A stretch of 64,000 nucleotides of DNA from Parcubacteria group bacterium (lineage in GTDB: Bacteria; Patescibacteriota; Minisyncoccia; Phycocordibacterales; UBA2135). Under the pieces are notes generated by a model, which had not been told where the DNA came from, ran no database searches, and saw only the letters and a list, made by a program, of their open reading frames with translations. Of the stretch, positions 1 to 64,000 are shown in pieces. The first letter of the stretch is position 1. Every line of letters starts with the position of its first letter. The stretch spans positions 24,981 to 88,980 of the forward strand of contig JACQLQ010000004.1 in the NCBI GenBank assembly GCA_016204045.1. The letters run 5' to 3'. The translations under genes and the position numbers were made by a program.

Positions 1-174
1 AAGTTTGGCAATATGATCCATGAACTCTCTGAGAAGACACAGTTCATTATCATTACTCACAACCGAGAAACAATGACGCGAGCGGGGGTTTTATACGGTA
101 TTACCTCGGGCTCCGAAGGAGTATCGCGAGTGCTGTCCGTCAAGCTTGAAGAGGCTGTGGGGATTGCCCAATAA
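1..174 (+). CDS. smc: Chromosome segregation protein SMC, C-terminal fragment (5' end outside window)
   Basis: Frame-1 translation ...QFIIITHNRETMTRAGVLYGITSGSEGVSRVLSVKLEEA* matches the conserved SMC C-terminal ABC signature/D-loop tail. scpA/scpB are present elsewhere in the window. Confidence 0.55.
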   Translation, partial: KFGNMIHELSEKTQFIIITHNRETMTRAGVLYGITSGSEGVSRVLSVKLEEAVGIAQ

Positions 175-181
175 ACAAGCT

Positions 182-796
182 CTAGTGGCGATTTTCTAGG
201 GCGCTTTTTATTGTATCCTCGTCGGAATATTCGAGCTCTGTCCCCGTCGAGAGGCCACGTCCGAGAGTTGAGAAGAATATGTTATTTTTTTGGACAAGGG
301 GGGCGAGGGCTTTTTTGAGCTCAAGCACTGTGTAATCTCCCTCGGGATTGGCTGAAAGTGCAAATACAATCTCCTTAAGGCCTCGCGAGGCCTCTTTTTC
401 GAGGCGAAGACGCAATTCGGGAAGTCGTACTAATGTCTTTCCTTCACCACTCAAGGGTAGCCGTCCGTTGAGTACAAAATATCCGCCATTATATACCCCG
501 CTTTTGTGCACCACCTCAAGGTCAGCGTCTTTTTCGACAACAAGTAAAATCGAGCAGTCTCGACTCTCATCTCCACATAGAACGCAAAGCTGATGTTTGG
601 CATTCTGCATTTCAAAGTACCGAAAGCATACCGAGCACTGGGCAACCTCCTCGCGTGCTCTCTTTATATTTCGCACCAGATCATCTGCAAACGCCTGATC
701 TGCTGAGAGCAGGAAATACACAAACCGCCGCGCTTGCCGCGCCCCTATACCGGGAAACCTGCTGAACTGCTGAGATAACCTATCGATCAAAGACAT
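182..796 (-). CDS. recR: Recombination protein RecR
   Basis: 204 aa. N-terminal helix-hairpin-helix (LSRFPGIGARQARRFVYFLL), C4 zinc finger (CSVCFRY...CVLCGDESRDC) and Toprim region. ATG start confirmed. Confidence 0.9.
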   Translation of the reverse strand: MSLIDRLSQQFSRFPGIGARQARRFVYFLLSADQAFADDLVRNIKRAREEVAQCSVCFRYFEMQNAKHQLCVLCGDESRDCSILLVVEKDADLEVVHKSGVYNGGYFVLNGRLPLSGEGKTLVRLPELRLRLEKEASRGLKEIVFALSANPEGDYTVLELKKALAPLVQKNNIFFSTLGRGLSTGTELEYSDEDTIKSALENRH

Positions 797-801
797 GGTA
801 G

Positions 802-2208
802 TTAGAAGGCATCATCACCAGCGTCGCCTGGCGGAGGTTGGGTTCTTACTGACATACCACCTTCTTTCTCAAGGGATACAAAGGTTGCCCTCTTCTCATC
901 GAAGAAAAGCTCGATTTTGCCAGTTGGTCCATTTCGGTGTTTTTCTATTAAAATCTCGGCTATGTTTGTTTTTTCAGTATCTTCTTTATACTTGTCAGCT
1001 CTGTGAATAAACATCACCACGTCCGAGTCTTGCTCCAATGAGCCTGAGTCACGTAGGTCAGAAAGCCTCGGTTTGTCACGACGTTGTTCGACTGCGCGAG
1101 AAAGCTGCGATAGCGCAAGTATTGGGACATCAAGCTCACGCGCGAGTCCCTTGAGCGAGCGCGAGATCTCCGTCACCTGCTGAACCATTGACTCGTATGG
1201 CCGCGAGGTATGGATAAGCTGTAGGTAGTCGATAACAAGGAGACCCAACCCATGCTCACGGACAAGGCGCCTCGCGACAGAGCGCATTTGAAGCACGGTG
1301 TTGCCCGGAGTGTCATCAATGAAGATGGGGGCGGCAGAGAGACGTCCAAGTGCTTCTTGGATCTTCACAAAATCGTCATCACTTGTAATTTTCCCCGTAC
1401 GCAACTTCCACGCATCAACACGCGATTCTGCTGCAAGCATGCGGTCCACAAGTTGCTGTGAAGACATTTCAAGGGAGAAGATACCGACGGGGGTCCCGTG
1501 CCGACACGCGCTCTGTCGAGCAATATCAAGGGCGAGCGATGTCTTACCCATACTTGGCCGCGCCGCAAGGAGGATGAGATCCGACTTTTGAAGCCCCGCG
1601 AGTAGAGTGTCTAGTTCTCGATAACCAGTCGGGACTCCACGGAGCTTGTTTTCCGATTTGTGAAGTTTATCAAGTCGTTCCCATGCTTCGCTCAAGCTGT
1701 CTTTGAGCATGGTAAATTTCCGGGAACCAGAGAGTCCTGTTATACCAAAAATCTTTTTTTCTGCACGATCAAGTAATTCTTCGGGTTCAGTCGCCTCATC
1801 GTATCCGAGGTCACCTATGAAGTCCGAAGCGCCGATAAGTTCTCGCAGAATAAATTTGCGCTGAACAATATCTGCATAATGTTTGACGTTGGTTGCAGTG
1901 GGAACCACTTCAACGAGTTCTGCTAGATACGTGCGACCGCCCACATGCTCAAGTTGTTTTTTCTCTAAGAGACGAGAGGAGAGTGACAGCAGATCAACGG
2001 GTTCCCGCTTCGCATGGAGATCTAGCATCGCCTGAAAGACAATCCTATGTTTTGTCGAATAGAAGGAGTCGGGGGAGACAACGTCAATCACATCAAAGAG
2101 TGCCTCTGGACGAAGCATAATCGAACCCAAGAGCGCCCGCTCGCTTTCAATGTTTTGCGGAGGAACCCTAACGGATGGGTTTTTTGAGGAGGTAGTTTGT
2201 TCGGCCAT
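802..2208 (-). CDS. dnaB: Replicative DNA helicase DnaB
   Basis: 468 aa. DnaB N-domain, Walker A (ARPSMGKTSLAL), H4 motif and a RecA-like C-domain ending in the typical acidic tail. Confidence 0.92.
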   Translation of the reverse strand: MAEQTTSSKNPSVRVPPQNIESERALLGSIMLRPEALFDVIDVVSPDSFYSTKHRIVFQAMLDLHAKREPVDLLSLSSRLLEKKQLEHVGGRTYLAELVEVVPTATNVKHYADIVQRKFILRELIGASDFIGDLGYDEATEPEELLDRAEKKIFGITGLSGSRKFTMLKDSLSEAWERLDKLHKSENKLRGVPTGYRELDTLLAGLQKSDLILLAARPSMGKTSLALDIARQSACRHGTPVGIFSLEMSSQQLVDRMLAAESRVDAWKLRTGKITSDDDFVKIQEALGRLSAAPIFIDDTPGNTVLQMRSVARRLVREHGLGLLVIDYLQLIHTSRPYESMVQQVTEISRSLKGLARELDVPILALSQLSRAVEQRRDKPRLSDLRDSGSLEQDSDVVMFIHRADKYKEDTEKTNIAEILIEKHRNGPTGKIELFFDEKRATFVSLEKEGGMSVRTQPPPGDAGDDAF

Positions 2209-2513
2209 TGTTAGATTCTAGCACAGTGTCGGAAAGACGACATATCGACAAATGCTAGATTTTTGTGGGAAAGGTGTGCATAACCGCTCCATGACTAGCA
2301 TCATCTGCGGTATCCATCTACCTAGCAACAAGACGATACTAGCCTGTTAAGTTTCAGCAGGTTGATGGGTAAATTTTGCTTCCGCAAAACAGGAGCTTAG
2401 CCAACAAGAGGTGTTTTACCGGGCACTTGAGTATTCTCTTAATTTCCTGTTATCCACAGTTGTGTCGTCAAAACGATATAAGAAAAATATAGTTCTTGCT
2501 AGAATAAAAGCAA

Positions 2514-5500
2514 TTGGTGCCTATGGGAGACGAGCTTCTTTTTGAGGGTAAAAAATATGTGTCGGCAAGACGACTTGCTGAGGGAAGCAAATATTCAAGC
2601 GATCACTTGAGTCGACTTGCTCGTGCTAAAAAAATTGACGGTAGGCTTATCGGCCGCAATTGGTTTATCAACCCAGATTCAATAGAAGTCTACCAGCAAC
2701 AATTAAACGGGGATCATCTTTTCAAGGGCGGTGAAAAAAGTTTTGAAAATGAGCAAAGCCGGGAAGCCGACACTACTCAAACCAATAGCCCTAGCACAAT
2801 AGAGCCTACTCCAAACCCGTCCGAGCATGTACAAGTGGACACTCTGCAAAATCCAGTTATTGGAGAGAACGCCGCAGTTACAATCCCAATTACAACTGGT
2901 GTTGAGTTACTATCAGAAATTCCTGAACCATTAAGGACGGAAAGCGCTATAGAACTGACACCGCCTAGCATTGAAACAGATTCATGGGACAATCTCCTCC
3001 TCGGGTCATTAAAAGAGGAAGAAAACAAAAAAGATGTCGTCACAACAGCATCACCACTACCGACGCCAGCTTCGGTAGAACAACCTCTTACAAAGCGGGT
3101 AGCTGATGTTGAAGTCTCGAAAGAAACCGAAACTCCATCAGCATTCGAAAAGTTTCGGGGAACGGGAATGCAGATACTGCGACATGCCAGCAACCTACCT
3201 GTTCAGGCCTGGCAGGCGAGCATGCCATTTATTGAGCTAGGAAAACTGGCGAAAGGGGTTGTGACAGGGTTCCTCATGGTTTCCGCCTTGGGGGGTGGGG
3301 TATATCTGCTTAGAGATACTCCTTACACGACGTACACGACCCTGTTCTCGAACGTCCTAGTGGCAACTCAAGGTGGGGGAGAAAGAATAGCTTCGGTACT
3401 TGCTTCTGGGATGGAAAACGCGACACATCGCATTACGACAGTGGGCAAGGGAAGTATGGAAATCGCCACCCACCCCAACCACTTCTTTTCACGTACACAG
3501 GAAGTTCTAGCCCAAATCATCGATGTTGTCGGGGCAAGTGCTACATATGCATCTGATAGTATCCTGCGACAATACCACCAAATACACACTCGCATATCTG
3601 ATACGAAACAACTAACCGCCGCTCTGCTTGATATCCCGGGAGGTGTGGCTCGTAACCTGTATGACACGATAACGTCACTTTTTGATGGCAATGATGCCAC
3701 GCCGACGACGCAAGACAAAAAAGGTACGCCTGTTACAATCACCGAGAAAGATATCGAAGAGGCGCGCCGGAAACTTCTTGGAGAAGAATCGGGCTCGACA
3801 CGGGCTAACCCCGCTATTGCGGAACCAACTACAAACACGCCGTTGAGGCAAGTCCAATCTGAAATTACACGGCTACAAAATGAGGTGAACCAACTTAAGC
3901 GTTCCGGGATAACGATTGAGTCACCTGTGGCACCCAAACTCGTGGAACGTATTGTCGAGCGCGTCATACCCGGTGTCACACAAACCAACCTCGATGATCA
4001 ACTGAATATCTTGCGAGGGGATATTGCATCTCTACGAAACTCCACCACACAACAAACAAACACAATATACCGTACAGTGGCTCTTTCTCAGAAAATCGAC
4101 CAACTGAACGATGTCACCCTAACTTCTATTACTGTCTCGGGAGTGTCAGGACTCACCAATGCAGACATCCCCGATGACATCACTGTATCGAACTACCTAC
4201 TCCTCACTGGAGGTACGATAAGTGGAAACTTACAAACGACAGGGACCCTCACTGCTTTTGAAGCGGCAACCATTCCGTCGTTCTCTGCCACATCAACAAC
4301 GAATGCTTCAACCATCAACTATCGTCTAGGTATTGGGACATCTTCTCCGTATGCCGCACTTGCTGTAGTGGGAGAAACAGTTTCCACCTACTTTACCGCA
4401 ACCTCAACTACAGCAACCTCTACTTTCTCTGGCCAAGCAGTCTTTAACAATACTCCTGGAGCTCCCCATACATTTGCTTCGTGGGCGACAGGAGTTGCTG
4501 GTGCACAACCGCTTGTTGCTCCACTTGTTGTGAACCCTGCCTCTGCGGGTTCTGATACCAACCTTATTTCCGCTTCTGTAAACGGTGCTGTACGGTTCTT
4601 GATTGACGCCGAAGGAGATATCTATGCGAACGGTATCTTCTCTACGGGAGGCACCACGCTCTCCACAACAACAGCGTCAACCTTTAGTGTGGAAAACAGT
4701 GCAACCCTTGGTGATGCTACGACGACCGACAGCACCTACTTCAACTCACGTATTGGATCTTCACTTATCCCCACCGTGAACAACCTTCTTGATATCGGAG
4801 ACACCACAAATGGGCTTGCGTGGAGGACGGGTATCTTTGCTACATCGCTCGGTATAGGAACGACCTCACCGTGGGGAGTACTCTCTGTAGACGCACCCTC
4901 TACTGCAAACAACATTACTCCCATCTTTGTCGTGGCTGATAAGGGCACCTCAACACCTTTTATCTACGTGTCTGGGATACAGGGAGATGTGGGAATCCGC
5001 ACTAATACTCCTACGTATGCCTTGGATGTGGCCGGTTCAATCCGCGCCACCTCGGTCATTGACGCTTCCTACTTTAGTGCTACCTCAACGACTGCAACCT
5101 CTACCATCGCAGGCTTCCTCGACATTACAGGGACGAACTCGACGTCTACCATATCGGGAGGACTCGACGTCCTTGGCGCTCTTCGTCTTGGCTCTTCACT
5201 CTCGCTCACGTCGACGACGGCAACCACCACACTCGCAGGAGGTCTCGCTCTAGAGACCACCGGCTTCGTCTATGATTTTTCGTCAAACAACGTAGGTATC
5301 GGTACTGCTGCTCCCGGAGCACAACTCCACCTTAACACCGCCTCAGGACAGAATGCCTTCCGCATTGGTTCAACGACCGATCAGTTCATTGTGAACAATG
5401 TAGGGAATGTGGGGGTTGGGACCACATCACCTGGTTCTCTCTTCTCTGTCGACGGTGGGGGAGCCCTCATCACCAACACCAGCTCAAGCCACTCCTTCTA

Positions 5501-7844
5501 TGTTGAAGATGTTGCGGATGATACGACACCGTTTGTGATTGCAAGTAATGGACAAGTCGGAGTAGGAACGACGACAATGACATCTAATATGGAGCTTGTC
5601 ATCCACGGAGATGGTCAAGACGCGAACATCCAACTAGGAAGAAGCAGCGGTGCCCTGTTTGATATTAGGGCAGGACAAGTGACCGAAGGAGTACTTTTCG
5701 CGCTGACCGGGGGCACGGGCAATATGGACTTTTATCACGGAAGTACGATGAATGTACGGTTTGCCAACAGTGGTAATGTTTTCTTCGGCGATTCTTCAAA
5801 TGCCAACATGACGCAGGGGCTTACGATTAACCAAGCTGGAGCCGATAACCAGGCACTTGCCTTTAAATCTTCTGACGTCTCTCACGGCATAACGTCTCTT
5901 GTCGAGCTAGATACCTATGGCGCTCTTGATAAGGCAAGTGGAGACGACGGGGGTATCGAAATCACCGGTTATTCAGAGGATACAGCCGCCTATGCTATCT
6001 ACCTTACGGGGTATGCAGGTACAGCGAACACTGCAAAATCTACGTCTGCTGTAGCACCCACTGTCGTGTATTCTGGAAAAAGAAGCGGCACCTCTGTTGC
6101 TTCCGTAGGTACTGATGGAAACCTGCTGGTAATTCAGGATGTTGGTAGTACCGAATGGCTCGTTGATGCTGAAGGCGATACTTGGCAGAGCGGGGGAGCC
6201 GGGTTTGCCACCTCAACTGCGTGGGGACTTGTCTCAATCGAAAACACCGGATCCGGACCCTCGTTCGTTGTTTCTGACCAGGCGAATGATACGAGTTCAT
6301 TTGTGATTAATACGGATGGAAAAGTCGGAATTGGAACAAACAACCCGTCGTATCCTCTTCACGCAAGCTCGTCTGCCACTGTCGCTGCGCAATTTAACGT
6401 TACCGACGGTACTACGCCTCAAACGGGGACAATTCTCCTCACAACTACTGAAGCGAGAACCGCTGGCCAAGGGGTCTCTATTTCCTTTAATACGCCGACA
6501 ACGGCACCTTCCTTTGAGGACTCTTCAGCAATAGGCGGCCTTGCAGAGGACTCCGTTACTGGGAATCGAGGGGGTTATCTCTCATTTTGGACAAGACCAA
6601 GTGGCGACACACTTCAAGAGCGGCTTCGTATCACAAGCGCAGGCGACGTTTGTGACGTTGGAGGAGTTGATGCCGACTTTACTGACTGCGCCTCTGATAG
6701 TGCTTTCAAGGAAGATATCGTCGGGTACGAATACGGATTGGAAGAACTCCTTGAGCTACGTCCCGTTGAGTTTAGTTGGAATGCGTTAGCACAAAGCAAG
6801 GGATATAAGGGCGGTGTGCGCGTCAACGGTTTTATCGCTCAGGAAGTGGAGACGGTCTTGCCATCCTGGATTAGCACTAACATAGAAGACGGTGGGTACA
6901 AAAAGATTGACGGTGCGGGGGATCTTCCACTTCTGCTCACCAAATCAGTTCAGGAAATTGCCGCCCGTATTAGTCTCACCTCCGCCCCCACCACAACCCC
7001 CTCCCTCTACATCGACTCGGAAGGTCGCCTCGGGGTGGGCACCACAACCCCCGCCTATACCCTCCATGTCATAGGAGATGTGGCGGCAGAAAGTTTTGTA
7101 AACATTTCAACCAAAGAGGCGAAAAAGGACATTTCGTACCTGGGGCATCTCCAGAAAGAATCGCTCTATGAAAAACTCAAAGACTTGGGGGTTGCAACAT
7201 ACTACTACGAACACGAAGATGCAAGCGATGACCCCGAACGTCTTGGGTTGATTGCTGAAGAAGCGCCTGAAGAGGTACTCGCAAAAGGGGGCAAGGGTGT
7301 AGACCTCTATAAACTTGTTACCGCTCTTCTAGCGGCATTCCAGACGCTTGCAGAGAAGGTGGAGAAGCTTGAAGATGCGGCCGTCACCGGTGTTGCGGCA
7401 GTAACTAATTCCTTTAGCGAATTATTCGCGAGCAAGTTGACCATAACCAACCTCTTGTGCTTGGGAGACACCTGTATCGGCGAATCGGAACTGCAGTCAC
7501 TCCTCACTAATGCGGGGTTAATCGCGACATCAACAACTCCAGTAGTTGAAACCCCAGACGATGAAGAAGCGCCCGATACTGAAGCGCCGACGATAACTAT
7601 TACCGGAGCGAACCCCGCGGAAATTGAGCTTAATGCCGCATATTCCGACAATGGTGCGACAGTCGCAGACAACGTAAACGGCAATCTCGGATATACAACA
7701 TACGTTAATGGCATCCTAATGACGCCAGTCCAACTTGATACAGCAACAACAACCACACATCTTATCGATTACGTGGCTACTGACAGCGCGGGAAACACTG
7801 CCACATCAACACGAACAGTGAATATTGTCGCGCCGCAAAATTAG
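2514..7844 (+). CDS. Giant (1776 aa) membrane-anchored surface protein: tail-fibre-like beta-helical repeats, two tandem intramolecular-chaperone (Peptidase_S74-like) domains and a C-terminal Ig-like DUF5011-like domain
   Basis: Single uninterrupted ORF. N-terminal about 230 aa is cytoplasmic. One TM helix (GVVTGFLMVSALGGGVYLL). At least 7 repeats of (V/I)G(I/V)GTxxPxxxLxV. Two copies of the S74 motif (S-D-S-A-F-K-E-D-I ... GFIAQEVETVLP and S-T-K-E-A-K-K-D-I ... LIAEEAPEEV). C-terminus TITITGANP...YVATDSAGNTATSTRTVNIV resembles DUF5011. Confidence 0.8.
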   Translation: MVPMGDELLFEGKKYVSARRLAEGSKYSSDHLSRLARAKKIDGRLIGRNWFINPDSIEVYQQQLNGDHLFKGGEKSFENEQSREADTTQTNSPSTIEPTPNPSEHVQVDTLQNPVIGENAAVTIPITTGVELLSEIPEPLRTESAIELTPPSIETDSWDNLLLGSLKEEENKKDVVTTASPLPTPASVEQPLTKRVADVEVSKETETPSAFEKFRGTGMQILRHASNLPVQAWQASMPFIELGKLAKGVVTGFLMVSALGGGVYLLRDTPYTTYTTLFSNVLVATQGGGERIASVLASGMENATHRITTVGKGSMEIATHPNHFFSRTQEVLAQIIDVVGASATYASDSILRQYHQIHTRISDTKQLTAALLDIPGGVARNLYDTITSLFDGNDATPTTQDKKGTPVTITEKDIEEARRKLLGEESGSTRANPAIAEPTTNTPLRQVQSEITRLQNEVNQLKRSGITIESPVAPKLVERIVERVIPGVTQTNLDDQLNILRGDIASLRNSTTQQTNTIYRTVALSQKIDQLNDVTLTSITVSGVSGLTNADIPDDITVSNYLLLTGGTISGNLQTTGTLTAFEAATIPSFSATSTTNASTINYRLGIGTSSPYAALAVVGETVSTYFTATSTTATSTFSGQAVFNNTPGAPHTFASWATGVAGAQPLVAPLVVNPASAGSDTNLISASVNGAVRFLIDAEGDIYANGIFSTGGTTLSTTTASTFSVENSATLGDATTTDSTYFNSRIGSSLIPTVNNLLDIGDTTNGLAWRTGIFATSLGIGTTSPWGVLSVDAPSTANNITPIFVVADKGTSTPFIYVSGIQGDVGIRTNTPTYALDVAGSIRATSVIDASYFSATSTTATSTIAGFLDITGTNSTSTISGGLDVLGALRLGSSLSLTSTTATTTLAGGLALETTGFVYDFSSNNVGIGTAAPGAQLHLNTASGQNAFRIGSTTDQFIVNNVGNVGVGTTSPGSLFSVDGGGALITNTSSSHSFYVEDVADDTTPFVIASNGQVGVGTTTMTSNMELVIHGDGQDANIQLGRSSGALFDIRAGQVTEGVLFALTGGTGNMDFYHGSTMNVRFANSGNVFFGDSSNANMTQGLTINQAGADNQALAFKSSDVSHGITSLVELDTYGALDKASGDDGGIEITGYSEDTAAYAIYLTGYAGTANTAKSTSAVAPTVVYSGKRSGTSVASVGTDGNLLVIQDVGSTEWLVDAEGDTWQSGGAGFATSTAWGLVSIENTGSGPSFVVSDQANDTSSFVINTDGKVGIGTNNPSYPLHASSSATVAAQFNVTDGTTPQTGTILLTTTEARTAGQGVSISFNTPTTAPSFEDSSAIGGLAEDSVTGNRGGYLSFWTRPSGDTLQERLRITSAGDVCDVGGVDADFTDCASDSAFKEDIVGYEYGLEELLELRPVEFSWNALAQSKGYKGGVRVNGFIAQEVETVLPSWISTNIEDGGYKKIDGAGDLPLLLTKSVQEIAARISLTSAPTTTPSLYIDSEGRLGVGTTTPAYTLHVIGDVAAESFVNISTKEAKKDISYLGHLQKESLYEKLKDLGVATYYYEHEDASDDPERLGLIAEEAPEEVLAKGGKGVDLYKLVTALLAAFQTLAEKVEKLEDAAVTGVAAVTNSFSELFASKLTITNLLCLGDTCIGESELQSLLTNAGLIATSTTPVVETPDDEEAPDTEAPTITITGANPAEIELNAAYSDNGATVADNVNGNLGYTTYVNGILMTPVQLDTATTTTHLIDYVATDSAGNTATSTRTVNIVAPQN

Positions 7845-7848
7845 GGCG

Positions 7849-9213
7849 TTAGGACTTGAGAATTTTTGGTCCGTTTGGAGTATCGTCTATCCTATAGCCC
7901 ATCTCCTCAACTTCCTTACGGAGCATGTCTGCTTTGGCAAAATCGTTCTGGGCACGTGCTTCTTCGCGCTCTTCTGCAAGATTCTTCACTTCTGATGGAA
8001 TGTCTTCTTTTTTGAGTGTGTCAAAACCTAGTCCAAGAACCCGGTCAAAATCGAGCAGTATCGCCCGCTTTTCTCCGCCACTTAGAGCACGATCACGTAC
8101 AACATCCCAGAGCTCAGCGAGGGCGAGGGGAGTATTCAAATCATCATTGAGCGCCTTGAGAAAATGTTCTTTTGGCTCTTCTCCTGCTTCTGGCCCATCG
8201 TTGGCGAGAGCAAGAAACTGATCGTGCAGTTTGTTGAGTGCGTTTTGCGACGCCTCAAGTGCTTCCCAGGTGAAGTTGATCTGCGTACGGTAATGCGCCT
8301 GGAGAAGGAAGTAGCGATACGCAAGAGGGGAGAAGCCACGCTTCACGACGTCCTCAAGAGTAAAAAAGTTGCCTTTTGACTTTGACATCTTCTCGCTATT
8401 AACCAGGACATGCTCGTTGTGGAGCCAGTAGTGCGCCAAGGGCCTGCCTGTTGCGGCTTCTGACTGCGCGATTTCGTTGTTGTGGTGAACTGTTATGTGG
8501 TCGACGCCTCCGGTGTGAATGTCGAACTCTTCTCCCAAATACTTCATCGACATCGCTGAGCACTCTATATGCCATCCTGGGAAACCCTTGCCCCACGGGC
8601 TTTCCCAACCGAGGTTTTTGTTAAATTTCCACAGAGCAAAGTCTCGCGGGTTCTTCTTTTCGGCATTCATTCCGATGCGCGAGTGGTCCTGGTCCGCCAC
8701 CCCGCCAAGCTTGCCGTAGTCAGGGTATTTCCCTGTATCAAAGTAGACTCCGTCGGAGGTGATATAGGCGAGACCCTTGGCTTCTAAACGTTGGATGAGT
8801 TCGATCTGTTGTGGGACAAACTCACTCGCTCTCGGCAAGGCATCTGGCTTCTTGATATTGAGGGAAGCGGTATCTGCTTCAAAAATACGGATGTAGCGAT
8901 CTGCCAAGGAGTGCATATTCTCAAGCGTTGGAGCCATGCCCTCGCGTTTAAGACCAGCTGTCATCTTGTCTTCTCCTTCATCGGCGTCGGAAGTCAGATG
9001 TCCAACATCGGTGATGTTCATAACCTGCACTACCTTGAAATCGTTGTATTCAAAAACACGACGAGTGATATCTGCAAAGAGAAAGGAGCGCAGGTTCCCA
9101 ATATGCGCCTTGTCGTATACTGTCGGCCCACAGTGGTACATTGAAACCTCCCCCTGTCTAAGTGGCTTAAACTCTTCTGTTTCTCGAGTGAGAGTATTAT
9201 GGAGATGAATCAT
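7849..9213 (-). CDS. cysS: Cysteine--tRNA ligase
   Basis: 454 aa. HIGH-type motif (HIGNLRSF), KMSKS motif (KMSKSKGN) and Cys-binding signature residues. Confidence 0.93.
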   Translation of the reverse strand: MIHLHNTLTRETEEFKPLRQGEVSMYHCGPTVYDKAHIGNLRSFLFADITRRVFEYNDFKVVQVMNITDVGHLTSDADEGEDKMTAGLKREGMAPTLENMHSLADRYIRIFEADTASLNIKKPDALPRASEFVPQQIELIQRLEAKGLAYITSDGVYFDTGKYPDYGKLGGVADQDHSRIGMNAEKKNPRDFALWKFNKNLGWESPWGKGFPGWHIECSAMSMKYLGEEFDIHTGGVDHITVHHNNEIAQSEAATGRPLAHYWLHNEHVLVNSEKMSKSKGNFFTLEDVVKRGFSPLAYRYFLLQAHYRTQINFTWEALEASQNALNKLHDQFLALANDGPEAGEEPKEHFLKALNDDLNTPLALAELWDVVRDRALSGGEKRAILLDFDRVLGLGFDTLKKEDIPSEVKNLAEEREEARAQNDFAKADMLRKEVEEMGYRIDDTPNGPKILKS

Positions 9214-9260
9214 GCAAAAGTCAGATACTGTATACTAAATTAGTATAACGCGGCGTGGAA

Positions 9261-9289
9261 TTGACCACAACAGATGTGTTTGCGATAAT
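9261..9289 (+). promoter_or_regulatory. Sigma70-like promoter for ctpA (TTGACC-17 nt-GATAAT)
   Basis: The -35 TTGACC and -10 GATAAT hexamers sit with 17-nt spacing 9 nt upstream of the 9298 ATG, in the divergent cysS/ctpA intergenic region. Confidence 0.45.
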
Positions 9290-9297
9290 GTAACTAC

Positions 9298-10551
9298 ATG
9301 CAACTCCCCAATAAGACGCTTTCATTTGCCTTTTTCTCACTCCTCATTATAGGAGCTTCGTTTCTTGCTGGGACATATGTCGGCTACGAGAACAGGGCCG
9401 CAATTCTAAAAGTAAGCGGGCTTATTAACAAAGAGACGCCGGTCACAAGCGACGAGATGGTTGTTGACTTTTCTCCGTTTTGGGAAACGTGGAACGCAGT
9501 AAACGAAAAGTATGTCCCGGCAACAAATAGCACGACATCCCCGGGAGAGGTGACGGCACAAGATAAGGTATGGGGGGCTATACAGGGGCTTGTAGGGTCA
9601 CTCAATGACCCATATTCAGTCTTTCTGCCCCCGGCCGATTCAGAGGTCTTTGAGGAGAATATTCAAGGTAATTTTGGTGGTGTGGGGATGGAAATCGGAA
9701 TGCGCGACAACACCCTGACCGTCATCGCCCCGATCAAAGACACGCCTGCGGCACGGGCAGGCATTGAGGCGGGGGATCAAATCTTAAAAATAGGCGACGA
9801 GGTCACTGCGGATATTTCTCTCGAAGAAGCCGTGCGGCTCATTCGCGGAGAGATTGGCACCGAGGTAACCCTCACCATCCTTCGTGAAGGCCGCAAGGGA
9901 TCATTTGAGGTTGCTGTAAAACGGGCAGTCATTACCATTCCCACCATAGATACGGAACTGCGCAAAGACGGCATTTTTGTAATCCAGCTGTATAACTTCT
10001 CGGGGCAATCGCCGAGGGTCTTTCGCGAATCGCTCCGCGAGTTCGTATTGTCGGGGAGTAATAAGCTAATTCTTGATCTGCGAGGAAATCCGGGGGGCTT
10101 CTTGGAGGCGGCCGTTGATATATCAAGCTGGTTTTTGCCCGCGGGCAAAGTCATTGTCACGGAAGATTTTGGTCCGGGCAAGGAAGACTTAGACATCATT
10201 TACCGAAGCAGGGGATACGATGTCTTCAACGACAACCTCAAGATGATTATTCTTGTAGACAAGGGCTCCGCATCCGCTTCAGAAATTGTTGCTGGGGCTT
10301 TGGCAGAACATGAAATCGCTGATTTGGTAGGGAGCCAAACTTTTGGTAAGGGTTCTGTCCAAGAACTTATAAAGATTACGGCTGACACCTCGCTCAAGTT
10401 GACGGTTGCGCACTGGCGAACACCCAAAGGAACGCTTATTTCAAAGGATGGTATCGTGCCTATGTATGTGGTAGAAATGACAGACGAGGACAGAGAAAAG
10501 AAAAAGGACCCGCAACTTAATAAAGCAGTGGATTTACTCCTTTCAAGATAA
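9298..10551 (+). CDS. ctpA: Carboxy-terminal processing (S41 tail-specific) peptidase with PDZ domain
   Basis: 417 aa. N-terminal TM/signal, PDZ (GIEAGDQILKIGD), S41 catalytic region (LDLRGNPGG, catalytic Ser/Lys context). Confidence 0.85.
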   Translation: MQLPNKTLSFAFFSLLIIGASFLAGTYVGYENRAAILKVSGLINKETPVTSDEMVVDFSPFWETWNAVNEKYVPATNSTTSPGEVTAQDKVWGAIQGLVGSLNDPYSVFLPPADSEVFEENIQGNFGGVGMEIGMRDNTLTVIAPIKDTPAARAGIEAGDQILKIGDEVTADISLEEAVRLIRGEIGTEVTLTILREGRKGSFEVAVKRAVITIPTIDTELRKDGIFVIQLYNFSGQSPRVFRESLREFVLSGSNKLILDLRGNPGGFLEAAVDISSWFLPAGKVIVTEDFGPGKEDLDIIYRSRGYDVFNDNLKMIILVDKGSASASEIVAGALAEHEIADLVGSQTFGKGSVQELIKITADTSLKLTVAHWRTPKGTLISKDGIVPMYVVEMTDEDREKKKDPQLNKAVDLLLSR

Positions 10552-10565
10552 CGAAGTTTACTACG

Positions 10566-11012
10566 ATGAAAATAATATTACTGCAGGACGTGCCAAAGGT
10601 CGGTCGGAAATACGAGGTCAAAGACATTGCGGATGGCTTCGCACGCAATTTGCTCATACCTCAAGGGAAGGCAGAGGTGGCAACTCAAGGGGCCCTACTT
10701 CGTGTAAAGAAACATGGAGAAGAGCGCGCACGCAAAGGAAAGGAGTGGGAAGCAACTCTGGCCAAGGCCCTTACCAAAATTGACGGACAGATTGTGACGC
10801 TCGTACTCAAAGCCAATAGTAAGGGAAGTTTATTTGAAGGGATTGACGGAGAACGTGTTCGCCTCGCCTTGCAAGAGAAAACCGGAACAAGTGTTCCGGT
10901 TGAATCTCTAATCTTTGATGCCCCCATTAAGAAAGTAGGGGAGTATGAGATTAAAGTGGAGGGAGGTAAAAAGGAAGCCCGCTTTACGCTCAAGATAGAA
11001 GCGAGTCAGTAG
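10566..11012 (+). CDS. rplI: 50S ribosomal protein L9
   Basis: 148 aa starting MKIILLQDVPKVGRKYEVKDIADGFARNLLIPQGKA, the canonical L9 N-domain. Confidence 0.9.
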   Translation: MKIILLQDVPKVGRKYEVKDIADGFARNLLIPQGKAEVATQGALLRVKKHGEERARKGKEWEATLAKALTKIDGQIVTLVLKANSKGSLFEGIDGERVRLALQEKTGTSVPVESLIFDAPIKKVGEYEIKVEGGKKEARFTLKIEASQ

Positions 11013-11020
11013 GGAGAGTG

Positions 11021-11293
11021 TTAGACAACAGAGACTCGCTTTCGCCTCCACGTCTTTCCTGTGTAATGAGTCTTCCGAATCTCTTCGAACTTGACAATAC
11101 CATCTTTGAGCGCAAAGAGGGTGTGGTCCTTACCAACGCCAATGTTTTTCCCCGGAAGGATTTTGGTACCTCGCTGTCGTACCACGACAAAACCCACTTT
11201 GGTTTTTTGACCATCGTGCACCTTGGTTCCGAGATATTTCGGGTTTGAATCCGTTAGGTTTTTTGCCGAGCCACCTGCTTTCTTATGTGCCAT
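11021..11293 (-). CDS. rpmA: 50S ribosomal protein L27
   Basis: 90 aa: [29 protein letters not shown]...[29 protein letters not shown]. Confidence 0.93.
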
Positions 11294-11368
11294 AAAATAA
11301 CGAGTATTTTAGCGAGTATATTTTATGAGCACCGAGCACATAATGCTTTATGTGCTCCGGTGCCAAAG
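11287..11368. repeat. Inverted-repeat arm A (82 bp), partner of 13954..14032. Includes the rpmA start codon plus 5' leader
   Basis: Direct comparison: reverse complement of 13954..14032 matches 11287..11365 at about 71/79 positions. Both arms begin GTGCCATAAAATAACGAGT and contain the internal tandem CGAGTRTTTTA x2 and the near-palindrome GAGCACCGAGCAYATAA. Confidence 0.7.
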
Positions 11369-11380
11369 TCGTAATCTACT

Positions 11381-11758
11381 ATGCTACCTGATATCCTAGA
11401 AAAAGTCAAAGTAGCGTTCCGCACACTCGATAGGCAAGAGGACTGGTTTATTATTGCCCTAATTATATTGGTTGGTTTCGGGGGATTCGGGCTAGGACGG
11501 CTTTCGACTGACAAAGAAGCTAGGGAGTCTATACAGATCGAGCAGAACACGTCCCTGGGCGCTCTAGGATCCGTCAACGACCTTGGTGGGGCAATCCTGG
11601 GGCAGGTTGTTGCCTCTCGAAACGGCGGAAAATATCATTTCCCATGGTGTTCTGGGGCAGCGCGTATTACTGAAACAAATAAGGTTTGGTTTCAGAACGA
11701 GGAAGATGCGCAAAAAGCGGGATATACTCCAGCAAGTAATTGCCCTGGACTTAAATAA
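11381..11758 (+). CDS. Small membrane-anchored protein with Ada-like metal-binding domain
   Basis: 125 aa, one N-terminal TM helix. C-terminus GKYHFPWCSGAARITETNKVWFQNEEDAQKAGYTPASNCP resembles the Ada N-terminal Zn-binding fold. Confidence 0.4.
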   Translation: MLPDILEKVKVAFRTLDRQEDWFIIALIILVGFGGFGLGRLSTDKEARESIQIEQNTSLGALGSVNDLGGAILGQVVASRNGGKYHFPWCSGAARITETNKVWFQNEEDAQKAGYTPASNCPGLK

Positions 11759-11766
11759 AACACAGT

Positions 11767-12003
11767 ATGGAAAAAAATCTTAAAAAAAGTGCGATAACTG
11801 TCCTGGGCGGAGCATTTATTGTTATTGGCTTAGGGGGGCTGGTCTTGCCTTTTGTCCAAGGTATCCTTTTTATCTTCCTCGGCATCTATTTACTCTCAAT
11901 GGAGTATCAGTGGCTTAAGACAAAACTGAGCCACCTTGAGGCAAAAAACCCAACGCTAGATCGATACGCTAAGCGGTTTCGTGCTTTTTTTGATAAGATA
12001 TAA
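11767..12003 (+). CDS. Small two-TM membrane protein (PGPGW-like)
   Basis: 78 aa, two hydrophobic helices, GGLVLPFVQG motif. Confidence 0.4.
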   Translation: MEKNLKKSAITVLGGAFIVIGLGGLVLPFVQGILFIFLGIYLLSMEYQWLKTKLSHLEAKNPTLDRYAKRFRAFFDKI

Positions 12004-12015
12004 CCATAATTTGGC

Positions 12016-13239
12016 ATGGTGTATTTTACCCACAAACTGAATAGGGGATTCGTTTCGCTTTTTTCCTCACAAGCCATACGGAAGATGGCCTTGTCCCTCC
12101 TCACTGTTTTCTTGCCTATTTTCCTATTCGAGCTTTTTGACGAAAATATTTTCCTGGTCCTGGCCTTCTTTGGTGTAGCATCTTTTATGTACGCTTTTTT
12201 GCTACCACTTGGCATGCAATTCATGAATCGGTTTGGATTCAAGCGCGCCTTAATCCTTGGATCTATTTTTGGGATGCTCTATTTTGCAATCCTGGCGTTT
12301 ACCGACGCGGAGAATGTGCTTCTCCTTATTCCACTCGCACTCGTCGTGACAACGCTCTTCAAACTTTTTTTCTGGATTCCATACCATGTAGACTTTGCTA
12401 AGTTTGCGGATCCGAAAGATCGCGGGAAGGGAGTTTCTGCTATGTATGCCATGGTCTCTATTACAGGTGTTGTGGGACCCATCGTCGCCGGGTATATTTT
12501 GGATCAAACAGGTTTTGGTGTGCTCTTCTCGGTTGTCATTGCATTATATGCTCTCTCGCTCATCCCGCTCTTCAACTTGCCACAAGTAAACGAGTCGTAT
12601 AGCTGGGGATATGGCGAGACGTGGAATAAGCTTCTTTCGCGTGAATACCGACACCCGCTCATCGCTATTACCGCGTTGGGTGTCGAGAACATCATCGCAA
12701 TCGCGGTGTGGCCCCTCTTTGTTTACCTCCTTCTCAAGGGGGACCTCTTTAATGTCGGGGTTGTCTCGACCGTCATCTTCGGAGCTGTCGTCATCCTCCA
12801 GCTTGGGATGGGTAAGTTTCTGGACACTTCGGAGGGAAAACGCTACCAAACGCTCCACATTGGAAGTATCCTCTCCGCCGTCGGCTGGATTGGAAAAATG
12901 TTTGTCGTGACCGCATTTCACATCTTCATTGCCGGTTTTTATCATGGAATTACGAAAATTTTCACCGAGACGCCCTTTGACACGCTTGTATATGAAATTG
13001 CCGCAGACCAAGGGCACTACGTTGACGAGTTCACTGTATTAAAAGAGATGGCCCTCCAAATTGGCCACGTTGTCGGTATCGCAGGAACCATGCTTGCCCT
13101 TTTCTTCTTCTCTATTGAATGGACATTCCTCATTGCCGCCGGAGCAACTTTGCTCTTCAATATTCTCTACTACAGAAAGCGAGACATGCACATGCTCGTA
13201 GGGCGCCACACTGTGCCACACATGGCATTGCATAGGTAG
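12016..13239 (+). CDS. MFS-type transporter
   Basis: 407 aa, about 12 predicted TM helices, MFS-like loop motif (DPKDRGKGVS). Confidence 0.6.
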   Translation: MVYFTHKLNRGFVSLFSSQAIRKMALSLLTVFLPIFLFELFDENIFLVLAFFGVASFMYAFLLPLGMQFMNRFGFKRALILGSIFGMLYFAILAFTDAENVLLLIPLALVVTTLFKLFFWIPYHVDFAKFADPKDRGKGVSAMYAMVSITGVVGPIVAGYILDQTGFGVLFSVVIALYALSLIPLFNLPQVNESYSWGYGETWNKLLSREYRHPLIAITALGVENIIAIAVWPLFVYLLLKGDLFNVGVVSTVIFGAVVILQLGMGKFLDTSEGKRYQTLHIGSILSAVGWIGKMFVVTAFHIFIAGFYHGITKIFTETPFDTLVYEIAADQGHYVDEFTVLKEMALQIGHVVGIAGTMLALFFFSIEWTFLIAAGATLLFNILYYRKRDMHMLVGRHTVPHMALHR

Positions 13240-13241
13240 AA

Positions 13242-13270
13242 AAAGCTGGCTACCCAAGGTAGCCAGCTTT
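13242..13270. terminator. Bidirectional intrinsic terminator between convergent MFS and CDF genes
   Basis: Perfect 13-bp stem AAAGCTGGCTACC/GGTAGCCAGCTTT with a 3-nt loop and flanking A/T tracts. It lies between the stop at 13239 (+) and the stop at 13274 (-). Confidence 0.6.
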
Positions 13271-13273
13271 GAT

Positions 13274-13888
13274 TTAGTGAGAATGCCCGTGCTCGGAGCC
13301 AAACGCGAGCTTTAACGCTTGATAAAAAATCCAAAGTGCAATCACAAGTGAGAGAAGGGGGTCGACGAGGAACCATCCAAATGCCCACATGGTAACGCCA
13401 CCGACAACCACGGCCATACTCAACACCAAATCAGAGAAGATGTGCTGCAATAACGCCTCGTGGTTCTCTGTCGAGGCCTTCAGCATCTTGTGCTGGAAAA
13501 AATTTCCGATGCCACCGATGGAGGCAATGACGACGATGACGACAGGGCTTACGACCGGAACTGGATTTGTGAGACGCTCGAACGTCTCAAAAGCAACGGT
13601 ACCAGCCAAGAGAAACAGTAGCCCGATATTAATCCTCGAAGCTACCTCTCGCGCCTTGTTCTGTTTCCACAAGCGCATAAGCACGAGAGCACCGATCGTC
13701 ACTACAATTCCTGCACTGTCGGTAAACACATGCCCAGCATCGGCCCAAAGAGCCAAGCTTCCTGAATACCATCCGCCGAAAATCTCGAGAATTAAGATCG
13801 CTATGGTGAGCCCAAGTACCAACGAGAGCCGTCTGACCTCACACCAACACGTGGCGGGGCCAGGGCAGTCAGGGTAGTGTCCTGCCAT
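13274..13888 (-). CDS. Cation diffusion facilitator family transporter (membrane domain only, no C-terminal cytoplasmic domain)
   Basis: 204 aa. CDF signature SLALWADAGHVFTD, His-rich C-terminus (SEHGHSH), 5-6 TM helices. Confidence 0.65.
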   Translation of the reverse strand: MAGHYPDCPGPATCWCEVRRLSLVLGLTIAILILEIFGGWYSGSLALWADAGHVFTDSAGIVVTIGALVLMRLWKQNKAREVASRINIGLLFLLAGTVAFETFERLTNPVPVVSPVVIVVIASIGGIGNFFQHKMLKASTENHEALLQHIFSDLVLSMAVVVGGVTMWAFGWFLVDPLLSLVIALWIFYQALKLAFGSEHGHSH

Positions 13889-13953
13889 GGGAAACTTCCG
13901 CCACTTGAAATTCTAAGATTTTTATAGCATACTGCTAGCACATTGTCATTGTA

Positions 13954-14032
13954 TGGCACCAAAGCACATAACGCGTTATATGCTCGGTGCTCATAAAATA
14001 CACTCGTTAAAACACTCGTTATTTTATGGCAC
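13954..14032. repeat. Inverted-repeat arm B (79 bp), partner of 11287..11368. Includes the start codon and leader of the PduO-type gene
   Basis: See arm A. Both flanking genes start ATGGCAC inside the repeat. Confidence 0.7.
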
Positions 14033-14697
14033 TCTACACCGGAAAAGGGGATGCGGGGACAACAAAAGTGATCGACTCAAAGGAGCGTTTTTCAAAGGCC
14101 TCAAGACTCGCTGAGGCGCTGGGGTCATTAGACGAGCTCAACTCGTTTATTGGGCTTTGCAAAATAAAGGCGTCCTCGGGGCAAGCCGCGCGGCATTCGC
14201 CTATGTTTCGTCTTCGCTCGGACGAAATGAGAACACGCTCTCATTTCGCATCTTCGCTCGACGAAATAAAATCAGAAGACATTGACTCTGAATCTGTTCG
14301 TGTAAATGGAAAAGAGGTGAGTGTGTCCTATATACTCCACGAGGTACAAGAAAACCTATTTATCGTGCAAGCTCAAGTGGCGGGGTCTGATAAGAAAATC
14401 GTTAAGAAAAAAGTAACGCAAGCAGAACGATATATAAACACTATAGAGAACATTATTCCGCCTATCAAAGGATTTACTATTGCGGGGGCAACCGAGCTCT
14501 CGGCGCTTCTCGATGTAGTCCGTACCATAGCTCGGAGGACTGAGAGGAGAGTGGTCTTACTGCACGATACAAAAGAGCGGAAACTCACCAAAGATACTTT
14601 GGCGTACATGAACCGTCTTTCATCGCTCCTATTTGCATTGGCGCGCCTTGCCTCGCACCAAGCGGGTGTAAAAGAGAGAACTCCTACATATCGCTAA
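14026..14697 (+). CDS. PduO-type ATP:cob(I)alamin adenosyltransferase family protein (with about 45-aa insertion)
   Basis: 223 aa. N-terminal MALYTGKGDAGTTKV...LDELNSFIGL and C-terminal helices match the PduO/MMAB fold. A low-complexity insert ARHSPMFRLRSDEMRTRSHFASSLDEIK is atypical. Confidence 0.55.
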   Translation: MALYTGKGDAGTTKVIDSKERFSKASRLAEALGSLDELNSFIGLCKIKASSGQAARHSPMFRLRSDEMRTRSHFASSLDEIKSEDIDSESVRVNGKEVSVSYILHEVQENLFIVQAQVAGSDKKIVKKKVTQAERYINTIENIIPPIKGFTIAGATELSALLDVVRTIARRTERRVVLLHDTKERKLTKDTLAYMNRLSSLLFALARLASHQAGVKERTPTYR

Positions 14698-14759
14698 CAT
14701 CTTTTAGGTGAGTTTGACAAAAGTGTAATAGTATTGTATTTTCATTTTAGAGGGTTGCC

Positions 14760-15557
14760 TTGATAGGAGAGGTGATGACAGAGAAGACACGAGACGCGAA
14801 CTGGGCAGGGTCTTTTTTTGGTGGTCCGCGTGATTTCTATGGCACGACGTACACTCGCTTTGGCAGACTGCCGAAAGATCCCGAAAAAGAAATTGATGGC
14901 GTTCTTGCGTTGCTCAAACCAGAACCCGGTAGTCATATTCTCGACTGGTGTGGTGGCTGGGGTAGGCACGCAATCCCGCTTGCCAAGAGGGGCTTTCGGG
15001 TCACTATTCTTGATTTCTCAGCCAAATATCTCGAACGAGCACGCGAACACGCAGAGCGTGAAGGAGTAGAAATAACCACTGTGTGCGCTGATTTTCGAGA
15101 CACACCGCCTCACATTCAAGCGGATTACGCCGTGAACCTGTTTACGGCCGGACTTGGTTACTTTGGTGAAGAGGACGATATCGTGGCACTAAAACGTTTA
15201 TTTGCCGCGCTTAAGCCGGACGCCAAAGTGTTAATAGATACAATAAGTTTGTTCTGGATCGTAAAAAACTTCAGGGGCCATAACTGGGAGGAGACGGCTG
15301 ATGGTAGGGGACGGTTCCTGCATAAAAGGACCTTCGATTTTGGAACTAACACGGAACGAGCGATAAATACACACCAGGATCTCGACAAAGGAACAGAGGA
15401 AACGGCAAATGTTGAACTTAAGCTATATTGTCCTGCTGATTTGGCTAGAATCCTGAAGAGTGCTGGTTTCGTTCCACAAGAGTTGTATGGTGGTTTTGAT
15501 GGTTCGGGGTTCAACTTTGATGCCAAGAGAGTTGTGATGCTGGCTGGAAGACCTTAA
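14760..15557 (+). CDS. Class I SAM-dependent methyltransferase
   Basis: 265 aa. Motif I ILDWCGGWGRHAIPLAKRGFRVTILDFS, motif II/post-I acidic residues. Confidence 0.75.
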   Translation: MIGEVMTEKTRDANWAGSFFGGPRDFYGTTYTRFGRLPKDPEKEIDGVLALLKPEPGSHILDWCGGWGRHAIPLAKRGFRVTILDFSAKYLERAREHAEREGVEITTVCADFRDTPPHIQADYAVNLFTAGLGYFGEEDDIVALKRLFAALKPDAKVLIDTISLFWIVKNFRGHNWEETADGRGRFLHKRTFDFGTNTERAINTHQDLDKGTEETANVELKLYCPADLARILKSAGFVPQELYGGFDGSGFNFDAKRVVMLAGRP

Positions 15558-15569
15558 CTTGATGTACGG

Positions 15570-15591
15570 GCGGCTTGAGAAGCCGCTTTTT
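15570..15591 (+). terminator. Intrinsic terminator of the methyltransferase gene
   Basis: GCGGCTT-GAG-AAGCCGC hairpin followed by TTTTTG, 13 nt after the stop. Confidence 0.6.
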
Positions 15592-15779
15592 GATTTCTGC
15601 TGAATAGTGGGGTCGCCAGACAAAGAAGGGGTAGGCTGGTTCAAGCTTGATGTAGCGTCCTACAATATACATTTTGAGACACTAAAGCCCTCCAAGGGCG
15701 GTTAGTGTCTTAAAATGTGGCGATATTGCGGGACATTACGGGCAATGTCCCGCAATATCTTTTAGGACGTTACTATCAA

Positions 15780-16103
15780 TTAACGAGCTGCTGGCGGCTC
15801 AATTCTTGCCACCTCTTCAAAATTCCCAATTACTTCTATGTCTCCAAATTCTTTGTGTCGGTCTAAGGTGTTCTGAATCTCTGCGCTCTCCGAATGCAAT
15901 TTTTTCATTGCAATATCTCGTGCTTCTTTTGATTCCCATTCTGCAATTGCAATAAGTGTCCCTGGTTCATCAAGATTTCTATATAACACAGTGCCTTTTG
16001 CACCTGCTGATTTTTGAATAGCCGCGCTTCCCTTCCTCCAGGCATCAACATACTCTTGTTCGGTGTGTTCTGTCCTAATTTGCACTCTAAAGATGAATTT
16101 CAT
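15780..16103 (-). CDS. Antibiotic-biosynthesis-monooxygenase (ABM/Dabb) domain protein
   Basis: 107 aa, ferredoxin-like ABM fold pattern (IAIAEWESKEARDIAMKKLH). Confidence 0.55.
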   Translation of the reverse strand: MKFIFRVQIRTEHTEQEYVDAWRKGSAAIQKSAGAKGTVLYRNLDEPGTLIAIAEWESKEARDIAMKKLHSESAEIQNTLDRHKEFGDIEVIGNFEEVARIEPPAAR

Positions 16104-16141
16104 GGGTCCAGAACTTTTCCTATACCTTTGGAATCTCTAGG

Positions 16142-16267
16142 CTACCCCACACATCATCTTTCTCACACCAAAAAACGGTGCGGTCGTATTGTTTGCCATT
16201 ACGCGAGTTTGAGCTGGTGTCTTCCACCTTTGCAACCATTTCTTCGCTACATTTTGGGCATTTCATA
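16142..16267 (-). CDS. Putative small zinc-ribbon protein (41 aa, not in ORF track; coordinates within 2 nt)
   Basis: Minus-strand translation MKCPKCSEEMVAKVEDTSSNSRNGKQYDRTVFWCEKDDVWG* fills the 186-bp gap between two minus-strand genes. It has a CxxC pair and a second Cys. No clear SD. Confidence 0.3.
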
Positions 16268-16289
16268 GAATACTTAAGGGACTATATAC

Positions 16290-16616
16290 TTAATACTGCG
16301 GCTGCGCACCCTGCGGCGCCCCACTCTCAAGATCATTTGGTTCACCACGCTTAATTTTCTCCATATTCTCGACAAAGGATGACCAAATGAGCTTTAAAAA
16401 GATTTCATCCCAAAAATACCTCACGGGCTCGCCCAAATATTCAGCCCAGACAAAGACAACCCAACCCCACACATATTGGAAATTGCTCTGTGACTGCTCC
16501 GACTCGACTATGCTCCTGATATCAATACTGAAATAACTCAACACCAAAATACCGATAATGATCAAAATAACAAACTTTATTAGGCCCCTTTGGTTGTTTG
16601 AGGAGTATCTATACAT
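16290..16616 (-). CDS. Hypothetical small membrane protein
   Basis: 108 aa, one TM (FVILIIIGILVLSYF), Trp-rich segment. No recognisable domain. Confidence 0.4.
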   Translation of the reverse strand: MYRYSSNNQRGLIKFVILIIIGILVLSYFSIDIRSIVESEQSQSNFQYVWGWVVFVWAEYLGEPVRYFWDEIFLKLIWSSFVENMEKIKRGEPNDLESGAPQGAQPQY

Positions 16617-16650
16617 TGCTTGTACTATACCACAGCAGAAAACCCATTGT

Positions 16651-17967
16651 CTAACGTATTCCCGGTAAGTACGACAGCGGGTTTAAATACCCATTTCTTG
16701 GCGAAAGTGGGAGCTTGAGGTAGGTCCCGCATACCTTACTTCGGTATTCGTCGGTGACCCGCACCGCGGAGGCGGCATAGACTGTAAAGTGCAGGTGCGG
16801 CCCCGTTGAATACCCCGTATTACCACTGTAGCCAATGACATCCCCAATCTTAACTTCTTGCCCAGGTTCGGCCCGAATGAGTGAGAGGTGCGCGTACAGC
16901 GTTGAGAGATTGTTGTAGTGCCGTATAAGCACCCATTTGCCGTATGAAGCCCCGTCGCAAGCCCTGTCTGTGTCTCCGGTGTCAGTGACCACTCCGTTGG
17001 CCGCCGCGCGTATAATAGTGCCGTTAGGAGCCCTGAGATCAATGCCGTTATGCCCACCACCGTTGTACACTTGCGGGTTCTGACTTGCGAACGGGGTGTT
17101 TCCGAAGTATTGCGTTATAGAAACGTTGTCCACCGGCCAGCGGAGAAGCGCGCCTATCTGCGGCAAGGAGTTAGGGTCAATCTCGAGCTGAATCTGAGAT
17201 TCAAAATCTCGAATTTCTCTTTCGAGCGCCTCTTTAAGCGCCTGCTTTTCTGAGAGTATCTTCTTGTAGTTGGACTCTTGGTTCTTGGTCTCTTTCAGCA
17301 ACGCGAGTTTCGATTTGCGGTTTGCTGTTTCCAATTCTTTTTGATCGACAAGACGCTCAGCCAAAGAAACATGCTCCTCTTTTTCTTTTGTCCGCAATGT
17401 TCGTTTCTCTTCGAGCGAAACCTTGAGTGTTTGTAGCTCTTTTACAGTTTTGTGCACGTTGGCCTGGAGTTGGCCGAGACTCTCAACGGTATCCCAAAAC
17501 ACAGAAAAACTATCTTCCCTAAGCAATATTTCGACCAAGGTCTCGGACTCAAGTTCATGAACACGGCGGACAATCTCGCTGATGGCGGCGCTGTTCTTCT
17601 CGATGCCGGCATTCTTGTCCTCGATCTCCCCCGTTAGGGTCGTAATGTTTCGAGATGCCGCCGCTATACGCTGCTCCGTCAAACGGATATCCGTTTGTAA
17701 TTTTTTTTCCGTCAACTCTATTTGGCCCACCGTATTCTGAAGTGTCTTGGCCTCTTTATCAAGTGCATTCAAACGCGACTCGTATCCCTTGATTTCCTTT
17801 TCGAGTTCGAGAATAAGAGAGTTCCGTTTTTCTATTTCGGAACGTAACGTCTCTGTCGTTTGGCCAAAGACAGTGCCACTCAAAGAAATTACCCCGCCGA
17901 CGAGAAGCAAGAGAAATGCGGCTCGTTGTAAAAACACGGATATCTTCATATTGATTGCCCTCATCAC
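16651..17967 (-). CDS. M23 family metallopeptidase with N-terminal coiled coil (EnvC/murein hydrolase-activator-like)
   Basis: 438 aa. Signal/TM, about 230 aa heptad-repeat region, C-terminal LytM motifs (HNGIDL..., YAHLS, GYSGNTGYSTGPHLHF). Confidence 0.8.
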   Translation of the reverse strand: MMRAINMKISVFLQRAAFLLLLVGGVISLSGTVFGQTTETLRSEIEKRNSLILELEKEIKGYESRLNALDKEAKTLQNTVGQIELTEKKLQTDIRLTEQRIAAASRNITTLTGEIEDKNAGIEKNSAAISEIVRRVHELESETLVEILLREDSFSVFWDTVESLGQLQANVHKTVKELQTLKVSLEEKRTLRTKEKEEHVSLAERLVDQKELETANRKSKLALLKETKNQESNYKKILSEKQALKEALEREIRDFESQIQLEIDPNSLPQIGALLRWPVDNVSITQYFGNTPFASQNPQVYNGGGHNGIDLRAPNGTIIRAAANGVVTDTGDTDRACDGASYGKWVLIRHYNNLSTLYAHLSLIRAEPGQEVKIGDVIGYSGNTGYSTGPHLHFTVYAASAVRVTDEYRSKVCGTYLKLPLSPRNGYLNPLSYLPGIR

Positions 17968-19316
17968 GACCTGAGCATTACAAGTGCGGTATTAAGTCGT
18001 TTGAGCGTTTCGTCTTTTCCAAATACATGCGCGAGCACAAATGGGTCTGGTGATTTGGCGAGCCCAGAGAGAGCATAGCGCATGGGCCACAAAACAGAAC
18101 CTCTACCCTTTTCTGTTGCATAATCCCACACATTCCCCTTCACATACTCTGCATTCCAGCTTGCTGGCGGTATTTCTGTAAGGATGTTGACAATATCTTT
18201 TAGATATTGTGTTGTGTTTTCTTGTGTCTCTCCTTTCCAAAACAAAACTTCTTTATTTGGGTATTCTGGAGCCTCAAAGAAATACCGGAGCTCTCCCCCG
18301 CTTACAAGTGTTTCGATGTCCCCAAACTTGAAGATGCGCTCCCGTAACACTGGCGCCATTTTTTGCAGACGATCATCGCTATATTGAGGAAGTGAGGTAA
18401 TTTCTTTTGGGAAAAACGCTTGTGCATAATCCCAAAATGCCACGTCAGAAAGTTTTCGTATGTGCTCGGCGTTTATCCAATCGAGTTTCTGAACATCAAA
18501 AACAGCTCCACTTTTATGAATTCGTTCGAGCGAAAATTGCTCTACGAGTTGTTCGAGAGTAAACACTTCTTGCCCTTCCTTCTCTGGAGACCAGCCGAGG
18601 AGTGCTAGAAAGTTGAGGAGCGCTTCTGGTAAATACCCAAGTTTCCCGTATTCACTAACGGGCATAGCACCATGACGTTTAGAGAGCTTACTTCGATCGG
18701 GCGCAAGGACGAGAGGTATGTGAACATAGATAGGTCGCGGGGCGCCGAGTGCTTCTTGGATCAAGATTTGTCGCGGAGTATTTGAGATGTGGTCCTCTCC
18801 GCGTATCACGTGCGTTACACCTGACTCAAAGTCATCGATGACCACGGCGAGATGGTAAAGCGGTTCTGTGCTACTCCGAGCAATGACAAAGTCGCCAAGC
18901 TCTGTGGTATCAAATGATATCTCGCCACGAACAAGGTCGGTGAACGTTACCTGTGTGCCCGGATTTCGAAATCGAATGACTTTCCCGCTCCCCTTTTCTT
19001 TTTCTTCTTCTGACTCATACGCCGCTCCGCTTACCAATAGCTTCTCCACGTGCTTTTTATATATATCCCCACGCTCACTCTGCCGGTACATCTCATCATG
19101 CGAAAGATTGAGCCACTTGAGACCGTCCAAAATATCCTCTTCAAACGCTTTGGTCGAACGCTCCCGATCAGTATCTTCAATGCGCAAAATCATCTTCCCA
19201 CCATACTTCCGCGCAGCAAGATAATTAAAGAGGGCCGTCCGGGCACTGCCGACATGTAAAGAGCCCGTCGGTGACGGAGCAAATCGGGTAATCATTTTTG
19301 GAGCATCTGATGCCAT
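17964..19316 (-). CDS. gltX: Glutamate--tRNA ligase
   Basis: 450 aa. HIGH-type motif (PSPTGSLHVGSAR), KMSKS-type motif (KLSKRHG). 4-bp overlap with the downstream M23 gene. Confidence 0.92.
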   Translation of the reverse strand: MASDAPKMITRFAPSPTGSLHVGSARTALFNYLAARKYGGKMILRIEDTDRERSTKAFEEDILDGLKWLNLSHDEMYRQSERGDIYKKHVEKLLVSGAAYESEEEKEKGSGKVIRFRNPGTQVTFTDLVRGEISFDTTELGDFVIARSSTEPLYHLAVVIDDFESGVTHVIRGEDHISNTPRQILIQEALGAPRPIYVHIPLVLAPDRSKLSKRHGAMPVSEYGKLGYLPEALLNFLALLGWSPEKEGQEVFTLEQLVEQFSLERIHKSGAVFDVQKLDWINAEHIRKLSDVAFWDYAQAFFPKEITSLPQYSDDRLQKMAPVLRERIFKFGDIETLVSGGELRYFFEAPEYPNKEVLFWKGETQENTTQYLKDIVNILTEIPPASWNAEYVKGNVWDYATEKGRGSVLWPMRYALSGLAKSPDPFVLAHVFGKDETLKRLNTALVMLRS

Positions 19317-19330
19317 GCTTTACACTACCA

Positions 19331-20455
19331 TTACTCATGCGAAAGGGCGATCCGGATCGCTTCGCGCGCTATCTTCTCCTCTGCCCCCGCCAGGAAAAAG
19401 GCCTTTGCCGCATCCCCCATCCTCTTCCGTTCGACTTCGTTTTGCATGAGTCGCTTAATCTCTGATACGAGGACGTGCGGCGTAAGGTTTTTCTCCTCAA
19501 TAACAACGCAAGCGCCAGAACGTGCATAGTTAAAGGCATTCCGTCGTTGGTGGTCGCCGTTTGACTCCGTTATGGGAATAATGATGCTGGGCAATCCCCA
19601 GGCTGCAATCTCAAAGAGACCTGAACCCGCTCGCGAAATGACGAGGGATGCCGCCCCAGCACTCATGCGAAGCGCCAGAGTATTTAAATACCCAAATGGT
19701 TTGTACCGCACTCGAAGTGTGTCGTCTTTTACAATTACATTTGCAAGATTTTTAACTTCCTCAAAATTGGCATCTCCCACTTGGTGAATGATCTGATACT
19801 CTGCCAAAATTTCAGGGAGTGTATCTAGAATGGTTTTATTGATGATTTGCGCCCCCTGTGAGCCCCCCCAAATGAGAACAACCGGTCTCCCCTCTTCCAA
19901 ATGCAAATACTCGTGAGCTCCCTCTTTTGCTGGGGTTTGAATTGCACGGCGCACGGGTTGGCCTGTGAGAGCAACATTATCTCCCTTGAAGTACTGGGCC
20001 GCCTCTGGCCAGGAAATAGCAATGCGATCTGCAAATGTGCCTGTCCAAAGATTGGTTCTGCCCGGCACAGAATCCGACTCATGGACAATGACGGGGATGC
20101 GCAAAATGCGTGCGGCCAAGACCGGGGGAAAGCTTACATACCCACCCTTTGAAATAACAACATCTGGGTAGATAAGGAACATCTTCCAAATCGCAACAAG
20201 AATACCCAATGCTGTTTTAAAAAGGTCAGTGATATTCAAAAGCGAAAAATAAGTCCTCAATTTACCTGCGGAGATACGCTTAAATGCAATACTGTTATCA
20301 AACAAGAGCGCCTCGTCAAAGGGGTTGTTTGACATGTAATACAGCCGGGGTGGGACCAGCTTCTCTTCTTTTGCAATAGTGTTGAGCGATTCTGCGACCG
20401 CAATAAGCGGATAAAAATGCCCTGCGGTGCCACCACCTGTAAAAACGATCTTCAT
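19331..20455 (-). CDS. murG: Undecaprenyldiphospho-muramoylpentapeptide beta-N-acetylglucosaminyltransferase MurG
   Basis: 374 aa. N-terminal GGGTAGH motif. GT28 C-domain (GGSQGAQ). Confidence 0.9.
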   Translation of the reverse strand: MKIVFTGGGTAGHFYPLIAVAESLNTIAKEEKLVPPRLYYMSNNPFDEALLFDNSIAFKRISAGKLRTYFSLLNITDLFKTALGILVAIWKMFLIYPDVVISKGGYVSFPPVLAARILRIPVIVHESDSVPGRTNLWTGTFADRIAISWPEAAQYFKGDNVALTGQPVRRAIQTPAKEGAHEYLHLEEGRPVVLIWGGSQGAQIINKTILDTLPEILAEYQIIHQVGDANFEEVKNLANVIVKDDTLRVRYKPFGYLNTLALRMSAGAASLVISRAGSGLFEIAAWGLPSIIIPITESNGDHQRRNAFNYARSGACVVIEEKNLTPHVLVSEIKRLMQNEVERKRMGDAAKAFFLAGAEEKIAREAIRIALSHE

Positions 20456-20466
20456 GTGTGTATGTA

Positions 20467-21558
20467 TTATGTCTTACTGTACCGTGAGATATTGAGGACG
20501 ATACCCACACCGGCAAGCACGACAATCAATGCCGACCCCCCATGAGAAACAAACGGGAGTGGCAAGCCAGAGAGTGGCAGTATTGCGAGCATTGCGCCGA
20601 TATTTGCAAAGGCCTGCCACCCTATGAGTATAACAATTCCGACAACCGTTAGTCGAGAAAAATAATCGGGGGCGTGTTTTGCAATAGAAAGGCCCCGAAA
20701 TACAAAGAGCATAAACAACGCTACCAAAACAACTCCCCCGATAAAACCAAACTCTTCGGCAAAGACGGCAAAAATGGAGTCTGCGATCGGCTCCGGCAAG
20801 AAACCAAACTTCTGGACGCTCTCGCCAAAACCCCGTCCCAATACACCACCGGAGCCGATGGCTATGAGCGATTGCTGAATTTGATACCCAATACCGAGAG
20901 GGTCGTGCGCTGGATTAAAAAAAGTGATAAGCCGCTCTTTAACGTACGGCTTAAAATACGCGAGAGCGAGGAGGCCACCTAGCGCCACCCCCCCGAGCGC
21001 AAAGATGTCTCGCCAACGGGCCCCACTGGCGACAAGGAGGGCGATCCCAGAACCAAAGATTAGTCCAAAAGTTCCCGTATCCGGCTGGAGGAGCAACAGC
21101 ACTCCCACGAGAGAAATAAGAACTAAAAAGGGTAGGATACTAAACGTAAAGGAATATACCCTTTCGCGCATAGCCGCAAGCCACGTCGCGAAATACAAAA
21201 TGAATCCAAGCTTTAGGATTTCTGATGGCTGGAACGAAAAAGGTCCGAGGGAGAGCCATCGAGAAGCACCGCCGTGTGAAAAACCGATTTCAGGAACAAA
21301 GACGAGCGCTGTCGTAATGAGTGACAGGATGAAAAACGGGAGCGCGTACCGTTTTATAAAACGGTAGTGAATCCTCGAAAACACAAACATCAAAAAGAGG
21401 CCGATACAAACCCCAACCGCCTGATTTGTGACCACGCTCTTGAACAGGGCGCCATCTCGAGCGAGAAGACTCAAGGCCGCAGAGAAAAATATAAAAAAGC
21501 CCCCAAAGAGAAGCGTGAGAACAATCCCTAGAAACCATTTATCAACGGGTTTGCGCAT
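20467..21558 (-). CDS. ftsW: SEDS family peptidoglycan polymerase FtsW/RodA
   Basis: 363 aa, 10 TM helices. C-terminal motif LPLSGLPLPFVSHGGSALIV. Confidence 0.88.
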   Translation of the reverse strand: MRKPVDKWFLGIVLTLLFGGFFIFFSAALSLLARDGALFKSVVTNQAVGVCIGLFLMFVFSRIHYRFIKRYALPFFILSLITTALVFVPEIGFSHGGASRWLSLGPFSFQPSEILKLGFILYFATWLAAMRERVYSFTFSILPFLVLISLVGVLLLLQPDTGTFGLIFGSGIALLVASGARWRDIFALGGVALGGLLALAYFKPYVKERLITFFNPAHDPLGIGYQIQQSLIAIGSGGVLGRGFGESVQKFGFLPEPIADSIFAVFAEEFGFIGGVVLVALFMLFVFRGLSIAKHAPDYFSRLTVVGIVILIGWQAFANIGAMLAILPLSGLPLPFVSHGGSALIVVLAGVGIVLNISRYSKT

Positions 21559-21583
21559 AGAACCAACAACTCACAACCTGCAA

Positions 21584-22645
21584 CTAACCAACGAGTGCGA
21601 GTATCACACCCAAAAGGGCGAAGATCGCTCCCAAGACCCAAAAACGCATTACCACCTTATACGGGGGCCATCCAAGCGCTTCAAAATGATGATGGATGGG
21701 GGCCACGCGAAAGATTTTCTTGCCGAAATATTTTTTCGAAATGAGCTGGAGAATATTTGAGCCGGAGGCGAGAAAGAGCGGAAACGCAATGAGAAAGAGC
21801 GGCAACACTGCATCTGTTAAAAACGCGATGACGGTGAGCGTGGTCGTCAGTCCGAGCATTCCCGTTTCTGACATATAGAAGCGCGCTGGCGGAATATTGA
21901 ACCAGAGAAATGCGAGGAGGCCTCCCGCAACAACAGTTGAGAACGCAGCAATATCGATTTGGTTTTGGAAAAAGGCGATCCCTGCAAAAGCTGCAAACAT
22001 GATTGCAAGCACTCCCCCAGCAAGGCCATCAATGCCGTCAATGATGCTCCCCGAGAAAAGTGCGAGCATTACTATCATAAAGAGCGGTATGAAAAGAAGT
22101 CCTAAATACACCTCGCCCAGAAAAGGCACCGCGAGACTTGCAACTCCGAGTTTTGCGAAAAACCACCAACCGCCCAAGGCACCGAGAGTCAGGACAACGG
22201 CAATACGTGTGCGAAGTGGCAATCCCCCACCCATGTGCTTCCCCTTACCTGTCACGACGAGAATGTCATCAACTAAACCAACGAGTGAAGCCGCAATCAA
22301 AGTAAAAAAGGGCAGCCATGTCTGATTACGAGAAAGGAAGTTTAACTTCTCCGCCTCTTCACTAGGAAACACTTCTTTGAGAGACCAGAAGAGAAGTGTG
22401 GTTATAGCGACAGATGCCCAAATCACGATACCCCCCATGCGTGGCACTTTTGTTTCCTGTTGCTGACTCGGGAGTGTGGGTATAATGCGCGCATCTTCCC
22501 CGCTTATAGTCTTGGTCTTTTGATCTTTCCGCCACAGCTTATATTTGTAGAGATAATGTGTAAGGAGTGGTGTTGCGGCAATACCTATAAAAAAAGCCAC
22601 CGCTCCGGGGACCATGACTTTGACAACGTCGAGAGCCTCTATCAT
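21584..22645 (-). CDS. mraY: Phospho-N-acetylmuramoyl-pentapeptide transferase MraY
   Basis: 353 aa. MraY motifs (DDILVVTGKGKHMGGGL, NAxNxxDGxDGL-like SIIDGIDGLAGG, HHHFE). Confidence 0.92.
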   Translation of the reverse strand: MIEALDVVKVMVPGAVAFFIGIAATPLLTHYLYKYKLWRKDQKTKTISGEDARIIPTLPSQQQETKVPRMGGIVIWASVAITTLLFWSLKEVFPSEEAEKLNFLSRNQTWLPFFTLIAASLVGLVDDILVVTGKGKHMGGGLPLRTRIAVVLTLGALGGWWFFAKLGVASLAVPFLGEVYLGLLFIPLFMIVMLALFSGSIIDGIDGLAGGVLAIMFAAFAGIAFFQNQIDIAAFSTVVAGGLLAFLWFNIPPARFYMSETGMLGLTTTLTVIAFLTDAVLPLFLIAFPLFLASGSNILQLISKKYFGKKIFRVAPIHHHFEALGWPPYKVVMRFWVLGAIFALLGVILALVG

Positions 22646-22671
22646 TCACAAACTATAGCATTGACCGTATA

Positions 22672-22727
22672 AACAAAAAAGAGCCCCCGCAGCCTCCGTG
22701 TCGAAGCTTTCGCTCGACACGGAGGCT
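22672..22727 (-). terminator. Intrinsic terminator of the GC-rich 558-aa gene (minus strand)
   Basis: Perfect 14-bp stem AGCCTCCGTGTCGA/TCGACACGGAGGCT, loop AGCTTTCGC. On the minus strand it is followed by GCGGGGGCTCTTTTTTGTTTAT. It sits between the 558-aa gene stop and the mraY start. Confidence 0.7.
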
Positions 22728-22795
22728 TTGGGAAGCCCTGCGCACCAGGTTAAGGTGCCAATCTACGCGGTTACTAAAGTGCTACTAGGGTGCGG

Positions 22796-24472
22796 TTAGG
22801 CGCTGGCGGAGCGAGTCTGCTCGCCGACGTCGTCACCTTCGGTCTCGGTCGCCGCGGCCGCCGCCTGCTGCTGCTTCTCGGTCGCTCCGAGGTTGCAGCG
22901 GAGGAAGAAGCGCGCGGGGTTGTTCACCCCCGAGTACCGCTTGCCGGTCTTGTCGTCCGGATCAAGCTCGTAGAAGGACGACCCGGCGGGGATCTCCGCG
23001 AGGAGCACGGCGTGACACGCTGCCACACCGTGGATGATGATGCGAGGCTTGTTGTCCTCGCCCACCACACGTTCCACCGCCATCGGGACCGTACCCAGCT
23101 TGGCGACCGTGGTCTTCGTCCGCGTACCGTCGCGAACGATCTCACCGTCCTTGTAGACGGGAAGCGTCGGCTCGAACTCCGAGACGACGAGGACCGCGAC
23201 GCCAGTGGCACCACCGTGGAAGTCGGCTGCGGAGATGAGCTTCTTGCCCTTCCCTGCGGCCTTCTTCGCGATGGTGGTCACCTCGGTCAGGGCATGCTCG
23301 GCGGCTTCCCGCTCCGCATTGGCGCGCTCGATCAGGACGCGCTCGTGCTTGAAGGCCCGAGACGCGATCATGAACGCGGCGAACGCCGTGCCCTTGTACG
23401 TGGTGCTCGCCTGCTTCGGCGTCAAGCCGAGGTCGGCGATCGCGACGGTGATGCCCGCTTCCGCGATCTGCGTGATCTTGTTGCGGAAGTAGGAGTTGCC
23501 GTGGCCGGCGACGAAGGTGACCTTGCCGTCGGCTGCGGTGACACGCACCTTGCCGCCGTCGTATTGATCGTCACCAGGGTCGGTGACGACGAGGTCACCT
23601 TCCCCACCCTTGTCCGCGACGCCGATGGCGTTGAGGTTCGGGGTGAGACCCTCGTTCAGGGCATCCAGGCTATCGCGCCAACGCTGGCTCGCTTCGCGAG
23701 CAAGCGCCGAGGCGAGATCGCCCAAGACCTCGAACGGGTTCTTGTACGCCGGCACCGCGACACCCTTGACGACGAGGTCCTTGGGCCACGTCGTCCGCAT
23801 GTCGGCTGCCGTCGCCTTGAACTCCGGCGACATCTCGATCCAGCGGTCGCGCCCGACCTTGACGACACCAACCTTGCGGGTGTTGCCGTCGGTGACCGGA
23901 CGCGCGACGCCGAGCGCAATGGCACGATCGGCGACGTGGCCGAGGTCGAACCAGTTGCTGGGGCACAGGAGGGCGATCGCCGTCACGTACGCGAACTTCG
24001 CGTGCCGCGAGATGACCGGCGCCTCATCGGGAGTGAACTGCCCGAAGGAGGCGTTGAAGCGCCGCTGGAGCGCCGAGTCGGCGTCGAGCTTGTCGCGACG
24101 AGCGCGCAGCATGTCCTTCTCCGTCGCCGTGCCACGAGTCGCGAGCTGGCTCGCGATCGCGAGACGGTCCGAACGCTGGCTCCAGACGATCTGGGCAACG
24201 CTGCCCGGAAGGGCATAGAGGACGGAGTTGAACGTGCTGCTCCGCTCGTCCATCTGCTGACGGCGCGCTTCCTCCGCACCGGTGTCCGGTGCGTCGGTAT
24301 GCGTGCCGCCGAGGTCGGCGTCGAGATCGAACACGAGCTTGTCGGTCGCCGCGGGGGCGCCGGCCTTCTTGGTCTGCTTCACGGACTGCTCCTTGGTGGG
24401 GTTGGTCTTGGCATGCTCCAACGCCTCCGCAAAGGAGGTCGTCGATTGACGGCGAGGAGTGCTCTTACCCAT
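22796..24472 (-). CDS. Hypothetical 558-aa protein, GC-rich (about 68% GC, extreme GC3); no recognisable domain
   Basis: The minus-strand ORF has diverse composition. The overlapping 601-aa plus-strand ORF is R/L/G/V-rich with no stop (antisense shadow typical of high GC3). Plausible RBS GAAGGAAACCCAAG upstream of the ATG. K/T/A-rich N-terminus, segments GHGNSYF and IIIHGVAACHAV. Confidence 0.65.
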   Translation of the reverse strand: MGKSTPRRQSTTSFAEALEHAKTNPTKEQSVKQTKKAGAPAATDKLVFDLDADLGGTHTDAPDTGAEEARRQQMDERSSTFNSVLYALPGSVAQIVWSQRSDRLAIASQLATRGTATEKDMLRARRDKLDADSALQRRFNASFGQFTPDEAPVISRHAKFAYVTAIALLCPSNWFDLGHVADRAIALGVARPVTDGNTRKVGVVKVGRDRWIEMSPEFKATAADMRTTWPKDLVVKGVAVPAYKNPFEVLGDLASALAREASQRWRDSLDALNEGLTPNLNAIGVADKGGEGDLVVTDPGDDQYDGGKVRVTAADGKVTFVAGHGNSYFRNKITQIAEAGITVAIADLGLTPKQASTTYKGTAFAAFMIASRAFKHERVLIERANAEREAAEHALTEVTTIAKKAAGKGKKLISAADFHGGATGVAVLVVSEFEPTLPVYKDGEIVRDGTRTKTTVAKLGTVPMAVERVVGEDNKPRIIIHGVAACHAVLLAEIPAGSSFYELDPDDKTGKRYSGVNNPARFFLRCNLGATEKQQQAAAAATETEGDDVGEQTRSASA

Positions 24473-24600
24473 CTTGGGTTTCCTTCTTCAGTGCTCCTTC
24501 GGAACATCCCACAATGGGATGTCTCGTGGAGCGATAAACATACTCAAGGTTACACGAGACCCTGCCTTCTTAGGGGCAAGGTATCTGTAGTATAGTATAG

Positions 24601-24642
24601 CAAATTAAAAGAGCCCTGTCAAGTGCTACCTTGACAGGGCTC
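24601..24642 (-). terminator. Intrinsic terminator of the beta-CASP gene (minus strand)
   Basis: Perfect 13-bp stem GAGCCCTGTCAAG/CTTGACAGGGCTC, loop TGCTAC. On the minus strand it is followed by TTTTAATTTG. Confidence 0.7.
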
Positions 24643-24749
24643 GGGGGGTGCCGATATGGCCTTATTTCGTCAAGCGAGGACGGCAAGTGGAGACGCTTTA
24701 GGCGGCTCCACTTGCTCCGAGCGAAGACGAAATATAAGACGAAGTGCTT

Positions 24750-26210
24750 TTACACCCCAAGGATAAATAAAGAACCGTTTCGATCCCGCGTGGGTGGGAA
24801 ATGTATTTTTGTCTTCCCATCCGCCGCAAATGACGAGGCATCGGCACCCGAAATATAGCGTTGCACACCACGCTTGTCACCATGGACAAAGACCAAATGT
24901 TGCGGGTTCATGCCCCGCGCAAACTGCTCCAGTTGGTCCGTCTCAGCGTGACCAGACATGCGTTCATCGATAACAGTGGCGTTGATCGGATACCACTGCT
25001 TCCGACGGCTTTTTCTGCCATCGGGTAGCTGGATCGCCTTACTCTCGAGGAATCTGTCCGCCATGGCTTCGCGGAGCAAACCTGCTGGTGTGTCCTCACA
25101 GGCGTAGCCTGACAAGAAAACACCATGTCCCCTTATGGGCAAGAGTAGCTTCATCCACTCAACCGCGGCCCCTTGCCCCATGCCGCCAGTTGCGATGACA
25201 ACACCCGACCAACCGGACTTGAGCAGCTTTTCGCGGTCCGCTTGACCTTGTACACCTTGCACGGTGTGCAGATGCGCGCTGGGGAGGAACCCCCTCGTCA
25301 TCTCGGCGACCTTGATGCCGACTCCGTCCAGGAGGATCTTCTCGGGTGGCATTCCGTTTCTCACCAAATCTTCCACAAACCACTGAACGCGATCGCGGAA
25401 TGAAAGGATGAGCGCTATGCCACCATGGTCGACGATGTTTTCTACTCCGGAGAAAAACTCCTCTTTTGCCTCCTCGCGGCTTTTCCGCGATTTGGCATTA
25501 AGATTTGTCGCCTCAGAGATGAGCATCGTTGTCCGACGCATCTGCAAGAAGAGTGCTGGAGACAAGTGCGGGTTCGGGGTAAATGAAATGTCCCCGGTGT
25601 GGAAGATCGTCTCACCCCAGGCTTCGATGCCCGGCGAAACAGATCCCAATGTGTGCCCGGCGTCTGCCGGCAGCAACTTGATGCCTTCCGCGAGTTGGAT
25701 TTCCCGACGCGGCTTAATGAAATTGATACCGCTTTTGATGCGGGCGATGTGCGCACGGGTGAAGCGTGGCGTATGGTCTGCCCACCCCCTCCCCTGCATA
25801 TCTCGCGCATCTTCTTCCCATAGCATCGCCGCAAATGCGGCTGTTTCTCGTGTCATCAAGATGCGAATGGGCAATCCCGGAAATTCCTGCTCCACTCCGA
25901 GCACAATGAGGATCAGTGCACCGCTGTGGTCAAAGTGTTCGTGTGTGAGCACAATGACAAGTTCAGTCACACCTGAACGCAAGAGCTCATAGAGCCCCTG
26001 CATGTCGGGCAAACTCTTGTCATAGTGCTCGGGGTCACGCGACGTTCGAGGGTCGCGCCCCGCATCAATCATGACGGCTATCTTTTGCCGTCCACTTTGG
26101 AGCAAAATCACGTGGCAGCTTGCGCCAATTTTCTGCGCGCCACCAAGGAAAGCAACACTAATACTTCGAGACATCCGTAATGCCTTTCGTCGCTTCGTGT
26201 GAAAGACCAA
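24750..26210 (-). CDS. Metallo-beta-lactamase fold hydrolase of the beta-CASP (RNase J/CPSF-like) family
   Basis: 486 aa. MBL motif 2 VLTHEHFDHSGA, downstream His/Asp motifs, and beta-CASP-like motifs B/C (ERMSGHAETDQ..., HLVFVHGD). Confidence 0.65.
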   Translation of the reverse strand: MVFHTKRRKALRMSRSISVAFLGGAQKIGASCHVILLQSGRQKIAVMIDAGRDPRTSRDPEHYDKSLPDMQGLYELLRSGVTELVIVLTHEHFDHSGALILIVLGVEQEFPGLPIRILMTRETAAFAAMLWEEDARDMQGRGWADHTPRFTRAHIARIKSGINFIKPRREIQLAEGIKLLPADAGHTLGSVSPGIEAWGETIFHTGDISFTPNPHLSPALFLQMRRTTMLISEATNLNAKSRKSREEAKEEFFSGVENIVDHGGIALILSFRDRVQWFVEDLVRNGMPPEKILLDGVGIKVAEMTRGFLPSAHLHTVQGVQGQADREKLLKSGWSGVVIATGGMGQGAAVEWMKLLLPIRGHGVFLSGYACEDTPAGLLREAMADRFLESKAIQLPDGRKSRRKQWYPINATVIDERMSGHAETDQLEQFARGMNPQHLVFVHGDKRGVQRYISGADASSFAADGKTKIHFPPTRDRNGSLFILGV

Positions 26211-26281
26211 GAGTCTTACTCAAGTATACTACTATAAAATAAAGAAAAAGTCAAATCGACTACGTTTTGGGCTGTATATGC

Positions 26282-26319
26282 AAAAACCCTCCGCTGCGCG
26301 TGGAACGCACAGCAGAGGG
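26282..26319 (-). terminator. Intrinsic terminator of the 202-aa gene (minus strand)
   Basis: 14-bp stem (CCCTCCGCTGCGCG/CGCACAGCAGAGGG, two positions G-U in the minus-strand RNA), loop TGGAA. On the minus strand it is followed by TTTTTGCATATAC. Confidence 0.6.
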
Positions 26320-26334
26320 TGTGGCACAAAGTGC

Positions 26335-26943
26335 CTAGACAGAAGTTGGGGCCTGACAGGCCGTGAGGAAAGGGCCATCCGTAAGGACGATCGTGTGACG
26401 CGGCGGCTTCTTCTTTGCCGCATCGCTGTAGCCGCGCGTGTCGATGAGCTCGACGGTGTCAGCGCGCGGCGGCGGGTTGTCATACACGTGGCAGAACTGC
26501 CAGGTGCTTGCCGCCCGCTCAGCGAAGCTTCGCTTTGCGAGCTCAATGTTGGCGAGCATCTCCGCATGCTCCTTCGGTGTCGCCTGAGCCAACCTGTGGT
26601 CGAGCGCGGCTTGCCGCTCGAATGCGAAGTTGGCGACGTACTGCGTGCCCGACGCACGGTCGAGCGACAGACCATGGACACCTGCCAGCACGAAGTCGAG
26701 GGACGCCAGTTGGCCGAGGATCTCCGGCGACACGGCGACAGACGGCAGGTTGTCGATGACCTTCACCCCCGGACGAACACCCTGCTGCGCTTGGCGCGCT
26801 TGCATGGCACCGTTCAGAGGACGCTCGACCAACGGCGCCCCAACGGGTATGACCGACGCGTTCGGGCTGTTGAACTTGAACAGGATGACCCGCGAAACGG
26901 ACCCCCCACTAAGCTCGACTCCACCAATGGTCTTTGTGGCCAT
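26335..26943 (-). CDS. Hypothetical 202-aa protein, GC-rich; start trimmed to ATG with strong SD
   Basis: The ORF-track start (alternative start codon) adds MFYGRRNP. The internal ATG (MATKTIGG...) is preceded by GGAAGGAGAAACCCG (AAGGAG SD, 9-nt spacing). A full-length antisense plus-strand ORF indicates high GC3. Confidence 0.55.
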   Translation of the reverse strand: MATKTIGGVELSGGSVSRVILFKFNSPNASVIPVGAPLVERPLNGAMQARQAQQGVRPGVKVIDNLPSVAVSPEILGQLASLDFVLAGVHGLSLDRASGTQYVANFAFERQAALDHRLAQATPKEHAEMLANIELAKRSFAERAASTWQFCHVYDNPPPRADTVELIDTRGYSDAAKKKPPRHTIVLTDGPFLTACQAPTSV

Positions 26944-26984
26944 CGGGTTTCTCCTTCCGTAAAACAAGGTTCAGATACAAGTGA

Positions 26985-27012
26985 ATTTTATCATATTATA
27001 GACAAAAGTCAA
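26985..27012 (-). promoter_or_regulatory. Promoter-like site for the 202-aa gene: TTGACT-16 nt-TAAAAT (minus strand)
   Basis: Minus-strand sequence TTGACTTTTGTCTATAATATGATAAAAT lies about 40 nt upstream of the SD/ATG. It is near-identical over about 28 nt to the promoter of the native 194-aa gene at 36984..37011. Confidence 0.45.
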
Positions 27013-27041
27013 GCCCCCGGTCGCACGAAGCGGCCGGGGGC
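27013..27041 (-). terminator. Terminator-like hairpin after the NYN gene (minus strand)
   Basis: 12-bp stem GCCCCCGGTCGC/GCGGCCGGGGGC (one mismatch), loop ACGAA. On the minus strand it is followed by TTGACTTTTGTC (a moderately T-rich run that is also the -35 of the next promoter). Confidence 0.45.
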
Positions 27042-27067
27042 ATAATTATGAAAATATAATCAGTTTT

Positions 27068-28321
27068 CTACAGTGTCTGTGCGAGCTGTCCCGAAGAATC
27101 TGTCGGGGAACTCCCAAATATCTGCATGCGTTTCTTCGCCTCGTACGTCACGACGGGGAGGCCGTCGAGGAATGTCACTTCCGAGTGTTTCTTCCATTGG
27201 GCACTAAGTGCAGTTTCCCAGGAGAGAATCCATGGACGTACTCGGATGTTGATCAACCCAGCGAGTTCCTTTACGCGGTTAATTGCGTGAAGAAAATCAA
27301 TATCACCGGTGATGAGTGCGAGTATAAGCTCTTCGCCCTCCACCATCTCACCCATCTGTCTTACGGAGTGGTATACAATGTCCGCGGCCATCAAGGGGTC
27401 GGTGTCAGACTTTTCGTGGAAAATGATCTGGAAACTCCCCCGCGCGGCACTACCCCGCATATTCTTCTGCGCCGCAAAATTCTTCACGAGGCGCGGACTC
27501 GAATATACATACGCCCAACCACCAGCAAGAGAGAGCGGCTCATTCCCCGAAGGTCCGAGACAAACACGATGCATGAGCCCCGCCCAATCTACATCACGCA
27601 ATTCAACAAGGCGCTCTTTGGCGGCCGGGCCCGTAATTGGTTCGACGCGCTCACCGCTAAACTTGCGATTCTTTGCGATAAGCGCCTCGCTTTCTCCGCC
27701 CCTTCTCCGACCAGTCAGATTTGCCGCGTCGACAAAGACGAGTACGCGAGGACGCATCTTCCTCACTGGCGGAGTTTTGTCAGCTGGCGACACTCCCGCG
27801 CCGTGAGCGACAATCTTGCCCCACTCTGCCGCATGCTTCGCGCGCGCGGTAGCCGGTACGACTGCTGCCGGTGCCGATTTGGTTGCACGAGGCAGAAGCG
27901 GTGTTGCTGGCGAACTTGCCCCAGTCTCACTCTCGCCACCCTCTTTCGGAAGCGGTTTCCCATCCCTGCGAAAGATTCGAAACTTCCGCTCCGCTCTGAC
28001 TCCTGCACCACTTGGTGGCGTGGGGGTAGGAGGAGAAGCTACGGCGGTAAGCGGAGTTACGATCTCCTCTGGCCGCTTGATGAAGTGTATTGACTCAATC
28101 GACTTCCCTCTGCCACGGAATTCGAATACGGGCTTTAGCCACTGACATGCGGCTGCCTTATCAATATAGTGACGCCAATTGTTGGGCACATGAAGATATG
28201 CCCGGAAGAGCGTACGACCATCCCCAGCGGCCGTCGCTTTCTCATAAAGATGGCGGTAGACGATCGCGAGATTCTCTTCTGCGGCGCCTGCTCCCCGCTT
28301 CAAAACGGGCCTTGCTGACAT
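27068..28321 (-). CDS. NYN-domain (LabA/MARF1-like PIN-fold nuclease) protein with N-terminal domain and Pro/Ala-rich linker
   Basis: 417 aa. The C-terminal half has NYN signatures: VLVFVDAANL near the domain start and LILALITGDIDFLHAINRVKELAGLINIRV (GD.DF...G, the equivalent of the SgDsDF motif). Residues about 95-190 are low-complexity P/A/T-rich. Confidence 0.6.
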   Translation of the reverse strand: MSARPVLKRGAGAAEENLAIVYRHLYEKATAAGDGRTLFRAYLHVPNNWRHYIDKAAACQWLKPVFEFRGRGKSIESIHFIKRPEEIVTPLTAVASPPTPTPPSGAGVRAERKFRIFRRDGKPLPKEGGESETGASSPATPLLPRATKSAPAAVVPATARAKHAAEWGKIVAHGAGVSPADKTPPVRKMRPRVLVFVDAANLTGRRRGGESEALIAKNRKFSGERVEPITGPAAKERLVELRDVDWAGLMHRVCLGPSGNEPLSLAGGWAYVYSSPRLVKNFAAQKNMRGSAARGSFQIIFHEKSDTDPLMAADIVYHSVRQMGEMVEGEELILALITGDIDFLHAINRVKELAGLINIRVRPWILSWETALSAQWKKHSEVTFLDGLPVVTYEAKKRMQIFGSSPTDSSGQLAQTL

Positions 28322-28368
28322 TGGGCGGCCTCACTTTCTTGTTTAGGTTCGGCTAGGGTTCTTTCGCG

Positions 28369-28396
28369 ATTATGACAGATTTAGCTTATTAGTCAA
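28369..28396 (-). promoter_or_regulatory. Promoter-like site for the NYN gene: TTGACT-16 nt-CATAAT (minus strand)
   Basis: Minus-strand TTGACTAATAAGCTAAATCTGTCATAAT lies 45 nt upstream of the ATG at 28321 and immediately after the dacA-like stop at 28416. Confidence 0.4.
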
Positions 28397-28415
28397 CCTC
28401 GTTATTTGATGCCCC

Positions 28416-29345
28416 TTATTGAGCGCTGATTTCTTCTAGTGTCGCCCAGACGAGTTTCTCCACATCAGAAAAGCGTCCCTCTTCGGTCCCCCCTAAGACA
28501 ACGACGGCGATTGGACGCGTTGGCCCCGCCTCAAACACCACAGCAAGATTACCTCCCGCAAGATCGGTGAACCCTGTTTTGGATGCAATGATCGCGGGGA
28601 GTGTTTCTATCGTCTTGTGGGTATTTTCCACATTATGCACTTTGTTATCGAGCGAGATGAATGTCCGTCTCGCGTACGGAGTCGCTTCGAAAATACTTGG
28701 GTGCTCCCGAAGTGCATACGAAAGGAGGAGCGCGAAGTCGCGCGCAGAGCCATACGCGCCGCTCAACCCCGCCGATACATCAAGTCCGGAAGGATTTATG
28801 AAAAATGTTTGCGTCATACGGAGCGCTCGCGCCTTTTCATTCATAAGGGTACGCATACTGCCCCCTTCTCCTTCTAATTCTCCTGGCGGAAGAGCCCCGA
28901 AGGTCGCCGCGGCCCCGAGTGCAGCCGCCCCATCATTGGAAGAAGTTACAAGCGTGAGGCCGATCAAATCTTTTGCCCGCCAACGCTCGCCTACCAGAAG
29001 CCCGCTATCGCCTTCTTCCGCCACGGCGTCTTTGCCAACAACAATCTCTGCATCTTTCTGCAGAGCCTCTTCTGCCAAGAGCGCCGTCATCACCTTTGTG
29101 AGCGATGCAAGCGACAACTGTGCTTCGGGATTCTTTTCGAAAAGTGGTTTCTCTAGAGCAATGTCCCACACCATAGCTGACCGAGCAGAGAGTTGAAGTC
29201 CTTCGTATGGAGAACCAAGGACGTCCGTCTCTGTACCTTTGCTCACTTCTCGAGGAGCTCCCAAAAACAACGCAGACACGAGAAAGACGAATAGCAGAGC
29301 CGCTGCTACCCATACTAGGTTGTGAATTGTGTATCGAGCTTCCAT
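28416..29345 (-). CDS. dacA: D-alanyl-D-alanine carboxypeptidase (S11 family, PBP5/6-like)
   Basis: 309 aa. Signal/TM, SxxK (SLASLTKVMT), SxN (SSND), KTG (KTGFT). Confidence 0.8.
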   Translation of the reverse strand: MEARYTIHNLVWVAAALLFVFLVSALFLGAPREVSKGTETDVLGSPYEGLQLSARSAMVWDIALEKPLFEKNPEAQLSLASLTKVMTALLAEEALQKDAEIVVGKDAVAEEGDSGLLVGERWRAKDLIGLTLVTSSNDGAAALGAAATFGALPPGELEGEGGSMRTLMNEKARALRMTQTFFINPSGLDVSAGLSGAYGSARDFALLLSYALREHPSIFEATPYARRTFISLDNKVHNVENTHKTIETLPAIIASKTGFTDLAGGNLAVVFEAGPTRPIAVVVLGGTEEGRFSDVEKLVWATLEEISAQ

Positions 29346-29350
29346 ACTAG

Positions 29351-29926
29351 TTAGGATTCTTTTTCTGCTACTTCCCCCTCTCTCGAGCCCGCCTGTGTTC
29401 CTTGTACTTTTTCAAACGCCTCCATTTCTGCCCGCACCGTCGCGTACTCTGAAAGCTCGCTTACGTGGGTAACTCCGAGGTGCGCAAGCAAATCAAACGT
29501 TGGTCGATACAGGAAACTGCGTGTATCTTCGGGATTGGAAACCCGCTCGATCAATCCCCTCACTAGCAAATTTCTTAGGATAAAACTCGAATTAACGCCT
29601 CGTATGTAGTCGATATTACTCCGAGAAAGCGGTCCGCGATAGAGAATAATAGTGAGCGTTTCGAGTGAAGCCTTACCCAGGTCTTTTGACAGTTCTTCCT
29701 TGTTAATTTTTTCGATTAAGGCGCTCACCTCCGGGGCGGTCCCGAGCATAACCTCATCATCTTTCCTTAGAAGAGCAACACCCCGGTCCTTGAGGGCTAC
29801 CCCGAGCGTCACGAGCGCCTCTTCGACCTCCTTTTCGCTTGCACCCAAAAGTCGCCCGAGCTCTTTACCGGTAAGCGGCTCTGCTTTGTGAAAAAGTATG
29901 GATTCAATTTGTTTGTCTAATGACAT
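29351..29926 (-). CDS. scpB: Segregation and condensation protein B
   Basis: Winged-helix repeats. N-terminus from MSLDKQIESILFHKAEPLTGKEL, typical ScpB. Start trimmed from the ORF-track GTG at 29965 to the ATG at 29926, which also removes the overlap with scpA. Confidence 0.85.
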   Translation of the reverse strand: MSLDKQIESILFHKAEPLTGKELGRLLGASEKEVEEALVTLGVALKDRGVALLRKDDEVMLGTAPEVSALIEKINKEELSKDLGKASLETLTIILYRGPLSRSNIDYIRGVNSSFILRNLLVRGLIERVSNPEDTRSFLYRPTFDLLAHLGVTHVSELSEYATVRAEMEAFEKVQGTQAGSREGEVAEKES

Positions 29927-29933
29927 GAGTCTT

Positions 29934-30686
29934 TCAGAGGTATTTGGGAGTTGCCACATCTCCACTTTCCATTGCTATATCTTCAAAATGCTTATCCTGT
30001 CGCACTGTAATAATACCACGCTTCACAAGCTCTAACATTGCGAGAAAGCTCACGACGATACCAATTGTATCTTTTTTATCACGCGCGAACTCCTTGAAAC
30101 TGATAGCAAGCGCTCCTCGAATGCGCCCCGCCAAATCGTCCATCATCTCCTCGAGCGAAATGACCTTGCGTACCATGATTTGGGGAATATCACTAATCTT
30201 TGGCAATCGCTTAAGTACATTCATTACGGTGGACAACAGGTTCGGCGCCGTAAGTTCGCCCGTTGGCGCAAAGACCGGAATTATATCCTTCGAGGGTTCA
30301 CGATAATAGACGATTGCCGCACCATATCGTTCGCGCACTATGGGGACAAGGTCACGCATTCGCTTGAGAAGGCGTAGGCGTTCTTCAAGGTTCTCGATGT
30401 TCTCCTCCTCTTCTTCTGTGAGAGTAAGCGCCGGAAGCAGTGCCCGCGACTTGATGAGAACCAGCGTCGAGGCGACAAGAATGAAATCGGCCGCTTCTCG
30501 TGTTGGAAATTCGGGAAGTGATTCAATGTACGAGATATAGTCGTCGGTAATCTCGGCAAGCGACACATCGCTTATGTGGAGTTTCCGCTCTTGGATAAGT
30601 GTCAAAAGAAGGTCCAGTGGGCCTTCAAATGTACGCGTCTTTACCTTGTATCCTTGCCCTTCCTGACTACTCATGGAATCAATCAC
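29934..30686 (-). CDS. scpA: Segregation and condensation protein A
   Basis: 250 aa kleisin. N-terminal FEGPLDLLLTLIQERKLHISDVSLAEITDDY. Confidence 0.85.
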   Translation of the reverse strand: MIDSMSSQEGQGYKVKTRTFEGPLDLLLTLIQERKLHISDVSLAEITDDYISYIESLPEFPTREAADFILVASTLVLIKSRALLPALTLTEEEEENIENLEERLRLLKRMRDLVPIVRERYGAAIVYYREPSKDIIPVFAPTGELTAPNLLSTVMNVLKRLPKISDIPQIMVRKVISLEEMMDDLAGRIRGALAISFKEFARDKKDTIGIVVSFLAMLELVKRGIITVRQDKHFEDIAMESGDVATPKYL

Positions 30687-32077
30687 TTCTTCTTTTTAAT
30701 GGAGATACCAAGCTCATCTAACTGCTTTTGAGCAACGTCGGAAGGGGCGCTCATCATAAGATCCCTCCCCTCTCCTGTCTTCGGGAATGCGATTACTTCG
30801 CGAATGTTGGGTTCGTTTTGGAGCACCATAATAAAGCGATCGATACCTGGGGCTATGCCACCATGGGGCGGCACTCCACGCCGAAATGCCTCGAGCATGT
30901 GCGCAAACTCTTTTTGTTGTCGTTCGTCAAAGCCAATGAGCTTAAAGATCTTTTGCTGAAGATCGGAATTGTGAATGCGGATACTGCCACCCCCGACTTC
31001 GTAGCCGTTCAGAACCATGTCGTGTTGGTAAGAGCGCACAGAGCCCGGGTCCGTATCGAGTTTTCCTAAGTCTTCCTCCTTTGGGGCTGTGAACATGTGA
31101 TGGCTTGGCGCAAAGTGACCATTCTCAAGGGTGGGCTCGAAAAGCGGAAAATCAAGTACCCACACAAAAGCCAGAAGATCGGGGTCTTCTTTGTTCTCGC
31201 GAATATCCGGTCGGTCGGTTCCGTACTTCTTCATTGCCTCCTCATAGCTCATGCGCGGCCACGGGGTTTGCTGCATGCGTTTCTTCGGGTAGAGCTCCTG
31301 CACAATTGAGGTGTAAAGCTCCTCTGTTAGATTCAAAATCTCCTCCTGTGTTGGAAATGCCATCTCAATATCAAGCTGGGTGAATTCGGCTTGCCTGTCG
31401 CCACGCATGTCTTCATCGCGAAATACGCGGGCAACCTGAAAGTACCGCTCAAAGCCGGAGGCCATGAGAAGTTGTTTGTATTGCTGGGGTGATTGCGGCA
31501 AGGCGTAGAACTTACCTTGGTCCAACCGCGAGGGCACGATGTAGTCTCTCGCTCCTTCGGGGGTCGACTTCGTCAAAATAGGAGTCTCAATCTCCACAAA
31601 ACCTCGTTGCCCTAAAAAGGCGCGCATGTACTGTATGACCTTGTCACGCATGCGCATGTTTTTCTGGAGACGCGCTCGGCGCAAATCGAGATAACGATAT
31701 TTGAGACGAGTCTCTTCGCTCACCTCATACCCTGGAGTTCCAAGGTCAAAGAGTGGTGTTTCGGCGCTGTTCAATACCTCGAGGGCTGTGAACTCGAGCT
31801 CTATGTCGCCGTTGTCTTGCTCGGCGTTCACCATCTTTTCGGGGCGTTTGTTGACCATCGCCTTTCCTTTGATGACCCATTCCTGCCGTAGTGTGTCTGC
31901 TATGTGGTGCGCGGTTTCGTGTGTGGGTTTCGCAACGGTTTGCACCAGTCCTGTCTCATCACGAAGATCGAGGAAGATGAGCTTCCCGTGGTCGCGGCGA
32001 CCTGAAATCCACCCCGCAACAGTAACCTCTTTGCCGACGTGTGAGTGTAAATCCTTAATGTAAGTACGAGATACCAT
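30683..32077 (-). CDS. aspS: Aspartate--tRNA ligase, short form lacking the GAD insertion domain
   Basis: 464 aa. OB-fold N-domain. Class II motifs incl. QSPQQYKQLLMASGFERYFQVARVFRDED and GGGSIRIH. Length about 125 aa shorter than typical bacterial AspRS. Confidence 0.9.
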   Translation of the reverse strand: MVSRTYIKDLHSHVGKEVTVAGWISGRRDHGKLIFLDLRDETGLVQTVAKPTHETAHHIADTLRQEWVIKGKAMVNKRPEKMVNAEQDNGDIELEFTALEVLNSAETPLFDLGTPGYEVSEETRLKYRYLDLRRARLQKNMRMRDKVIQYMRAFLGQRGFVEIETPILTKSTPEGARDYIVPSRLDQGKFYALPQSPQQYKQLLMASGFERYFQVARVFRDEDMRGDRQAEFTQLDIEMAFPTQEEILNLTEELYTSIVQELYPKKRMQQTPWPRMSYEEAMKKYGTDRPDIRENKEDPDLLAFVWVLDFPLFEPTLENGHFAPSHHMFTAPKEEDLGKLDTDPGSVRSYQHDMVLNGYEVGGGSIRIHNSDLQQKIFKLIGFDERQQKEFAHMLEAFRRGVPPHGGIAPGIDRFIMVLQNEPNIREVIAFPKTGEGRDLMMSAPSDVAQKQLDELGISIKKKK

Positions 32078-32085
32078 ATGTTTGT

Positions 32086-33036
32086 TTATCGAACGCCAAC
32101 TTTAGCACGAACATCGCGCATCTTGGTAGACGCAATCGCTCTCGCCCTCTCCCCTCCTTCTCGCAGAAGCGCGTCAACATCGTACTCTTTCTCGAGCTTC
32201 TCGCGCTTTTCTCGCATCGGCGCAATAAATGCATCCAAATCTTCGACAAGCGCCTCCTTGAGCGCTTTGTAATTCCCCACATGTGCGTCGTACAAGGGCT
32301 CCAATACTTGGGCATCTCGAAGGAGTCGGTGGATTGCAAATACATTTTCTGGACGGCCTCCTTTAGAATCCGTGACAATGGCCATGACCTTTTCTACGAT
32401 GACTTCGCGTGATGCAAAAAGTGGAATGTAGTTATTGTAACTCTTTGACATCTTGCGCCCATCAAGCCCTGGCACCGTCGCAACTTCCTTCATAATGCGC
32501 TCTTCTGGAAGTTTGAAGGTCTCACCAAAAAGTCGATTGAATTTCTCTGCCGTATCTCGCGCAAACTCGACATGCTGTTTTTGATCTTGCCCGACAGGAA
32601 CAACGTCCGTATCATAGAGCAAAATGTCCGCCGCCATAAGCATTGGGTAATCAAAAGTACCGACAGACACCTCCTCACCCTTAGCTTCTGCATCCTTGTA
32701 CGCGTGTCCACGCGAGAGATAGGAGACGGTCGTGATGCAGTTAAAAATCCAAGCAAGTTCAGTGTGTTCGGGAACGTCGGATTGGCGAAAAAGAAGTACT
32801 TTCTTGGGATCGAGCCCGACCGAGAGATAGCCGAGAATAACTTCTCTGACAAAACTCTTAAGTAGTTTTGGATCGTGGAGTGTCGTCAGCGCGTGATAGT
32901 CTGGGATGAAAAAAGTGCTCTCGTATTCACTCTGAAGCTCCACTGACTGCTTCATCATGCCGAAATAGTTGCCGATATGGAGAAGCCCCGTCGGCTTGAT
33001 GCCGGAGAGCATTTTCTTCCTCTCTTTCATCCCCAT
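32086..33036 (-). CDS. trpS: Tryptophan--tRNA ligase
   Basis: 316 aa. Class I motifs GIKPTGLLHIGNYFG and KMSKS (RKMSKSYNN). Confidence 0.9.
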   Translation of the reverse strand: MGMKERKKMLSGIKPTGLLHIGNYFGMMKQSVELQSEYESTFFIPDYHALTTLHDPKLLKSFVREVILGYLSVGLDPKKVLLFRQSDVPEHTELAWIFNCITTVSYLSRGHAYKDAEAKGEEVSVGTFDYPMLMAADILLYDTDVVPVGQDQKQHVEFARDTAEKFNRLFGETFKLPEERIMKEVATVPGLDGRKMSKSYNNYIPLFASREVIVEKVMAIVTDSKGGRPENVFAIHRLLRDAQVLEPLYDAHVGNYKALKEALVEDLDAFIAPMREKREKLEKEYDVDALLREGGERARAIASTKMRDVRAKVGVR

Positions 33037-33176
33037 ATCCTAACAGCAAAAAACGGAACAAGCAACGTAAACATTGGTTATATTGCCGGCCGAGACATGC
33101 GAATACGGGAATGATTTACAACCGCCATGGAAGTGTAGTATTGTGAGCCTAGTGTCCTTGACGTAGGAGCAAAGTT

Positions 33177-33701
33177 GTGACACACACAGGGACTTCAGTT
33201 CCGCCGCTCGTGACCCGATTGGCTCGAGAGCTCGGACTTTCTCTCGCGTTCGTAGAAGCTGCGCAGAGACGTGAGGATGAGCAAAGTGAGTGGGGCACTT
33301 TGTGGGCAATTGCCAGAAACGAAGATACTCCCGTCACTGTGTTAAGCAAGCTCGCAACACACGACGGTGCTGATGTGCGCCTTGCTATCGTAATGAATCG
33401 TAAGACGCCCGAGGAGCTTCTGGTCCGTTTTGTGAACGACGAGGGTCCAATTATCCGGCGCGAGACAGCGACGAGGTTGTCGACCCAGACCGAAGCATTG
33501 CGCACTCTGGCAAAAGACGCAGACTCGAGCGTGCGGGTAGCTGTTGGGGCAAATCAAAACACACCCATTGATGTCCTTGAGGAGATGACTTCAGACTCTG
33601 AGGAGAGCGTACGTCTTGCCGTAGCGACGAACAAAGCTTCGCCTGACCACGTTAAGACAAAAGCGCGCGCACCAAGAGTGGTGTCAAAACCAAAAGCCTA
33701 G
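33177..33701 (+). CDS. Leucine-rich-repeat-variant (LRV)/HEAT-like repeat protein
   Basis: 174 aa with about 5 repeats of the pattern xxVRxAVAxNxxTPxxVLxxLAxDxD. Confidence 0.5.
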   Translation: MTHTGTSVPPLVTRLARELGLSLAFVEAAQRREDEQSEWGTLWAIARNEDTPVTVLSKLATHDGADVRLAIVMNRKTPEELLVRFVNDEGPIIRRETATRLSTQTEALRTLAKDADSSVRVAVGANQNTPIDVLEEMTSDSEESVRLAVATNKASPDHVKTKARAPRVVSKPKA

Positions 33702-33717
33702 GCTTTTGGTTTTTTTG
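33689..33717. terminator. Bidirectional intrinsic terminator between convergent LRV and histidine-kinase genes
   Basis: ACCAAAAGCC-TA-GGCTTTTGGT hairpin with an A-tract upstream and TTTTTTTG downstream. It overlaps the LRV stop codon. Confidence 0.6.
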
Positions 33718-33738
33718 TTTTATCGAGCGAAGAAACCT

Positions 33739-35388
33739 CTATTTCCCCGTCGGCAACTCAATATAGAACGTCGATCCCTTACCCTTACCCTCTGATTCAA
33801 CCCAAATCCTTCCATGATGCGCATCGACTATCTGTTTTGCGATATAGAGTCCGAGCCCAGTACCTCCTGTATTTACCTTAAAGGCGCCGTCAGCTCGAGA
33901 AAACTTCTGGAAGAGTTTTTCGGCATCCTCCTTCCCAACACCAACGCCCGTGTCAGCAACCGCAAGTCGCACAAGGTTCTTGCCGGGAACAAGTGCGGTC
34001 GAAATAGTAATCCCCCCTTCTTTGGTATATTTGACGGCATTATCAATAATGTTTTCGATAACTTGGCTTAGCTTACCGGAGTCGCCGATGATACTGCATG
34101 CGTCTTCTTCTCCGACACGCATTTTGAGAACAAGCCCCTTCTTCTCTATCGTCGGACGAAACTCCTTCACAATATCGCGCACACGCTCGCAAAGGTCTAT
34201 TGTCTGAAATTCATATTTGAGCCGGTTCTGCTCGATACGGGAAATGGTGAGGAAGTCTTCCACCACCTTGACGAGCCGATCGCTGGAGACAAACACTCGG
34301 TCCAGGGCCTCTCGCGCCTTGGGGGGGAATTCTCCAAACGATCCCTCGATAAGCATGGAAACGTAGCCCTTGATAGCGGTGAGGGGGCTCCGAAGCTGAT
34401 GCGAAGCAAGCGAGAGAAACTCGGACTTCCGCTGGTCAAGCTCTTTCAACTTCTCGTTAGCCGCGGCAAGCTCTCCCGCCAGACGCTCAACCTCCTCGCG
34501 CGCCTTCACCTCCTGGAGCACGCTTCGAATGAGGAGGATGCCGAAAACAATAGTAACAAGGAGAAGGACGACGTTGATGATGCGATCCCCTGTGTCACTC
34601 GAGGCAATCGTCCGGGCAAGCAAAATAACCCAAATACCCACGGTAAGCACCTCCGCGAAGATAACCTTGAGGTTAAAGAAGTTGTATCTCATGAGGTTGT
34701 AGAGCCCAATGCCGGTGAGAGCGGTCGTGACCAAAATAGGATTGATATAGAACAAAGAAAAGTTCCCGAAGAGTGGGAAGACGAGGTTAAAAACAATACC
34801 AAGTGTGCCTGCGGCAAAATTTGCGAGAAGTGCAAAGCGTATTTGTTGCCTCGCACTTACGAGAGCCTTCTCTGGCGAACGGAGTTTTGCCCAAAAAACA
34901 GCGATACCCGCCAAGAACACTGCTGTTAGCATTGCGATAAAAGCAATGTACCCAGGCAGATTAAAAATGATCCGGTCACCTACACTTTCTCCTCCAAGAA
35001 TTGCTTTGAGCACTAAGTCGGTGGTCGGTATAGAAAGAAGAAGCCCAATGGTGACGACAGAAACCAGAGATGGGATAAAGAACGGAACCCGTGATGGAAC
35101 TGGGTAATACAGCGCAAACCAAAAGAAGGAGAGATAGGCGATGTAGCCGAAGATGTAATGGAGGTTTGCCGCCGCCGCAAAGACTTCGAAGGGGAAGACA
35201 TCGACGAGCGTGAGCAGGGTCGCAATCGACCACAAGCTTGCAAAGACTGATATGAGCACATAAAAGAGGACGCTTCTTGTGCGCGTACTATGAAAATACA
35301 CCAAGCCAGCAAAGGCGAGGTTAATAACGGCGAAGATGATGAGAAATACTCCTAAGACGTTGCCGTAGAGCATAGTGTGATCTTTCAA
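33739..35388 (-). CDS. Sensor histidine kinase with polytopic N-terminal membrane domain (no adjacent response regulator)
   Basis: 549 aa. About 8 TM helices, coiled coil, H-box (SHQLRSPLTAIKGY), N/G1/G2 boxes (GGTGLGLYIAK). Confidence 0.85.
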   Translation of the reverse strand: MKDHTMLYGNVLGVFLIIFAVINLAFAGLVYFHSTRTRSVLFYVLISVFASLWSIATLLTLVDVFPFEVFAAAANLHYIFGYIAYLSFFWFALYYPVPSRVPFFIPSLVSVVTIGLLLSIPTTDLVLKAILGGESVGDRIIFNLPGYIAFIAMLTAVFLAGIAVFWAKLRSPEKALVSARQQIRFALLANFAAGTLGIVFNLVFPLFGNFSLFYINPILVTTALTGIGLYNLMRYNFFNLKVIFAEVLTVGIWVILLARTIASSDTGDRIINVVLLLVTIVFGILLIRSVLQEVKAREEVERLAGELAAANEKLKELDQRKSEFLSLASHQLRSPLTAIKGYVSMLIEGSFGEFPPKAREALDRVFVSSDRLVKVVEDFLTISRIEQNRLKYEFQTIDLCERVRDIVKEFRPTIEKKGLVLKMRVGEEDACSIIGDSGKLSQVIENIIDNAVKYTKEGGITISTALVPGKNLVRLAVADTGVGVGKEDAEKLFQKFSRADGAFKVNTGGTGLGLYIAKQIVDAHHGRIWVESEGKGKGSTFYIELPTGK

Positions 35389-35435
35389 TCTTTATACTAC
35401 CACAGGGCAATATACCTATGTGGAGAGAAACATAT

Positions 35436-35456
35436 AAAAAGCCGCTCGAGAGCGGC
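35436..35456 (-). terminator. Terminator-like hairpin after the 35466..36224 gene (minus strand)
   Basis: GCCGCTC/GAGCGGC palindrome. On the minus strand it is followed by TTTTTATATG. Confidence 0.5.
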
Positions 35457-35465
35457 TCAAAAACA

Positions 35466-36224
35466 TTACGTAATATCTAGCGCATCAACACGTGCCCGCT
35501 CGAGTACCTCTTCGGCCGCTTGGCTAAAAAGCAACTCGACTGCCTTAGTCTCACGCTTCATGTCTTCTGCAACGACGATAGAATCCTCAGACGGATGCAC
35601 TGCGCGAGCCAGATCTTCATCGATCTCGAGGTGTGATGGCCCATCGTGGTGCGCAATGTGCAACTCCCCCCAGGCAAACTGACCGTCGAGCTGTTCCGTG
35701 AATGGACGCGAACCACAGAGAAAGGCGGAGAGCTCTTCCGCGATGTATTCGGTTGCGGCAAGCGCACAGAAGAACTTGAAAGGATCGTCTGTATACGCCT
35801 TATCGATAAGCGCCTGAATGCAATGCACTCTCTCTCGAGCCACCCCGAGTGTGGTCAGATTGAGCCCCATCTTGGAAGCATCGTCATGCCATGTGCGAGC
35901 GTGCTCACCCTCTTCTTCGTGCATCTGACGAAGGACGTGAGCGGCGGAAACAAAGTACTGTTGTGCAATCTCGGTGCTAAAGCGGCCCTTGAGAAGCCTA
36001 CGGAGGGGCAGCCTCTTCGACTGCGCATCAATTGCTTTCTCAAATTCGTACACAAACGGCCAGAAGCCAACGAGGAGCGCCCGCATGGCTGTCGGGCTGC
36101 CTCTGCCACAATTCGCGATGAGTGTCGAACCCTCGACAAGACCGCGAGCAAAGCCACGAAGAAATCCTCGATCAACAATAGGATTGGGATAGAGCAACCA
36201 ATGCTTTCCCGCCGGTTTCGTCAT
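35466..36224 (-). CDS. Heme-oxygenase-like fold (TenA/PqqC/CADD-like) iron-containing redox enzyme family protein
   Basis: Start set at the ATG (MTKPAGKHW...) preceded by GGAGGAACTCTG (strong SD). The ORF-track start is a TTG 43 codons upstream. The helical protein carries conserved E/H residues (EYIAEELSAF, ELHIAHHDG). The family assignment is tentative. Confidence 0.45.
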   Translation of the reverse strand: MTKPAGKHWLLYPNPIVDRGFLRGFARGLVEGSTLIANCGRGSPTAMRALLVGFWPFVYEFEKAIDAQSKRLPLRRLLKGRFSTEIAQQYFVSAAHVLRQMHEEEGEHARTWHDDASKMGLNLTTLGVARERVHCIQALIDKAYTDDPFKFFCALAATEYIAEELSAFLCGSRPFTEQLDGQFAWGELHIAHHDGPSHLEIDEDLARAVHPSEDSIVVAEDMKRETKAVELLFSQAAEEVLERARVDALDIT

Positions 36225-36315
36225 CAGAGTTCCTCCACGTACCAGAACTGATCCTAGAGTAATATATGAAAAGGTCTGTGTCAAACTCAAAGGTTGGTCT
36301 GTACAATTAAAAAAT

Positions 36316-36341
36316 GAAGCCGCCGGTTTCCCAGCGGCTTC
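36316..36341 (-). terminator. Intrinsic terminator after the 194-aa gene (minus strand)
   Basis: 8-bp stem GAAGCCGC/GCGGCTTC. On the minus strand it is followed by ATTTTTTAATTG. Confidence 0.6.
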
Positions 36342-36364
36342 GATACAACGCAACGTCTCGACTG

Positions 36365-36949
36365 TCAGCTTGCCGCCGAGGTGGTCTGCCCCTTGAATGC
36401 GGCGGCCTCGTCCTGGACTTGCATCTGCTCATACTCGCTCGCAAGCCCGCCAGCACCGAGGTCGTGCACAACGCGGTTGACGATCCGCTCCCAGTTCGAG
36501 TCGAGCGGAATGTCGTACAACCATGCGCGATACTGCCGCACCTCATTGCCTTGGAGACCAGTGACCACGCTCGGATCAAGGTAACTCGCCTCACCCTTCC
36601 TGAAGAGCTTCAATTCCCCCAACTCGGGAATCGTCGCCTCGATGGTGTTGCCGTCTAAGAAGGGTTGACCTTCGAAGAAGGTGATCACAATCGGATCTGG
36701 GGTCTGTCGAACCCATTCGCTCTGCGGGGTCTTTTTCTCCGCCACCCAGATGACTTCGATGATGTTCTCCCTGCCCTCGCGACGAACCCCCTTCACAGGT
36801 CCACGGAGGACACTGCCGTCCCTACGCATGACTTGGACGTCACCGAATTTCATCTGGGGGTTATTCCCACGCGAGACGACGTCAAACCACGTTATTTGTG
36901 CCCTCATCCTGTTCCTCCAACAAGGTACTTTTCTGCGGCAGGATGCCAC
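36365..36949 (-). CDS. Hypothetical protein (194 aa by ORF track, GTG start; ATG at codon 15 is the likely start)
   Basis: No recognisable domain. Strong upstream promoter TTGACT-16-TATAAT. Confidence 0.45.
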   Translation of the reverse strand: MASCRRKVPCWRNRMRAQITWFDVVSRGNNPQMKFGDVQVMRRDGSVLRGPVKGVRREGRENIIEVIWVAEKKTPQSEWVRQTPDPIVITFFEGQPFLDGNTIEATIPELGELKLFRKGEASYLDPSVVTGLQGNEVRQYRAWLYDIPLDSNWERIVNRVVHDLGAGGLASEYEQMQVQDEAAAFKGQTTSAAS

Positions 36950-36983
36950 AGAAGGTATCGGCCCTTAAGCCGATTATGACTGG

Positions 36984-37011
36984 ATTATATCATAAATAGA
37001 CAAAAAGTCAA
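36984..37011 (-). promoter_or_regulatory. Promoter TTGACT-16 nt-TATAAT for the 194-aa gene (minus strand)
   Basis: Minus-strand TTGACTTTTTGTCTATTTATGATATAAT lies about 35 nt upstream of the ORF start. It closely resembles the island promoter at 26985..27012. Confidence 0.5.
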
Positions 37012-37017
37012 TAATTA

Positions 37018-37043
37018 ACACAGCCGCCCTTAGGCGGCTGTGT
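37018..37043 (-). terminator. Intrinsic terminator of dnaJ (minus strand)
   Basis: 11-bp stem ACACAGCCGCC/GGCGGCTGTGT, loop CTTA. On the minus strand it is followed by TAATTATTGACTTTTTG. Confidence 0.65.
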
Positions 37044-37077
37044 TGGAAACAACAATATTAAAAATTTGGAAGTTGCT

Positions 37078-38169
37078 TTAGATCCCCTCTTTTCTAAGCT
37101 TCTCGATGAGCTCTTTGGTGCGCTCGGAAAGATTTGACGGGAGATTGACGTTTAACTTTACAAGGAGGTCACCCTTGCGCCCCCCTTCCAAAGGCACACC
37201 CTTTCCTTTTACTCGAAGTTTTTCGTTTAAGCCGACTCCGGCAGGAATCTTTACCTTGAGTACAGAGCCATCAAGCGCGTGCACTGGGTATGTGGCGCCG
37301 AGGAGCGCGTCAGTTAACTTGATGTTCAAATTCATAACGAGGTCATTGCCATCTCTACGGAAATACGGATGCCGCGCAACATGAACCCGAACATACAAGT
37401 CGCCTGGTGTCCCTTTGAGCACAGCTTCACCTGTTCCGGGTTCGCGAATCACGCTACCGTCCTCAATACCAGCAGGAATACGGATAGTGATTTCTTCTTG
37501 TCTTCGGAGTACGCCCATACCGCGACACTCGTGACATGTTTCGTTAGGTACTTTGCCTTCTCCTTTGCATTCATCACATTCCCGAACGCTCGTAATGGTG
37601 CCGAGCACCGTCGAGCGTGTTTCGTGGAACCGTCCTTGTCCGTTACATGGTACGCAAGTCTTGGTTCCCGTACCCGGTTCCCCACCAGTGCCACTGCATA
37701 CGGTGCACTTTGTCGTCTTGGCGAGCAATACTGTGCGCTCTACACCATACGCTCCTTCGGCAAAAGAGACGTCGATATCTATTGAAATGTCTCTCCCTCG
37801 AGGTGTCCCGCTTCGAAAACCGCCTCGCCAGTTTCCGGATCCGGCAACACCGCCAAAAAAATCTTCGAAGATATCTCCCAAGTCGAATCCCGCGCTACCG
37901 AATCCTCCCGAACCAAAGGGGAATCCGCCTCGGTTGGCGCCCCCCCCTTGGGCTCCACTGAAAACACTTCCGTACGCGTCGTACTCCGCGCGGCGCTTGT
38001 CATCCGAAAGTGTGTAATATGCTTCGCTAATTTCTTTGAACTTACTTTCATCCCCTGTCTCTTTGTTGTCAGGATGAAACTTGCGCGCAAGTTGGTGGTA
38101 CGCTTTTTTGATATTCTCCTTTGTGGCGCCCTTCGAAACACCGAGAACTTGGTAATAGTCTTTTGGCAT
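37078..38169 (-). CDS. dnaJ: Molecular chaperone DnaJ
   Basis: 363 aa. J-domain with HPD, G/F-rich linker, four CxxCxGxG zinc-finger repeats. Confidence 0.92.
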
Positions 38170-38234
38170 AGAGGTAGTATAGTATCACTTTTGATTGTAG
38201 CAAGCCTCTAAAAGAGTGCAACGGGTTTGACACA

Positions 38235-40151
38235 TTACTCTTTTTTGTTCGTGTCGCCCCCTTCACTGCCACCTTCACCTCCTTCGCCAGCGTCGTACTC
38301 TGCGTCGCGAGTGCCATCTTCGGGAGCAGCCTGGGGACCCTTGGTAGAGCCATTACCCGCCATAGATTCGCCGATTTTCTGGAGTGAGGTGTTCAGATCT
38401 TCGACGGCCTTCTTGAGCGTCTCGGTGTTGTCCCCTTCAAGGGCCTTTTTCACGTCACCGATCTTGCTCTCGACATCCGTCTTAACCTCCGCTGGAACTT
38501 TGTCGCCATAATCCCTGATTGCTTTTTCGGCAGTGTATACCAATGTTTCCGCGGCATTTCGCACTTCTGCAAGCAAGCGCTTCTTCTCATCTTCAGAAGC
38601 ATGAGCCTCCGCCTCTTTCTTCATCCGCTCCACATCTTCATCTTTAATATTGGCGCTCGCCTCAATACGAATCGATTGTTCCTTGCCGCTTGCTTTGTCG
38701 CGGGCCTTCACCGTCAAAATCCCGTTCGCATTGATATCAAAGATTACCTCGACTTGGGGGATACCGCGCGGAGATGGCGGAATGCCGTCCAGAATAAACT
38801 TACCGAGGGTCTTGTTATCAGCAGCCATCGGACGCTCACCCTGCACCACATGCACCTCTACTGATGTCTGGTTGTCAGCGGCTGTTGAGAATGTTTGCTT
38901 CCGCTCCGTTGGAATAGTGGTGTTGCGCTCTATAACCTTAGTTGCAACACCTCCAAGCGTCTCAATCCCAAGTGAGAGCGGGGTCACATCCAAAAGCAGG
39001 ATGTCTTTTACGTCGCCCTGGAGAATGCCAGCCTGAATTGCGGCACCGGCGGCAACCACTTCGTCCGGGTTAATGCTCTTGTTTGGCTCTTTTCCAAATA
39101 ACTCCTTAACCGCACGAACAATCGCCGGCATGCGGGTTTGACCACCCACCAAAATCACTTCCTCGATTTCGGCGTACGTAAACTTTGATACCTCCATGGC
39201 ACGCTTCGTTATCTCAATAGACTTTGAGATGTAGGATTCGGCAAGCGCTTCGAGCTTGGCCCGTGATAGCTTGGTCACGAGGTGCTTAGGTCCATTCTGG
39301 TCCGAGGTGATAAACGGAAGGTTGATCTCAGCTTCCATCACTTCTGAAAGCTCGTGTTTCGCCTTCTCTGCCGCTTCTTTAAGGCGCTGGAGTGCCAATG
39401 GGTCCTTTGAGATATCAATACCGTTTTCCTTTTTAAACTCCCCTGCGAGATGGCGTACTATCTCACGGTCAATATCTTCTCCACCCATGTGACTATCCCC
39501 ATCAGTCGCCTTAACCTCTATGACTTCGTCCCCCACCTCAAGGACGGTAATATCAAAGGTTCCTCCACCAAAATCATACACTGCGATCTTTTCGTTTTTC
39601 TTTTTTTGAAAACCATAAGCAAGGGCCGCCGCTGTTGGCTCGTTTAAGATACGCCGCACATTGAAACCAGCGATCTCTCCGGCAACTTTAGTCGCCTTGC
39701 GCTGTGAGTCATCGAAATAGGCGGGCACGGTGATGACCACCTCGGTTATCTTCTCGCCGAGTTTTGCTTCCGCGTCACGCTTAAGCTTCTGCAAGATGAC
39801 CGCAGAGATTTCTTCCGGGGTGTGACGCTTGTCACCCATTGTAACTTTGACGCCTTCCGCATCCCCTTTGATTACCTCAAAGGAGACTTCCCCTTTTTCT
39901 TTTTGGATAGTAGGGTCTAGGAAGCGGTGCCCCATAAACCGCTTAATACCCGTAACTGTGTTTTGCGGGTTTGTTACTGATTGCCTTTTTGCGACAAGGC
40001 CGACAAGCCGCTCACCGTTCTTTGCGACAGCAACAACAGACGGGGTTGTCCGCCCGCCTTCAGCATTCTCTATAATTTTTGGTGTACCACCCTCGACGAT
40101 AGCCATCGCTGAGTTTGTGGTACCGAGATCAATTCCGAGTATTTTTGGCAT
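38235..40151 (-). CDS. dnaK: Molecular chaperone DnaK (Hsp70)
   Basis: 638 aa. [27 protein letters not shown], acidic C-terminus. Confidence 0.95.
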
Positions 40152-40171
40152 ATAGATTAGAATTTTGAAAT

Positions 40172-40735
40172 TTAGCTTGCTTTGTATTTTGCTACCTTGA
40201 CCCGTGCGGGGCGGAGGACGCGACCATGGAGTGTATACCCTCTTTGCGTCACTTCCACTATCTTTCCATCATCCTCTTCGTTGTTGGTTTGAACGGTCTC
40301 AATCGACTCGTGTCTCGTGGGATCAAAGTGTGCACCTTCGGGATGTATCTCTAGTATACTATTACTCTTCAAAACACCGATGAGTTGCGTATAAATGTAT
40401 TCGACGCCCGCTCGCCAGCCCTTATCTGCCTTTTCCCAAGCCTCTTTGTTCCGAAAAGCAAGTTCAAAACTGTCTACAACTGGGAGTATTTGCGAGAGGA
40501 TGTCTTCTTTTACAAACTCCCGGAGTGTCTTGCGCGATTCCTCTTCAGCTTTGCGTGCATTGATGAAGTCGGCTTTTGCCCTCTGCCAGCCGTCGAGGTA
40601 CTCTTGTCGTTCCTTTTCGCACTCGAGAAGCTTTTCACGAAGCTTCTTTTCTTTATCACGAAAAGAACTCTCACCTTCGTCGTTGGTTTCTTCAAGCTGG
40701 ATATCATCGGCGTTTGTGTCTCTGTTGTCAGGCAT
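40172..40735 (-). CDS. grpE: Nucleotide exchange factor GrpE
   Basis: GrpE coiled coil plus beta-domain. Start set to the ATG (MPDNRDTN). The ORF-track GTG start at 40768 would run into the upstream inverted-repeat element. Confidence 0.85.
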
Positions 40736-40742
40736 AGATGAG

Positions 40743-40862
40743 TCCCGTACGAAATAGGACACGGACACGTGCTGACTTCAATCCACAATTGTTATCTCTA
40801 TTAACAATAGATGGCGATGCCGTGTCGGTGTTTTTTGAAAGTGTCCGTGATTTCGTACGGGA
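40743..40862. repeat. Inverted-repeat element copy 1 (outer arms TCCCGTACGAAAT/ATTTCGTACGGGA, inner arms AGGACACGGACAC/GTGTCCGTG, about 73-nt spacer)
   Basis: Read from the sequence. The spacer contains the palindrome TTGTTA-N7-TAACAA. It lies 8 nt upstream of the grpE ATG. Confidence 0.6.
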
Positions 40863-40986
40863 TGAGAATATTATATGATAAGTTTAAAAAACGTCAAACC
40901 CCGATACCAAAAACCCCCGCGGGGGTTTTGAGAAATGAGGGTTGGTGTGCCACTTCCGATTACGGCGGACTGTTTCAAGACATTGA

Positions 40987-41421
40987 TTAGGTTACGTCTT
41001 CCTCTTTCCCGTCTTTTTCCACAATTCTCACCTTAGCGGGTCCCCCTCCCTCCGCGTCGTCTAATTCAAATCTAAGTTTTGTGCCGTCACTTGTGGTAAT
41101 TTTCATACTACCGAAAATATCGACAGCGGTAATTGTTTGACCCACCAGCGGAGACAGTTTTTTCTCAATTTGATCACCTTGCGTCAACAGCTCTGCTTGT
41201 CCGCCTTTTTCTGCAAACTGCATCCCAGTCCCATATTCGATGTCATTGAGGTCAATTTTGAATTTTCTGCCATCGCCTGTAGTAATGACTAGCTCATCTC
41301 CTAGTCCTTCAAGTTTGATATCTGAAATCGTTTGGCCCACAAACAGGTCTAATTTGTTTTCTGGGCTTTCGTGTGCGTCTGATCCCTCTTCCTCTCCCGG
41401 CGAAGCTGATTCAAATGACAT
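40987..41421 (-). CDS. Hypothetical acidic protein with two internal about 40-aa repeats
   Basis: 144 aa. Repeats LFVGQTISDIKLEG...ITTGDGRKFKIDLNDIE and PLVGQTITAVDIFG...ITTSDGTKLRFELDDAE. Confidence 0.4.
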   Translation of the reverse strand: MSFESASPGEEEGSDAHESPENKLDLFVGQTISDIKLEGLGDELVITTGDGRKFKIDLNDIEYGTGMQFAEKGGQAELLTQGDQIEKKLSPLVGQTITAVDIFGSMKITTSDGTKLRFELDDAEGGGPAKVRIVEKDGKEEDVT

Positions 41422-41477
41422 ATTTTTGCTTCTACAATTTAATAAGCGGAGTTGACTTATCTAGTGCTCATAAATGA

Positions 41478-41930
41478 TTAACGCTTGCTCCACTGCGGCG
41501 CCTTTCTTGCTTTCTTCAAACCAAACTTCCTGCGCTCTTTCTCGCGCTGATCGCGAGAAAGGAATTTTGACTTCTTGAGCTTGCCGCGCCATTCGCTGTC
41601 ATATTCCACAAGAGCGCGAGATAATCCGTGACGAAGCGCTTCCGCCTGGGCATGAATACCACCGCCCGAAACGTGAGCGCTGACATCAAATTTGCCTACT
41701 ACCTTAACCTTCTGAAATGCTTCGTTGATGATCTGCTGCATTTCTTCTGTCTGAAAGTAAGCAACAGCGTCTTTGTTATTAACACTGAAAACGCGCTTTG
41801 CGCCAACACCTTCAAAGATACGCACACGAGCAGTGGCAGTCTTGCGACGGCCTACTGTCTCAATGTATCGCCCCTTAGGCAATTTTGGGATCGAGGCGAC
41901 TTCGGTATTCTGTTGTTCGGTCGTAACCAT
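41478..41930 (-). CDS. rpsI: 30S ribosomal protein S9
   Basis: GRRKTATARVRI..., C-terminal GLKKARKAPQWSKR. Confidence 0.9.
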   Translation of the reverse strand: MVTTEQQNTEVASIPKLPKGRYIETVGRRKTATARVRIFEGVGAKRVFSVNNKDAVAYFQTEEMQQIINEAFQKVKVVGKFDVSAHVSGGGIHAQAEALRHGLSRALVEYDSEWRGKLKKSKFLSRDQREKERRKFGLKKARKAPQWSKR

Positions 41931-41969
41931 AATATAAATGTGATTCCAAATAGTGTACTTCTTTTGGGA

Positions 41970-42314
41970 TTATTCTACCACCTTGAGCCTTTTCATCCGT
42001 TCGTTGCGAAGACGGTTTGCTGGCAACATACCATATACCGCGTGCCTAATCGGCTCTTCGATACCATGACGCTCAATGACCTTCTCAAGCGGCCGTTCCT
42101 TCAAGCCTCCGTGGTAACCCGTGTAGTGTTTATAGATTTTTCCTTTCTGCTTTGTAAGAGGGATAAAGAGGGCATTTGCATTGATGATCTCAACTTCCAC
42201 ATCAAGAACGCGGTTTTTGACAAAGTCGACTCGCGACTTCCCAATGAGCAAAGCCGCTGCCGCCGAAGCGACACGACCGATTTTCTTTCCTTTTGCATCT
42301 ATGGTGTATTTCAT
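41970..42314 (-). CDS. rplM: 50S ribosomal protein L13
   Basis: Start trimmed to MKYTIDAKGKKIGRVAS... Strongly L13-like (HYTGYHGG, MLPANRL). Confidence 0.9.
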   Translation of the reverse strand: MKYTIDAKGKKIGRVASAAAALLIGKSRVDFVKNRVLDVEVEIINANALFIPLTKQKGKIYKHYTGYHGGLKERPLEKVIERHGIEEPIRHAVYGMLPANRLRNERMKRLKVVE

Positions 42315-42339
42315 AGCGTTTAGGGTATACAAGTACCGC

Positions 42340-42693
42340 TTAGATGAACTCAATTACCGCCATTGCACTCCCGTCTCCGAGACGACGAGGCAGTTTGGTA
42401 ATCCTTGTGTAACCACCTTTGCGATCAGTGTATTTGGGGGCAATTTCTTTAAAAAGCTTCCCACCGCTCACCTTGTCGCCTCCAAGGCGTGAAATGATGA
42501 GGCGGCTTTGAGCGAGCGTACCATGTTTCCCTTGCGTAACCAACTTCTCTACAAAAGGCCTTAATTCTTTTGCGCGCGCTTCAGTTGTGCGAATCTTGCC
42601 CTTTTTGATAAGGGAAGAAGCGAGCGAGCGCAAAAGAGCGCGCCTTTGGTTTCTTTCTCTTCCGAATTTTCTGTTTTTGTTGTGGTGTCTCAC
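42340..42693 (-). CDS. rplQ: 50S ribosomal protein L17
   Basis: 117 aa. MRHHNKNRKFGRERNQRRALLRSLASSLI... Confidence 0.9.
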   Translation of the reverse strand: MRHHNKNRKFGRERNQRRALLRSLASSLIKKGKIRTTEARAKELRPFVEKLVTQGKHGTLAQSRLIISRLGGDKVSGGKLFKEIAPKYTDRKGGYTRITKLPRRLGDGSAMAVIEFI

Positions 42694-42712
42694 GGTTACA
42701 ATCGCTTCTCGA

Positions 42713-43678
42713 CTATTTTAAAGTAATTCCAAAATTAGACAAGGTTCGCTTCACTTCTTGCACCCCCTTCTCACCAAGCCCATCGAGTTCCAGGAGATCC
42801 TTTTCGGTCTTTCTCGCGAGACCTCCCACTGTGCGAATATTTGCCTTAGTGAGTGCGTTTACCGTCCGAGTACCGAAACCAAGCGTGTCGATGCGTGTTT
42901 TCAAAAACTCTTTTTCCTCCTCCGCCCGCTTCACCTCAACCCCCCCCTCGCCTTCCTCGCCATCTTCTTTTGCCACCTCCGCCTTGGACTCTTCTTCCTG
43001 GAAACCGACGATGGCCTTCAACTGCTTAATCATGATGGAAATCGATGCCTCTAAGGCCTCGCGCGGAGAAATACTCCCGTCTGTTTCAATCGAAATACGA
43101 AGACGATTATAGTCTGTTCGTTCACCGACACGCATGTTTTCTACTTCATAGTTAACGCGACGTATCGGAGAGAACACGGCATCAAGTGCGATAGTGCCGC
43201 GCTCTACTTTTTCTTTTTGATGTACTTCTTTGGGAACGTAGCCCAATCCTTTTTCGAGGCGGATAGTAACTTCAAGTGTAGTGCTCTTGTTGGTAATCTC
43301 GGCAATATACGCTTCTGGGTTTAGAACCTCTACCTGGCCGGGCGCCTCAATATCGGCGGCAGTTACCACCTTAGCGCCCTTCACCTTAATCCGCACCTCT
43401 TGCGATTCATCGGTCGCCATTCTGAAGTTCACTTTGCGTATGTTTAAGAGTAGCGCAATGACGTCCTCCTTTACTCCTGATATCGTTGAAAACTCGTGCG
43501 CAACACCCTCAATCTTCAGAGAAGTAATTGCTGTGCCGACGAGTGACGACAATACTATGCGACGGAGTGAGTTCCCGAGGGTGTGCCCATAACCAGGGTA
43601 AAGCCCCTCAATCTCATAAACACCGTGCGCGCCCTCTTCTTTCACTACCTTTGGTTTTGTTGGGAGGATGATCTCCAT
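42713..43678 (-). CDS. rpoA: DNA-directed RNA polymerase subunit alpha
   Basis: 321 aa. N-terminal dimerisation domain (GHTLGNSLRRIVLSSL), C-terminal domain with HhH (LGLSTRTVNALTKANIRTVGGL). Confidence 0.93.
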   Translation of the reverse strand: MEIILPTKPKVVKEEGAHGVYEIEGLYPGYGHTLGNSLRRIVLSSLVGTAITSLKIEGVAHEFSTISGVKEDVIALLLNIRKVNFRMATDESQEVRIKVKGAKVVTAADIEAPGQVEVLNPEAYIAEITNKSTTLEVTIRLEKGLGYVPKEVHQKEKVERGTIALDAVFSPIRRVNYEVENMRVGERTDYNRLRISIETDGSISPREALEASISIMIKQLKAIVGFQEEESKAEVAKEDGEEGEGGVEVKRAEEEKEFLKTRIDTLGFGTRTVNALTKANIRTVGGLARKTEKDLLELDGLGEKGVQEVKRTLSNFGITLK

Positions 43679-43758
43679 AAGCGTTTAGCGTTAAGCGTTT
43701 AGCTCTTAGGACCTGTTGTTCATGCCTAATTGCTAGACGCTAACCGCTTAAATTAAAA

Positions 43759-44364
43759 TTAACGACTATAAAATTCGATAATCGAAGTTATATTAAATAC
43801 CATTTCTTGCTGTTTGTCAATTGCTGGTGCTCCCTTAACGACCGCCCCGAATGTTTCTGTACGGGAAAGCCATTGAGGTGGGGTGTGATCCTTGATTCGT
43901 TCAGCAAGGGTCAAAAAGAGGCTCTTGTCACGACTTTGAAGCCGGATAGCAATCCTGTCTCCCGGCCGCACGCTGTACGAAGGGATCGAAACCTTTCGAT
44001 CGTTAACCATAATGTGCCCATGCGACACAAGCTGTCGCCCAAGAGCACGACTCTGTGCAAATCCGAGTCGGAAGACCGTATTATCCAAACGGCTTTCGAG
44101 CAAGCGATACAATTCTTGCGCTGGGTTTGACCCTTTCTTGGCTGACGCCTTCTTTACATAATTCCCAAACTGTCGCTCTCGAACACCATAATAATAGCGC
44201 GCCTTTTGTTTTTCCAAAAGTTGCGTACCAAACTCTGTGAGCGGCTGGGTGCGGTGCTTCCTGGTCCTCATCTTTGGAGTAATAACAAACTTCGGATTTT
44301 CCGTTTTTGGGAAGACGCGAGCACCGAGCCTCCTTGCGATTTTGAATTGTTTGAGTTTAGGCAT
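43759..44364 (-). CDS. rpsD: 30S ribosomal protein S4
   Basis: 201 aa. S4 domain RLDNTVFRLGFAQSRALGRQLVSHGHIMVNDRKVSIPSY. Confidence 0.92.
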   Translation of the reverse strand: MPKLKQFKIARRLGARVFPKTENPKFVITPKMRTRKHRTQPLTEFGTQLLEKQKARYYYGVRERQFGNYVKKASAKKGSNPAQELYRLLESRLDNTVFRLGFAQSRALGRQLVSHGHIMVNDRKVSIPSYSVRPGDRIAIRLQSRDKSLFLTLAERIKDHTPPQWLSRTETFGAVVKGAPAIDKQQEMVFNITSIIEFYSR

Positions 44365-44375
44365 GATGTAAATGA

Positions 44376-44810
44376 CTATACCCTTCTTGGTTTAGGTGCA
44401 CGAGGGCCATTAAAGGGCCGCGGTGTTTCGTCGCGAATTGAGTGGAGTTCAATGCCCTTACCCGAAAAGGCGCGCAACGCCGCTTCGCGGCCGGCACCAA
44501 CACCGCGCACAACCACATCCGCGCTTTGCATACCCAACAATTGCGCTTGCTCCCCGACGAGCTCACCAACCTTTGCCGCGGCGTAGGGTGTCCCCTTCCT
44601 GGTTCCACCGAAGCCAAGGCTTCCACTCGATGACCACAGAACAGCGCGCCCGTCCTTGTCTGTAACAAGAAGCTTCGTGTTGTTATACGTTGCCTGAATA
44701 TGGAGGATGCCGTGCGGAACCTTCCGTTTGCTCCCCCTAGCAAGAGAACGGGCCCGCATCTCTGCGTTGTATCCCGCTCCGCCTTTTTGTGCTGTACGCT
44801 TTTTTCCCAT
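44376..44810 (-). CDS. rpsK: 30S ribosomal protein S11
   Basis: The ORF-track 226-aa ORF has an about 82-codon spurious N-extension with a GTG start. The core from MGKKRTAQKGG... to the C-terminus is canonical S11. Confidence 0.9.
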   Translation of the reverse strand: MGKKRTAQKGGAGYNAEMRARSLARGSKRKVPHGILHIQATYNNTKLLVTDKDGRAVLWSSSGSLGFGGTRKGTPYAAAKVGELVGEQAQLLGMQSADVVVRGVGAGREAALRAFSGKGIELHSIRDETPRPFNGPRAPKPRRV

Positions 44811-45076
44811 GCCAAAAATTAAGGAATGAATGTTGTAATGAATGACTAAAATTTTTGAGCACCCAGCACTTATTTTGCCTCCAACTATCCCGCGCGGTGC
44901 GGCTGCCGAATAGGCAGACCCCTCTTTGCGCGAAGCGCTGCGCCCCTTGAGGGATGCGGCTGTCCGCCGCTCGCGCTTCGCACAATGGTTCGGTGCAAAA
45001 TAAGTGCTGGGTAAAGGTTTGGCAGTCGCCATTTCTACCTCCCAAAAGAGGGGCACAAATGGCGAGCCAATTCGCT

Positions 45077-45457
45077 TTATTTCTTCTCCAACTTGCGCTT
45101 ACCAGAGCTCATGGTCTTGCGGACGTTCCCGCGCACAGTTCTCGAGTTCACTTTGGTACGTTGACCGTGGACAGGAAGGCGGCGCATGTGACGTATACCT
45201 CGGTAACTCTTGATATCCTTGAGCCGTTTTATATTTGCACCAACGAGACGCCGAAGTTCACCTTCGACGGTCATTCCTTCGATCAGCTGACGGATTTTGT
45301 TCTCCTGGTCCGCTGTTAACTCTGTTGGCTTCGCGTTTAGGGAAACTTTTGCCTCACCCAAAATGCGCCTTGCTTGAGCACGCCCAACTCCATAGACGGC
45401 GGTGAGTCCGATCTCAAGTTGTTTTTTTTCTGGGATGTTGATTCCTGCGATACGCAT
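45077..45457 (-). CDS. rpsM: 30S ribosomal protein S13
   Basis: 126 aa. MRIAGINIPEKKQLEIGLTAVYGVGRAQAR... Confidence 0.92.
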   Translation of the reverse strand: MRIAGINIPEKKQLEIGLTAVYGVGRAQARRILGEAKVSLNAKPTELTADQENKIRQLIEGMTVEGELRRLVGANIKRLKDIKSYRGIRHMRRLPVHGQRTKVNSRTVRGNVRKTMSSGKRKLEKK

Positions 45458-45509
45458 AGCTCAGTACTTCGATTATAAATGGATGCAATTGTATGCTGTA
45501 TAAAAAATA

Positions 45510-45623
45510 TTACCCTTGACGCTGTTTATGCTTCGGATTCTTGCAAATAACATACAGCCGGCGTTTCCGACGTACAATCTTGCAGTTTGAACAAATCGTT
45601 TTGATTGATGCTTTAACTTTCAT
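45510..45623 (-). CDS. rpmJ: 50S ribosomal protein L36 (37 aa, absent from ORF track because under 60 aa)
   Basis: Manual minus-strand translation [37 protein letters not shown]. It sits between infA and rpsM as in the canonical operon. Confidence 0.8.
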
Positions 45624-45636
45624 TTTGTTTTCGGAA

Positions 45637-45659
45637 GTGTCCGTGATTTCGCACGGGAT
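45637..45659. repeat. Inverted-repeat element copy 2 (right half only: GTGTCCGTGATTTCGCACGGGAT)
   Basis: Nearly identical (about 30/32 nt with flanks) to the right half of copy 1. It lies 14 nt upstream of the rpmJ ATG. A degenerate left-arm-like stretch falls inside the rpmJ coding sequence. Confidence 0.45.
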
Positions 45660-45668
45660 TCATGCGGT

Positions 45669-45908
45669 CTACAGCCGTCTCGTAATCCGTCCCTTCCCCC
45701 CGTATGGGTCGAGCTCTAACTCAACTCGGTCGCCAACAAGGACTTTAATCCGATACATTCGCATTTTGCCGGCAAGATACGCGAGTATTTCTCCGCCTTC
45801 TCCTCCTGGTGTGGCACCTGGTGAAGCATCCAAAGCAACGCGAAAAAACGCATTAGGAAGGGCTTCTGTGATTACCCCCATCGCCTTTGGGACATTCTTA
45901 GCTTTCAT
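45669..45908 (-). CDS. infA: Translation initiation factor IF-1 (with short Gly/Pro-rich insertion)
   Basis: 79 aa. S1-like OB fold (GVITEALPNAFFRV...GKMRMYRIKVLVGDRVELELDPY). Confidence 0.85.
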   Translation of the reverse strand: MKAKNVPKAMGVITEALPNAFFRVALDASPGATPGGEGGEILAYLAGKMRMYRIKVLVGDRVELELDPYGGKGRITRRL

Positions 45909-45974
45909 TTAATACGTACTACCCCACCCGGAGGGTAGGGTTTGTGCGACGTTTTATAATAACAAAGGGGGGGG

Positions 45975-47471
45975 CTAATAGTCAAGCGTGCTTTTAACAT
46001 CTATGTCTTGGGGGTTTTCTGGAAACTCCCCCTTCCAGAAGGGCCTGACCATAACTTCGGCCTTTATAACGCCCGAAAACTGACCCATGGCGTTTTTCAG
46101 GCTGTCTTTTGAACGGCCAGTAAGCGCTTCCTTAATCTTCTCGCTATCGAATTTCCAGACAAATTCTGGTTCACCCTTAAGCGAGAACGTAAGATGTGTG
46201 TCTTCCGCAGGATTGAAAGTATCTTTGTTTGCTATGGCAAACGCAAGTGTCGCTACGTTCGCAATTTCAATATCCTCCTCTTCCGTTAATTGCGGGAGTA
46301 GTTTACCGCCGAGGTAGGAGAAAAATGCCTCCCGAGGGAAAAGGATGCCGTAGAGTTTTCCTTCTTCGCGCACAACAACAGTGCGTTCGCTTACTTCAGA
46401 TTCTGCGCTCTTTAACGAGGGAGAAAATTTGATCAGTACTCCTTCGTCAAAAAGAATAAAGTCCGCGGGTTTCTCGGCAATCGCTTTTTCTACTAATTGC
46501 TTTTTGAGCGCACTGCGAAGCTCTTCTCGTATCTTTGTTTCTTCATCCTCCGCAATCGTCTTTACCGCGCCACTAAAGCCACCCTCAAGCGCAGTCGATG
46601 ATCGCGCATAAAATGCGGTATACCTAGGCGTCCCCTTAAAGCCGGGAACGGTAAACTCGGTTTTCTCAATATTGTATCGTTCCCCCGGCAAATCCGCGTG
46701 CACTGTTACTTCCACGCTACCTGGCACCAATGTTCCATCGACCTTGCTTTGACCTGGCACGACGACGGATTCGTAAATCCGATACACAAGCCCGCCCGCG
46801 GCTTCAAAACGGGTGTTGCGTATCAGTCGCTGTTCAGCACTGCTGTAGTTGTTGAAAATGGTGATTTTCCCCGACGCGCGGCGCTCGATGTTTTTCATTT
46901 CTGTTGCATTGACCTGTCGTTCGAGTGCCAAAGAGAGCTGCATCACCTCAAACGCAAGCGCGCCTTTTTCTCCTGGCTTAAGACCGCGCTCTGCGGCAAA
47001 GACGGCATTGAGTGCCATACTCTTTGTGCGTGGGGTGATGATGACCGTTGCGCTCTCAAAAAGCGTCGCAACAGAAAGAATGAGAAAGAGGACCGAGAGA
47101 GATGCCGCCCCCCACAACACGCCTCTTGAGTACCGACGTGGCGCGCCAGGTACTTTCATGGAAAACCCGGGGTGGAGTCCCGCTTCCGCTACTTTTGGAG
47201 TTTCCTTTCGCGCCTCCGGAGCTTTTACCTCCGCAGAAGCTCGATGCTCTTCAGACTTTCCCAATACGGTAGTCGATTTCAGTTCCCCCTCTGTCGTGTT
47301 TTTGGGTGAACGTTCAAATCTTGCGAATAATTTTGACTTCTTTTTGGTTAGAAAGCTATCTCGGGCGGGTAGGCTCCCGGATGGTTCTTTGATGCGGATG
47401 TCATTTATCTTTTTTCGCGGCATACGTGAGGATAGAGATATCCTAAGTATACCATATTTTTCGTGTGTCAA
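45975..47471 (-). CDS. Hypothetical membrane-anchored protein (ORF-track start is TTG; ATG at MPRKKIND about 47423 is the likely start)
   Basis: One TM (LWGAASLSVLFLILSVATLF), then a large extracytoplasmic domain with no recognisable motifs. Confidence 0.45.
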   Translation of the reverse strand: MTHEKYGILRISLSSRMPRKKINDIRIKEPSGSLPARDSFLTKKKSKLFARFERSPKNTTEGELKSTTVLGKSEEHRASAEVKAPEARKETPKVAEAGLHPGFSMKVPGAPRRYSRGVLWGAASLSVLFLILSVATLFESATVIITPRTKSMALNAVFAAERGLKPGEKGALAFEVMQLSLALERQVNATEMKNIERRASGKITIFNNYSSAEQRLIRNTRFEAAGGLVYRIYESVVVPGQSKVDGTLVPGSVEVTVHADLPGERYNIEKTEFTVPGFKGTPRYTAFYARSSTALEGGFSGAVKTIAEDEETKIREELRSALKKQLVEKAIAEKPADFILFDEGVLIKFSPSLKSAESEVSERTVVVREEGKLYGILFPREAFFSYLGGKLLPQLTEEEDIEIANVATLAFAIANKDTFNPAEDTHLTFSLKGEPEFVWKFDSEKIKEALTGRSKDSLKNAMGQFSGVIKAEVMVRPFWKGEFPENPQDIDVKSTLDY

Positions 47472-47588
47472 TCCCGTACGAAGTCGCGAACGCCCCCGTT
47501 CAAGTCAATGAAGTCCGCGGGTTTTTGTTAGGAACGCACCCCTTTTGCCAAGTATCTGCCTCCGTTCGCGTTCTACTTCGTACGGGAT
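47471..47588. repeat. Inverted-repeat element copy 3 (outer arms ATCCCGTACGAAGT/ACTTCGTACGGGAT, inner arms CGCGAACG/CGTTCGCG, about 70-nt spacer)
   Basis: Read from the sequence. It lies between the 398-aa gene stop and the 498-aa gene start. Confidence 0.6.
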
Positions 47589-47604
47589 CAACCCCCGCTC
47601 TCAA

Positions 47605-48801
47605 TTACACGAGGAAGACGGCTCGATCTGCAAAGATGGTTTCGGTGGTTAGGAAGGTGTCATCTTCACGGGGATTAGTAAGTTCAATGTGTGGTGCAAG
47701 TACTTCCCCGGAAAGAACATGGACAGGTACGCCACTATCAGCAAACACCGTCCCCAAAAGTGCCTCCTTAGCCAAGATTGTCTTGAGCCATCCAGCAAAT
47801 GCTGGATCCGCAGAGACAAATATCCCCTGCAGGAGAAAGGGTACGGGTGAAATAGAGGCAAGCGCCTTCCGTATCGCACGTAACAGCACGTCCTCTCGGT
47901 TTTTGACCAACGTTAAGATCCCAGAAGAAACATCTCGAGAGCTTTTACCGGTGAGTACGAGGGAAAGCAGTGATCTTGCCTCAGTCGCAGAGATGTTCTT
48001 TGCTTTCATGACGTCGCGCACAAAGATATTGGTGCCCATCGGAAATGAAAGCACGTCACGGAGCGCCCCGTCTGCGACGAGTCCGATCTCCACCACCTCA
48101 CCGCTCATGCGTACAAGGAGAGAATCGTCCACTTGGGGCCACAAATCGCGCACTCCCGCAAAGAGGGCAAACAGGTGGGAATGAAACGTTATCGGGGCGT
48201 TATGAAAAACGTGCGCGTACCCTTCGCGGATAATGCGGACGACATACTCTGGAGCGAGAGAAAGGTAGAGTGAGAGCGAAAGTTCTGTCCCGCGCTTTCC
48301 TTTTGGTGATACAACGGGATATCCGTTGACGGCTGCGCGCATAACATGTTTCTCGAGCAGCGTGACACTTTCCTTCCCAAAAGCTTTTTCACGAAAGCTC
48401 TCTGCCTCTTTGTCGAGAGATTGCTCCATTATTTCATCAGTAACAGTAAAGGGCTGGTCACGTTTTATCGTAATCGTCTTGGTGGCGATCGCATGCCAGG
48501 GCGCTCCGAGAACACAAACCACCTCGTCGGGTATGGTCCGCGCATATTCTCTGGGCACACGGAGCATCCCCTGTGTGGCAGTATCCTGCAGTACGGCCGT
48601 AAGCGTTGTCCCCATCCCGGCAAAAAATTTCTCAAAGTGGAGCGTGCTCTGAAACGGCATCTCCTTTCTTTTTGTGTAAAAGATGGTTGGTTTCCCGTCT
48701 TTGCGCAAGAGTGCAAGCGCGACTCCGATAGAAGCGCTCCCCACATCTATAATGACAGCGAGTCTTTCTGTCTTGCTACCCCAGGAGGAGAAGATTCCCA
48801 T
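47605..48801 (-). CDS. Actin-like ATPase superfamily protein (FtsA/PilM-like)
   Basis: 398 aa. N-terminal phosphate-1-like AVIIDVGSASIGVAL, later VRMSGEVVEIGLVADGAL. The assignment is weak. Confidence 0.4.
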   Translation of the reverse strand: MGIFSSWGSKTERLAVIIDVGSASIGVALALLRKDGKPTIFYTKRKEMPFQSTLHFEKFFAGMGTTLTAVLQDTATQGMLRVPREYARTIPDEVVCVLGAPWHAIATKTITIKRDQPFTVTDEIMEQSLDKEAESFREKAFGKESVTLLEKHVMRAAVNGYPVVSPKGKRGTELSLSLYLSLAPEYVVRIIREGYAHVFHNAPITFHSHLFALFAGVRDLWPQVDDSLLVRMSGEVVEIGLVADGALRDVLSFPMGTNIFVRDVMKAKNISATEARSLLSLVLTGKSSRDVSSGILTLVKNREDVLLRAIRKALASISPVPFLLQGIFVSADPAFAGWLKTILAKEALLGTVFADSGVPVHVLSGEVLAPHIELTNPREDDTFLTTETIFADRAVFLV

Positions 48802-48853
48802 GTTGGTATTGTAGCATGGACAGACCTTGTTCGCGTTTTATATTTGTGGAAAA

Positions 48854-48882
48854 TTGACTGGTTATTGAGGAGGTGCTATAGA
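48854..48882 (+). promoter_or_regulatory. Promoter TTGACT-17 nt-TATAGA for the 48891 gene
   Basis: Hexamers with 17-nt spacing ending 9 nt before the ATG. Confidence 0.4.
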
Positions 48883-48890
48883 GACTGGAG

Positions 48891-49337
48891 ATGTGTGCTG
48901 CGGGGTTTCGCACGATGTCTGAAATCGAAGCGTATGATGGCGACGTATTTGAAGTCGGCGTACCGCCCCATGAAAAGACTGAGACCATCATTATTTACCT
49001 CGGAATGCTCTCGCGATTCAAAAAGCTTAAGCGGGTGCAGTCGTTGCCCCGAAGCGCAATAATGCGGGCAGCCGCAGAGTTCAGGAAGAAACTGCCGCTT
49101 GATAGCCAATTTTCAGAGGAGGCACTTCATCAAATGGGTTCGGAGGTGATGGGGACTGCCCTAGAGCTTTTGAGCCATGAAGACGACATCAAACCGGAAG
49201 AGGCGGTTGAGGCTAAGCCGGATCCCACCTATCTCATCAGGCTACTCGACAATGAAGAGGCTATCGCAGATGTGCTTCTCGCAGCCGTAGAGATGACTCA
49301 AGTAACTAAGATTAAAACGGAGAAGGGAGCAGAGTAG
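48891..49337 (+). CDS. Hypothetical acidic protein (only plus-strand gene in this region)
   Basis: 148 aa, no recognisable domain. Flanked by its own promoter and a bidirectional terminator. Confidence 0.4.
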   Translation: MCAAGFRTMSEIEAYDGDVFEVGVPPHEKTETIIIYLGMLSRFKKLKRVQSLPRSAIMRAAAEFRKKLPLDSQFSEEALHQMGSEVMGTALELLSHEDDIKPEEAVEAKPDPTYLIRLLDNEEAIADVLLAAVEMTQVTKIKTEKGAE

Positions 49338-49366
49338 ACAAAAACCGCCATGACAGCGGTTTTTTT
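49338..49366. terminator. Bidirectional intrinsic terminator (convergent 148-aa gene and prfA)
   Basis: AAAAACCGC-CATGACA-GCGGTTTTTTT. The T-tract abuts and overlaps the prfA stop codon. Confidence 0.7.
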
Positions 49367-50321
49367 AGAGTTCGTTTGTAGCCTCTTTCCCAAACGCATT
49401 CACAATGTCATCAATCTCACCCGCCATAATCCGCTCAATCCCGTGCCAGGACTCTTTGATGCGGTGGTCAGTGACACGATCCTGGGGGAAGTTGTACGTC
49501 CTGATCTTTTCCGAACGATCTGCGCGGCCGATCTGTTCTTTTCGAGTTTGTGCCATCGCTGTTGCCGCCTTTTCCTCTTCAGCTTCCGCTATTTTCGCCG
49601 CAAGAACACTCATGGCACGCTCACGGTTCTTCTGTTGGCTCCGCTCTGCGGTTGCGCGTACAACAACGCCGGAGGGTTTGTGGAGGACACGGACTGCGGT
49701 TTCTACCTTGTTCACATTCTGCCCCCCAGGGCCACCCGCCCGCGAAAAAGTCACCTCAATATCGGCTGGATTGATTTGAACATCGGACGTCTTTCGAATC
49801 GGGAGAACAGCAACCGAAGCAGTCGAGGTGTGGATACGCCCCTGTTTCTCGGTGTCCGGAATACGCTGTACGCGGTGTACGCCTGTCTCAAATTTAAGTG
49901 CGTCATATACTCCTAGCCCCTTTATTTCAAAAGACGCCTCTTTGTAACCCCCGAGTTCAGACTGTGATTCATCAATTTTCGTGAAGCTCCAACCTTTCTT
50001 CGTGGCATATCGTCCGTACATCTCTGCAAGCTCAAACGCAAAGAGCGACGCCTCGTCGCCTCCTGCGCCAGCACGCACTTCCAAAATGACCTCCCTTGGG
50101 GATGCCTCTTCTTCTTTGTCTGATGCGAGTATCTCTTCCATTTGCTTTGAGAGAGCGCTCTTCTGTCCGGCAATTCGTGTGCGTTCATCTTCGGCCAATT
50201 CCTTCATGGACGGATCGTCTTCCGCCATGTGGACGAGGTTTGCCTCTTCCTCATCGAGCTTTTCGTACATCTCTGCGAGATATCGGGTTTTTTGGTTTTT
50301 CTTGTATCCTTCAAGATCCAT
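49365..50321 (-). CDS. prfA: Peptide chain release factor 1 (short form)
   Basis: 318 aa. GGQ motif ([16 protein letters not shown]). The tripeptide region [14 protein letters not shown] is PxT-type rather than SPF. No in-frame TGA or frameshift context. Confidence 0.75.
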
Positions 50322-50323
50322 AA

Positions 50324-51283
50324 TTAATAAGTAGATAGTATCTCCATTACTTCGTCAAACTCCTTACCGACACTTTGCGAATCAAGCTCCCCCTTTCTCG
50401 CGTGCGTCCAAAGTCCCCAGATGAGGTTCGAGACGGCGCGCTCTTTCATGCGCTCCCCAACAAGCGTCTCAAACTCTTCGCGCGGCATTTTTATTGGATA
50501 TGCCTCAAGCATTTTTCCTTTTATGACTTCGAAATCGTTCCTACTCTTAATCGACGTGAGGAACACAGCGAGCATAAAAGCGGGGTCGCCGTATGAGACC
50601 TGCTCCCAATTAAGAAAACGGAAACCGTCAGAGGTTTTCAGGAGGTGTCCAATATGCGCGCTTTCAAAGATAAACGTCTCTCCATAATTGTTTATTGTTT
50701 TCTCCAGGCGTGGTTCAAACGCATCAAGCATTCTCTCTGCTTGCGGCAACAATTCATCCGCAATACGTGTACTCCACACCGCTGCCCGCGATTCCTCTGC
50801 GGCGACGAGAAGTCGCGCTTTCCACGTTTTGCGATTTCTCTCGTAGCTCTTCATCGGTTCCTCAAAAAATGCGGCGCCCTTTTTAACTGGGATGCGGGCA
50901 ATGTTCGAGAAGAACCGCGCGATTGATGCCGCATCGTCATAGATATTGCCGATACTTTCCCCTTTCACATACTCCTCGAGAAGCGCGCTTTCTCCAAAGA
51001 AGTCACCGGTCGAGTAGAGCGGCCGAGGAGCGACGGTGTACGGCTCGACATACGTGAGCACTTCATATTCAGTCCTAGTACCACGTTTCTGGTCACCCCA
51101 TTCCGGACCCTTGAAACGGAGCACCATCCGCTCCACCCCCACTTCAAGCAAAAAGTTGAAGTGTCCCGAATAGGGCTTGGGGTCGATGTCCGTAATACGA
51201 AACTCACCTTTTGCAAATGAACCCAGAGGGTCGTTTGAGCGGAGCCATTTGGATATCTCTTCAATACTAGGGGCCTTCTGCAT
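50324..51283 (-). CDS. Phosphotransferase (APH/choline-kinase-like protein-kinase fold) family protein
   Basis: 319 aa. Catalytic loop-like [20 protein letters not shown] and [10 protein letters not shown] (Brenner/D-x-x-x-x-N-like motifs). Confidence 0.5.
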
Positions 51284-51298
51284 TCTCTGATTGTACCA

Positions 51299-51372
51299 AT
51301 CCCGTTAGAAGTAGGGAATCATGAACATCTTAATTGCAACCAACTTTTGATTCCCGCGACTTCTAATGGGAT
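51299..51372. repeat. Inverted-repeat element copy 4 (outer arms ATCCCGTTAGAAGT/ACTTCTAATGGGAT, inner arms AGGGAATCA/TGATTCCC, 26-nt spacer)
   Basis: Read from the sequence. It lies 15 nt upstream of the 51283 ATG, directly after the rpmE terminator. Confidence 0.55.
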
Positions 51373-51403
51373 AACAAAAACCGCGAGGGTTGGTCCTACG
51401 CGG
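51373..51403 (-). terminator. Terminator-like hairpin of rpmE (overlaps its stop codon)
   Basis: CCGCG...CGCGG stem (5 bp, 13-nt loop) with an A-tract on the plus strand, hence a U-tract in the minus-strand RNA. The structure is weak. Confidence 0.4.
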
Positions 51404-51650
51404 CTTTTGTCTTCTTTGCTTTTGGTTTGGTTGTCTGCTTCTTTTCCTCTGCAGAGCGTCTCTTTGCCCTGAACTTTTCTACACGGCCGGCGGTGTCGAG
51501 AATCTTCTCTTGGCCGGTATAAAACGGGTGACATTCCGAGCAAATTTCGACATCAATCTTTTCCTTGGTTGAGCCCACTGCGAAAGAGTTACCGCAAACG
51601 CAGGTTGCTTTGGCACCAGGATAATATTGGGGGTGAATTTCCTTCTTCAT
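51396..51650 (-). CDS. rpmE: 50S ribosomal protein L31
   Basis: 84 aa. [10 protein letters not shown]...CVCGNSF...[10 protein letters not shown] zinc-ribbon L31 type A. Confidence 0.9.
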
Positions 51651-51687
51651 AGTAGATATTATGATATACCAGATGCTAGTTATTTTT

Positions 51688-53019
51688 TCAAGACCCCGCC
51701 AAAATATCTATTTGTTTTTGGTACTTCGTCGCGAGGCCCATAACGTCATCACCGTAAAACGCATAAGCGGCTTTCTTGGCGTTGTTCCATCCGGCAAAGT
51801 AGCGGAGTGCTGCCAATCGCTCTGCGTCATATGTCCCCTTTCCGGCACCGTTGTCCTTTAAGAGAAGAGCGGCAGCAAGGAATGCGTGTTTCGGATCCCA
51901 CGGATTTGCGATTTCGACACCGGCAATAGAGGCAACTTGTTTTTCCACAAGGACCCATGTCGAAGGAATGAATTGCGCCGGACCCATTGCCCCGCCCCAT
52001 CCATACCAGGGCTTCGCGGATACGGGCATCCTGTCTGGGTCAAAGCCAAGACGTCGAGTTATCTCCTCGAAGATCGGTCTGTCACGAGTCGGGTGCATAT
52101 CGGTCTTCCAGTTTCCCGTGCCAACGTTTTCACCAAGATTAGACTCTTCGGCGATGACACCGAGAATGAGTGCTGTGCGAATGCCCGTCTTTTGAGATGC
52201 GAAGTTGGCAAGTTCGAGTGCCCGTTCAAAGGGAATTGCGTCCGAACCACGGAGTTGGAAGAGTTCGCTTCGGATTACGGCCGCATCCCTCTCTGTTGCC
52301 GCGACAACGCGGGCATATATCTCCTCATGCCCTTTAGTTATGTCGAGAAGGCGCTTCTTCTCCGCCTTACCCTCAACGATACGACGCTTCTGCAGTTCCT
52401 GGATTTGCCGGAGCTCTTGCTCTTCGGTGCGCTTTTCGGCGAGGGTATCGCGTTCGCGCTTGGTTGTTTGTTTGGTAGATTCTATTTCCTGAAAGGAGGC
52501 GTGGAGGGAGCGATTAATCGAAGCAAACGCGTCAAGGTCATGGAAAAAATCGGAAACATTTTGGTTTGCAAAGACCACTTCAACCACGGTCACCGAATCG
52601 AGTTCGTGAGTCTTCCTGATAAGTTCGGCGAGCGAGTCCTTTTCGCGTTCTAACTTGGCAGACAAATCCCCTATCGTTGCTTCCTTGCCATTGATGTCGC
52701 TCGAGAGACGGCGAATTACGAGATCTCGTTGCCGTATGGAAAGCTCGGCGGCCTCAATCTGCGCATCCAAAATGGCAACATCTCGTTCGAGAGAAACGGT
52801 CTTGCGTTGTTGTTCTCGCAAGATCTCGCGCTGGCGCTCAATCTCTGCTTCGAGCTTCACGAGCTCGCTCTCTAGTTCCGCTCTGCGCTCGAGGACGTCC
52901 GCCCCTGTTGCTTGCCCCAATACGGGCAAAGCCCACCCTGCGGTGAGCACAACAATAAATGACGAGACTATAAGTTTGGAGAAAGGAGACAATGTTACCA
53001 TTGTACCACACCGTAACAC
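51688..53019 (-). CDS. Coiled-coil protein with C-terminal lytic transglycosylase (MltB/Slt-like) domain
   Basis: 443 aa. TM/signal, about 250 aa heptad repeats, C-terminal [16 protein letters not shown] and ...DNGAGKG... motifs. Confidence 0.6.
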
Positions 53020-53024
53020 TGCTA

Positions 53025-53705
53025 TTATTTCTTCTCTTGCTTCTTTTCTTTAGGAGCTTCTTCGCCGGGGATTTCCTCCTCTTCTTTCTTGCCCTTCTCT
53101 TCTACTTCAATCTTCGATGCGTCGAACTCTGCCGGTGCTACCTCTTCTTCTTTCGCCACGGCAATTGCGGCAATAATCTCTTCAGGGCCTGTCACAAGCT
53201 CAATACCGGCCGGCAATGCGATATCTCTTGCGGCAATACGGCTTTCAAGTGTTGCGAGTGGAGCAATGTCGACGACAATTTCTTGCGGAAGATCTTTTGG
53301 AAGACCGCGAACTTCGAGTTCGTAGAGCACTTTAACAAGTGTGCCTCCCAACTCTTTAACGGCTACCGATTCTCCCGTAAATTCGATCGGGACCTTCACT
53401 TCAACAGCGCGGTCTGCCTCAATAGCATAAAAATCAACGTGCGTCGGCTGGCCACGTACAGGGTCGCGTGAAATATCTTGAATGAGAACATCCTTATTCC
53501 CTCCGTCATTGAATACGAGGCGGATAATCGAAGACTCGCCGTCCATGTTCAACACGCGCCCAAAGTCGGTTGCTTCTATAAAGACAGGGGTGGACTTCTC
53601 TTTGCGTCCGTAAAAAACAGCCGGGATTTTACCCGTTTTTCGAAGTTTATTGACCTTTCTGCCGAGAATATCGCGCTTTTCGGCCTTGAGTTCTAGCGTT
53701 TGCAT
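53025..53705 (-). CDS. rplY: 50S ribosomal protein L25 / general stress protein Ctc
   Basis: 226 aa. The N-terminal L25 beta-barrel (LELKAEKRDILGRKVNKLRKTGKIPAVFYG) plus an acidic C-terminal extension. Confidence 0.88.
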   Translation of the reverse strand: MQTLELKAEKRDILGRKVNKLRKTGKIPAVFYGRKEKSTPVFIEATDFGRVLNMDGESSIIRLVFNDGGNKDVLIQDISRDPVRGQPTHVDFYAIEADRAVEVKVPIEFTGESVAVKELGGTLVKVLYELEVRGLPKDLPQEIVVDIAPLATLESRIAARDIALPAGIELVTGPEEIIAAIAVAKEEEVAPAEFDASKIEVEEKGKKEEEEIPGEEAPKEKKQEKK

Positions 53706-53763
53706 GTTCTCTACTATACCTCCCTTCCGATAAAAAGCAACCCCTACAAGCTATTCTGTTCCC

Positions 53764-54735
53764 CTACCCCTTAATGGCGGTGGGTGCTTCTCCTCCTTCG
53801 AGTACCGCGATAATGTTCTTTGCGGCAAGTTCTGCCATTGCTGCGCGAGTTTCTTCCGTACCCGAAGCAATGTGCGGTGTGATGATGACATTGGCAAGCC
53901 CCGCGAGACCGGGTGCAAGCGCGGGTTCGTTCTCAAAGACATCGAGAGCGGCGCCACGAATGGTCTTGTTACGAAGCGCTTCGACGAGCGCTACCTCGTC
54001 CACAACTGGCCCGCGTGAGGTGTTCACGAGATATGCAGTGGACTTCATTTGCGAGAAACGCTCTGTGTTAATGAGATGTCGTGTGGATGGAAGAAGCGGC
54101 ACATGAATGGAGACAAAATCCGCCTCTGCCAAAAGATCTTCGAGTTTCTCCCTGTACTCCGCCCCCGCCTCTTTCTCGATATCTGCGTTTGGTTTTACAT
54201 CGGTATAGATGATTTTCATGTCAAAACCGCGTGCGCCATGATACGCAACCCGCGCGCCAATGCGCCCCGCACCGACAATACCCAATGTCTTTCCGAAGAG
54301 ATCGTTCCCAAGGAGTAATTCCGGAGCCCACTCTTTGTATTTCCCCTCCCTGGTAAAGCCATCTGCCTCGACAATGCGGTGAGCAATGGCGAGCATGAGT
54401 GCGAAGGTGTGTTCCGCAACAGTATTCGTCAAAACACCCGGTGTGTTTGAGACGATAACGCTACGCTCCTTTACTGCGGCAAGGTCAATGTTATCAAAAC
54501 CAACAGCATAGTTCGCAAAAATCTTTACCGTTGGTGCCGCGTCAAGCGCTTCTCCGTCTATACGGTCGAGCAGTGTGCATAGCACCGCATCATACTCTTT
54601 ACCTCGGAGGACACCCAAAAACTCCTCTCTTGTGAGAGCGCCATTTTTGGGAGATACATCCACTTCATAGCCCTTTTCCTGAAGCATTCGCACCCCAGCG
54701 CCTGGAATTTTCCTTGTTATATAGATACGCGGCAT
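53764..54735 (-). CDS. D-isomer-specific 2-hydroxyacid dehydrogenase (glyoxylate/hydroxypyruvate reductase-like)
   Basis: Start trimmed to MPRIYITRKIPG. NAD-binding GIVGAGRIGARVA, catalytic R/E/H triad context. Confidence 0.75.
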   Translation of the reverse strand: MPRIYITRKIPGAGVRMLQEKGYEVDVSPKNGALTREEFLGVLRGKEYDAVLCTLLDRIDGEALDAAPTVKIFANYAVGFDNIDLAAVKERSVIVSNTPGVLTNTVAEHTFALMLAIAHRIVEADGFTREGKYKEWAPELLLGNDLFGKTLGIVGAGRIGARVAYHGARGFDMKIIYTDVKPNADIEKEAGAEYREKLEDLLAEADFVSIHVPLLPSTRHLINTERFSQMKSTAYLVNTSRGPVVDEVALVEALRNKTIRGAALDVFENEPALAPGLAGLANVIITPHIASGTEETRAAMAELAAKNIIAVLEGGEAPTAIKG

Positions 54736-54816
54736 AGAGAAGTCACAATTCTGATAATCGTAATACACGTATTCTATCACATGCGGATGCGCCTGTGATA
54801 CAATGGAGGGACACAT

Positions 54817-55812
54817 ATGGCAAAAGAATTTGATTTCGTCGCAATTGGCGACATAACGACCGACGCATTTATCCGCCTCTCCGGAGATGACGCGACGGTC
54901 GAGACAAAAGACGGGAAGATGAAGAGGATTTGCCTTATCTTTGGTGACAAAATTGAATATGATGATCTCGTTGAAGTCGCAGCAGTTGGGAACAGTCCCA
55001 ATGCGGCTGTCTCTGCAAAGAGGCTAGGTCTCTCTTCTGCAATCGCCACGAACATGGGCGACGACTACCATGGCGAAACCCAACTTGCTCAACTAAAAAA
55101 GGAGGGGGTTGCAACAGATTTTGTGCGGATACACAAAGGAACGGAGAGCAATTACCATTTCGTGCTCTGGTACGGAGCAGAGCGCACTATCTTGGTAAAG
55201 CACCACCAGTATCCTTATCTGCTACCAGACATCGGAACTCCACAATGGGTGTACCTCTCTTCCTTGGGAGAACACTCCCTCCCCTTTCACGAAGCAATCG
55301 CCGCATACATTAAGGACCACCCATCAACAAAACTCACCTTCCAGCCCGGCACATTCCAGATTCGCTTGGGCTACGAAGCGCTCAAAAATATTTACGCCGT
55401 TACCGAACTTTTTTTCTGCAATCTGGAAGAGTCGCAGCGTATTTTGAAGACGGAAGAGAAGGACATTAAGAAACTCCTCTCCAGGGTACGTGAACTTGGA
55501 CCAAGGATCGTCGTCATAACCGACGGACCGAACGGTGCCTACACATACGACGGCGAAGAGGTGTGGTATATCCCGATGTACCCTGATCCAAAACCCCCGG
55601 TAAACAGAACTGGCGCTGGTGACGCATTCGCTTCTACCTTTACCTCCCTTCTCGCGCTCGGCAAATCTGTGCCCGACGCGCTCAAACTCGCTCCCATCAA
55701 CTCAATGTCGGTCGTGCAATTCATCGGCGCGCAAAAAGGCCTCCTCTCCTTAGACGAGCTTGAAGCATGGTTTGCAAAAGCACCGGAAGGATACGCGCCA
55801 ACTAAACTTTAG
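54817..55812 (+). CDS. PfkB-family carbohydrate kinase (ribokinase-like)
   Basis: 331 aa. N-terminal GG-like motif (VAIGDITTDAF), C-terminal NRTGAGDAFASTF signature. Confidence 0.75.
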   Translation: MAKEFDFVAIGDITTDAFIRLSGDDATVETKDGKMKRICLIFGDKIEYDDLVEVAAVGNSPNAAVSAKRLGLSSAIATNMGDDYHGETQLAQLKKEGVATDFVRIHKGTESNYHFVLWYGAERTILVKHHQYPYLLPDIGTPQWVYLSSLGEHSLPFHEAIAAYIKDHPSTKLTFQPGTFQIRLGYEALKNIYAVTELFFCNLEESQRILKTEEKDIKKLLSRVRELGPRIVVITDGPNGAYTYDGEEVWYIPMYPDPKPPVNRTGAGDAFASTFTSLLALGKSVPDALKLAPINSMSVVQFIGAQKGLLSLDELEAWFAKAPEGYAPTKL

Positions 55813-55823
55813 GATTGAGTTGG

Positions 55824-55858
55824 AAAAACCCGCTCCGACTATTGCCGGAGCGGGTTTT
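55824..55858. terminator. Bidirectional intrinsic terminator (convergent pfkB-family and Sel1-repeat genes)
   Basis: 9-bp stem CCCGCTCCG/CGGAGCGGG, loop ACTATTGC, flanked by AAAAA and TTTTG. Confidence 0.65.
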
Positions 55859-55870
55859 GTAGTAACCCAT

Positions 55871-56371
55871 TCACACTTGTTGGACACACGCGAGAAGACG
55901 CAAATTGTCGCCAGCGGCCTGAAGTCCCTGGTCTGCCGCGAGTTGAAAATAGTGCGCCGCCTTATTGCAGTCTTTGGGAACACTCTCCCCACGGGCGTAC
56001 ATGACACCCAAGCTGTTTTGCGCACCGGCGTAGCCCTTATCTGCGGACTGTTTATACAATCGAAAGGCCTCTTCCAGACGGTTTGCCTGCTTATACGCAC
56101 GCCCCAATTGAAACTGAAACCGTAATTCATTCGGGTAGAGTCGTACTGCTTCCTCGCATGCACGAATGGCTGGTTCGGTTCGCAATAATGCAGTGGCAAC
56201 ACCAACACCAACCTTTTGCGGATCAATCGGGTTACCAGCGAGCGTATCGCACGCATGAATCGGAGCTTTGGGGCTCGCCACAACCTGTCCTTGGGCTTGT
56301 GAAGCAACTGAGCAAAAACACATAATTGCTGTCGTGAACAACACAACGAAAAGGTGTCGTATCGGTCTCAT
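55871..56371 (-). CDS. Secreted Sel1-like/TPR repeat protein
   Basis: 166 aa. Signal peptide, Sel1 repeats (AQNSLGVMYARGESVPKDCNKAAHYFQLAADQG). Confidence 0.6.
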   Translation of the reverse strand: MRPIRHLFVVLFTTAIMCFCSVASQAQGQVVASPKAPIHACDTLAGNPIDPQKVGVGVATALLRTEPAIRACEEAVRLYPNELRFQFQLGRAYKQANRLEEAFRLYKQSADKGYAGAQNSLGVMYARGESVPKDCNKAAHYFQLAADQGLQAAGDNLRLLACVQQV

Positions 56372-56452
56372 CGGCTTCCTCTTAAAGCCCTGCAGCTAAA
56401 AATAGTGTACGCCAGTATGGCCCCACTGCCAATAGAGGCCACCCGTTAGTTG

Positions 56453-57778
56453 TTATCGCCTCCCCCACTCATCTTCTTGTCGAACGAGAAGCTCGCGAGC
56501 ACGATTCGGTTCGGCCATAATGAGCTTCACTGCCCTTTCAAGGCGAATTCCACTCTGCGAACCCTTCACCAAAATAACATCCCCCTCCCTGAGAAACCCT
56601 CGCAGAAATTCCCCTGCTTCTGTCGCATTCCCAAAATGAAAGATGTCAGCCTTCTTCATTTTTTTCGCACGAGCCCCTTCCTCAAACCATGATGAGCGAA
56701 CACCCACCGTGACTAAGACATTGCAGATTTCCTTTGCAAGCGCGCCTATCTTTTTATGCTCTGCCGCACTTTCCTTGCCGAGTTCAAGCATATCTCCCAA
56801 AAGCGCGATCTTTCTTCCTCCGCTAGCAGGATCCGTCTCACTTGTCTTTATTCCAATCTCCTGCAGTGTCTCAAGCGCCTCGCGTGCCGCCCCGGGCGAG
56901 GAGTTGTATGAGTCGTCGATGATGAGGGAACCCTGAACTCCCCTAATCGTCCTCATCCGCCCGGGGGCCGTAGAGAGAGATGCGGATGCCTTCGCAATGT
57001 TTTTGAGTGGAATACCCAAAGCAATCCCCACCGCGGAGGCGGCGAGTACAGAATACAAAACAGGACGACCCAAAACGTTTTTTATGCTTACTTCTTCCTT
57101 GCTTCCCCCCTGCTGTATTTCAACCGTCATGCCGTTTGGCATGCCAGTTTGGTCGTAAGCAAGACGCTCTGATGTCCCCCTGATGTCGGCACTTTCCCCA
57201 AAGCCAAAAGAAAACGACGTCCCTTGATGTCCTTGGCGAAGCGCTTGCACTTCTGCATCGTCAGCATTAACGATCAAAACTCCGTCTGCTTTGAGTGCAC
57301 GCGCAAGTATTTTTTTCTCACCCACGAGGGCCTCGCGTGACGGAAAAAATTCGAGATGGACCGGGACTTCGCTAAAACGTGTGAGGACTACCACATCCGG
57401 GACGAGCCATTGTGTGACCCGACGCATGTCTCCTGGATGATCCACTCCAACTTCGAGTATAAGCCAGTCTGGGTAATGGTTCTTGAGAAGGATGAGCAGC
57501 AGCCCTTCGAAAAAAACTTTAAGCCACAAGAAAGGGCTTCCCCATGCATTTTCTGCTCCTAAGATTGTGAGCGGAACACCAATCTCTGAGTTGTAACTTT
57601 TTTTAGACCCTCGAATAAAAAAGCTTTGCTCAAGCACCGCGCGAATCGCATCTTTGGTTCCCGTCTTGCCGACGCTCCCGGTCACCGCGATAATCTTAGG
57701 CTTGTATTTCCCGAGCACCAAACGAGCCTCGAGGGTGAGGATAGAGACTACTGCTTTTTTAAGAATTTGCTTAAACAT
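56453..57778 (-). CDS. murF: UDP-N-acetylmuramoyl-tripeptide--D-alanyl-D-alanine ligase MurF
   Basis: 441 aa. Mur ligase P-loop IAVTGSVGKTGTKD, NSEIGVPLTIL, C-terminal domain. Confidence 0.8.
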   Translation of the reverse strand: MFKQILKKAVVSILTLEARLVLGKYKPKIIAVTGSVGKTGTKDAIRAVLEQSFFIRGSKKSYNSEIGVPLTILGAENAWGSPFLWLKVFFEGLLLILLKNHYPDWLILEVGVDHPGDMRRVTQWLVPDVVVLTRFSEVPVHLEFFPSREALVGEKKILARALKADGVLIVNADDAEVQALRQGHQGTSFSFGFGESADIRGTSERLAYDQTGMPNGMTVEIQQGGSKEEVSIKNVLGRPVLYSVLAASAVGIALGIPLKNIAKASASLSTAPGRMRTIRGVQGSLIIDDSYNSSPGAAREALETLQEIGIKTSETDPASGGRKIALLGDMLELGKESAAEHKKIGALAKEICNVLVTVGVRSSWFEEGARAKKMKKADIFHFGNATEAGEFLRGFLREGDVILVKGSQSGIRLERAVKLIMAEPNRARELLVRQEDEWGRR

Positions 57779-57817
57779 TTTGAGTGCTGGACCCTAAACC
57801 CTGGTGGCCAATGACTG

Positions 57818-59566
57818 TTAGCGGTCGGGGGGTATTTCGTAGTACTGTATCAGGAATTTAGCTGTTTCCAAAAACGGATGCGTTAATGTTTCGGAGGCAT
57901 AGCGCACTCCTTTGGGGTTCACGATGTAGTAAAAAACAAGAAACTGGGGATCAAAGGCGGGAAAGTAGCCGAAAAAAGAGTGAAGGAAACGATCTTCATA
58001 ATACCCCCCACTTGTTGCTTCCGCCATCTGTGCCGTTCCTGTTTTTGCGGCAATACTCCAGTGAGGAAGAAACACTTTCCCCCCCGCGAGCGCCTCGTCC
58101 ACAACGCGAACAAGCATGCGGGTAATCTCTTCAGAGGTCTCTTCGCTAAGCACCCGCTCTTCCCCACCATAAGAAATGTTGTACGTCCCGAATTTGTGAT
58201 TAATGCGTGAGGCCACATGAGGAGTTACCAGAACGCCTCCATTCGCAAGAGCAGAGAGCGCCCGCACCATAGCGACCGGCGAGATGGCGATACCTTGTCC
58301 GAACGATGCTGTGGCGTGTTCAATATCACGGGGACTATCTAGGTTATCGACAAGGCCATGTGTTTCATTGGGAAGATCAATGCCTGTCTCCTCCCCTAGC
58401 CCAAAAGACTTCATATACGTACTAAATCGTTCTCTGCCGAGCTGTTGCATTACATACACGGCACCAGTGTTAAGAGACTGGTTCAATACTTCTTGCATGG
58501 AGACCTCTCCGTGCGCCTTGCCATCGTGATTTTCGATACGGGCCTGGTTCATAACGACGTAGCCCTTGTCATTATATGTCTCCTTTGAAGAAACGACACC
58601 GGCATCAATGCCAGCCGCCATGGTAAGCGGCTTCATAATAGAACCGAGTTCGTAAACGTCCTCGACTAATGGATTTGAGAACACTGTGTACGAAGACACC
58701 TCACTGAAATTATTGGGGTCAAATGTCGGTCGGGCCGCCATGGCATATATTTCTCCATTTTTCGGATTGATAACGAGCGCACCACCCGAGTCAGCGTGCC
58801 ATTCGTCCACGAGGGTACTGAGTGAGTGTTCGAGAAAACGTTCGACTTCTGGTTCGAGGGTGAGCACCAAATCTCCTTCGCGCGGAGCACTCTCATAGAA
58901 AAGAGTCTCCCTTAGTCCGGCAAAGGCGTCAGCAAAAAAGTTGATACGGACTTCCTCCTCTATCCTTGAGAGCGTATCTTCGTAGTATCGTTCGACGCCA
59001 TATCTTCCGCGCAATCTCTCTCCCTCATATCCGACAAAGCCCAAGACGTGCGCCCCGAGTCCCGCGCTGGGGTAGAAGCGCCACTTTTCCTCGTACACAC
59101 CCACGCCGGTGAGTTTAAGCTCACGCACACGTAGCGCCAACTCCTCCGATATGCGCGTCTTAATTTCTTCGTACGGGTCATTTTTCTTGGCGGCTTTGAC
59201 GAGAAACACATCGAGATTAAGTCCGGGAATGACGGAGGAGAGTTCTTGGAATACCTGTACGGGTTCGCCTAACTCTTTGGGATTTATCGCGAGAGTGAAT
59301 CCGCGCGCAAGGGTGGCCGCCGAGAACAGTGTGCCGTCTTTTCTTGTGAAGTAGATGGATCCGCGCGCAAAAGCATCGGCAACAGGAGAGACATATTGCG
59401 CATGGGCACGTTCAGTATATTCCTCGCCATAGATAATTTGAATTAAAAAAAGCTTCCCCAAAAGTAGGAATGCGAGCAGACAAGCAAAGATATAAATGAG
59501 ATTAATTCGGGTCGCGGGTGCTGTTATCATATGAATCACCTTCCAAAACGACAAGAGTACACCCAC
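57818..59566 (-). CDS. ftsI: Peptidoglycan D,D-transpeptidase FtsI/PBP2 (class B PBP)
   Basis: 582 aa. N-terminal TM, dimerisation domain, SxxK (GSIMKP), SxN (SLNTG), KTG (KTGTAQ). Confidence 0.85.
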   Translation of the reverse strand: MGVLLSFWKVIHMITAPATRINLIYIFACLLAFLLLGKLFLIQIIYGEEYTERAHAQYVSPVADAFARGSIYFTRKDGTLFSAATLARGFTLAINPKELGEPVQVFQELSSVIPGLNLDVFLVKAAKKNDPYEEIKTRISEELALRVRELKLTGVGVYEEKWRFYPSAGLGAHVLGFVGYEGERLRGRYGVERYYEDTLSRIEEEVRINFFADAFAGLRETLFYESAPREGDLVLTLEPEVERFLEHSLSTLVDEWHADSGGALVINPKNGEIYAMAARPTFDPNNFSEVSSYTVFSNPLVEDVYELGSIMKPLTMAAGIDAGVVSSKETYNDKGYVVMNQARIENHDGKAHGEVSMQEVLNQSLNTGAVYVMQQLGRERFSTYMKSFGLGEETGIDLPNETHGLVDNLDSPRDIEHATASFGQGIAISPVAMVRALSALANGGVLVTPHVASRINHKFGTYNISYGGEERVLSEETSEEITRMLVRVVDEALAGGKVFLPHWSIAAKTGTAQMAEATSGGYYEDRFLHSFFGYFPAFDPQFLVFYYIVNPKGVRYASETLTHPFLETAKFLIQYYEIPPDR

Positions 59567-59578
59567 CCTAGGAAGCTA

Positions 59579-59893
59579 CTATTCCCCTCCCAAAGTAAGA
59601 CCCACAAGCTGTCGTTCGGTGACGAAGACTTTAGTAGTTGGTTCTACGAAGCCGAGCGTGCGCGCTGTATCCTGATGTAAGGTATTTTTGAGCGTATTAT
59701 ACTCCTTTTCGAGCCCCGCCAACAGGGCTTGACGCTCATCAATCGTATCTTTGACTACCTTGTATTCCACCAGCGCAAACGTGCGCGCGTTGACCAAAAA
59801 TGCATACGACACGACGACGAGTGCGCATGAAAAGAGAAGCACCCAGAAGAGCCGTTTCTCAAATGTATTTACTTGTCGTGTGAAATTAAGCAT
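59579..59893 (-). CDS. ftsL: FtsL-like cell division protein
   Basis: Start trimmed to MLNFTRQV..., which removes the overlap with rsmH. One TM plus coiled coil. Its position between rsmH and ftsI is canonical. Confidence 0.5.
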   Translation of the reverse strand: MLNFTRQVNTFEKRLFWVLLFSCALVVVSYAFLVNARTFALVEYKVVKDTIDERQALLAGLEKEYNTLKNTLHQDTARTLGFVEPTTKVFVTERQLVGLTLGGE

Positions 59894-60782
59894 TGATCTT
59901 TTGTATAATCCGCAACTTTGCGCTTCGCGCACGCGGGTTCTTTCGCACCTCCTCAGGGGTCCCCTCAATCGGTTTTTTGGTTATGATTTGAAACTCTGAT
60001 GTCGGTAAATCACGGAAAATGTGTTTAACGATTCGGTCTTCACCGCTGTGGAAACTGATAACGGCAATGCGTCCTCCGGGGGTGAGCATGCGAAGAGCCT
60101 TTTGAAGCCCCTCCTCAATCGCTCCAAACTCGTCGTTAACCGCAATGCGGAGCGCCTGGAAGGTCTTGGTCGCCGGGTGTATCTTCCCCTTCCGAAAGTG
60201 CGCGGGGATGCTGTCTTCGATGATCGAGACGAGCTCGTATGTGCCGAGGATATGCTTTTCTCTTCGACGCTCGACGATTCGACGTGCGATTCTCTTAGCA
60301 AATTTTTCGTCACCATATTCGGCAAGGATGTACGCAATCTCTTCTTCTGCCCATGTATTCACTATCGCGGCGGCTGTTTCCGCCTCTCTCGGCGGGTCTG
60401 CGTCATAGGTCATGAGGAGCGGCTCATCTTTCATGAAGGAAAATCCTCTGCCTGATTCTGTGAACTCTTCGAGGCGTATCCCGAGGTCGAAGAGAACCTT
60501 GTCGATTGCGCTCAAGCCAAGTTCACGGAGCACGGAGTCGAGATTTCTGTAGTTTGATTTCCTTAAGATGACCTTCGTCTTGGTGCGAGCAAGATGCTTC
60601 TCCGCTTCTCGGAGTGCCGCCTCATCAAGATCAAGTCCGACGAGTGTCCCTTCGCTTCCGATCCGCGCACATATCTCTCGAGCGTGGCCACCATTGCCGA
60701 CAGTCGCGTCTAGGACAACGTCGCCAACCTTGAGGGCAAGACCTTCTAAACTTTCTTGTAAAAGAACAGGAACGTGTGCCAT
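59886..60782 (-). CDS. rsmH: 16S rRNA (cytosine1402-N4)-methyltransferase RsmH (MraW)
   Basis: 298 aa. MAHVPVLLQESLEGL..., SAM motif LDATVGNGGHA, FQALRIAVNDE. Confidence 0.9.
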   Translation of the reverse strand: MAHVPVLLQESLEGLALKVGDVVLDATVGNGGHAREICARIGSEGTLVGLDLDEAALREAEKHLARTKTKVILRKSNYRNLDSVLRELGLSAIDKVLFDLGIRLEEFTESGRGFSFMKDEPLLMTYDADPPREAETAAAIVNTWAEEEIAYILAEYGDEKFAKRIARRIVERRREKHILGTYELVSIIEDSIPAHFRKGKIHPATKTFQALRIAVNDEFGAIEEGLQKALRMLTPGGRIAVISFHSGEDRIVKHIFRDLPTSEFQIITKKPIEGTPEEVRKNPRARSAKLRIIQKINA

Positions 60783-60786
60783 AGGT

Positions 60787-61230
60787 CTAAATGGCCCCTA
60801 TCTCACCCAACTTCTCTGCCAATTCGTCGGCTTTCTTCTCAATGCCCTTGCGGTAGGTATCCCACGTCTTTTCGTCCCAGATTTCAACGTGGTCGTTCAC
60901 GCCCACCAAAACAACCTTACTCTGAAGCCGCGCAAATTCTTTCAGGAAATCGGGAACCAGAACGCGTCCAAGTGTATCCACTTCAACATCTACCGCGCCA
61001 CCTAACATAAATCGGTTCACTCCCCGTTGATCCCTCTGCCCCATCGAAAGTGTGCGAAGCTTGTTGAGCACTCCCTGCCATTCTTTTTCCGGATATACAT
61101 AGAGGCATGCGTCAAAGCCGCGAGTGACGATGATTTTTTTTCCCAGTTCCTTGCGAAACTTTACCGGCACGGATAACCGTTTTTTTGCGTCTATTGAGTG
61201 TCGGTATTCGCCAATAAGCATATTTTCCAC
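60787..61230 (-). CDS. mraZ: Transcriptional regulator MraZ
   Basis: 147 aa. Two DxxxR-containing MraZ repeats (IDAKKRLSVP, VDTLGRVLVP). Confidence 0.9.
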   Translation of the reverse strand: MENMLIGEYRHSIDAKKRLSVPVKFRKELGKKIIVTRGFDACLYVYPEKEWQGVLNKLRTLSMGQRDQRGVNRFMLGGAVDVEVDTLGRVLVPDFLKEFARLQSKVVLVGVNDHVEIWDEKTWDTYRKGIEKKADELAEKLGEIGAI

Positions 61231-61352
61231 TTCATACCACTTATCTCACATTTTATACCATTTCATCCCACTCTCCAAAACCCGTTATCCACACCCTTCG
61301 TACTCAAGACTAAAAACCCAAGGGATACAGCCCCTAAGCATCCTTACAGAGC

Positions 61353-61382
61353 TAACAAAAACGACCGATTATTTCGGTCGTT
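61353..61382 (-). terminator. Intrinsic terminator overlapping the stop of the 61369..62079 gene
   Basis: AACGACCGA-TTATT-TCGGTCGTT hairpin with the stop codon in the loop. On the minus strand it is followed by TTTTGTTAGC. Confidence 0.55.
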
Positions 61383-62079
61383 CTGCGGTTGCAATAAAGG
61401 GTTTTCTCCTTCCGCTCACCTCCGGGAGAACAAAGCGAATTCCCGAACTCCGGTCCACTAAATAGCTTGCTCTACGAAGGTTATTATTGATGATTCGAGC
61501 CGTATTCCAGCGAGAATCGAGGGTAACAGGGACTGCTCTTTCAAATGCCCTCTTGAATGAGCGGAGAAGCCGATCCGGAATCGGATTAGAAAGGGGTTCG
61601 GACTTCCCGCACACTCGCTCATTAAATCGCTCGAGGGCGTGCTTGCTAATAAAAACAACACCGCACGTTACATTCCACGCACTTAGTGCGGGTAAATCCG
61701 AAGGAGCTTCAGACGCCCTGGCTACGGGCTCACTTGTGTCTTCTATTGCTGTGTCCGTCTCAATTTCTTTGAAATGGGAACTTGAGCGGAGTGCTTCTTT
61801 AAACCGCGGCAGGAAGACGAGAATTTTTTCATAAACCTCTGTCCACTCGTGGTCCCCAAATATTCTAAAAAAGAGAAAGGACAGGACGCCAGTGAGAGTC
61901 TTTTCTCCCACGCGATTCTCAAAATACGCTCTTACTTGTTTCTTGTGCAGGGTGCGACGAATGGGAAAGAGAAAACTTTGTTCACTACACACCCAACGAT
62001 GAATTGTTAGGAGCTCAGCATCGGTCAGCGCTTCAATTAATTTCTTCCTTGCTTCTTCTGAAGCCTCGACCCGGTCCAC
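61369..62079 (-). CDS. Hypothetical protein
   Basis: 236 aa, no recognisable domain. Confidence 0.4.
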   Translation of the reverse strand: MDRVEASEEARKKLIEALTDAELLTIHRWVCSEQSFLFPIRRTLHKKQVRAYFENRVGEKTLTGVLSFLFFRIFGDHEWTEVYEKILVFLPRFKEALRSSSHFKEIETDTAIEDTSEPVARASEAPSDLPALSAWNVTCGVVFISKHALERFNERVCGKSEPLSNPIPDRLLRSFKRAFERAVPVTLDSRWNTARIINNNLRRASYLVDRSSGIRFVLPEVSGRRKPFIATAERPK

Positions 62080-62107
62080 AGCCCTCTCCTTTCTTTTTGT
62101 CTTTAAA

Positions 62108-62124
62108 ACCGGGACATGCCCGGT
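62108..62124 (-). terminator. Terminator-like hairpin after lysS
   Basis: ACCGGG-ACATG-CCCGGT hairpin. On the minus strand it is followed by an A/T-rich run, TTTAAAGACAAAAAG. Confidence 0.4.
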
Positions 62125-62176
62125 CTATGCAAAGCTAGGGTTGATTTTAAGATACAAAGAACCCTTCGTCAAGGTA

Positions 62177-63640
62177 TTATTTTTTGGGCCTCATTGTCGG
62201 GAAGAGAATCGTTTCTTTGATGTTTGTCGTATTAGTCAAAAACATAACGAGCCGATCAATGCCGATTCCCACACCACCCGCGGGCGGCATGCCGTACTCC
62301 ATCGCTTCAATAAAGTCGAGGTCGAGTGGTTGGGCCTCTTCGTCTCCCTCTTTCCTGAATTCCTCTTGCGCCCTAAGGCGCTGATCTTGATCCAAGGGAT
62401 CGTTCAGTTCAGAAAACGCCTTTACCAACTCAATACCACCTCCATACAGCTGAAATGCATCGACTTTTGTTTCGTCTTTTGGATTCCTTTTTGCAAGCGG
62501 CAAGTTCTCTGCCGGATAGTCCGTTACAAAGGTCGGCTCAATGAGTTTTGGGCGACACGAACGTTTAAAAATCTTATCGAGGATTTTCGCCTTGTTGTCG
62601 CCCTCCTCAATATTCGCCCCAAGCGCCCTACCTTTCTCTTTAAGGTCTTCGAGGGAGCGTTTGAAGACATTGGTAATGAGAGCATGGCGCGCCAACACAT
62701 CTGCGTATGTCTCGCGTTTAAACTTTTTTGAAAAGTCTATGGATGCTTCTCCGAATGGCAGTGTCGTCCCCCCGGTTACTTTCTTTACCAGCATCTTTAA
62801 AAGCTTCTCGGTAAATGCCATTTGCTTTTTTGCATCCGAGTACGCTTCATAAAACTCGAGCATGGTGAACTCGGGATAGTGCGTTACGTCAATTCCCTCG
62901 TTCCGAAAGTTCTTGCTGACTTCGTATACCTTAGGGAAGCCTCCGATGAGAAGACGCTTGAGATAGAGTTCGTCCGAGATACGGAGATACAGGTCAACAT
63001 CAAGCGCGTCGTGATGTGTTATAAACGGCTCCGCGGAAGCACCTCCGTAGAGTGTTTGCAAAATCGGCGTTTCGACTTCCAAATACCCGCTCTTGTCTAA
63101 AAATGACCGAATGGCGCTGACGACCCTTGTCCTCGCCTTGAAGCGTGCGCCGGATTCTTCGTTTGCTACGAGATCGAGATACCGCCGCCTAAAGCGCTCT
63201 TCACTGTCTTTGAGGCCGTGCCACTTCTCCGGCAAGGGGCGCAGACTTTTTGCGAGCATCTTCCACTCCCGTACAAAGAGCGTCTTCTCGCCACGCATTG
63301 TCTTCGACAGCAGGCCTCGAATTTCAATGAAGTCACCAACGTCTACGGTGTCAGTAAAAAGTGAAAAGGGCGCTTCGCCAACTTCATCTTTTTTTATTGC
63401 GCCCTGGAAGCGGCCCGTGCCGTCATCAAAATGCAAAAAGAGGAGTCCGCCTTGCCCGCGTATGGAGTAAACGCGCCCGGCCATGACGACCTCTTTTCCC
63501 CCCGTCAAACGGTCAAAATCGCTCGTCGCCTTTTCGACAGAAAGATTCCTTCGCGTAGATATCGGGTATGGATTGAACCCGCGCTCTTTGAGAAGATGCA
63601 ATTTCTTAAGACGCTCGTTTCGTATGTCGTCTAGGGGCAT
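62177..63640 (-). CDS. lysS: Lysine--tRNA ligase (class II)
   Basis: 487 aa. OB anticodon-binding domain. Class II motifs FRNEGIDVTHYPEFTMLEFY and GGVGIGIDRLVMFLT. Confidence 0.93.
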   Translation of the reverse strand: MPLDDIRNERLKKLHLLKERGFNPYPISTRRNLSVEKATSDFDRLTGGKEVVMAGRVYSIRGQGGLLFLHFDDGTGRFQGAIKKDEVGEAPFSLFTDTVDVGDFIEIRGLLSKTMRGEKTLFVREWKMLAKSLRPLPEKWHGLKDSEERFRRRYLDLVANEESGARFKARTRVVSAIRSFLDKSGYLEVETPILQTLYGGASAEPFITHHDALDVDLYLRISDELYLKRLLIGGFPKVYEVSKNFRNEGIDVTHYPEFTMLEFYEAYSDAKKQMAFTEKLLKMLVKKVTGGTTLPFGEASIDFSKKFKRETYADVLARHALITNVFKRSLEDLKEKGRALGANIEEGDNKAKILDKIFKRSCRPKLIEPTFVTDYPAENLPLAKRNPKDETKVDAFQLYGGGIELVKAFSELNDPLDQDQRLRAQEEFRKEGDEEAQPLDLDFIEAMEYGMPPAGGVGIGIDRLVMFLTNTTNIKETILFPTMRPKK

Positions 63641-63641
63641 A

Positions 63642-64000
63642 TTACTTCACGCTCAACACCACACACTCCATTGTCCCGCTCGGCGCCTCGTACACTACAA
63701 CATCGCCCTTTTTCTTTCCTAACAATGCATCGCCCAAGGGGGAACGGTTGGAAATCTTGCCTTCTCGTATATTTGCTTCTTCTGCACCAACAAGTGTAAA
63801 GGTTTGCTCACTGCCGTTCTTTCTGATGGAAATCGTACTTCCAATGCCAATGGTGTCTCCCGCGTGGGTCGAAACAATTTCTGCGGACTTAAGGAGATTC
63901 TCAAGAACCGCGATTCGTTCTTCGGTCGCATTTTGCGATTCACGTGCTTCCTGATATTCAGAGTTCTCCGAAAGATCACCGAGTGACTTTGCGTATTCAA
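63642..64000 (-). CDS. greA: Transcription elongation factor GreA, C-terminal part (5' end outside window; not in ORF track)
   Basis: Manual frame-3 minus translation ...EYAKSLGDLSENSEYQEARESQ...GSTISIRKNGSEQTFTLVGAEEANIREGKISNRSPLGDALLGKKKGDVVVYEAPSGTMECVVLSVK* is a GreA/GreB FKBP-like C-domain. The listed 93-aa ORF at 63719..64000 is in a different frame. Confidence 0.8.
   Translation of the reverse strand, partial: EYAKSLGDLSENSEYQEARESQNATEERIAVLENLLKSAEIVSTHAGDTIGIGSTISIRKNGSEQTFTLVGAEEANIREGKISNRSPLGDALLGKKKGDVVVYEAPSGTMECVVLSVK

Follow-up and report, generated by a model that had tools for sequence, protein, structure and literature searches.

An old four-gene insertion between dacA and mraY in a Parcubacteria genome and its relatives, with two orphan genes of anomalous GC3

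Gene content and origin of the block

One gene of the locus, B, has a product of the type of the beta-CASP metallo-beta-lactamase ribonucleases CPSF73 and aCPSF1, but without KH domains. Two Pfam models scored over their cut-offs (RMMBL, 35.9 bits; Lactamase_B, 34.8 bits), and matches in the PDB comprised CPSF73, PH1404 and FttA (~1e-16 to 1e-13). The NCBIfam aCPSF1 model gave E=1e-30, but at 106 bits against a cut-off of 580. The motif residues H77, H79, D81, H82, H173, D194, E220, H408 and H430 are invariant. These data place B in the beta-CASP RNase family, as an earlier note made from the letters alone had done, and predict a catalytically intact enzyme. B evolves at a dN/dS of ~0.1, compared with ~0.04 for housekeeping genes.

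The window (the whole stretch analysed, 64,000 nucleotides) comes from a metagenome-assembled genome (MAG) of Parcubacteria (CPR), a group of very small bacteria not in culture, and carries four genes, D, C, B and A, between dacA and mraY (Table 1). Their common orientation (minus strand) and the small-genome host agree with the earlier note. In D, an N-terminal domain (~95 aa) is joined by a Pro/Ala-rich linker (~100 aa) to a nuclease domain of NYN-like (PIN-like) type at the C-terminus (aa 196-380). The NYN model PF01936 matched D of the sister genome at E=6e-5 and 24.0 bits (cut-off 24.2), the L004 orthologue at E=0.037 and the C-terminal half of the window D at E=0.14. Three orthologues share D198, N201, D314 and G339-D340-x-D342-F343 without change, and dN/dS is ~0.2. 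D is plausibly a divergent NYN nuclease, as had been proposed, and may have nuclease activity.

A and C encode soluble orphan proteins that evolve fast (dN/dS ~0.5), and the previous statement that they belong to no recognisable family stands. Protein searches with A returned itself and three relatives, P0002 (60-62% identity), P0006 (27%) and P0007 (22-24%). A had no Pfam, PADLOC or PHROG match, and its AF2 model (pLDDT 62) had no fold match. Substitutions in A follow the order pos3 > pos1 > pos2 in the sense frame. C carries a conserved STWQFCHV motif and had no match in Pfam, NCBIfam, PADLOC, PHROGs or PDB sequences; its orthologues are 47% identical in L001 (GC3 0.77) and 29-34% identical in L004 (GC3 0.65).

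We found that dacA directly adjoins mraY in 54 of 64 related metagenome loci, the remaining 10 holding unrelated inserts. With this adjacency as the ancestral state, the block is an insertion, as suspected earlier. In a neighbor-joining tree of mraY, a single protein treated without support values, the window locus forms one clade with L001, L003, L004, L015 and L017. All six members, and exactly these loci, have a GC-rich gene upstream of mraY, although the gene at A's position in L015 showed no detectable homology to A. The block is found at this position in both the sister MAG and a distant relative. The order dacA-D-C-B-A-mraY is complete in L001 and L004; records of B, C and D come from three genomes, and the contigs of the remaining three clade members do not extend far enough to reach these genes. 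Even a relative with 64% identity in mraY and no more than 24% in A retains D-C-B-A in full, and dS of housekeeping genes between window and sister is saturated (1.8-3). The insertion is thus old and clade-founding and has been inherited vertically since. The horizontal acquisition suggested by the earlier note is not supported as a recent event, and the synteny among relatives that the note had named as counter-evidence is present inside the clade. Its high-GC (for example actinobacterial) donor fared no better: a search of 5.8 billion proteins gave no homologue of A, C or D from beyond the clade, nor did one of 1.84 billion cluster representatives for A, and searches for a donor lineage and for mobility genes found none. 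A mobile element is not supported either: the block lacks att-like repeats, inverted repeats, an integrase and a tRNA.

Base composition and folding of A and C

The block (22650-28400) has a GC content of 58.7% vs 49.5% in the remainder of the window. It had been described as a GC-rich island with sharp borders; the raised GC was confirmed, but the four genes differ in composition. Compared with the window's other 39 genes (GC3 0.519 +/- 0.038), GC3 was 0.862 in A (z = +9.0) and 0.773 in C (z = +6.7), marginal in B (0.614, z = +2.5) and normal in D (0.562, z = +1.1). Third codon positions are anomalous only in A and C; the raised GC of D comes from GC2 of 0.66 in its Pro/Ala-rich linker, not from GC3. 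The border is sharp on the mraY side, where, within 200 nt at ~22.7 kb, GC changes from 0.455 to 0.645, but not at the dacA end (D 0.562 GC, dacA 0.533). Intergenic spacers and the 5' leader of A drop to ~0.45-0.52 GC and the anomaly ends at ORF ends, so only the A and C coding sequences carry it. Similarly, long stop-free antisense ORFs do cover all four genes as reported, but signal very high GC3 only in A and C. The 601-aa antisense ORF spanning A is a codon-aligned shadow frame that stays open solely through the lack of TTA, CTA and TCA codons.

A has GC1/GC2/GC3 of 0.65/0.49/0.86, with A at 0.03 of third positions (A3) and no AAA among its 35 Lys codons. In five of six two-fold pyrimidine pairs and in Ile, the codon ending in C is chosen over the one ending in T at 79-95% (His 70%; Cys 67%, from just 3 codons). 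GGT (33%), GGC, CGT (30%) and CGC are kept, and GGA, AGA, AGG and CGA are absent. In the sister, A has GC3 of 0.84 despite saturated housekeeping dS, and it reaches 0.83 (L003) and 0.88 (L004) against a background of ~0.43-0.46. GC3 of 0.83-0.88 across genomes with background GC3 of 0.43-0.52, despite saturated synonymous sites, shows that the GC-rich composition of A is actively maintained and is not an unameliorated relic. For comparison, ribosomal proteins S4 (0.475) and L25 (0.467), RpoA (0.52) and DnaK (0.54) of the same window are not GC3-rich.

The messages of A and C also differ from synonymous permutations of themselves. In A of the window one [AT]4 run was observed vs 8.3 expected, and a second comparison gave 1 vs 11.2; L003, L004 and C showed depletion in the same direction, weakly in L004 (p ~0.1) and L003 (p ~0.05). 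Folding z-scores of four A orthologues were -7.4, -6.9, -9.0 and -4.6, vs +0.9 for mraY, -1.7 for dnaK and -3.2 for ftsW, with the permutation disrupting codon-context effects and thereby inflating negative values. Excess folding is not limited to GC3-rich genes (B z = -6.7; ftsW z = -3.2). Between window and sister no specific base pairs were conserved, changed base pairs were no better conserved than slid controls, and A had no Rfam match.

Alternative readings and the favoured one

The idea of a recent island from a high-GC donor, such as an actinobacterial host, with a foreign signature not yet ameliorated, draws on the GC-rich region, on the resemblance of A's profile to a gene of a ~66% GC genome and on the empty site being the common state in relatives. 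It is largely refuted and now very improbable: lineages diverged to saturation share the block at one and the same site, its carriers all fall in one clade, no homologue of A, C or D turned up outside that clade among the proteins searched, B and D are not GC3-anomalous, and mobility genes, att repeats and tRNA are lacking. Besides, the shares of GGT and CGT in A exceed what plain mutational GC pressure would produce. An artefact (a chimera, an antisense ORF as the real product or a structured ncRNA under A) might be suspected from the long antisense frame and the very low folding energy of the A mRNA, but its probability is close to nil. A chimera was rejected because the arrangement recurs in independent NCBI, ENA, JGI and Logan assemblies; the antisense frame is interrupted by stops in L003, L004 and L015, the substitution order is that of the sense frame, and the Rfam and base-pair results speak against an ncRNA. 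Ordinary translational selection, with A and C the cell's top-expressed genes and their GC3 made of optimal codons, would account for the preference for C over T, for the retention of GGT, GGC, CGT and CGC with GGA, AGA, AGG and CGA absent, and for the conserved consensus extended -10 promoter, strong Shine-Dalgarno, monocistronic units and strong terminators. We consider it unlikely, since S4, L25, RpoA, DnaK and GrpE of the same window lack GC3 enrichment (0.47-0.54), GC1 and GC2 are raised too, A/T runs are depleted beyond codon choice, and a dN/dS of ~0.5 is the opposite of how highly expressed genes usually behave. In CPR bacteria, which grow slowly, codon choice should also be under little selective pressure.

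GC-biased gene conversion at a recombination hot spot, with A and C diversifying (for example in host interaction) and often recombining between strains, fits their fast evolution, the GC rise at all three codon positions and the different inserts gained at this junction in other lineages. However, the anomaly respects ORF borders and spares the spacers, the A leader and the intervening B, and to our knowledge a GC3 shift of +0.35 to +0.45 far exceeds gene-conversion effects reported in bacteria; this reading appears distinctly unlikely. Just as doubtful is a defence or toxin-antitoxin-like conflict cassette, with the nucleases as effectors and A and C as sensors or immunity proteins. It is suggested by the two nuclease-family genes, the fast evolution of A, C and D, the lineage restriction of all members and a weak similarity of B to a Cas14 beta-CASP model (E=1.6e-17), but this match stayed at 63 bits where the cut-off is 800, and no repeat array is present. 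None of the four proteins had a PADLOC match, in keeping with the earlier impression that no described system is present, at least for defence. Stable vertical retention at one site over deep divergence differs from the patchy turnover usual in defence islands, B is under strong purifying selection, and the GC3 anomaly would be left unexplained.

We tentatively favour, at somewhat under an even chance, a vertically inherited, lineage-specific RNA-metabolism module in which selection at the nucleic-acid level favours A and C mRNAs that are GC-rich, free of AT runs and strongly folding. Four separately transcribed genes would have entered the tight dacA-mraY junction in the founder of the clade, with B and D as ribonuclease-family enzymes of ordinary composition and A and C as fast-evolving soluble orphans. 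The GC of A and C would be kept by selection on the nucleic acid and not be a residue of foreign origin, which is consistent with GC richness at all three codon positions, near absence of A-ending codons and A/T runs, and folding far stronger than that of synonymous permutations. The likeliest purpose would be long-lived, endonuclease-resistant messages, heavily expressed from consensus promoters; high expression of A and C and mRNA stability as the selected trait are both suggested by sequence features. The block may thus pair two nucleases with two abundant partner proteins, a functional link to which conserved adjacency points.

Transcription signals

Each of the four genes is immediately preceded by a sigma-70-like site; these sites are four of the five minus-strand matches in the 9 kb scanned (both strands, 8 found vs 3.7 expected). 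A hairpin terminator follows each gene. As judged from these predicted signals and their conservation across relatives, each gene forms its own transcription unit, in agreement with the earlier note.

Table 1. Features of the dacA-mraY locus, in window coordinates
Feature	Position	Strand	Description
mraY	21584..22645	-	Pfam Glycos_transf_4; downstream boundary of insertion
Terminator of A (predicted)	22671..22732	-	19-bp hairpin then T-run, immediately upstream of mraY; inverted repeat I3, 22686-22704 / 22714-22732, 89% complementary
Gene A	22796..24472	-	558 aa orphan ORF; soluble alpha/beta, disordered charged tails; GC3 0.86
5' leader of A	24473..24587	-	~115 nt, Shine-Dalgarno at its end
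Promoter of A (predicted)	24594..24622	-	TTGACA, 17 nt spacer, TATACT, TG extended -10; 11/12 consensus
Terminator of B (predicted)	24611..24642	-	13-bp stem then TTTTAATTT; conserved in L001, L004
Gene B	24750..26171	-	473 aa, predicted beta-CASP metallo-beta-lactamase ribonuclease, CPSF73/aCPSF1 type
Promoter-like site of B	26226..26254	-	9/12 matches in window
Terminator of C (predicted)	26286..26320	-	16-bp stem then T-run; equivalents in L001, L004
Gene C	26335..26943	-	202 aa orphan soluble protein; ORF and NCBI call P0005; GC3 0.77
Promoter-like site of C	26985..27012	-	TTGACT, 16 nt spacer, TAAAAT, TG; 10/12 matches
Hairpin after D	27013..27041	-	GCCCCCGGCCGC...GACCGGGGGC, abuts -35 box of C
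Gene D	27068..28321	-	417 aa ORF; GC3 0.56 (background)
Promoter-like site of D	28369..28396	-	TTGACT, 16 nt spacer, CATAAT, TG; 10/12 matches
dacA (Peptidase_S11)	28416..29345	-	Pfam and synteny; upstream boundary of insertion

The -35 box of the A promoter lies inside the 3' arm of the B terminator, and the window, L001, L003 and L004 all have TTGACA and an unchanged -10 box. The length of the A leader (100-125 nt) and its AGGAGG-type Shine-Dalgarno are conserved in relatives; the leader had no Rfam match. Hairpins equivalent to the A terminator were found in L001, L003, L004, L015 and L017. The B promoter-like site reaches 11/12 at the same place in L001 and L004, and that of C is conserved at 9/12 in L001 and 11/12 in L004. 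The hairpin after D is arranged likewise in L001, where the promoter-like site of D has identical hexamers and spacing.

Composition and transcription of the block

The host of the window is a Parcubacteria-group (CPR) metagenome-assembled genome (MAG), and the four genes lie on its minus strand in the order dacA-D-C-B-A-mraY. The product of A is identical to NCBI protein HY455_02685. We found that the GC-rich interval described in the earlier note is real, as 22650-28400 has 58.7% GC compared with 49.5% elsewhere in the window. However, when GC3 was compared with that of 39 other window genes (0.519 +/- 0.038), the enrichment was gene-specific, and only A and C were outliers among the four. 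The high GC of D was located at second codon positions, in a Pro/Ala-rich linker, and in the spacers and the 5' leader of A GC dropped back to ~0.45-0.52. For these reasons, the sharp composition edges proposed for both ends of the block held at the mraY side and failed at the dacA side. The long antisense ORF over A was a codon-aligned shadow frame, kept open by the lack of TTA, CTA and TCA codons in A. An antisense gene was rejected, as the shadow frame is broken in three relatives, and so was a structured non-coding RNA under A, with no Rfam match and with changed pairs that still pair in 23-26% of cases versus 18-34% in slid controls.

Coordinates of features in the window and in related loci (GC3 with z or SD in brackets)
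Feature	Coordinates	Strand	Length	GC3	Remarks
1776-aa ORF	2514-7844	+	1776 aa		no family assignment; unusually high GC2 (0.49)
mraY	21584-22645	-			Pfam; one border of block
Gene A	22796-24472	-	558 aa	0.862 (z +9.0)	
B-to-A junction	24594-24642	-			terminator-promoter
Gene B	24750-26171	-	473 aa	0.614 (z +2.5)	
Gene C	26335-26943	-	202 aa	0.773 (z +6.7)	
D-to-C junction	26985-27041	-			terminator-promoter
Gene D	27068-28321	-	417 aa	0.562 (z +1.1)	
dacA	28416-29345	-			Pfam; other border of block
tRNA synthetase	30683-32077	-			class II, Asp/Asn/Lys-type; beside scpA/B
295-aa ORF	35466-36353	-	295 aa	ordinary	no Pfam match
X	36365-36949	-	~181-194 aa	0.71 (+5.1 SD)	orphan ORF
dnaJ-to-X junction	36950-37040	-			terminator-promoter
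Upstream region of X	36950-37077				
498-aa ORF	45975-47471	-	498 aa	ordinary	no Pfam match
398-aa ORF	47605-48801	-	398 aa	ordinary	no Pfam match
Second tRNA-synt_2 gene	62177-63640				
Counterpart of D	L004:5394-6050		218 aa		
Synthetase match	L004:1353-2684				
ORF at position of A	L015:2-1510	+	at least 502 aa	0.78	directly upstream of mraY
Unrelated junction insert	L045:4508-7994				
Unrelated junction insert	L075:3813-4875				
Unrelated junction insert	L040:531-2609				
Unrelated junction inserts	L032, L038, L042, L055, L073, L081, L093				

Promoter scanning of 9 kb gave 8 sites on both strands versus 3.7 expected. Four of the five minus-strand promoter-like sites were directly upstream of the four genes, and terminator hairpins followed each gene in the window, in the sister MAG locus (L001) and in a Rifle scaffold (L004), in agreement with the earlier claim that every gene has its own promoter and terminator. 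The promoter of A (TTGACA, 17 nt spacer, TGnTATACT) sits inside the B terminator; ~110 nt of leader and an AGGAGG-type ribosome-binding site come next, and this layout is kept in the window, L001, L004 and L003, another contig of the same clade. The promoter-like sites of C and B recurred at equivalent positions across the window, L001 and L004, that of D was matched in the window and L001 only, and none was found upstream of the D counterpart (D') in L004. These predicted signals support a division of the block into four independent transcription units, which are probably strong. At the B-to-A and D-to-C junctions and, outside the block, between dnaJ and the orphan ORF X, the terminator hairpin of one gene overlaps or abuts the next promoter at its -35 hexamer (TTGAC); the compact B-to-A cassette was conserved in L001 and L004.

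Distribution and age of the insertion

An mraY-anchored scan of metagenome contigs yielded 80 loci at 51-66% identity, 64 of which showed both dacA and mraY. The two genes abutted or overlapped in 54 of the 64, and A, C and D were undetectable at scan loci where dacA and mraY adjoin or are separated by unrelated inserts. In a neighbour-joining tree of mraY, the window, L001, L003, L004 and two further contigs, L015 and L017, formed one clade. All six clade loci had a GC-rich gene upstream of mraY, and the empty site was seen outside the clade only. The sister MAG shared the order dacA-D-C-B-A-mraY; its housekeeping proteins were 85-90% identical to those of the window with saturated dS (1.8-3), and identities for the block were 61% (A), 47% (C), 55% (D) and 75% (B). 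The Rifle scaffold, with mraY 64% identical, again showed dacA-D'-C'-B'-A'-mraY, with identities to the window of 23%, 29%, 31% and 24% for D', C', B' and A', respectively. L003 had an A homologue followed by mraY, and in L017 the 3' end of a GC-rich gene was visible upstream of mraY, including a Lys/Ala-rich tail and a terminator. Because outgroups have the empty site, the carriers form one mraY clade and every member has the GC-rich gene, a single insertion in the clade ancestor followed by vertical descent is the simplest history, and we consider it very probable that the block is an ancient, vertically inherited insertion. Chimeric assembly was excluded, as the arrangement recurs in independent assemblies.

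The earlier note had proposed horizontal acquisition, with a high-GC donor as a hypothesis, and a recent transfer from such a donor did not hold: the block occupies the same site across relatives with saturated dS, and A, C and D had no homologue outside the clade among 5.8 billion proteins (for A, also among 1.84 billion representatives). A recently acquired genomic island was likewise rejected, given that the block is not patchy inside the clade, that neither mobility genes, flanking repeats, a tRNA target nor a donor was found, and that composition is atypical in A and C only. We found no significant att-like, direct or inverted flanking repeats and no tRNA, no integrase or transposase domain in the four proteins (Pfam), and the window contained neither a CRISPR array nor repeats of the tandem or spaced kind. 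Lawrence and Ochman reportedly modelled compositionally atypical genomic islands and their amelioration. The block resembles such islands in being a discrete insertion in a conserved junction, with atypical genes and an empty site in outgroups, but differs in that it has not ameliorated despite saturated synonymous divergence, that only two of its four genes are atypical, and that no donor, mobility machinery or within-clade patchiness was found. Compositional islands should therefore not be read as recent horizontal transfer without checking relatives.

Three side observations were made on these loci. Insertion at the dacA-mraY junction has recurred in other Parcubacteria lineages: 10 of 64 loci had unrelated inserts there, 0.7-3.5 kb in length and all of ordinary GC3, which included radical SAM plus DoxX, a Kelch-repeat protein and several orphan ORFs. 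In L015, the ORF at the position of A has an acidic C-terminal tail, and its GC3 contrasts with 0.40 for the adjacent mraY; no similarity to the A family was detectable by HMM or hhalign, and the ORF would represent either extreme divergence or replacement by a different gene with the same compositional behaviour. Besides, the tRNA synthetase beside scpA/B was 35% identical to its L004 match, compared with 53-64% for the neighbours mraY, ftsW and dacA. It may be non-orthologous or replaced; the window has a second tRNA-synt_2 gene.

Two predicted nucleases and two orphan proteins

B matched Pfam Lactamase_B (34.8 bits, cut-off 22.7) and RMMBL (35.9 bits, cut-off 21.6), and the Beta-Casp model at only 15.8 against a cut-off of 27.7. 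Metallo-beta-lactamase motifs 1-4 (D; HxHxDH; H; D) were present as IDAG, THEHFDHSG, AGHTLGS and HTGD, and H77, H79, D81, H82, H173 and D194 were invariant in three orthologues, as were E220 (SEAT), H408 (SGHA) and H430 (VHGD) of beta-CASP motifs A, B and C. The top relatives among PDB sequences were CPSF73, PH1404, Integrator-11 and FttA. By these scores and motifs, B belongs to the beta-CASP metallo-beta-lactamase RNases, as a new member of that family. It has the same MBL core, beta-CASP insert and RMMBL C-terminal motif as CPSF73, aCPSF1 (FttA) and Integrator-11. However, two N-terminal KH domains are expected in aCPSF1, whereas B lacks KH and begins at the MBL domain; its residues 8-297 aligned to positions 166-441 of the aCPSF1 profile TIGR03675. 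An aCPSF1/FttA equivalog was rejected on the missing KH domains and a TIGR03675 score of 106.5 bits (cut-off 580.2), RNase J on scores of 22.5 versus 400 (TIGR00649) and 15.2 versus 820 (RNase J1 model NF047419), and type VII CRISPR Cas14 on 63.1 versus 800 (NF045584), no CRISPR array or repeats in the window, and D, C and A as neighbours in place of Cas7/Cas5. A genome-collection scan with B recovered just the sister MAG and 22-29%-identical beta-CASP proteins from unrelated phyla, and IMG/VR only 22%-identical ones; the nearest relatives outside the clade had just 22-25% identity and lacked D, C and A as neighbours.

D was closest to the NYN family PF01936 (gathering score 24.2), with 24.0 bits for the L001 orthologue (E=6e-5) and, at the same place, 15.0 bits for the L004 orthologue and 13.1 bits for the C-terminal half of the window protein, which aligned to profile positions 2-116 of 145. 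The full-length window protein had no Pfam match at E <= 0.1, family searches (Pfam, NCBIfam, PHROGs, PADLOC) gave sub-threshold NYN only, and single-sequence and profile searches of PDB sequences gave noise only. F196-x-D198-x-x-N201, D314 and G339-D340-x-D342-F343 were invariant in three orthologues that are only 25-54% identical. D thus shares with NYN nucleases (LabA-like, Rae1/YacP, MARF1, PRORP nuclease domains) the acidic FxDxxN, D and GDxDF motifs, but all orthologue scores are at or below the gathering threshold; it is probably a divergent NYN (PIN-like) nuclease. In the window and L001, an N-terminal domain of ~95 aa and the Pro/Ala-rich linker of ~100 aa precede the NYN-like domain, whereas the L004 counterpart is the NYN-like domain alone, pointing to an N-terminal module gained or lost between them.

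A and C matched nothing in Pfam, NCBIfam, PHROGs, PADLOC or PDB sequences, an exact-sequence look-up of the window's A returned no record, and IMG/VR had no viral relatives of A or D. A word-indexed search of 5.8 billion proteins recovered only the window's own proteins plus one sister homologue each for A and D, and a full HMMER scan with the A profile, run over 1.84 billion representatives, added two distant relatives, P0006 and P0007. A, C, D and X showed no paralogy to one another. Neither a signal peptide nor a transmembrane segment occurs in A, C or D, which are soluble proteins. A has a polar and charged N-terminus, near-neutral pI and three Cys, and lacks a strongly hydrophobic 19-mer and an SLH or other Pfam domain. 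S-layer genes combine a strong promoter and terminator with a long 5' leader that stabilises the message. Like such highly expressed, fast-evolving structural genes, A is monocistronic, with a near-consensus extended -10 promoter, a ~110 nt leader and a strong Shine-Dalgarno and terminator, and its protein also diverges rapidly. It differs in lacking a signal peptide, transmembrane segment and SLH or anchoring domain, and an S-layer or abundant secreted surface protein was rejected in view of the absent N-terminal signal, hydrophobic 19-mer and anchoring domain; this rejection covers N-terminal signals and anchors, and a type I-style C-terminal secretion signal may still be present.

The earlier note was right about the insertion, about the RNases, about separate modular units and about a small-genome host, here a CPR bacterium. 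It had also suggested an undescribed cassette for defence or RNA targeting, of which the first part stands: the four-gene set matched no described defence or RNA-processing system, and none of the four proteins matched a PADLOC-DB 2.0 family at E <= 0.1. Literature searches returned no account of this set of genes, nor of GC3 outliers that persist in CPR genomes. The block is a clade-specific, apparently indispensable set of uncharacterised proteins in CPR, where most lineage-specific biology is uncharacterised.

What keeps A and C GC-rich

Atypical GC is a standard flag for recent horizontal transfer, and foreign composition is expected to decay toward that of the host. Between carriers, synonymous sites have reached saturation, by which point any unameliorated foreign signature would have been expected to fade, yet the foreign-looking composition persists in A and C and ends at the ORF ends. 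GC3 of A was 0.86, 0.84, 0.83 and 0.88 in the window, L001, L003 and L004, respectively, against genome backgrounds of 0.43-0.52; that of C was 0.77, 0.77 and 0.65 in its carriers, and B and D were near background everywhere. Since A keeps GC3 ~0.85 with the protein at 22-27% identity and synonymous sites saturated, the composition must be held by something other than ancestry, gene by gene. The unusual element is this long-term, gene-limited extreme GC3 in two orphans beside two RNase genes.

The codon table of A, with 3% third-position A, AAA in 0 of 35 cases, mostly 79-95% NNC codons (His and Cys lower) and GGT (33%) and CGT (30%) retained, is unlike plain mutational GC pressure. Runs of [AT]4 in A were fewer than expected from synonymous permutation in the window (1 vs 8.3), L001 (1 vs 11.2), L004 (6 vs 10.5) and L003 (16 vs 23.7), and C had 0 versus 3.9. 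No discrete depleted k-mer was found that could be a nuclease site; the depleted words were general A/T-rich ones (AAA, AAT, ATT, TAG). Also, the folding of A mRNAs was 4-8 kcal/mol per 120 nt more stable than that of synonymous permutations (z from -4.6 to -9.0; controls mraY +0.9 and dnaK -1.7), and specific base pairs were not conserved between the A genes of the window and L001. ftsW gave z = -3.2. The B mRNA was ~6 kcal/mol per 120 nt more stable than synonymous permutations (z = -6.7); because B folds this strongly though its GC3 is just mildly raised, the folding signal is less specific to A.

Expression-linked codon bias fits poorly as the explanation for the GC3 of A and C, as S4, L25, RpoA, DnaK and GrpE had GC3 of just 0.47-0.54, GC1 and GC2 of A are raised too, and the A and C proteins evolve fast (dN/dS ~0.5). 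Biased gene conversion, which would raise GC of A and C, is hard to reconcile with the ORF-limited boundaries and with B, located between A and C and unaffected. Given the poor fit of these rivals together with absent decay, ORF limits, run depletion and folding, we favour selection on bulk message properties, acting to keep the mRNAs GC-rich, free of A/U runs and tightly folded. The selected trait would most likely be stability or endonuclease resistance, leading to high output. That such selection on the mRNA, for messages that are stable and highly expressed, is the cause is a tentative and rather doubtful proposal. Ancient vertical insertion and this selection combined form an account that we regard as plausible, with nearly even prospects of being correct. 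If mRNA selection (stability, RNase resistance, folding) is the cause, A and C would be an unusually clean natural example.

In a more specific, attractive but improbable version, the block would be a module of nucleases plus nuclease-proof messages, with the nucleases sparing A and C mRNAs. Under some condition (dormancy, stress, phage attack), B and/or D would break down ordinary RNA that contains A/U, cellular or invading, and the messages of A and C, tightly folded and cleared of A/U runs and A-ending codons, would escape and keep being translated. This would explain why extreme ORF-limited GC bias was held so long beside two RNase genes. mRNAs lacking ACA escape MazF and are thus nuclease-resistant messages. 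A and C coding sequences are likewise depleted of potential endonuclease targets (A/U runs, A-ending codons) and lie beside nuclease genes, but there is no MazF-type toxin here, avoidance is of A/U-rich sequence in general and not of a defined motif, and the link of B or D to the A and C messages is hypothetical. In a still more exotic variant, A and C could have a composition adjusted to the translation or RNA-decay machinery of a high-GC host cell that receives them from an episymbiotic Parcubacterium.

A third GC3 outlier was observed elsewhere in the window. X sits just downstream of dnaJ, without a Pfam match or paralogy to A or C. Its upstream region contains a terminator hairpin and, immediately after it, a near-consensus promoter (TTGACT, 17 nt spacer, TGATATAAT), as for A, which suggests a small class of such genes in this genome.

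Follow-up and report, generated by a model that had tools for sequence, protein, structure and literature searches.

Non-catalytic scaffold and partner proteins are a feature of RNA-degrading complexes, such as the scaffold region of the RNase E degradosome and the RNase J/Y assemblies. In E. coli, ompA and lpp are strongly expressed monocistronic genes with stabilised mRNAs. Bacteria of the Candidate Phyla Radiation (CPR) carry many lineage-specific genes of unknown role, and an atypical GC content is routinely read as horizontal transfer.

Here we analyse orf558, a gene from a 64,000-nucleotide stretch of Parcubacteria DNA (the window), in which an extreme GC3 and an excess of mRNA folding are kept across deep divergence, with a protein that changes fast. 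This combination points to selection on the message or on expression, and not to foreign origin. We propose, with a probability of roughly 0.45 for the explanation as a whole, that orf558 is a vertically inherited protein, restricted to one small Parcubacteria clade and probably non-catalytic, which belongs to a cassette, has a maintained GC3 and is tied to the nucleases encoded beside it. A functional link to the NYN and beta-CASP genes would make the cassette a compact system in which to see how an mRNA is adapted to the nucleases of its own cell, and one that would also inform on how RNA turnover is organised in reduced episymbiotic bacteria. We found no report in the literature of this cassette, or of such a codon pattern in CPR bacteria.

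The orf558 gene resembles ompA and lpp in its near-consensus promoter, the 5'-proximal stem-loop in a leader of ~100 nt, the good Shine-Dalgarno site, the strong intrinsic terminator and the marked synonymous codon bias. It differs from them in that the bias is hardly seen in the genome's ribosomal-protein genes and dnaK, the protein is fast-evolving and has neither a signal peptide nor a known family, and the folding of the coding body exceeds expectation. As for the RNase E scaffold region and the RNase J/Y assemblies, orf558 adjoins two predicted RNases in a conserved cassette, and its product lacks a conserved catalytic motif and is of low complexity and predicted to be disordered at both ends; however, there is no sequence or fold similarity to them, the cassette genes are apparently separate transcription units and the partnership is putative.

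The coding sequence and its antisense frame

The gene orf558 is genuine, and its reading frame is present as proposed in a sequence-only reading of the window (Table 1). The product is a soluble protein of ~60 kDa, with a pI of 7.7 and no transmembrane segment. Its GC content, earlier put at about 68%, is 66.7%. The values of GC1, GC2 and GC3 are 0.65, 0.48 and 0.86; GC3 is the highest in the window, ~7 standard deviations off the mean of the other 42 ORFs (0.524, sd 0.046, maximum 0.71), and GC1 and GC2 are raised too, relative to ~0.58 and ~0.39. The window has a GC content of 50%, and the block at 22.8-28.3 kb lies at 55-67% throughout.

The antisense strand is also stop-free over about 1.8 kb, as had been noticed, but we reject this frame as a gene. 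Its GC1 of 0.84 arises because it mirrors the sense GC3, its translation has no Pfam match, and the frame contains two stops in each of L003 and L004, the loci of the distant homologues. The minus strand is the coding one, because the homologues align as proteins, because the promoter, the Shine-Dalgarno site and the terminator all sit there, and because the pN of orf558 is lower than its pS.

Table 1 Features of the orf558 locus (window positions)
Feature	Position	Strand	Details
orf558 coding sequence	22796..24472	-	558 aa, ATG start
Antisense open frame	22790..24595	+	601 aa, 1806 nt; compositional shadow
orf558 promoter (predicted, sigma-70-type)	24594..24622	-	-35 TTGACA 24622-24617, 17-nt spacer, extended -10 TGcTATACT 24602-24594
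orf558 5' UTR (inferred)	24473..24587	-	~115 nt; transcription start inferred from sequence
orf558 leader stem-loop (predicted)	ACCTTGCC 24582-24575 / GGCAGGGT 24566-24559	-	5'-proximal
orf558 Shine-Dalgarno site	24485-24481	-	AAGGA
orf558 intrinsic terminator (predicted)	22671..22739	-	long GC-rich hairpin, then UUUUUUGUUU
beta-CASP metallo-beta-lactamase ribonuclease gene (predicted)	24750..26174	-	likely start ATG 26174; listed ORF start TTG 26210
beta-CASP gene terminator hairpin	24611..24642	-	13-bp stem + TTTT
Small orphan gene	26335..26943	-	~202 aa from ATG 26943; GC3 0.77
Small orphan gene promoter-like site		-	TTGACT-16-TAAAAT with TG
Small orphan gene terminator	26320-26286	-
NYN gene	27068..28321	-	417 aa, putative diverged C-terminal NYN (PIN-like) nuclease domain

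Promoter, leader and terminator

An own promoter around the TATACT region and a strong terminator had been suggested for orf558, and both are borne out. The putative promoter, TTGACA-17-TATACT with an upstream TG, scores 11/12 and is the best match in the scanned region; all four loci keep TTGACA and TGnTATA(A/C)T without change, within a UTR that has otherwise diverged. Three of the TG-extended promoters that match best in the window lie before its three highest-GC3 ORFs. The first 60 nt of the leader fold with -16.1 kcal/mol, and a stem-loop of different sequence is predicted at the same place in L001 (-15.9), with a weaker one in L004. The Shine-Dalgarno site is AAGGA or GGAGG across the loci. 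The terminator hairpin (22739-22680) has a folding energy of -45.5 kcal/mol (z = -5.85; 0 of 200 shuffles equally stable) and is followed by UUUUUUGUUU, and a hairpin with a T-run lies 3' of orf558 in each of the four loci. A scan of 21-30 kb with Rfam gave two sub-threshold chance matches and nothing more.

The strong conserved promoter, the ribosome-binding site and the terminator are all signals of the highly expressed class of genes. Taken with the codon and structure signals, they suggest that orf558 is highly expressed and its product abundant; counting against abundance, highly expressed proteins normally evolve slowly, and orf558 is fast.

Homologues, families and fold

Relatives of orf558 were sought by scanning 1.84 billion representatives in full with HMMER and by word-index searches, and only four sequence clusters were found among ~15 billion proteins, the window protein included. 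The other three, P0002, P0003 and P0004, stem from related Parcubacteria lineages of the groundwater type. Word-index searches with P0004 and with the four-sequence alignment returned the known members alone. The proteins of the window and L001 share 60% identity, and the remaining pairs 26-29%; the identities of MraY, 90% and 64-70%, give the same grouping. No homologue was found in viral contigs (IMG/VR), in phage or plasmid collections or in any other taxon, and tblastn over 50,697 phage records had zero matches. A phage or virus structural protein (HK97-type capsid or portal) was considered and rejected, as PHROGs, BFVD and the phage records are negative and the neighbouring genes are cellular.

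The orphan status attributed to the protein is upheld by the family and fold searches, in which no confident match to a common family appeared. The orf558 protein has no match in Pfam, PHROGs, PADLOC or NCBIfam, all four members together give no usable, member-consistent match in Pfam and PHROGs, and the protein and the four-sequence profile retrieve noise from the PDB sequences (ACIII subunit E, Peroxin-14; E > 0.3). Structure prediction and fold comparison, proposed earlier as a check, were run with AlphaFold on the four sequences (pLDDT 62, pTM 0.40); a model from two sequences was unusable (pLDDT 41). The model matches no fold in the PDB or BFVD (best BFVD E 0.037, TM 0.11). In it, a helical N-domain and a beta-rich C-domain are predicted along with long helices at aa 246-274 and 359-406, and the Lys/Thr/Ala-rich tails are apparently disordered. 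Judged from this moderately confident model, the protein is without recognisable family or fold, and is "new" in that narrow sense; a diverged known fold is possible.

Two segments, GHGNSYFRN (aa 323-331) and IIIHGVAACHAV (aa 478-489), had been thought to recall metal-binding loops, with an RtcB-like motif as a doubtful lead. Neither idea survives the comparison with the homologues. In P0003 and P0004, H324 of GHGN is replaced, its position standing in Met/Gly or Phe/Gly contexts, and so are both His and the Cys of HGVAACH (H481, C486, H487). Among the 39 invariant columns of the four-sequence alignment there are 0 His and 0 Cys. All that orf558 has in common with RtcB RNA ligase is the short string Gly-His-Gly-Asn and a comparable size of the protein; neither the window protein (E <= 0.1 in Pfam, E <= 1 in NCBIfam) nor any of the four members (E <= 10 in Pfam) matches the RtcB profile, and there is no His or Cys kept family-wide that could be a metal ligand or a nucleotidyl-His, and no fold match. 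We therefore reject this assignment. Pfam Tox-GHH2 aligns with aa 286-354 (E 0.038, 14.7 bits, cutoff 25) in one of the four members; an HNH/EndoVII nuclease of that type is rejected too, the match being below cutoff and the motif being GHG instead of GHH and unconserved. A metal-dependent enzyme using GHGN and HGVAACH, either an RtcB-like ligase or an HNH/GHH-type nuclease, could draw on this weak Tox-GHH2 match, yet it is scarcely credible and, for these motifs, already contradicted: the match is confined to a single member, the four residues are lost in P0003 and P0004, and Pfam and NCBIfam give no RtcB match, nor is there a PDB sequence or fold match. The lack of His and Cys among the invariant columns and the unconserved His/Cys motifs indicate that orf558 is probably non-catalytic. 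The conserved acidic and Arg residues (D130, E150, E377, E389, D417 and R468) leave room for an enzyme, which is possible given that "invariant" is here defined by four sequences.

Origin of the extreme GC3

The GC3 values of the four orthologues are 0.86, 0.84, 0.83 and 0.88, with flanking genes at 0.40-0.55, and at either end of the coding sequence, in all four loci, the GC content drops from ~0.65 to ~0.45 over no more than 100 nt. Codons ending in A make up 3-9% of the orthologues, and TTC, ATC and AAG are used nearly exclusively; CTC is much preferred to CTG in all four, matching the host background, and GGT and CGT are retained. Between the window and L001, orf558 has a pS of 0.44 and a pN of 0.26, and the pS is 0.69-0.78 in 8 of the 9 other genes compared, the remaining one being orf210, the other high-GC3 gene of the cassette (0.58). 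The synonymous sites of orf558 are thus constrained. Its dN is 0.32, versus 0.07-0.21 in the flanking genes.

The sequence-only reading had called orf558 the most compositionally foreign gene of the window, which does not agree with these data. The high GC3 is common to four orthologues at the same chromosomal site, in lineages with MraY 64-70% identical, and no homologue exists in the other organisms, or in the phage or plasmid collections, that were searched. Recent acquisition from a high-GC donor or a mobile element, with a composition still unameliorated, would account for a GC of 66.7% and a GC3 of 0.86 in a window of 50% GC, and for the GC-rich block at 22.8-28.3 kb. It is nevertheless very improbable, and already contradicted by the retention of the same gene, site and GC3 in four lineages at 26-29% identity, with synonymous sites elsewhere saturated, by the host-specific preference for CTC over CTG, by the absence of homologues from other taxa, phages, plasmids and viral contigs, and by the lack of a tRNA, an integrase and flanking repeats (no tRNA in the window, no integrase at the locus, no short-range or flanking direct repeats). 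The composition of orf558 is strongly atypical for the surrounding genome, as in laterally acquired island genes, but the site is syntenic, the composition is conserved in related lineages and the codon preferences are host-like, with no mobility genes, tRNA, repeats or donor homologues; in place of the patchy presence or variable insertion site of islands, the divergence of orf558 groups like that of MraY. A slightly better case, though still a poor one, can be made for GC-biased gene conversion at a recombination hotspot, with the high GC3 as a neutral by-product. The raised GC1 and GC2 agree with it, and a hotspot would explain the fast protein divergence too, but the GC content of every one of the four loci falls sharply where the coding sequence begins and ends, with no decay into the flanks, the codon-specific preferences (CTC over CTG; GGT and CGT kept) go beyond a simple shift to G/C, and base pairing in excess of composition is left unexplained. 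The extreme GC3 of orf558 is then best read as an inherited, maintained property of the coding sequence and not a trace of foreign DNA, apparently under selection.

Folding of the mRNA and codon usage

Dicodon shuffles, which are synonymous and preserve dinucleotides, were used as controls for mRNA folding. Against 60 of them, the orf558 mRNA of the window gains 12.8% in stability (z = -8.7), and the four orthologue mRNAs are 10-14% above shuffle stability (z = -8.7, -5.1, -5.7 and -7.4), with no shuffle reaching the native value. The z values lie between -1.7 and +1.9 in 9 of 10 other window genes and in all flanking genes of L001, L003 and L004. The beta-CASP mRNA has z values of -5.4 in the window, -1.7 in L001 and -0.8 in L004; its excess folding is strong in the window copy alone, and we do not count it as conserved. 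In orf558 the excess is spread over the coding sequence except for the first 150 nt, where folding is below that of the shuffles. Inside the coding sequence there are just a few inverted repeats of an ordinary kind, and repeated motifs or long hairpins were not found. These properties suggest a stable mRNA. Counting against the proposal, strong ORF-wide structure in E. coli usually lowers translation efficiency.

The expression genes S9, L13, S4, S13, infA, rpoA and dnaK have an ordinary GC3 of 0.46-0.54, and therefore the bias of orf558 does not appear to be a general high-expression signature of this genome. Many codons of dnaK shift weakly in the same direction as in orf558, and C-ending codons are enriched in S13 alone among S9, L13, S4, IF1, rpoA and S13. 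The ribosomal-protein genes and dnaK thus do not support the idea that general translational selection alone produced the GC3.

The four-gene cassette

The orf558 gene is the last of a four-gene cassette, in the order NYN, small protein, beta-CASP and orf558, situated between dacA (Peptidase_S11) and mraY. The cassette is found with the same order and at the same site in L001 and L004, the two other loci that are long enough to show it, and in L003 (a 3-kb contig) the orf558 homologue is followed by mraY. The proposed survey of the neighbourhood therefore confirms that orf558 is inherited with both nuclease genes.

The beta-CASP neighbour is a predicted beta-CASP RNase, with the metallo-beta-lactamase motifs 1-4, the beta-CASP motifs A-C and an RMMBL domain. 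In Pfam it matches RMMBL (7e-9) and Lactamase_B (2e-8) above cutoffs and the Beta-Casp domain weakly (E 0.02), and the NCBIfam aCPSF1 model below cutoff (1e-30); HxHxDH (H90, H92, D94, H95), H186, D207, E233, H421 and H443 are invariant in the three orthologues. For the NYN protein, Pfam NYN PF01936 matches two of the three orthologues (best E 6e-5), the window copy being below threshold, and D198, N201, D308, D314, D340 and D342 are invariant. The small orphan protein, encoded by the second cassette gene with raised GC3, has orthologues in L001 (47% identity) and L004 (29%) and no family match in Pfam, PHROGs, PADLOC or NCBIfam. A search of genome contigs with the beta-CASP protein found just the L001 genome, and the beta-CASP alignment retrieved 19 distant loci from metagenomes (21-32% identity), none of which has an orf558 homologue (E <= 10).

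A promoter-like site precedes each cassette gene, and behind the small ORF, beta-CASP and orf558 there are hairpins resembling terminators. With their own promoter-like sites and three of four such hairpins, co-transcription of orf558 with the nucleases is unlikely, and the linkage could be historical. All four cassette proteins outpace their flanks, with 22-75% versus 64-90% identity.

In type VII CRISPR-Cas systems a beta-CASP protein, Cas14, is encoded with Cas7 and Cas5, and the neighbouring beta-CASP protein matches the Cas14 model below threshold (E 1.6e-17, 63 bits, cutoff 800). However, this match spans the generic metallo-beta-lactamase part alone and is weaker than that to aCPSF1, and the other cassette proteins have no Cas7 or Cas5 match. 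No CRISPR array or repeats were found in the window, and a CRISPR or type VII locus is rejected on that ground. PADLOC gave 0 families at E <= 1 for the four cassette proteins.

Possible role of orf558

A partnership with the neighbouring nucleases, physical or functional, is suggested by synteny, and we infer a non-enzymatic role for orf558 within it. In the mechanism we favour, the near-consensus extended -10 promoter would drive a monocistronic message that carries a 5' stem-loop, is open around its start, has a GC-rich and unusually base-paired body, and is closed by a strong intrinsic terminator. In combination, these features would make the mRNA abundant and long-lived, and would give little access to RNases that attack single-stranded or A/U-rich RNA, perhaps among them the two encoded beside it. 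The protein would then most likely be an abundant binding or scaffold partner in the RNA turnover carried out by the cassette.

Alternatively, orf558 may encode a housekeeping or structural protein made in abundance (for example a cytoskeletal, nucleoid-associated, storage or shell protein) and unrelated in function to the nucleases, in a cassette that is simply a co-inherited lineage-specific block. We consider this rather doubtful, even if much agrees with it: orf558 and likewise the neighbouring cassette genes have their own promoter and terminator signals, the predicted long helices and disordered tails are common in structural proteins, the cassette lies amid the cell-wall and division genes dacA, mraY, ftsW and murG, and Pfam detects no RNA-binding domain in orf558. 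Against it, four fast-evolving genes keep their order in lineages with MraY 64% identical, and the orf558 model resembles no known structural-protein fold. That same fast divergence, the two predicted nucleases and the large intergenic spacers with separate promoter-like sites, unlike the tight flanking operons, would also suit a conflict or defence module, directed at phages or at the host of the episymbiont, with the nucleases as effectors and orf558 as a fast-evolving sensor or decoy. Such a module is improbable, given that PADLOC is empty for the cassette, CRISPR arrays and repeats are absent from the window, there are no adjacent phage or mobile genes, and the cassette keeps a single chromosomal position wherever a locus is informative, neither patchy nor island-like; moreover, sensors normally lack consensus promoters and extreme codon bias.

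A bolder form of the proposed nuclease-tied role, which we regard as unlikely, is that the orf558 transcript is itself under RNA-level selection. As a very abundant, GC-rich and compact RNA, preserved in that form over the long divergence of lineages with MraY 64-70% identical, it would survive the A/U- or single-strand-directed RNases encoded alongside, or act as their decoy or regulator, while encoding a new-fold subunit of a Parcubacteria-specific RNA-turnover module.

The orf558 promoter overlaps the terminator hairpin of the beta-CASP gene. The 3' arm of this hairpin holds the -35 hexamer of orf558, and L001 and L004 show such an overlap too.

Orf558 belongs to a rare, syntenic orphan family

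Among 5.8 billion clusters, a word-index search returned only orf558 itself (MBI4118411.1, labelled 'Parcubacteria group bacterium', contig of 268 kb) and P0002, a protein 60-62% identical to it. A full HMMER scan with a two-sequence profile, covering 1.84 billion representatives, brought in just two more, P0003 (E 3e-13) and P0004 (E 3e-6); the family clusters have 1 or 2 members each, and later searches gained no more. Relatives were absent from the phage records, plasmids and IMG/VR contigs searched, and Pfam, PHROGs, PADLOC, NCBIfam and PDB sequences gave no credible match. The orphan status proposed in the sequence-only reading is thus upheld, with four clusters in all. Orf558 is new in the narrow sense that neither a known family nor a fold can be assigned; it may have a diverged known fold.

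The order ScpB, Peptidase_S11 (dacA), NYN-like, small protein, beta-CASP, orf558 homologue, MraY, FtsW, MurG and GltX is common to L001 and L004 (the loci of P0002 and P0004), so the neighbourhood with NYN and beta-CASP genes is found in both. The cassette proteins are homologous to one another across the window, L001 and L004, and on the 3-kb contig of P0003 (L003) the homologue is followed by mraY. Orf558 and MraY are 60% and 90% identical between the window and L001, and 26-29% and 64-70% in the five other locus pairs. From the shared gene order and these identities, the cassette is therefore judged to be old, vertically inherited and fast-evolving; no tRNA, repeat or mobility gene lies at its edges. 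Orf558 is shown to be a real gene of a clade-restricted, syntenic orphan family.

The cassette spacers measure about 100-280 nt, with a promoter-like site before each gene and terminator-like hairpins after three of the four; in the flanking mraY-ftsW-murG-gltX, gaps are only 10-25 nt, or genes overlap slightly. Two Logan contigs, L002 (SRR12113384, 2455 nt) and L003 (SRR22388032, 2976 nt), hold little beyond the homologue, a pattern that its unusual composition or its coverage may explain.

Features of the window (other loci where named)
Feature	Positions	Strand	Remarks
1776-aa ORF	2514-7844	+	
Cassette with spacers	22646-28415		
Antisense open frame	22790-24595	+	601 aa; shadow frame
orf558 CDS	22796-24472	-	558 aa, ATG start
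beta-CASP terminator hairpin	24611-24642	-	
beta-CASP ORF	24750-26210	-	likely start ATG 26174, rather than listed TTG 26210
Small cassette gene (orphan)	26335-26943	-	L001 7642-8253; L004 6318-6908
Second orphan ORF	36365-37040	-	about 180 aa from ATG near 36907; GC3 0.72; span includes the promoter
Promoter of second orphan ORF	37011-36984		TTGACT-16-TGaTATAAT
Ribosomal-protein and rpoA cluster	41.4-45.9 kb		
Three large ORFs	45975-48801, 51688-53019	-	498, 398, 443 aa

High GC3 is a conserved trait

The gene has the extreme GC3 ascribed to it; its overall GC, high as stated, is 66.7% and not about 68% (GC1/GC2/GC3 = 0.65/0.48/0.86). Orf558 lies about 7 sd out, because GC3 in 42 other ORFs of the window averages 0.524 (sd 0.046, maximum 0.71). 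The description as compositionally foreign does not stand: the four homologues have GC3 of 0.86, 0.84, 0.83 and 0.88, at a syntenic site with flanking genes at 0.40-0.55, and the high GC3 is a conserved trait, not foreignness. At both ends of the CDS, GC shifts by roughly 0.2 over 100 nt or less in all four loci. Codons ending in A make up 3-9%, AAG, TTC and ATC almost exclude their synonyms, and CTC exceeds CTG 3- to 7-fold in every homologue, matching the host background. Synonymous difference between the window and L001 is 0.44 for orf558, 0.58 for the small cassette gene (orf210) and 0.69-0.78 for the other eight of nine compared genes; non-synonymous difference is 0.26, versus 0.07-0.19 in flanking housekeeping genes. 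S9, L13, rpoA, S4, S13, infA and dnaK, with GC3 of 0.46-0.54, speak against a general expression signature of the genome.

The stop-free antisense strand of about 1.8 kb is indeed present, and was rejected as a gene: its GC1 (0.84) reflects the sense GC3, it has no family match, and 2 stops interrupt it in each of two distant homologues.

Excess folding of the mRNA

Folding energies (mean over 150-nt windows) were compared with dicodon shuffles, which keep the protein, codon usage and every dinucleotide. The orf558 CDS is 12.8% stabler than 60 shuffles (z -8.7; 0/60 reach the native value), versus z of -1.7 to +1.5 for nine other window genes, including dnaK and the high-GC3 small cassette gene (z -0.2). 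The three other orthologues give z of -5.1, -5.7 and -7.4 (0/40 shuffles as stable), and the mraY, ftsW, murG and gltX genes flanking them -1.6 to +1.9. The excess is distributed along the gene save for the first 150 nt; this stretch folds less than the shuffles do, in keeping with an accessible start. In none of the four homologues does the antisense strand outscore the sense strand. Synonymous sites are shown to be constrained towards G/C-ending, host-style codons and extra base pairing. In the literature searched, we found no account from CPR bacteria that combines a conserved extreme GC3 with excess mRNA folding and a rapidly evolving protein.

Promoter, leader and terminator

The TATACT promoter and strong terminator noted earlier are both present, the latter a hairpin of -45.5 kcal/mol (z -5.9) followed by a U-run, and both are shown to be conserved. 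Across the four loci the -35 TTGACA and extended -10 TGnTATA(A/C)T do not vary, unlike the diverged remainder of the leader, and a hairpin with T-run lies 3' of each homologue. Leaders span 104-128 nt and carry a Shine-Dalgarno site; the 5'-proximal stem-loop differs in sequence between the window and L001. Three of the window's best-matching TG-extended promoters precede its three highest-GC3 ORFs: orf558 (0.86), the small cassette gene (0.77) and an unrelated orphan (36365-36949; 0.72).

The -35 hexamer of orf558 sits within the 3' arm of the beta-CASP terminator hairpin, likewise in L001 and L004, an overlap that could couple upstream termination to promoter use. This last orphan, the second orphan ORF of the table, has no Pfam match and the same layout as orf558: a terminator hairpin upstream, a promoter matching at 11/12 with TG, a leader with a 5' stem-loop (ATCGGC/GCCGAT) and GGAGG Shine-Dalgarno site, and a small folding excess (z -1.3).

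The protein and its neighbours

Orf558 has no transmembrane segment and a near-neutral pI. AlphaFold with four sequences gave pLDDT 62 and pTM 0.40, with a helical domain (about aa 80-230, confidence 75-89), a beta-rich domain (about aa 390-500, 65-81) and helices of 29 and 48 residues; low-confidence regions (aa 1-48, 55-71, 265-290, 296-305, 528-558) are probably disordered. Both peptide strings quoted for their resemblance to metal-binding loops are present, but GHGN and HGVAACH are confined to the window and L001, and the 39 invariant columns of the four-sequence alignment contain no His and no Cys; the metal-loop idea and the RtcB and HNH identities were rejected for this reason.

Both predicted nuclease neighbours look catalytically competent from their sequences: the beta-CASP protein retains the HxHxDH motif, H186, D207, E233, H421 and H443, and six acidic or Asn positions are conserved in the NYN protein (Pfam NYN is matched by two of three orthologues, the window copy having no match). 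The models nearest to the beta-CASP protein are archaeal aCPSF1 (E 1e-30) and type VII Cas14 (E 1.6e-17), both far below family cutoff. Excess folding of its mRNA (13% over shuffles, z -5.4) is confined to the window copy, so we do not claim it as conserved. The small cassette gene has raised GC3 in three genomes (0.77, 0.77, 0.65) and a TG-extended promoter-like site upstream.

Interpretation

We infer that transcription of orf558 is strong and yields a compact, long-lived monocistronic mRNA, and that the product would be an abundant non-catalytic protein working with the NYN and beta-CASP RNases encoded beside it, a partnership suggested by synteny in both other loci showing flanks. As an attractive hypothesis, the message might owe its shape to a need to withstand these neighbouring single-strand or A/U-directed RNases. 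Against this explanation, highly expressed genes do not usually encode so fast-evolving a protein, each cassette gene appears to be transcribed separately, and the structural model is of moderate confidence. The main rival, in which orf558 is an abundant structural protein with no connection to the nucleases, is possible but the weaker bet.

A conflict or defence module is unlikely. GC-biased conversion as the source of the high GC3 is improbable, and recent transfer from a high-GC donor still more so, as it cannot yield conserved GC3, a sharp GC step, host-like codons and low synonymous difference. Least credible of all is a metalloenzyme.

Elsewhere in the window, the 498-, 398- and 443-aa ORFs, with no Pfam match at E<=1e-5, adjoin the ribosomal-protein and rpoA cluster. 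The 1776-aa ORF combines a Peptidase_S74 (endosialidase chaperone) domain with a C-terminal bacterial Ig-like surface domain, a predicted architecture like that of a tail or surface fibre.

Follow-up and report, generated by a model that had tools for sequence, protein, structure and literature searches.

The 64-kb window (the whole stretch of Parcubacteria MAG DNA analysed) contains four copies of a palindromic element, three of them complete (72-120 nt) and one truncated. The first-pass annotation had placed four copies of an inverted-repeat family here, and the sequence bears out all four positions. Copy 1 separates the -10 box of grpE from its ATG, copy 2 occupies the start codon of rpmJ, copy 3 is an antisense insertion in a -35 box, and copy 4 stands a few nucleotides upstream of a -10 box. 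The features are as follows.

40739..40742, unstranded: left target-site duplication of copy 1, reading TGAG on the plus strand and CTCA in gene sense (direct repeat)
40743..40862, minus strand: copy 1, complete, 120 nt, gene-sense (sequence; both half-profiles best on the minus strand)
40743-40755 and 40850-40862, plus-strand features: outer arms of copy 1 (sequence)
40756-40759, plus-strand feature: 4-nt bulge of copy 1, AGGA (TCCT on the sense strand; sequence)
40760-40768 with 40841-40849, plus-strand features: inner stem of copy 1 (sequence)
40863..40866, unstranded: right target-site duplication of copy 1, TGAG (direct repeat)
40870..40897, minus strand: sigma-70-type promoter of grpE-dnaK, TTGACG, 16 nt, TATAAT (11/12 matches, the best of the region)
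45624..45658, minus strand: copy 2, truncated, first 35 nt of a copy-1-type element (sequence; 5' half-profile only, minus strand)
47468..47471, unstranded: left target-site duplication of copy 3, reading TCAA on the plus strand and TTGA in gene sense (sequence)
47472..47587, plus strand: copy 3, complete, 116 nt, reversed relative to the genes on either side (both half-profiles best on the plus strand)
47472-47484 and 47575-47587, plus strand: outer arms of copy 3 (sequence)
47485-47492 with 47563-47570, plus strand: inner stem of copy 3 (sequence)
47571-47574, plus strand: bulge of copy 3, TTCT (sequence)
47588..47591, unstranded: right target-site duplication of copy 3, TCAA (direct repeat)
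51300..51371, minus strand: copy 4, complete, 72 nt, gene-sense, TTAG-type arms (sequence; half-profiles best on the minus strand)
51300-51312 and 51359-51371, minus strand: outer arms of copy 4, one A·C mismatch on the sense strand (sequence)
51314-51321 with 51348-51355, minus strand: inner stem of copy 4 (sequence)

The -10 box of the grpE-dnaK promoter ends 7 nt before copy 1, so the transcript should start at or adjoining the first base of the element. Copy 2, previously described as a right half, is indeed half of a copy-1-like element but represents its 5' 35 nt in gene sense (the 5' arm, the 5' inner arm and about 13 nt more). It abuts the rpmJ ATG (45623-45621) and is preceded by ATGAA (45663-45659), which duplicates the rpmJ start ATGAA; it is a start-codon insertion that subsequently lost its 3' ~80 nt. 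Copy 3 is oriented opposite to the other window copies, and its left duplication plus the next two bases form the TTGACA -35 box in the promoter of the 482/498-aa gene. Copy 4 has no clean target duplication, carries arms of the TTAG type dominant in other genomes, and has its end 4 nt before the TACAAT -10 box (51295-51290) of a gene assigned to the Pfam family APH.

The arm ATCCCGTWMGAARW has seven matches in the window at up to one mismatch, namely the pairs at 40743-40862, 47472-47587 and 51300-51371 and the single arm at 45646-45659. At up to two mismatches there are 16 (5.35 expected; 0/100 shuffles reach 16), and the surplus matches (e.g. at 59166 and 63266), which are solitary and within coding sequence, look like chance. 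The paired-arm pattern occurs at three loci only, and half-profile searches of the 64 kb revealed no copy beyond the four. Chance similarity around CGTACG palindromes, the null explanation of the first pass, draws on the fact that the CGTACG core of copies 1-3 is itself a palindrome, but it is refuted by the 0.00 paired loci expected in window shuffles and by the at least 120 loci found elsewhere, where the dominant arm variant (TTAG/CTAA) is non-palindromic.

These further loci come from a pattern scan of genome contigs, which recovered at least 120 loci with these arms, spread over many lineages of Patescibacteria (almost all of the matches listed are CPR MAGs); we estimate roughly 16 chance matches from the information content of the pattern. 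The scan requires two nearly intact arms and thus samples the family with bias, and our copy statistics refer to the matches listed (149 copies). Family members are 65-131 nt long, with 13-bp perfect terminal inverted repeats (TCCCGT(TA/AC)GAARY ... RYTTC(TA/GT)ACGGGA) and an interior that is AT-rich or GC-rich, matching the host genome. The outermost A/T of the previously proposed outer arms belongs to a flanking 4-nt direct repeat, the element proper being TCCCG...CGGGA. We detected no match in Rfam, either at gathering thresholds or at E<=5, and found no published description of the element.

In many copies the arms are continued by an inner stem of 7-9 bp, shifted by a 3'-side bulge of 4 nt (WYCT); an inner stem of at least 6 bp is present in 42/113 copies among the matches listed, against 12 in controls. 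The inner arms had been reported as complementary within each copy, which they are, and the gene-sense strand of the complete copies folds strongly (copy 1, -44.5 kcal/mol, z -5.25; copy 3, -59.4 kcal/mol, z -5.4; copy 4, -29.6 kcal/mol, z -2.7); RNA folding of half copy 2 gave no fold. The compensatory change noted between window copies extends to the whole family, with 13/22 stem pairs changed on both sides (0/500 shuffles reach the observed value) and 93.5% of stem cells paired, compared with 86% in shuffles and 33-42% with the partner slid.

An exact 4-nt direct repeat flanks 91 of the 149 copies listed (61%; 13.6 with shuffled flanks), and a repeat of at least 3 nt flanks 106 of them (18.2 with shuffled flanks). 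The duplicated target is usually of a T..A type such as TGAA, TGGA or TTGA; a clean duplication is absent from copy 4 and from about 30% of all copies among the matches listed. There is also a subclass with a conserved ACYTG left flank in which TG alone is repeated. Comparison with a syntenic sister genome (L122, GrpE 81% identical) showed no element across the syntenic 20.5 kb, all four window copies being absent. Where the window has copy 3, this genome shows a clean empty site with the target in single copy, a lone TTGCCA followed by the same ...AAAAATATGGTATACT, and at the copy 4 site CAA alone lies between the same flanks. At the copy 1 site the flanks and the grpE-dnaK promoter (TTTGACG...TACAAT) are kept with 10 nt from -10 box to ATG, the same distance as in the window after removal of copy 1 and one repeat; the copy 2 site holds an unrelated 80-nt spacer. 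Orthologues without the element also exist for murG, rplI, lysS and ppa loci that bear it. Copies within a genome resemble each other in sequence (two in L033, two in L100, five in L101 and L119 together).

The target-site duplications, the empty sites in the sister genome and the within-genome resemblance identify the element as mobile DNA and agree with the MITE-like option raised in the first pass. At the level of DNA, we are therefore confident that the window elements are copies of a non-autonomous, MITE-like, palindromic mobile element widespread in Patescibacteria (CPR). We found no autonomous partner or transposase in the 64-kb window (ten ORFs tested), nor did about 0.9 Mb of loci contain an arm pair at IS-like spacing. 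Very divergent CPR lineages among the matches listed share identical 13-bp arms, a conservation beyond what a purely selfish MITE usually shows and one that counts against a simple MITE reading.

The significance of the family lies in where its copies sit: elsewhere, most coincide exactly with the start codons of ordinary genes, which are often essential, and a few are in frame within genes. In 113 of the 149 copies listed (76%), the terminal GGGA plus TG forms, on exactly one strand, the ATG that opens an ORF of at least 60 codons, and in 71 of these 113 the upstream duplicate is also an ATG. This ATG is composed of the final A of the element and the duplicated TG. Start-codon copies are almost always in one orientation and precede diverse housekeeping genes with no common functional theme, four of them within one ribosomal-protein operon. 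Insertion duplicates 4 bp of target. At A|TGNN it restores the ATG at the 3' foot, since the element ends in A, and surviving copies thus cluster on start codons. The start-codon share nevertheless appears far above the few percent that start codons make up of tolerated T..A sites by a rough estimate, inferred rather than computed, and near-exclusive sense orientation is unexpected for a symmetric TIR transposon inserting randomly. Both need an extra ingredient; candidates are targeting, selection, and the trapping of copies not open to imprecise deletion.

Although the first pass described the family as intergenic, copies outside the window also occur inside genes. Five GC-rich copies (3% of the matches listed) are in frame and stop-free inside conserved genes, namely rsmH (MraW), gatB (GatB), uvrC (UvrC), pepA (Peptidase_M17) and a glycosyltransferase gene (GT2). 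Their element length plus 4 is 72, 75 or 78 nt, encoding a peptide of 24-26 residues (xPVRS...SNGx, with PVRS...SNG encoded by the arms); copies without stops survive in frame inside genes when their length plus 4 is divisible by 3. Copies that are neither on start codons nor in genes lie in promoter-proximal intergenic DNA.

Several features hint at a role at the RNA level. The element sense strand is A-rich, and among the matches listed the WYCT marker is sense in 46 cases and antisense in 6, and the sense-only motif CGGGA occurs 32 versus 3 times; G·U pairs outnumber A·C mismatches on the sense strand (38 vs 17). The frame ending at the TAA of the 3' arm, which the CGTACG arm variant of window copies 1-3 does not contain, is open for 18.4 codons (against 10.1 and 12.5) and is the longest frame in 56/102 clusters (p = 8e-6), with a weak antisense control (18.8 vs 15.6 codons, p = 0.09). 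Of the ORFs that begin at the upstream ATG, 27/71 extend to the 3'-arm stop (20% baseline, p = 5e-4) and 44/71 stop early; 0/18 in-frame upstream-ATG cases are open. The UAA of the open frame lies 4 nt before the AUG of the gene, and no SD sequences are apparent in the window genome, whose promoters have the form TAnnnT-N6-7-ATG. A possible, tentative model is read-through and restart. The element would be co-transcribed with the gene as a flush-ended hairpin, in hosts presumed to start without Shine-Dalgarno sequences by leaderless or coupled initiation. Ribosomes coming from the upstream duplicate AUG or the preceding gene would enter and melt the hairpin, stop at the UAA in the 3' arm (UUC UAA CGGG AUG) and restart at the AUG of the gene, which would make sense-oriented start-codon insertions tolerable.

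The same hints could be read as marks of a cis-acting structured RNA leader, in which a factor shared across the CPR would recognise a conserved hairpin at the 5' terminus, for instance an endoribonuclease trimming the leader to yield a leaderless mRNA at the AUG, or in which the stem would stabilise the message or control translation; spread by transposition would then be secondary, or the element fully domesticated. Stem covariation, the G·U excess, the strong sense bias with sense-only interior motifs, arms invariant over many candidate phyla, and, in 76% of copies listed, a last hairpin base that doubles as the start-codon A would suit such a leader, as would SD-less hosts rich in leaderless-type promoters and copies before essential genes, including the four in one ribosomal-protein operon. 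We nevertheless consider it unlikely, given target-site duplications and empty sites in a close relative that expresses the same genes without the element, copies translated within coding sequences, a truncated copy without hairpin before rpmJ, and the lack of an Rfam match. The simple 5'-UTR element, which the first pass offered beside a DNA cruciform as a reading of the selected stem, fares no better in the window, where copy 1 alone is flanked by a promoter and the ATG it serves; the antisense copy 3 is inserted in a -35 box and copy 4 precedes a -10 box, which places both outside the 5' UTR.

Explanations at the DNA level other than a MITE-like element are less probable still. Mobilisation as REP/REPIN-like hairpins, kept and moved on single-stranded DNA by a single-copy domesticated HUH (RAYT-type) transposase, would account for short palindromic repeats that are abundant in each genome, long-lived in the lineage and paired as inverted halves into a long hairpin, and for the missing IS-like partner; a host-maintained enzyme would also suit the long-term conservation of the arms. 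We regard it as very improbable, since REPs, the alternative offered in the first pass, have no target duplication, and the fixed 4-nt duplication in 61% of copies listed is something that HUH/RAYT-type movement is not known to produce. The arms do not have the conserved GTAG-type head, copies occupy start codons and coding sequence rather than mainly gene 3' ends, and no Y1 transposase was detected among the ten window ORFs tested. Protein-binding DNA sites, whether operators of a global regulator or recombination sites of small invertible promoters (invertons), might be suspected from conserved inverted arms flanking AT-rich interiors with -10-like boxes, promoter-proximal window positions and one reversed window copy. 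That reading is scarcely credible: the -10-like boxes are equal on both strands (144 vs 149), the interiors can be as short as about 40-46 nt (too short for recombinase-mediated inversion), flanking direct repeats and empty sites indicate insertion, downstream genes share no function, copies lie inside coding sequences, and neither model predicts inner-stem covariation.

Among known systems, the MITE-like element is comparable to bacterial MITEs such as the Correia elements (CREE/NEMIS) of Neisseria and RUP of Streptococcus pneumoniae, which are likewise about 100 nt long, encode no transposase, have perfect terminal inverted repeats, a fixed-length target duplication and many copies per genome, and are co-transcribed as hairpins when inserted next to genes. 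The CPR element differs in its arm sequence, its 4-bp duplication of variable sequence rather than TA, the lack of a known partner IS, its single-orientation placement on start codons and its arm invariance over candidate phyla. IS1380/piggyBac-type transposons, with a 4-bp T..A-flavoured duplication and short terminal repeats starting CC(C), are candidate sources of the ends; the piggyBac end CCCTAGAAAG may be similar to the element end (T)CCCGTTAGAAG. Translational bypass or shunt inserts (phage T4 gene 60 and the yeast mitochondrial 'byps') are also hairpins between identical short sequences, within translated regions and tolerated in essential genes. In the CPR element, however, what is duplicated is the start codon, the downstream AUG is usable as an ordinary start, the in-gene copies are simply open reading frames, and there is no sign of hopping. 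Rickettsia palindromic elements resemble the family in several properties, although their host lineage is unrelated: they too are palindromic, stop-free and in frame in conserved genes, read as an extra peptide, and present in intergenic DNA. A start-codon niche is not a known feature of theirs, and the CPR element is distinguished by the small share of sampled copies inside genes (about 3%), clear 13-bp terminal repeats and 4-bp duplications.

All four inverted-repeat copies that the first-pass annotation had placed upstream of genes could be read in the window sequence at the claimed places, as three full copies (72-120 nt) and one truncated copy within 64 kb:

40743..40862, minus strand, copy 1, full, adjoining grpE
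45624..45658, minus strand, copy 2, truncated, adjoining rpmJ
47472..47587, plus strand, copy 3, full, upstream of a 482/498-aa gene
51300..51371, minus strand, copy 4, full, adjoining an APH-family gene

The orientations come from half-element profile searches, which found no further copies in the 64-kb window. The 14-nt arm occurs seven times in the window at one mismatch or fewer and 16 times at two or fewer (5.35 expected, no shuffle reaching 16). A pattern search for paired arms, as the annotation had proposed, matched nothing in the window but the three complete copies (0.00 expected) and gave at least 120 loci elsewhere in a scan of species-representative genomes. In RNA folding, the gene-sense strands of the complete copies form structures much more stable than those of shuffled sequences (copy 1, -44.5 kcal/mol, z -5.25; copy 3, -59.4 kcal/mol, z -5.4; copy 4, -29.6 kcal/mol, z -2.7). 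The half copy (copy 2) has no fold.

By our own estimate from the information content of the pattern, about 16 matches of the paired-arm scan would be due to chance. Nearly all listed loci are from metagenome-assembled genomes (MAGs) of Patescibacteria (names as deposited), including Nomura-, Kaiser-, Yanofsky-, Jorgensen-, Taylor- and Vogelbacteria, Moran-, Doudna- and Kerfeldbacteria, Levyibacteriota, Kazan and Parcubacteria RAAC4_OD1_1, and the host of the window is itself a Parcubacteria-group MAG. The few matches in GC-rich Actinomycetes, Lysinibacillus, Bacteroidales and Hydrogenedentota look like chance. Decayed, shorter and longer copies are under-sampled, because the scan demanded two nearly intact arms 41-101 nt apart. 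At orthologous starts in three loci (L061 near 3584, L020 near 6167 and L007 near 3853), 3' arms are decayed or carry indels (for example GGGTCTCTAACGGAATG, GCTTCTAAACGGGATG and TTTTTAATGGGATG); older eroded copies therefore exist that the strict pattern missed. Nested or tandem copies were also seen (L090, 1965-2134; L114, 6199-7346; L108, 7264-7575), among them an element within an element and clusters of 43-62-nt arm pairs, and elements may insert into one another or rearrange. Carriage by phage was rejected, with three matches only among 2.9 million viral contigs. A known structured RNA family was likewise rejected after the Rfam scan, another of the proposed checks: no family matches the elements at the gathering threshold in the whole window or in 18 loci (135 kb), nor at E<=5 in window positions 40000-52000. 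No tRNA-like sequence or tmRNA was found in the window. One Parcubacteria locus that also bears an element copy contains a group I intron (L049, 3154-3454; Rfam, 57.8 bits). We found no published description of the element, most subscription journals lying beyond the reach of the search.

The element proper runs from TCCCG to CGGGA, and copies measure 65-131 nt, with a bimodal length distribution (65-81 and 100-124 nt) among the matches listed. The terminal inverted repeats (TIRs) form an outer helix of 13 bp that is 99% paired; the outer arms of the 113 listed copies at start codons contain 1444 Watson-Crick cells against 25 others. An inner stem of at least 6 bp is present in 42 of the 113 oriented copies among these matches, compared with 12 in a mix-and-match control, and its usual geometry has no 5' bulge and a 4-nt 3' bulge of the form WYCT (ACCT, TCCT or ATCT). 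In an alignment of 40 inner-stem copies, including window copies 1 and 3, 93.5% of stem cells are paired (86% in shuffles, 33-42% with slid partners), a percentage that is inflated because the set was chosen for inner pairing; the compensatory changes are not inflated in this way. Such changes had been claimed from the window copies, and they extend across the family: 13 of 22 stem pairs are changed on both sides, no shuffle reaches the observed covariation, and a second alignment, of the copy-1 subfamily, has seven compensated pairs. Outside the window the commonest arm among the matches listed is TCCCGTTAGAA(A/G)(T/C), the form of window copy 4 (TTAG type); window copies 1-3 carry the CGTACG variant, altered on both arms. 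Two copies (L018, 1927-1992 and L019, 4574-4679) are hybrids whose two ends bear different arms, one of the CGTACG and one of the TTAG type, and their mixed arms and two outer-helix mismatches suggest recombination between subfamilies.

The element is mobile DNA. Of 149 copies among the matches listed, 91 lie between exact 4-nt direct repeats (13.6 with shuffled flank pairs) and 106 between repeats of at least 3 nt (18.2 with shuffled pairs), the commonest being TGAA/TTCA (47), TGGA/TCCA (13), TGAG/CTCA (12) and TTGA/TCAA (7). In the window, TGAG is repeated at copy 1 and TCAA at copy 3, and copy 4 has no clean repeat. The sister genome GCA_016204005.1 (L122) is collinear over 20.5 kb, with GrpE 81% identical, and contains no element copy across this syntenic stretch; it is therefore without all four window copies, which makes the element a marker of recent genome change. 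The copy 3 site in the sister genome reads GGGGTTGCCACACTAAAAATATGGTATACT, a clean single-copy target, and the window has GGGGGTTGA and TTGACACACGAAAAATATGGTATACT on either side of 116 nt. With the element and one repeat removed, the copy 1 site has in both genomes TTTGACG, a -10 box and 10 nt to the ATG, and the copy 4 site in the sister genome has CAA between the same flanks. Orthologues of murG, rplI, lysS, ppa and other genes, at other loci and in the window itself, have the same start codon free of the element. Copies within one genome are alike throughout (two each in L033 and L100, five in one MAG, L101/L119). The MITE-like reading offered in the first-pass annotation is well supported by TIRs, 4-nt duplications, related within-genome copies and the empty sites seen in a comparison of the kind that it called for. 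As to an autonomous partner with the same ends, no arm pair at IS-like spacing was found in about 0.9 Mb of loci and no transposase domain among ten window ORFs (Pfam); the invariant 13-mer offers a way to trace the enzyme responsible for moving the element. In a subclass of short copies, a conserved (T)AC(T/C)TG adjoins TCCCG on the left and the right flank repeats its TG alone; these copies have neither the 4-nt duplication nor an upstream ATG (L020, L028, L032, L044, L066 at 4812, L074, L089, L098 and others).

Apart from a known autonomous partner, the element has every MITE feature that was examined: it is short, without a transposase ORF, bounded by TIRs, flanked by a duplication of fixed 4-nt length, polymorphic and multi-copy. 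The REP-like family named as an alternative in the annotation does not fit. REP/REPIN elements, which go with a RAYT (Y1/HUH) gene flanked by the repeats, lack a target duplication and carry a conserved GTAG-type head on each REP; the present element is the reverse, with a 4-nt target duplication and arms that start with TCCCG and have no GTAG. Correia elements of Neisseria have a 26-bp TIR of defined sequence and a TA duplication, unlike the 13-bp TIR starting TCCCGT and the 4-bp duplication found here, which among the matches listed is mostly TGAA, TGGA, TGAG or TTGA. An invertible promoter (inverton) is improbable on indirect evidence, namely the direct repeats that flank the element, its very short interior and the equal frequency of -10-like boxes on its two strands (144 and 149). 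The same counts, together with those of extended -10 boxes (20 and 22), led us to reject an internal outward promoter behind the sense bias described below. Intrinsic termination was rejected as well, as neither strand of window copies 1, 3 and 4 has a T run after the 3' arm; a terminator scan flagged a 5-pair, 14-nt hairpin (40759-40772) inside copy 1 alone, which is not the element stem.

The element combines ordinary MITE architecture with an unusual location, on start codons and in sense orientation, and its ends are unusually conserved across many candidate phyla. In 113 of the 149 copies among the matches listed (76%), the last A of the element and the TG of the downstream repeat form an ATG that opens an ORF of at least 60 codons, on exactly one strand and never on both. 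An A also precedes the upstream repeat in 71 of these 113 listed copies, giving ATGNN|element|TGNN. In the sampled loci the family lies on or next to the starts of many unrelated housekeeping genes (dnaA, topA, mreB, ruvC, dnaJ, clpP, ppa, efp, pgk, secG, tig, aminoacyl-tRNA synthetases and the ribosomal proteins L4, L9, L15, L24, L29, L35 and S21), with four copies within one ribosomal-protein operon. Gene calls were made by a crude longest-ORF procedure and gene names by reading N-terminal sequences, several of them backed by tblastn from residue 1 to element-free orthologues. The functional diversity of these genes led us to reject a regulon or operator.

A further five GC-rich copies of 68-74 nt among the matches listed, identified by testing directly which ORFs pass through the element, lie inside conserved genes. 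In these the element plus 4 nt measures 72, 75 or 78 nt and is stop-free, the arms read PVRS...SNG, and Pfam domains (MraW, GatB, UvrC, Peptidase_M17 and GT2) continue on both sides; these few copies would be read as peptide inserts within conserved enzymes. Intron-like removal is needless, because these copies are ORFs whose length plus 4 is divisible by three. Rickettsia palindromic elements likewise lie in frame and stop-free in conserved protein genes, a likeness that is one of analogy and not of membership because the host lineage is unrelated. Another 29 copies (19%) among the matches listed are otherwise intergenic, several in TTGA|CA -35 boxes like window copy 3.

The share of copies at start codons appears far above a rough, uncomputed estimate of a few percent of the tolerated T..A sites. 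Candidate causes are targeting of insertion to start codons, positive selection, and a deletion trap: where deletion pressure on the genome is strong, imprecise deletion could not remove copies that have become joined to a start codon or a reading frame. Only one of the four window copies absent from the sister genome lies on a start codon, which fits survivorship (n = 4). The family invites the question whether the start codon itself can be occupied by a mobile element or can have one recruited to it, and it has consequences for the start codons called, and the proteins modelled, in thousands of MAGs.

The settings of the window copies differ. Copy 1 lies between the grpE ATG and the best promoter of the region (TTGACG-16-TATAAT), and because of this position the grpE-dnaK transcript, from its predicted start site, should begin with a 120-nt hairpin with the AUG 7 nt after it. 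At rpmJ, copy 2 is inserted at the start codon (ATGAA|TCCCGTGCGAAATCACGGACAC...|ATGAAAGTT) and retains its first 35 nt alone; the hairpin is therefore dispensable for rpmJ. Copy 3 is antisense to both neighbouring genes and split the -35 box of the next gene's promoter, which the target duplication rebuilt. Between the end of copy 4 and a downstream TACAAT box lie 4 nt, and the box itself ends 6 nt before the ATG of the APH-family gene. Genes of the window genome have no Shine-Dalgarno sequences before them, and several show a TAnnnT-N6-7-ATG arrangement, which is typical of leaderless mRNAs.

Several features of the element are strand-specific, which a symmetric TIR element as such does not predict. 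Among the matches listed, the WYCT bulge before the 3' arm has 46 occurrences in gene sense and 6 in antisense; for a CGGGA(T/A) motif at a distance of about 22 nt from the 5' end the counts are 32 and 3. The sense strand has 38 G·U pairs against 17 A·C mismatches and is also A-rich. Gene-relative orientation may be confounded with replication direction. The TTAG-type 3' arm bears UUC UAA CGGG AUG, and the CGTACG variant has no UAA. The frame ending at this UAA is open for 18.4 codons versus 10.1 and 12.5 in the other sense frames, one comparison frame being shortened by a conserved TGA in class-A inner arms, and the antisense control for openness is weak (p = 0.09). Among the matches listed it exceeds the other frames in length in 56 of 102 sequence clusters (p = 8e-6) and contains an ATG in 45 of 108 copies (14-17 in controls). 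Frames from the upstream ATG reach the stop of the arm in 27 of 71 copies (baseline 20%, p = 5e-4), and the other 44 stop early. N-terminal extension by read-through from the upstream ATG was rejected, as none of 18 in-frame cases is open. Our best guess for a mechanism at the RNA level is read-through followed by restart. Ribosomes that had loaded at the upstream AUG, or had come from the cistron before, would open the hairpin, stop at the UAA of the 3' arm and begin again at the AUG 4 nt downstream.

A more far-reaching reading, which we consider improbable, is that the element, which spreads itself, has become a 'start-codon cassette' that Patescibacteria can no longer do without. Start codons, at A|TGNN, would be the target of its insertion or the place where selection retains it. 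Its own last base rebuilds the AUG, and the conserved hairpin would organise Shine-Dalgarno-independent initiation by one of two routes. Either ribosomes would follow a short upstream frame as far as the built-in UAA, which precedes the AUG by 4 nt, and then restart, or the leader would be cut at the foot of the hairpin, turning internal cistrons into leaderless mRNAs. If true, this would account for arms that are invariant throughout the phylum, for the strictness of the sense orientation and for the placement before essential genes. Patescibacteria make up a large share of bacterial diversity and gene expression in them is little understood; the element offers a testable case of a translation start beside a strong hairpin in bacteria without Shine-Dalgarno sequences.

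Other features of the window were noted. About 19 minus-strand genes between 38235 and 53705 have no Shine-Dalgarno-like sequence upstream, and a TAnnnT box lies 6-7 nt before the ATG of several first genes (for example 47605-48801, 51396-51650, 53025-53705 and 50324-51283). Upstream of rpsM, 45428-45518 (minus strand) gave a weak Rfam match to Alpha_RBS, the alpha-operon ribosome binding site (23.8 bits, E = 0.045, below the gathering score of 38), at the expected genomic place. A 144-aa ORF without a Pfam match lies between rpsI and grpE (40987-41421, minus strand), at a position where the sister genome has no called gene and 216 non-coding nt; a terminator-like hairpin, AAAACCCCCGCGGGGGTTTT (about 40910-40930), is conserved in both genomes. 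Positions 20000-28500 have a G+C content of 0.54-0.57, versus about 0.48-0.51 elsewhere. No Pfam match was obtained for the long ORFs at 22790-24595, 26278-27045 and 27068-28321; the ORF at 24750-26210 encodes a metallo-beta-lactamase/RMMBL (RNase J/CPSF-like) protein. The 1776-aa protein encoded at 2514-7844 (plus strand) combines a Peptidase_S74 (endosialidase chaperone) domain with a bacterial Ig-like surface domain at its C terminus; for a small genome, this surface or tail-fibre-like protein is very large. Finally, two adjoining near-perfect hairpins between convergent genes (15669-15759; 17-nt arms 94% and 16-nt arms 100% complementary) are probably bidirectional terminators unrelated to the element family.
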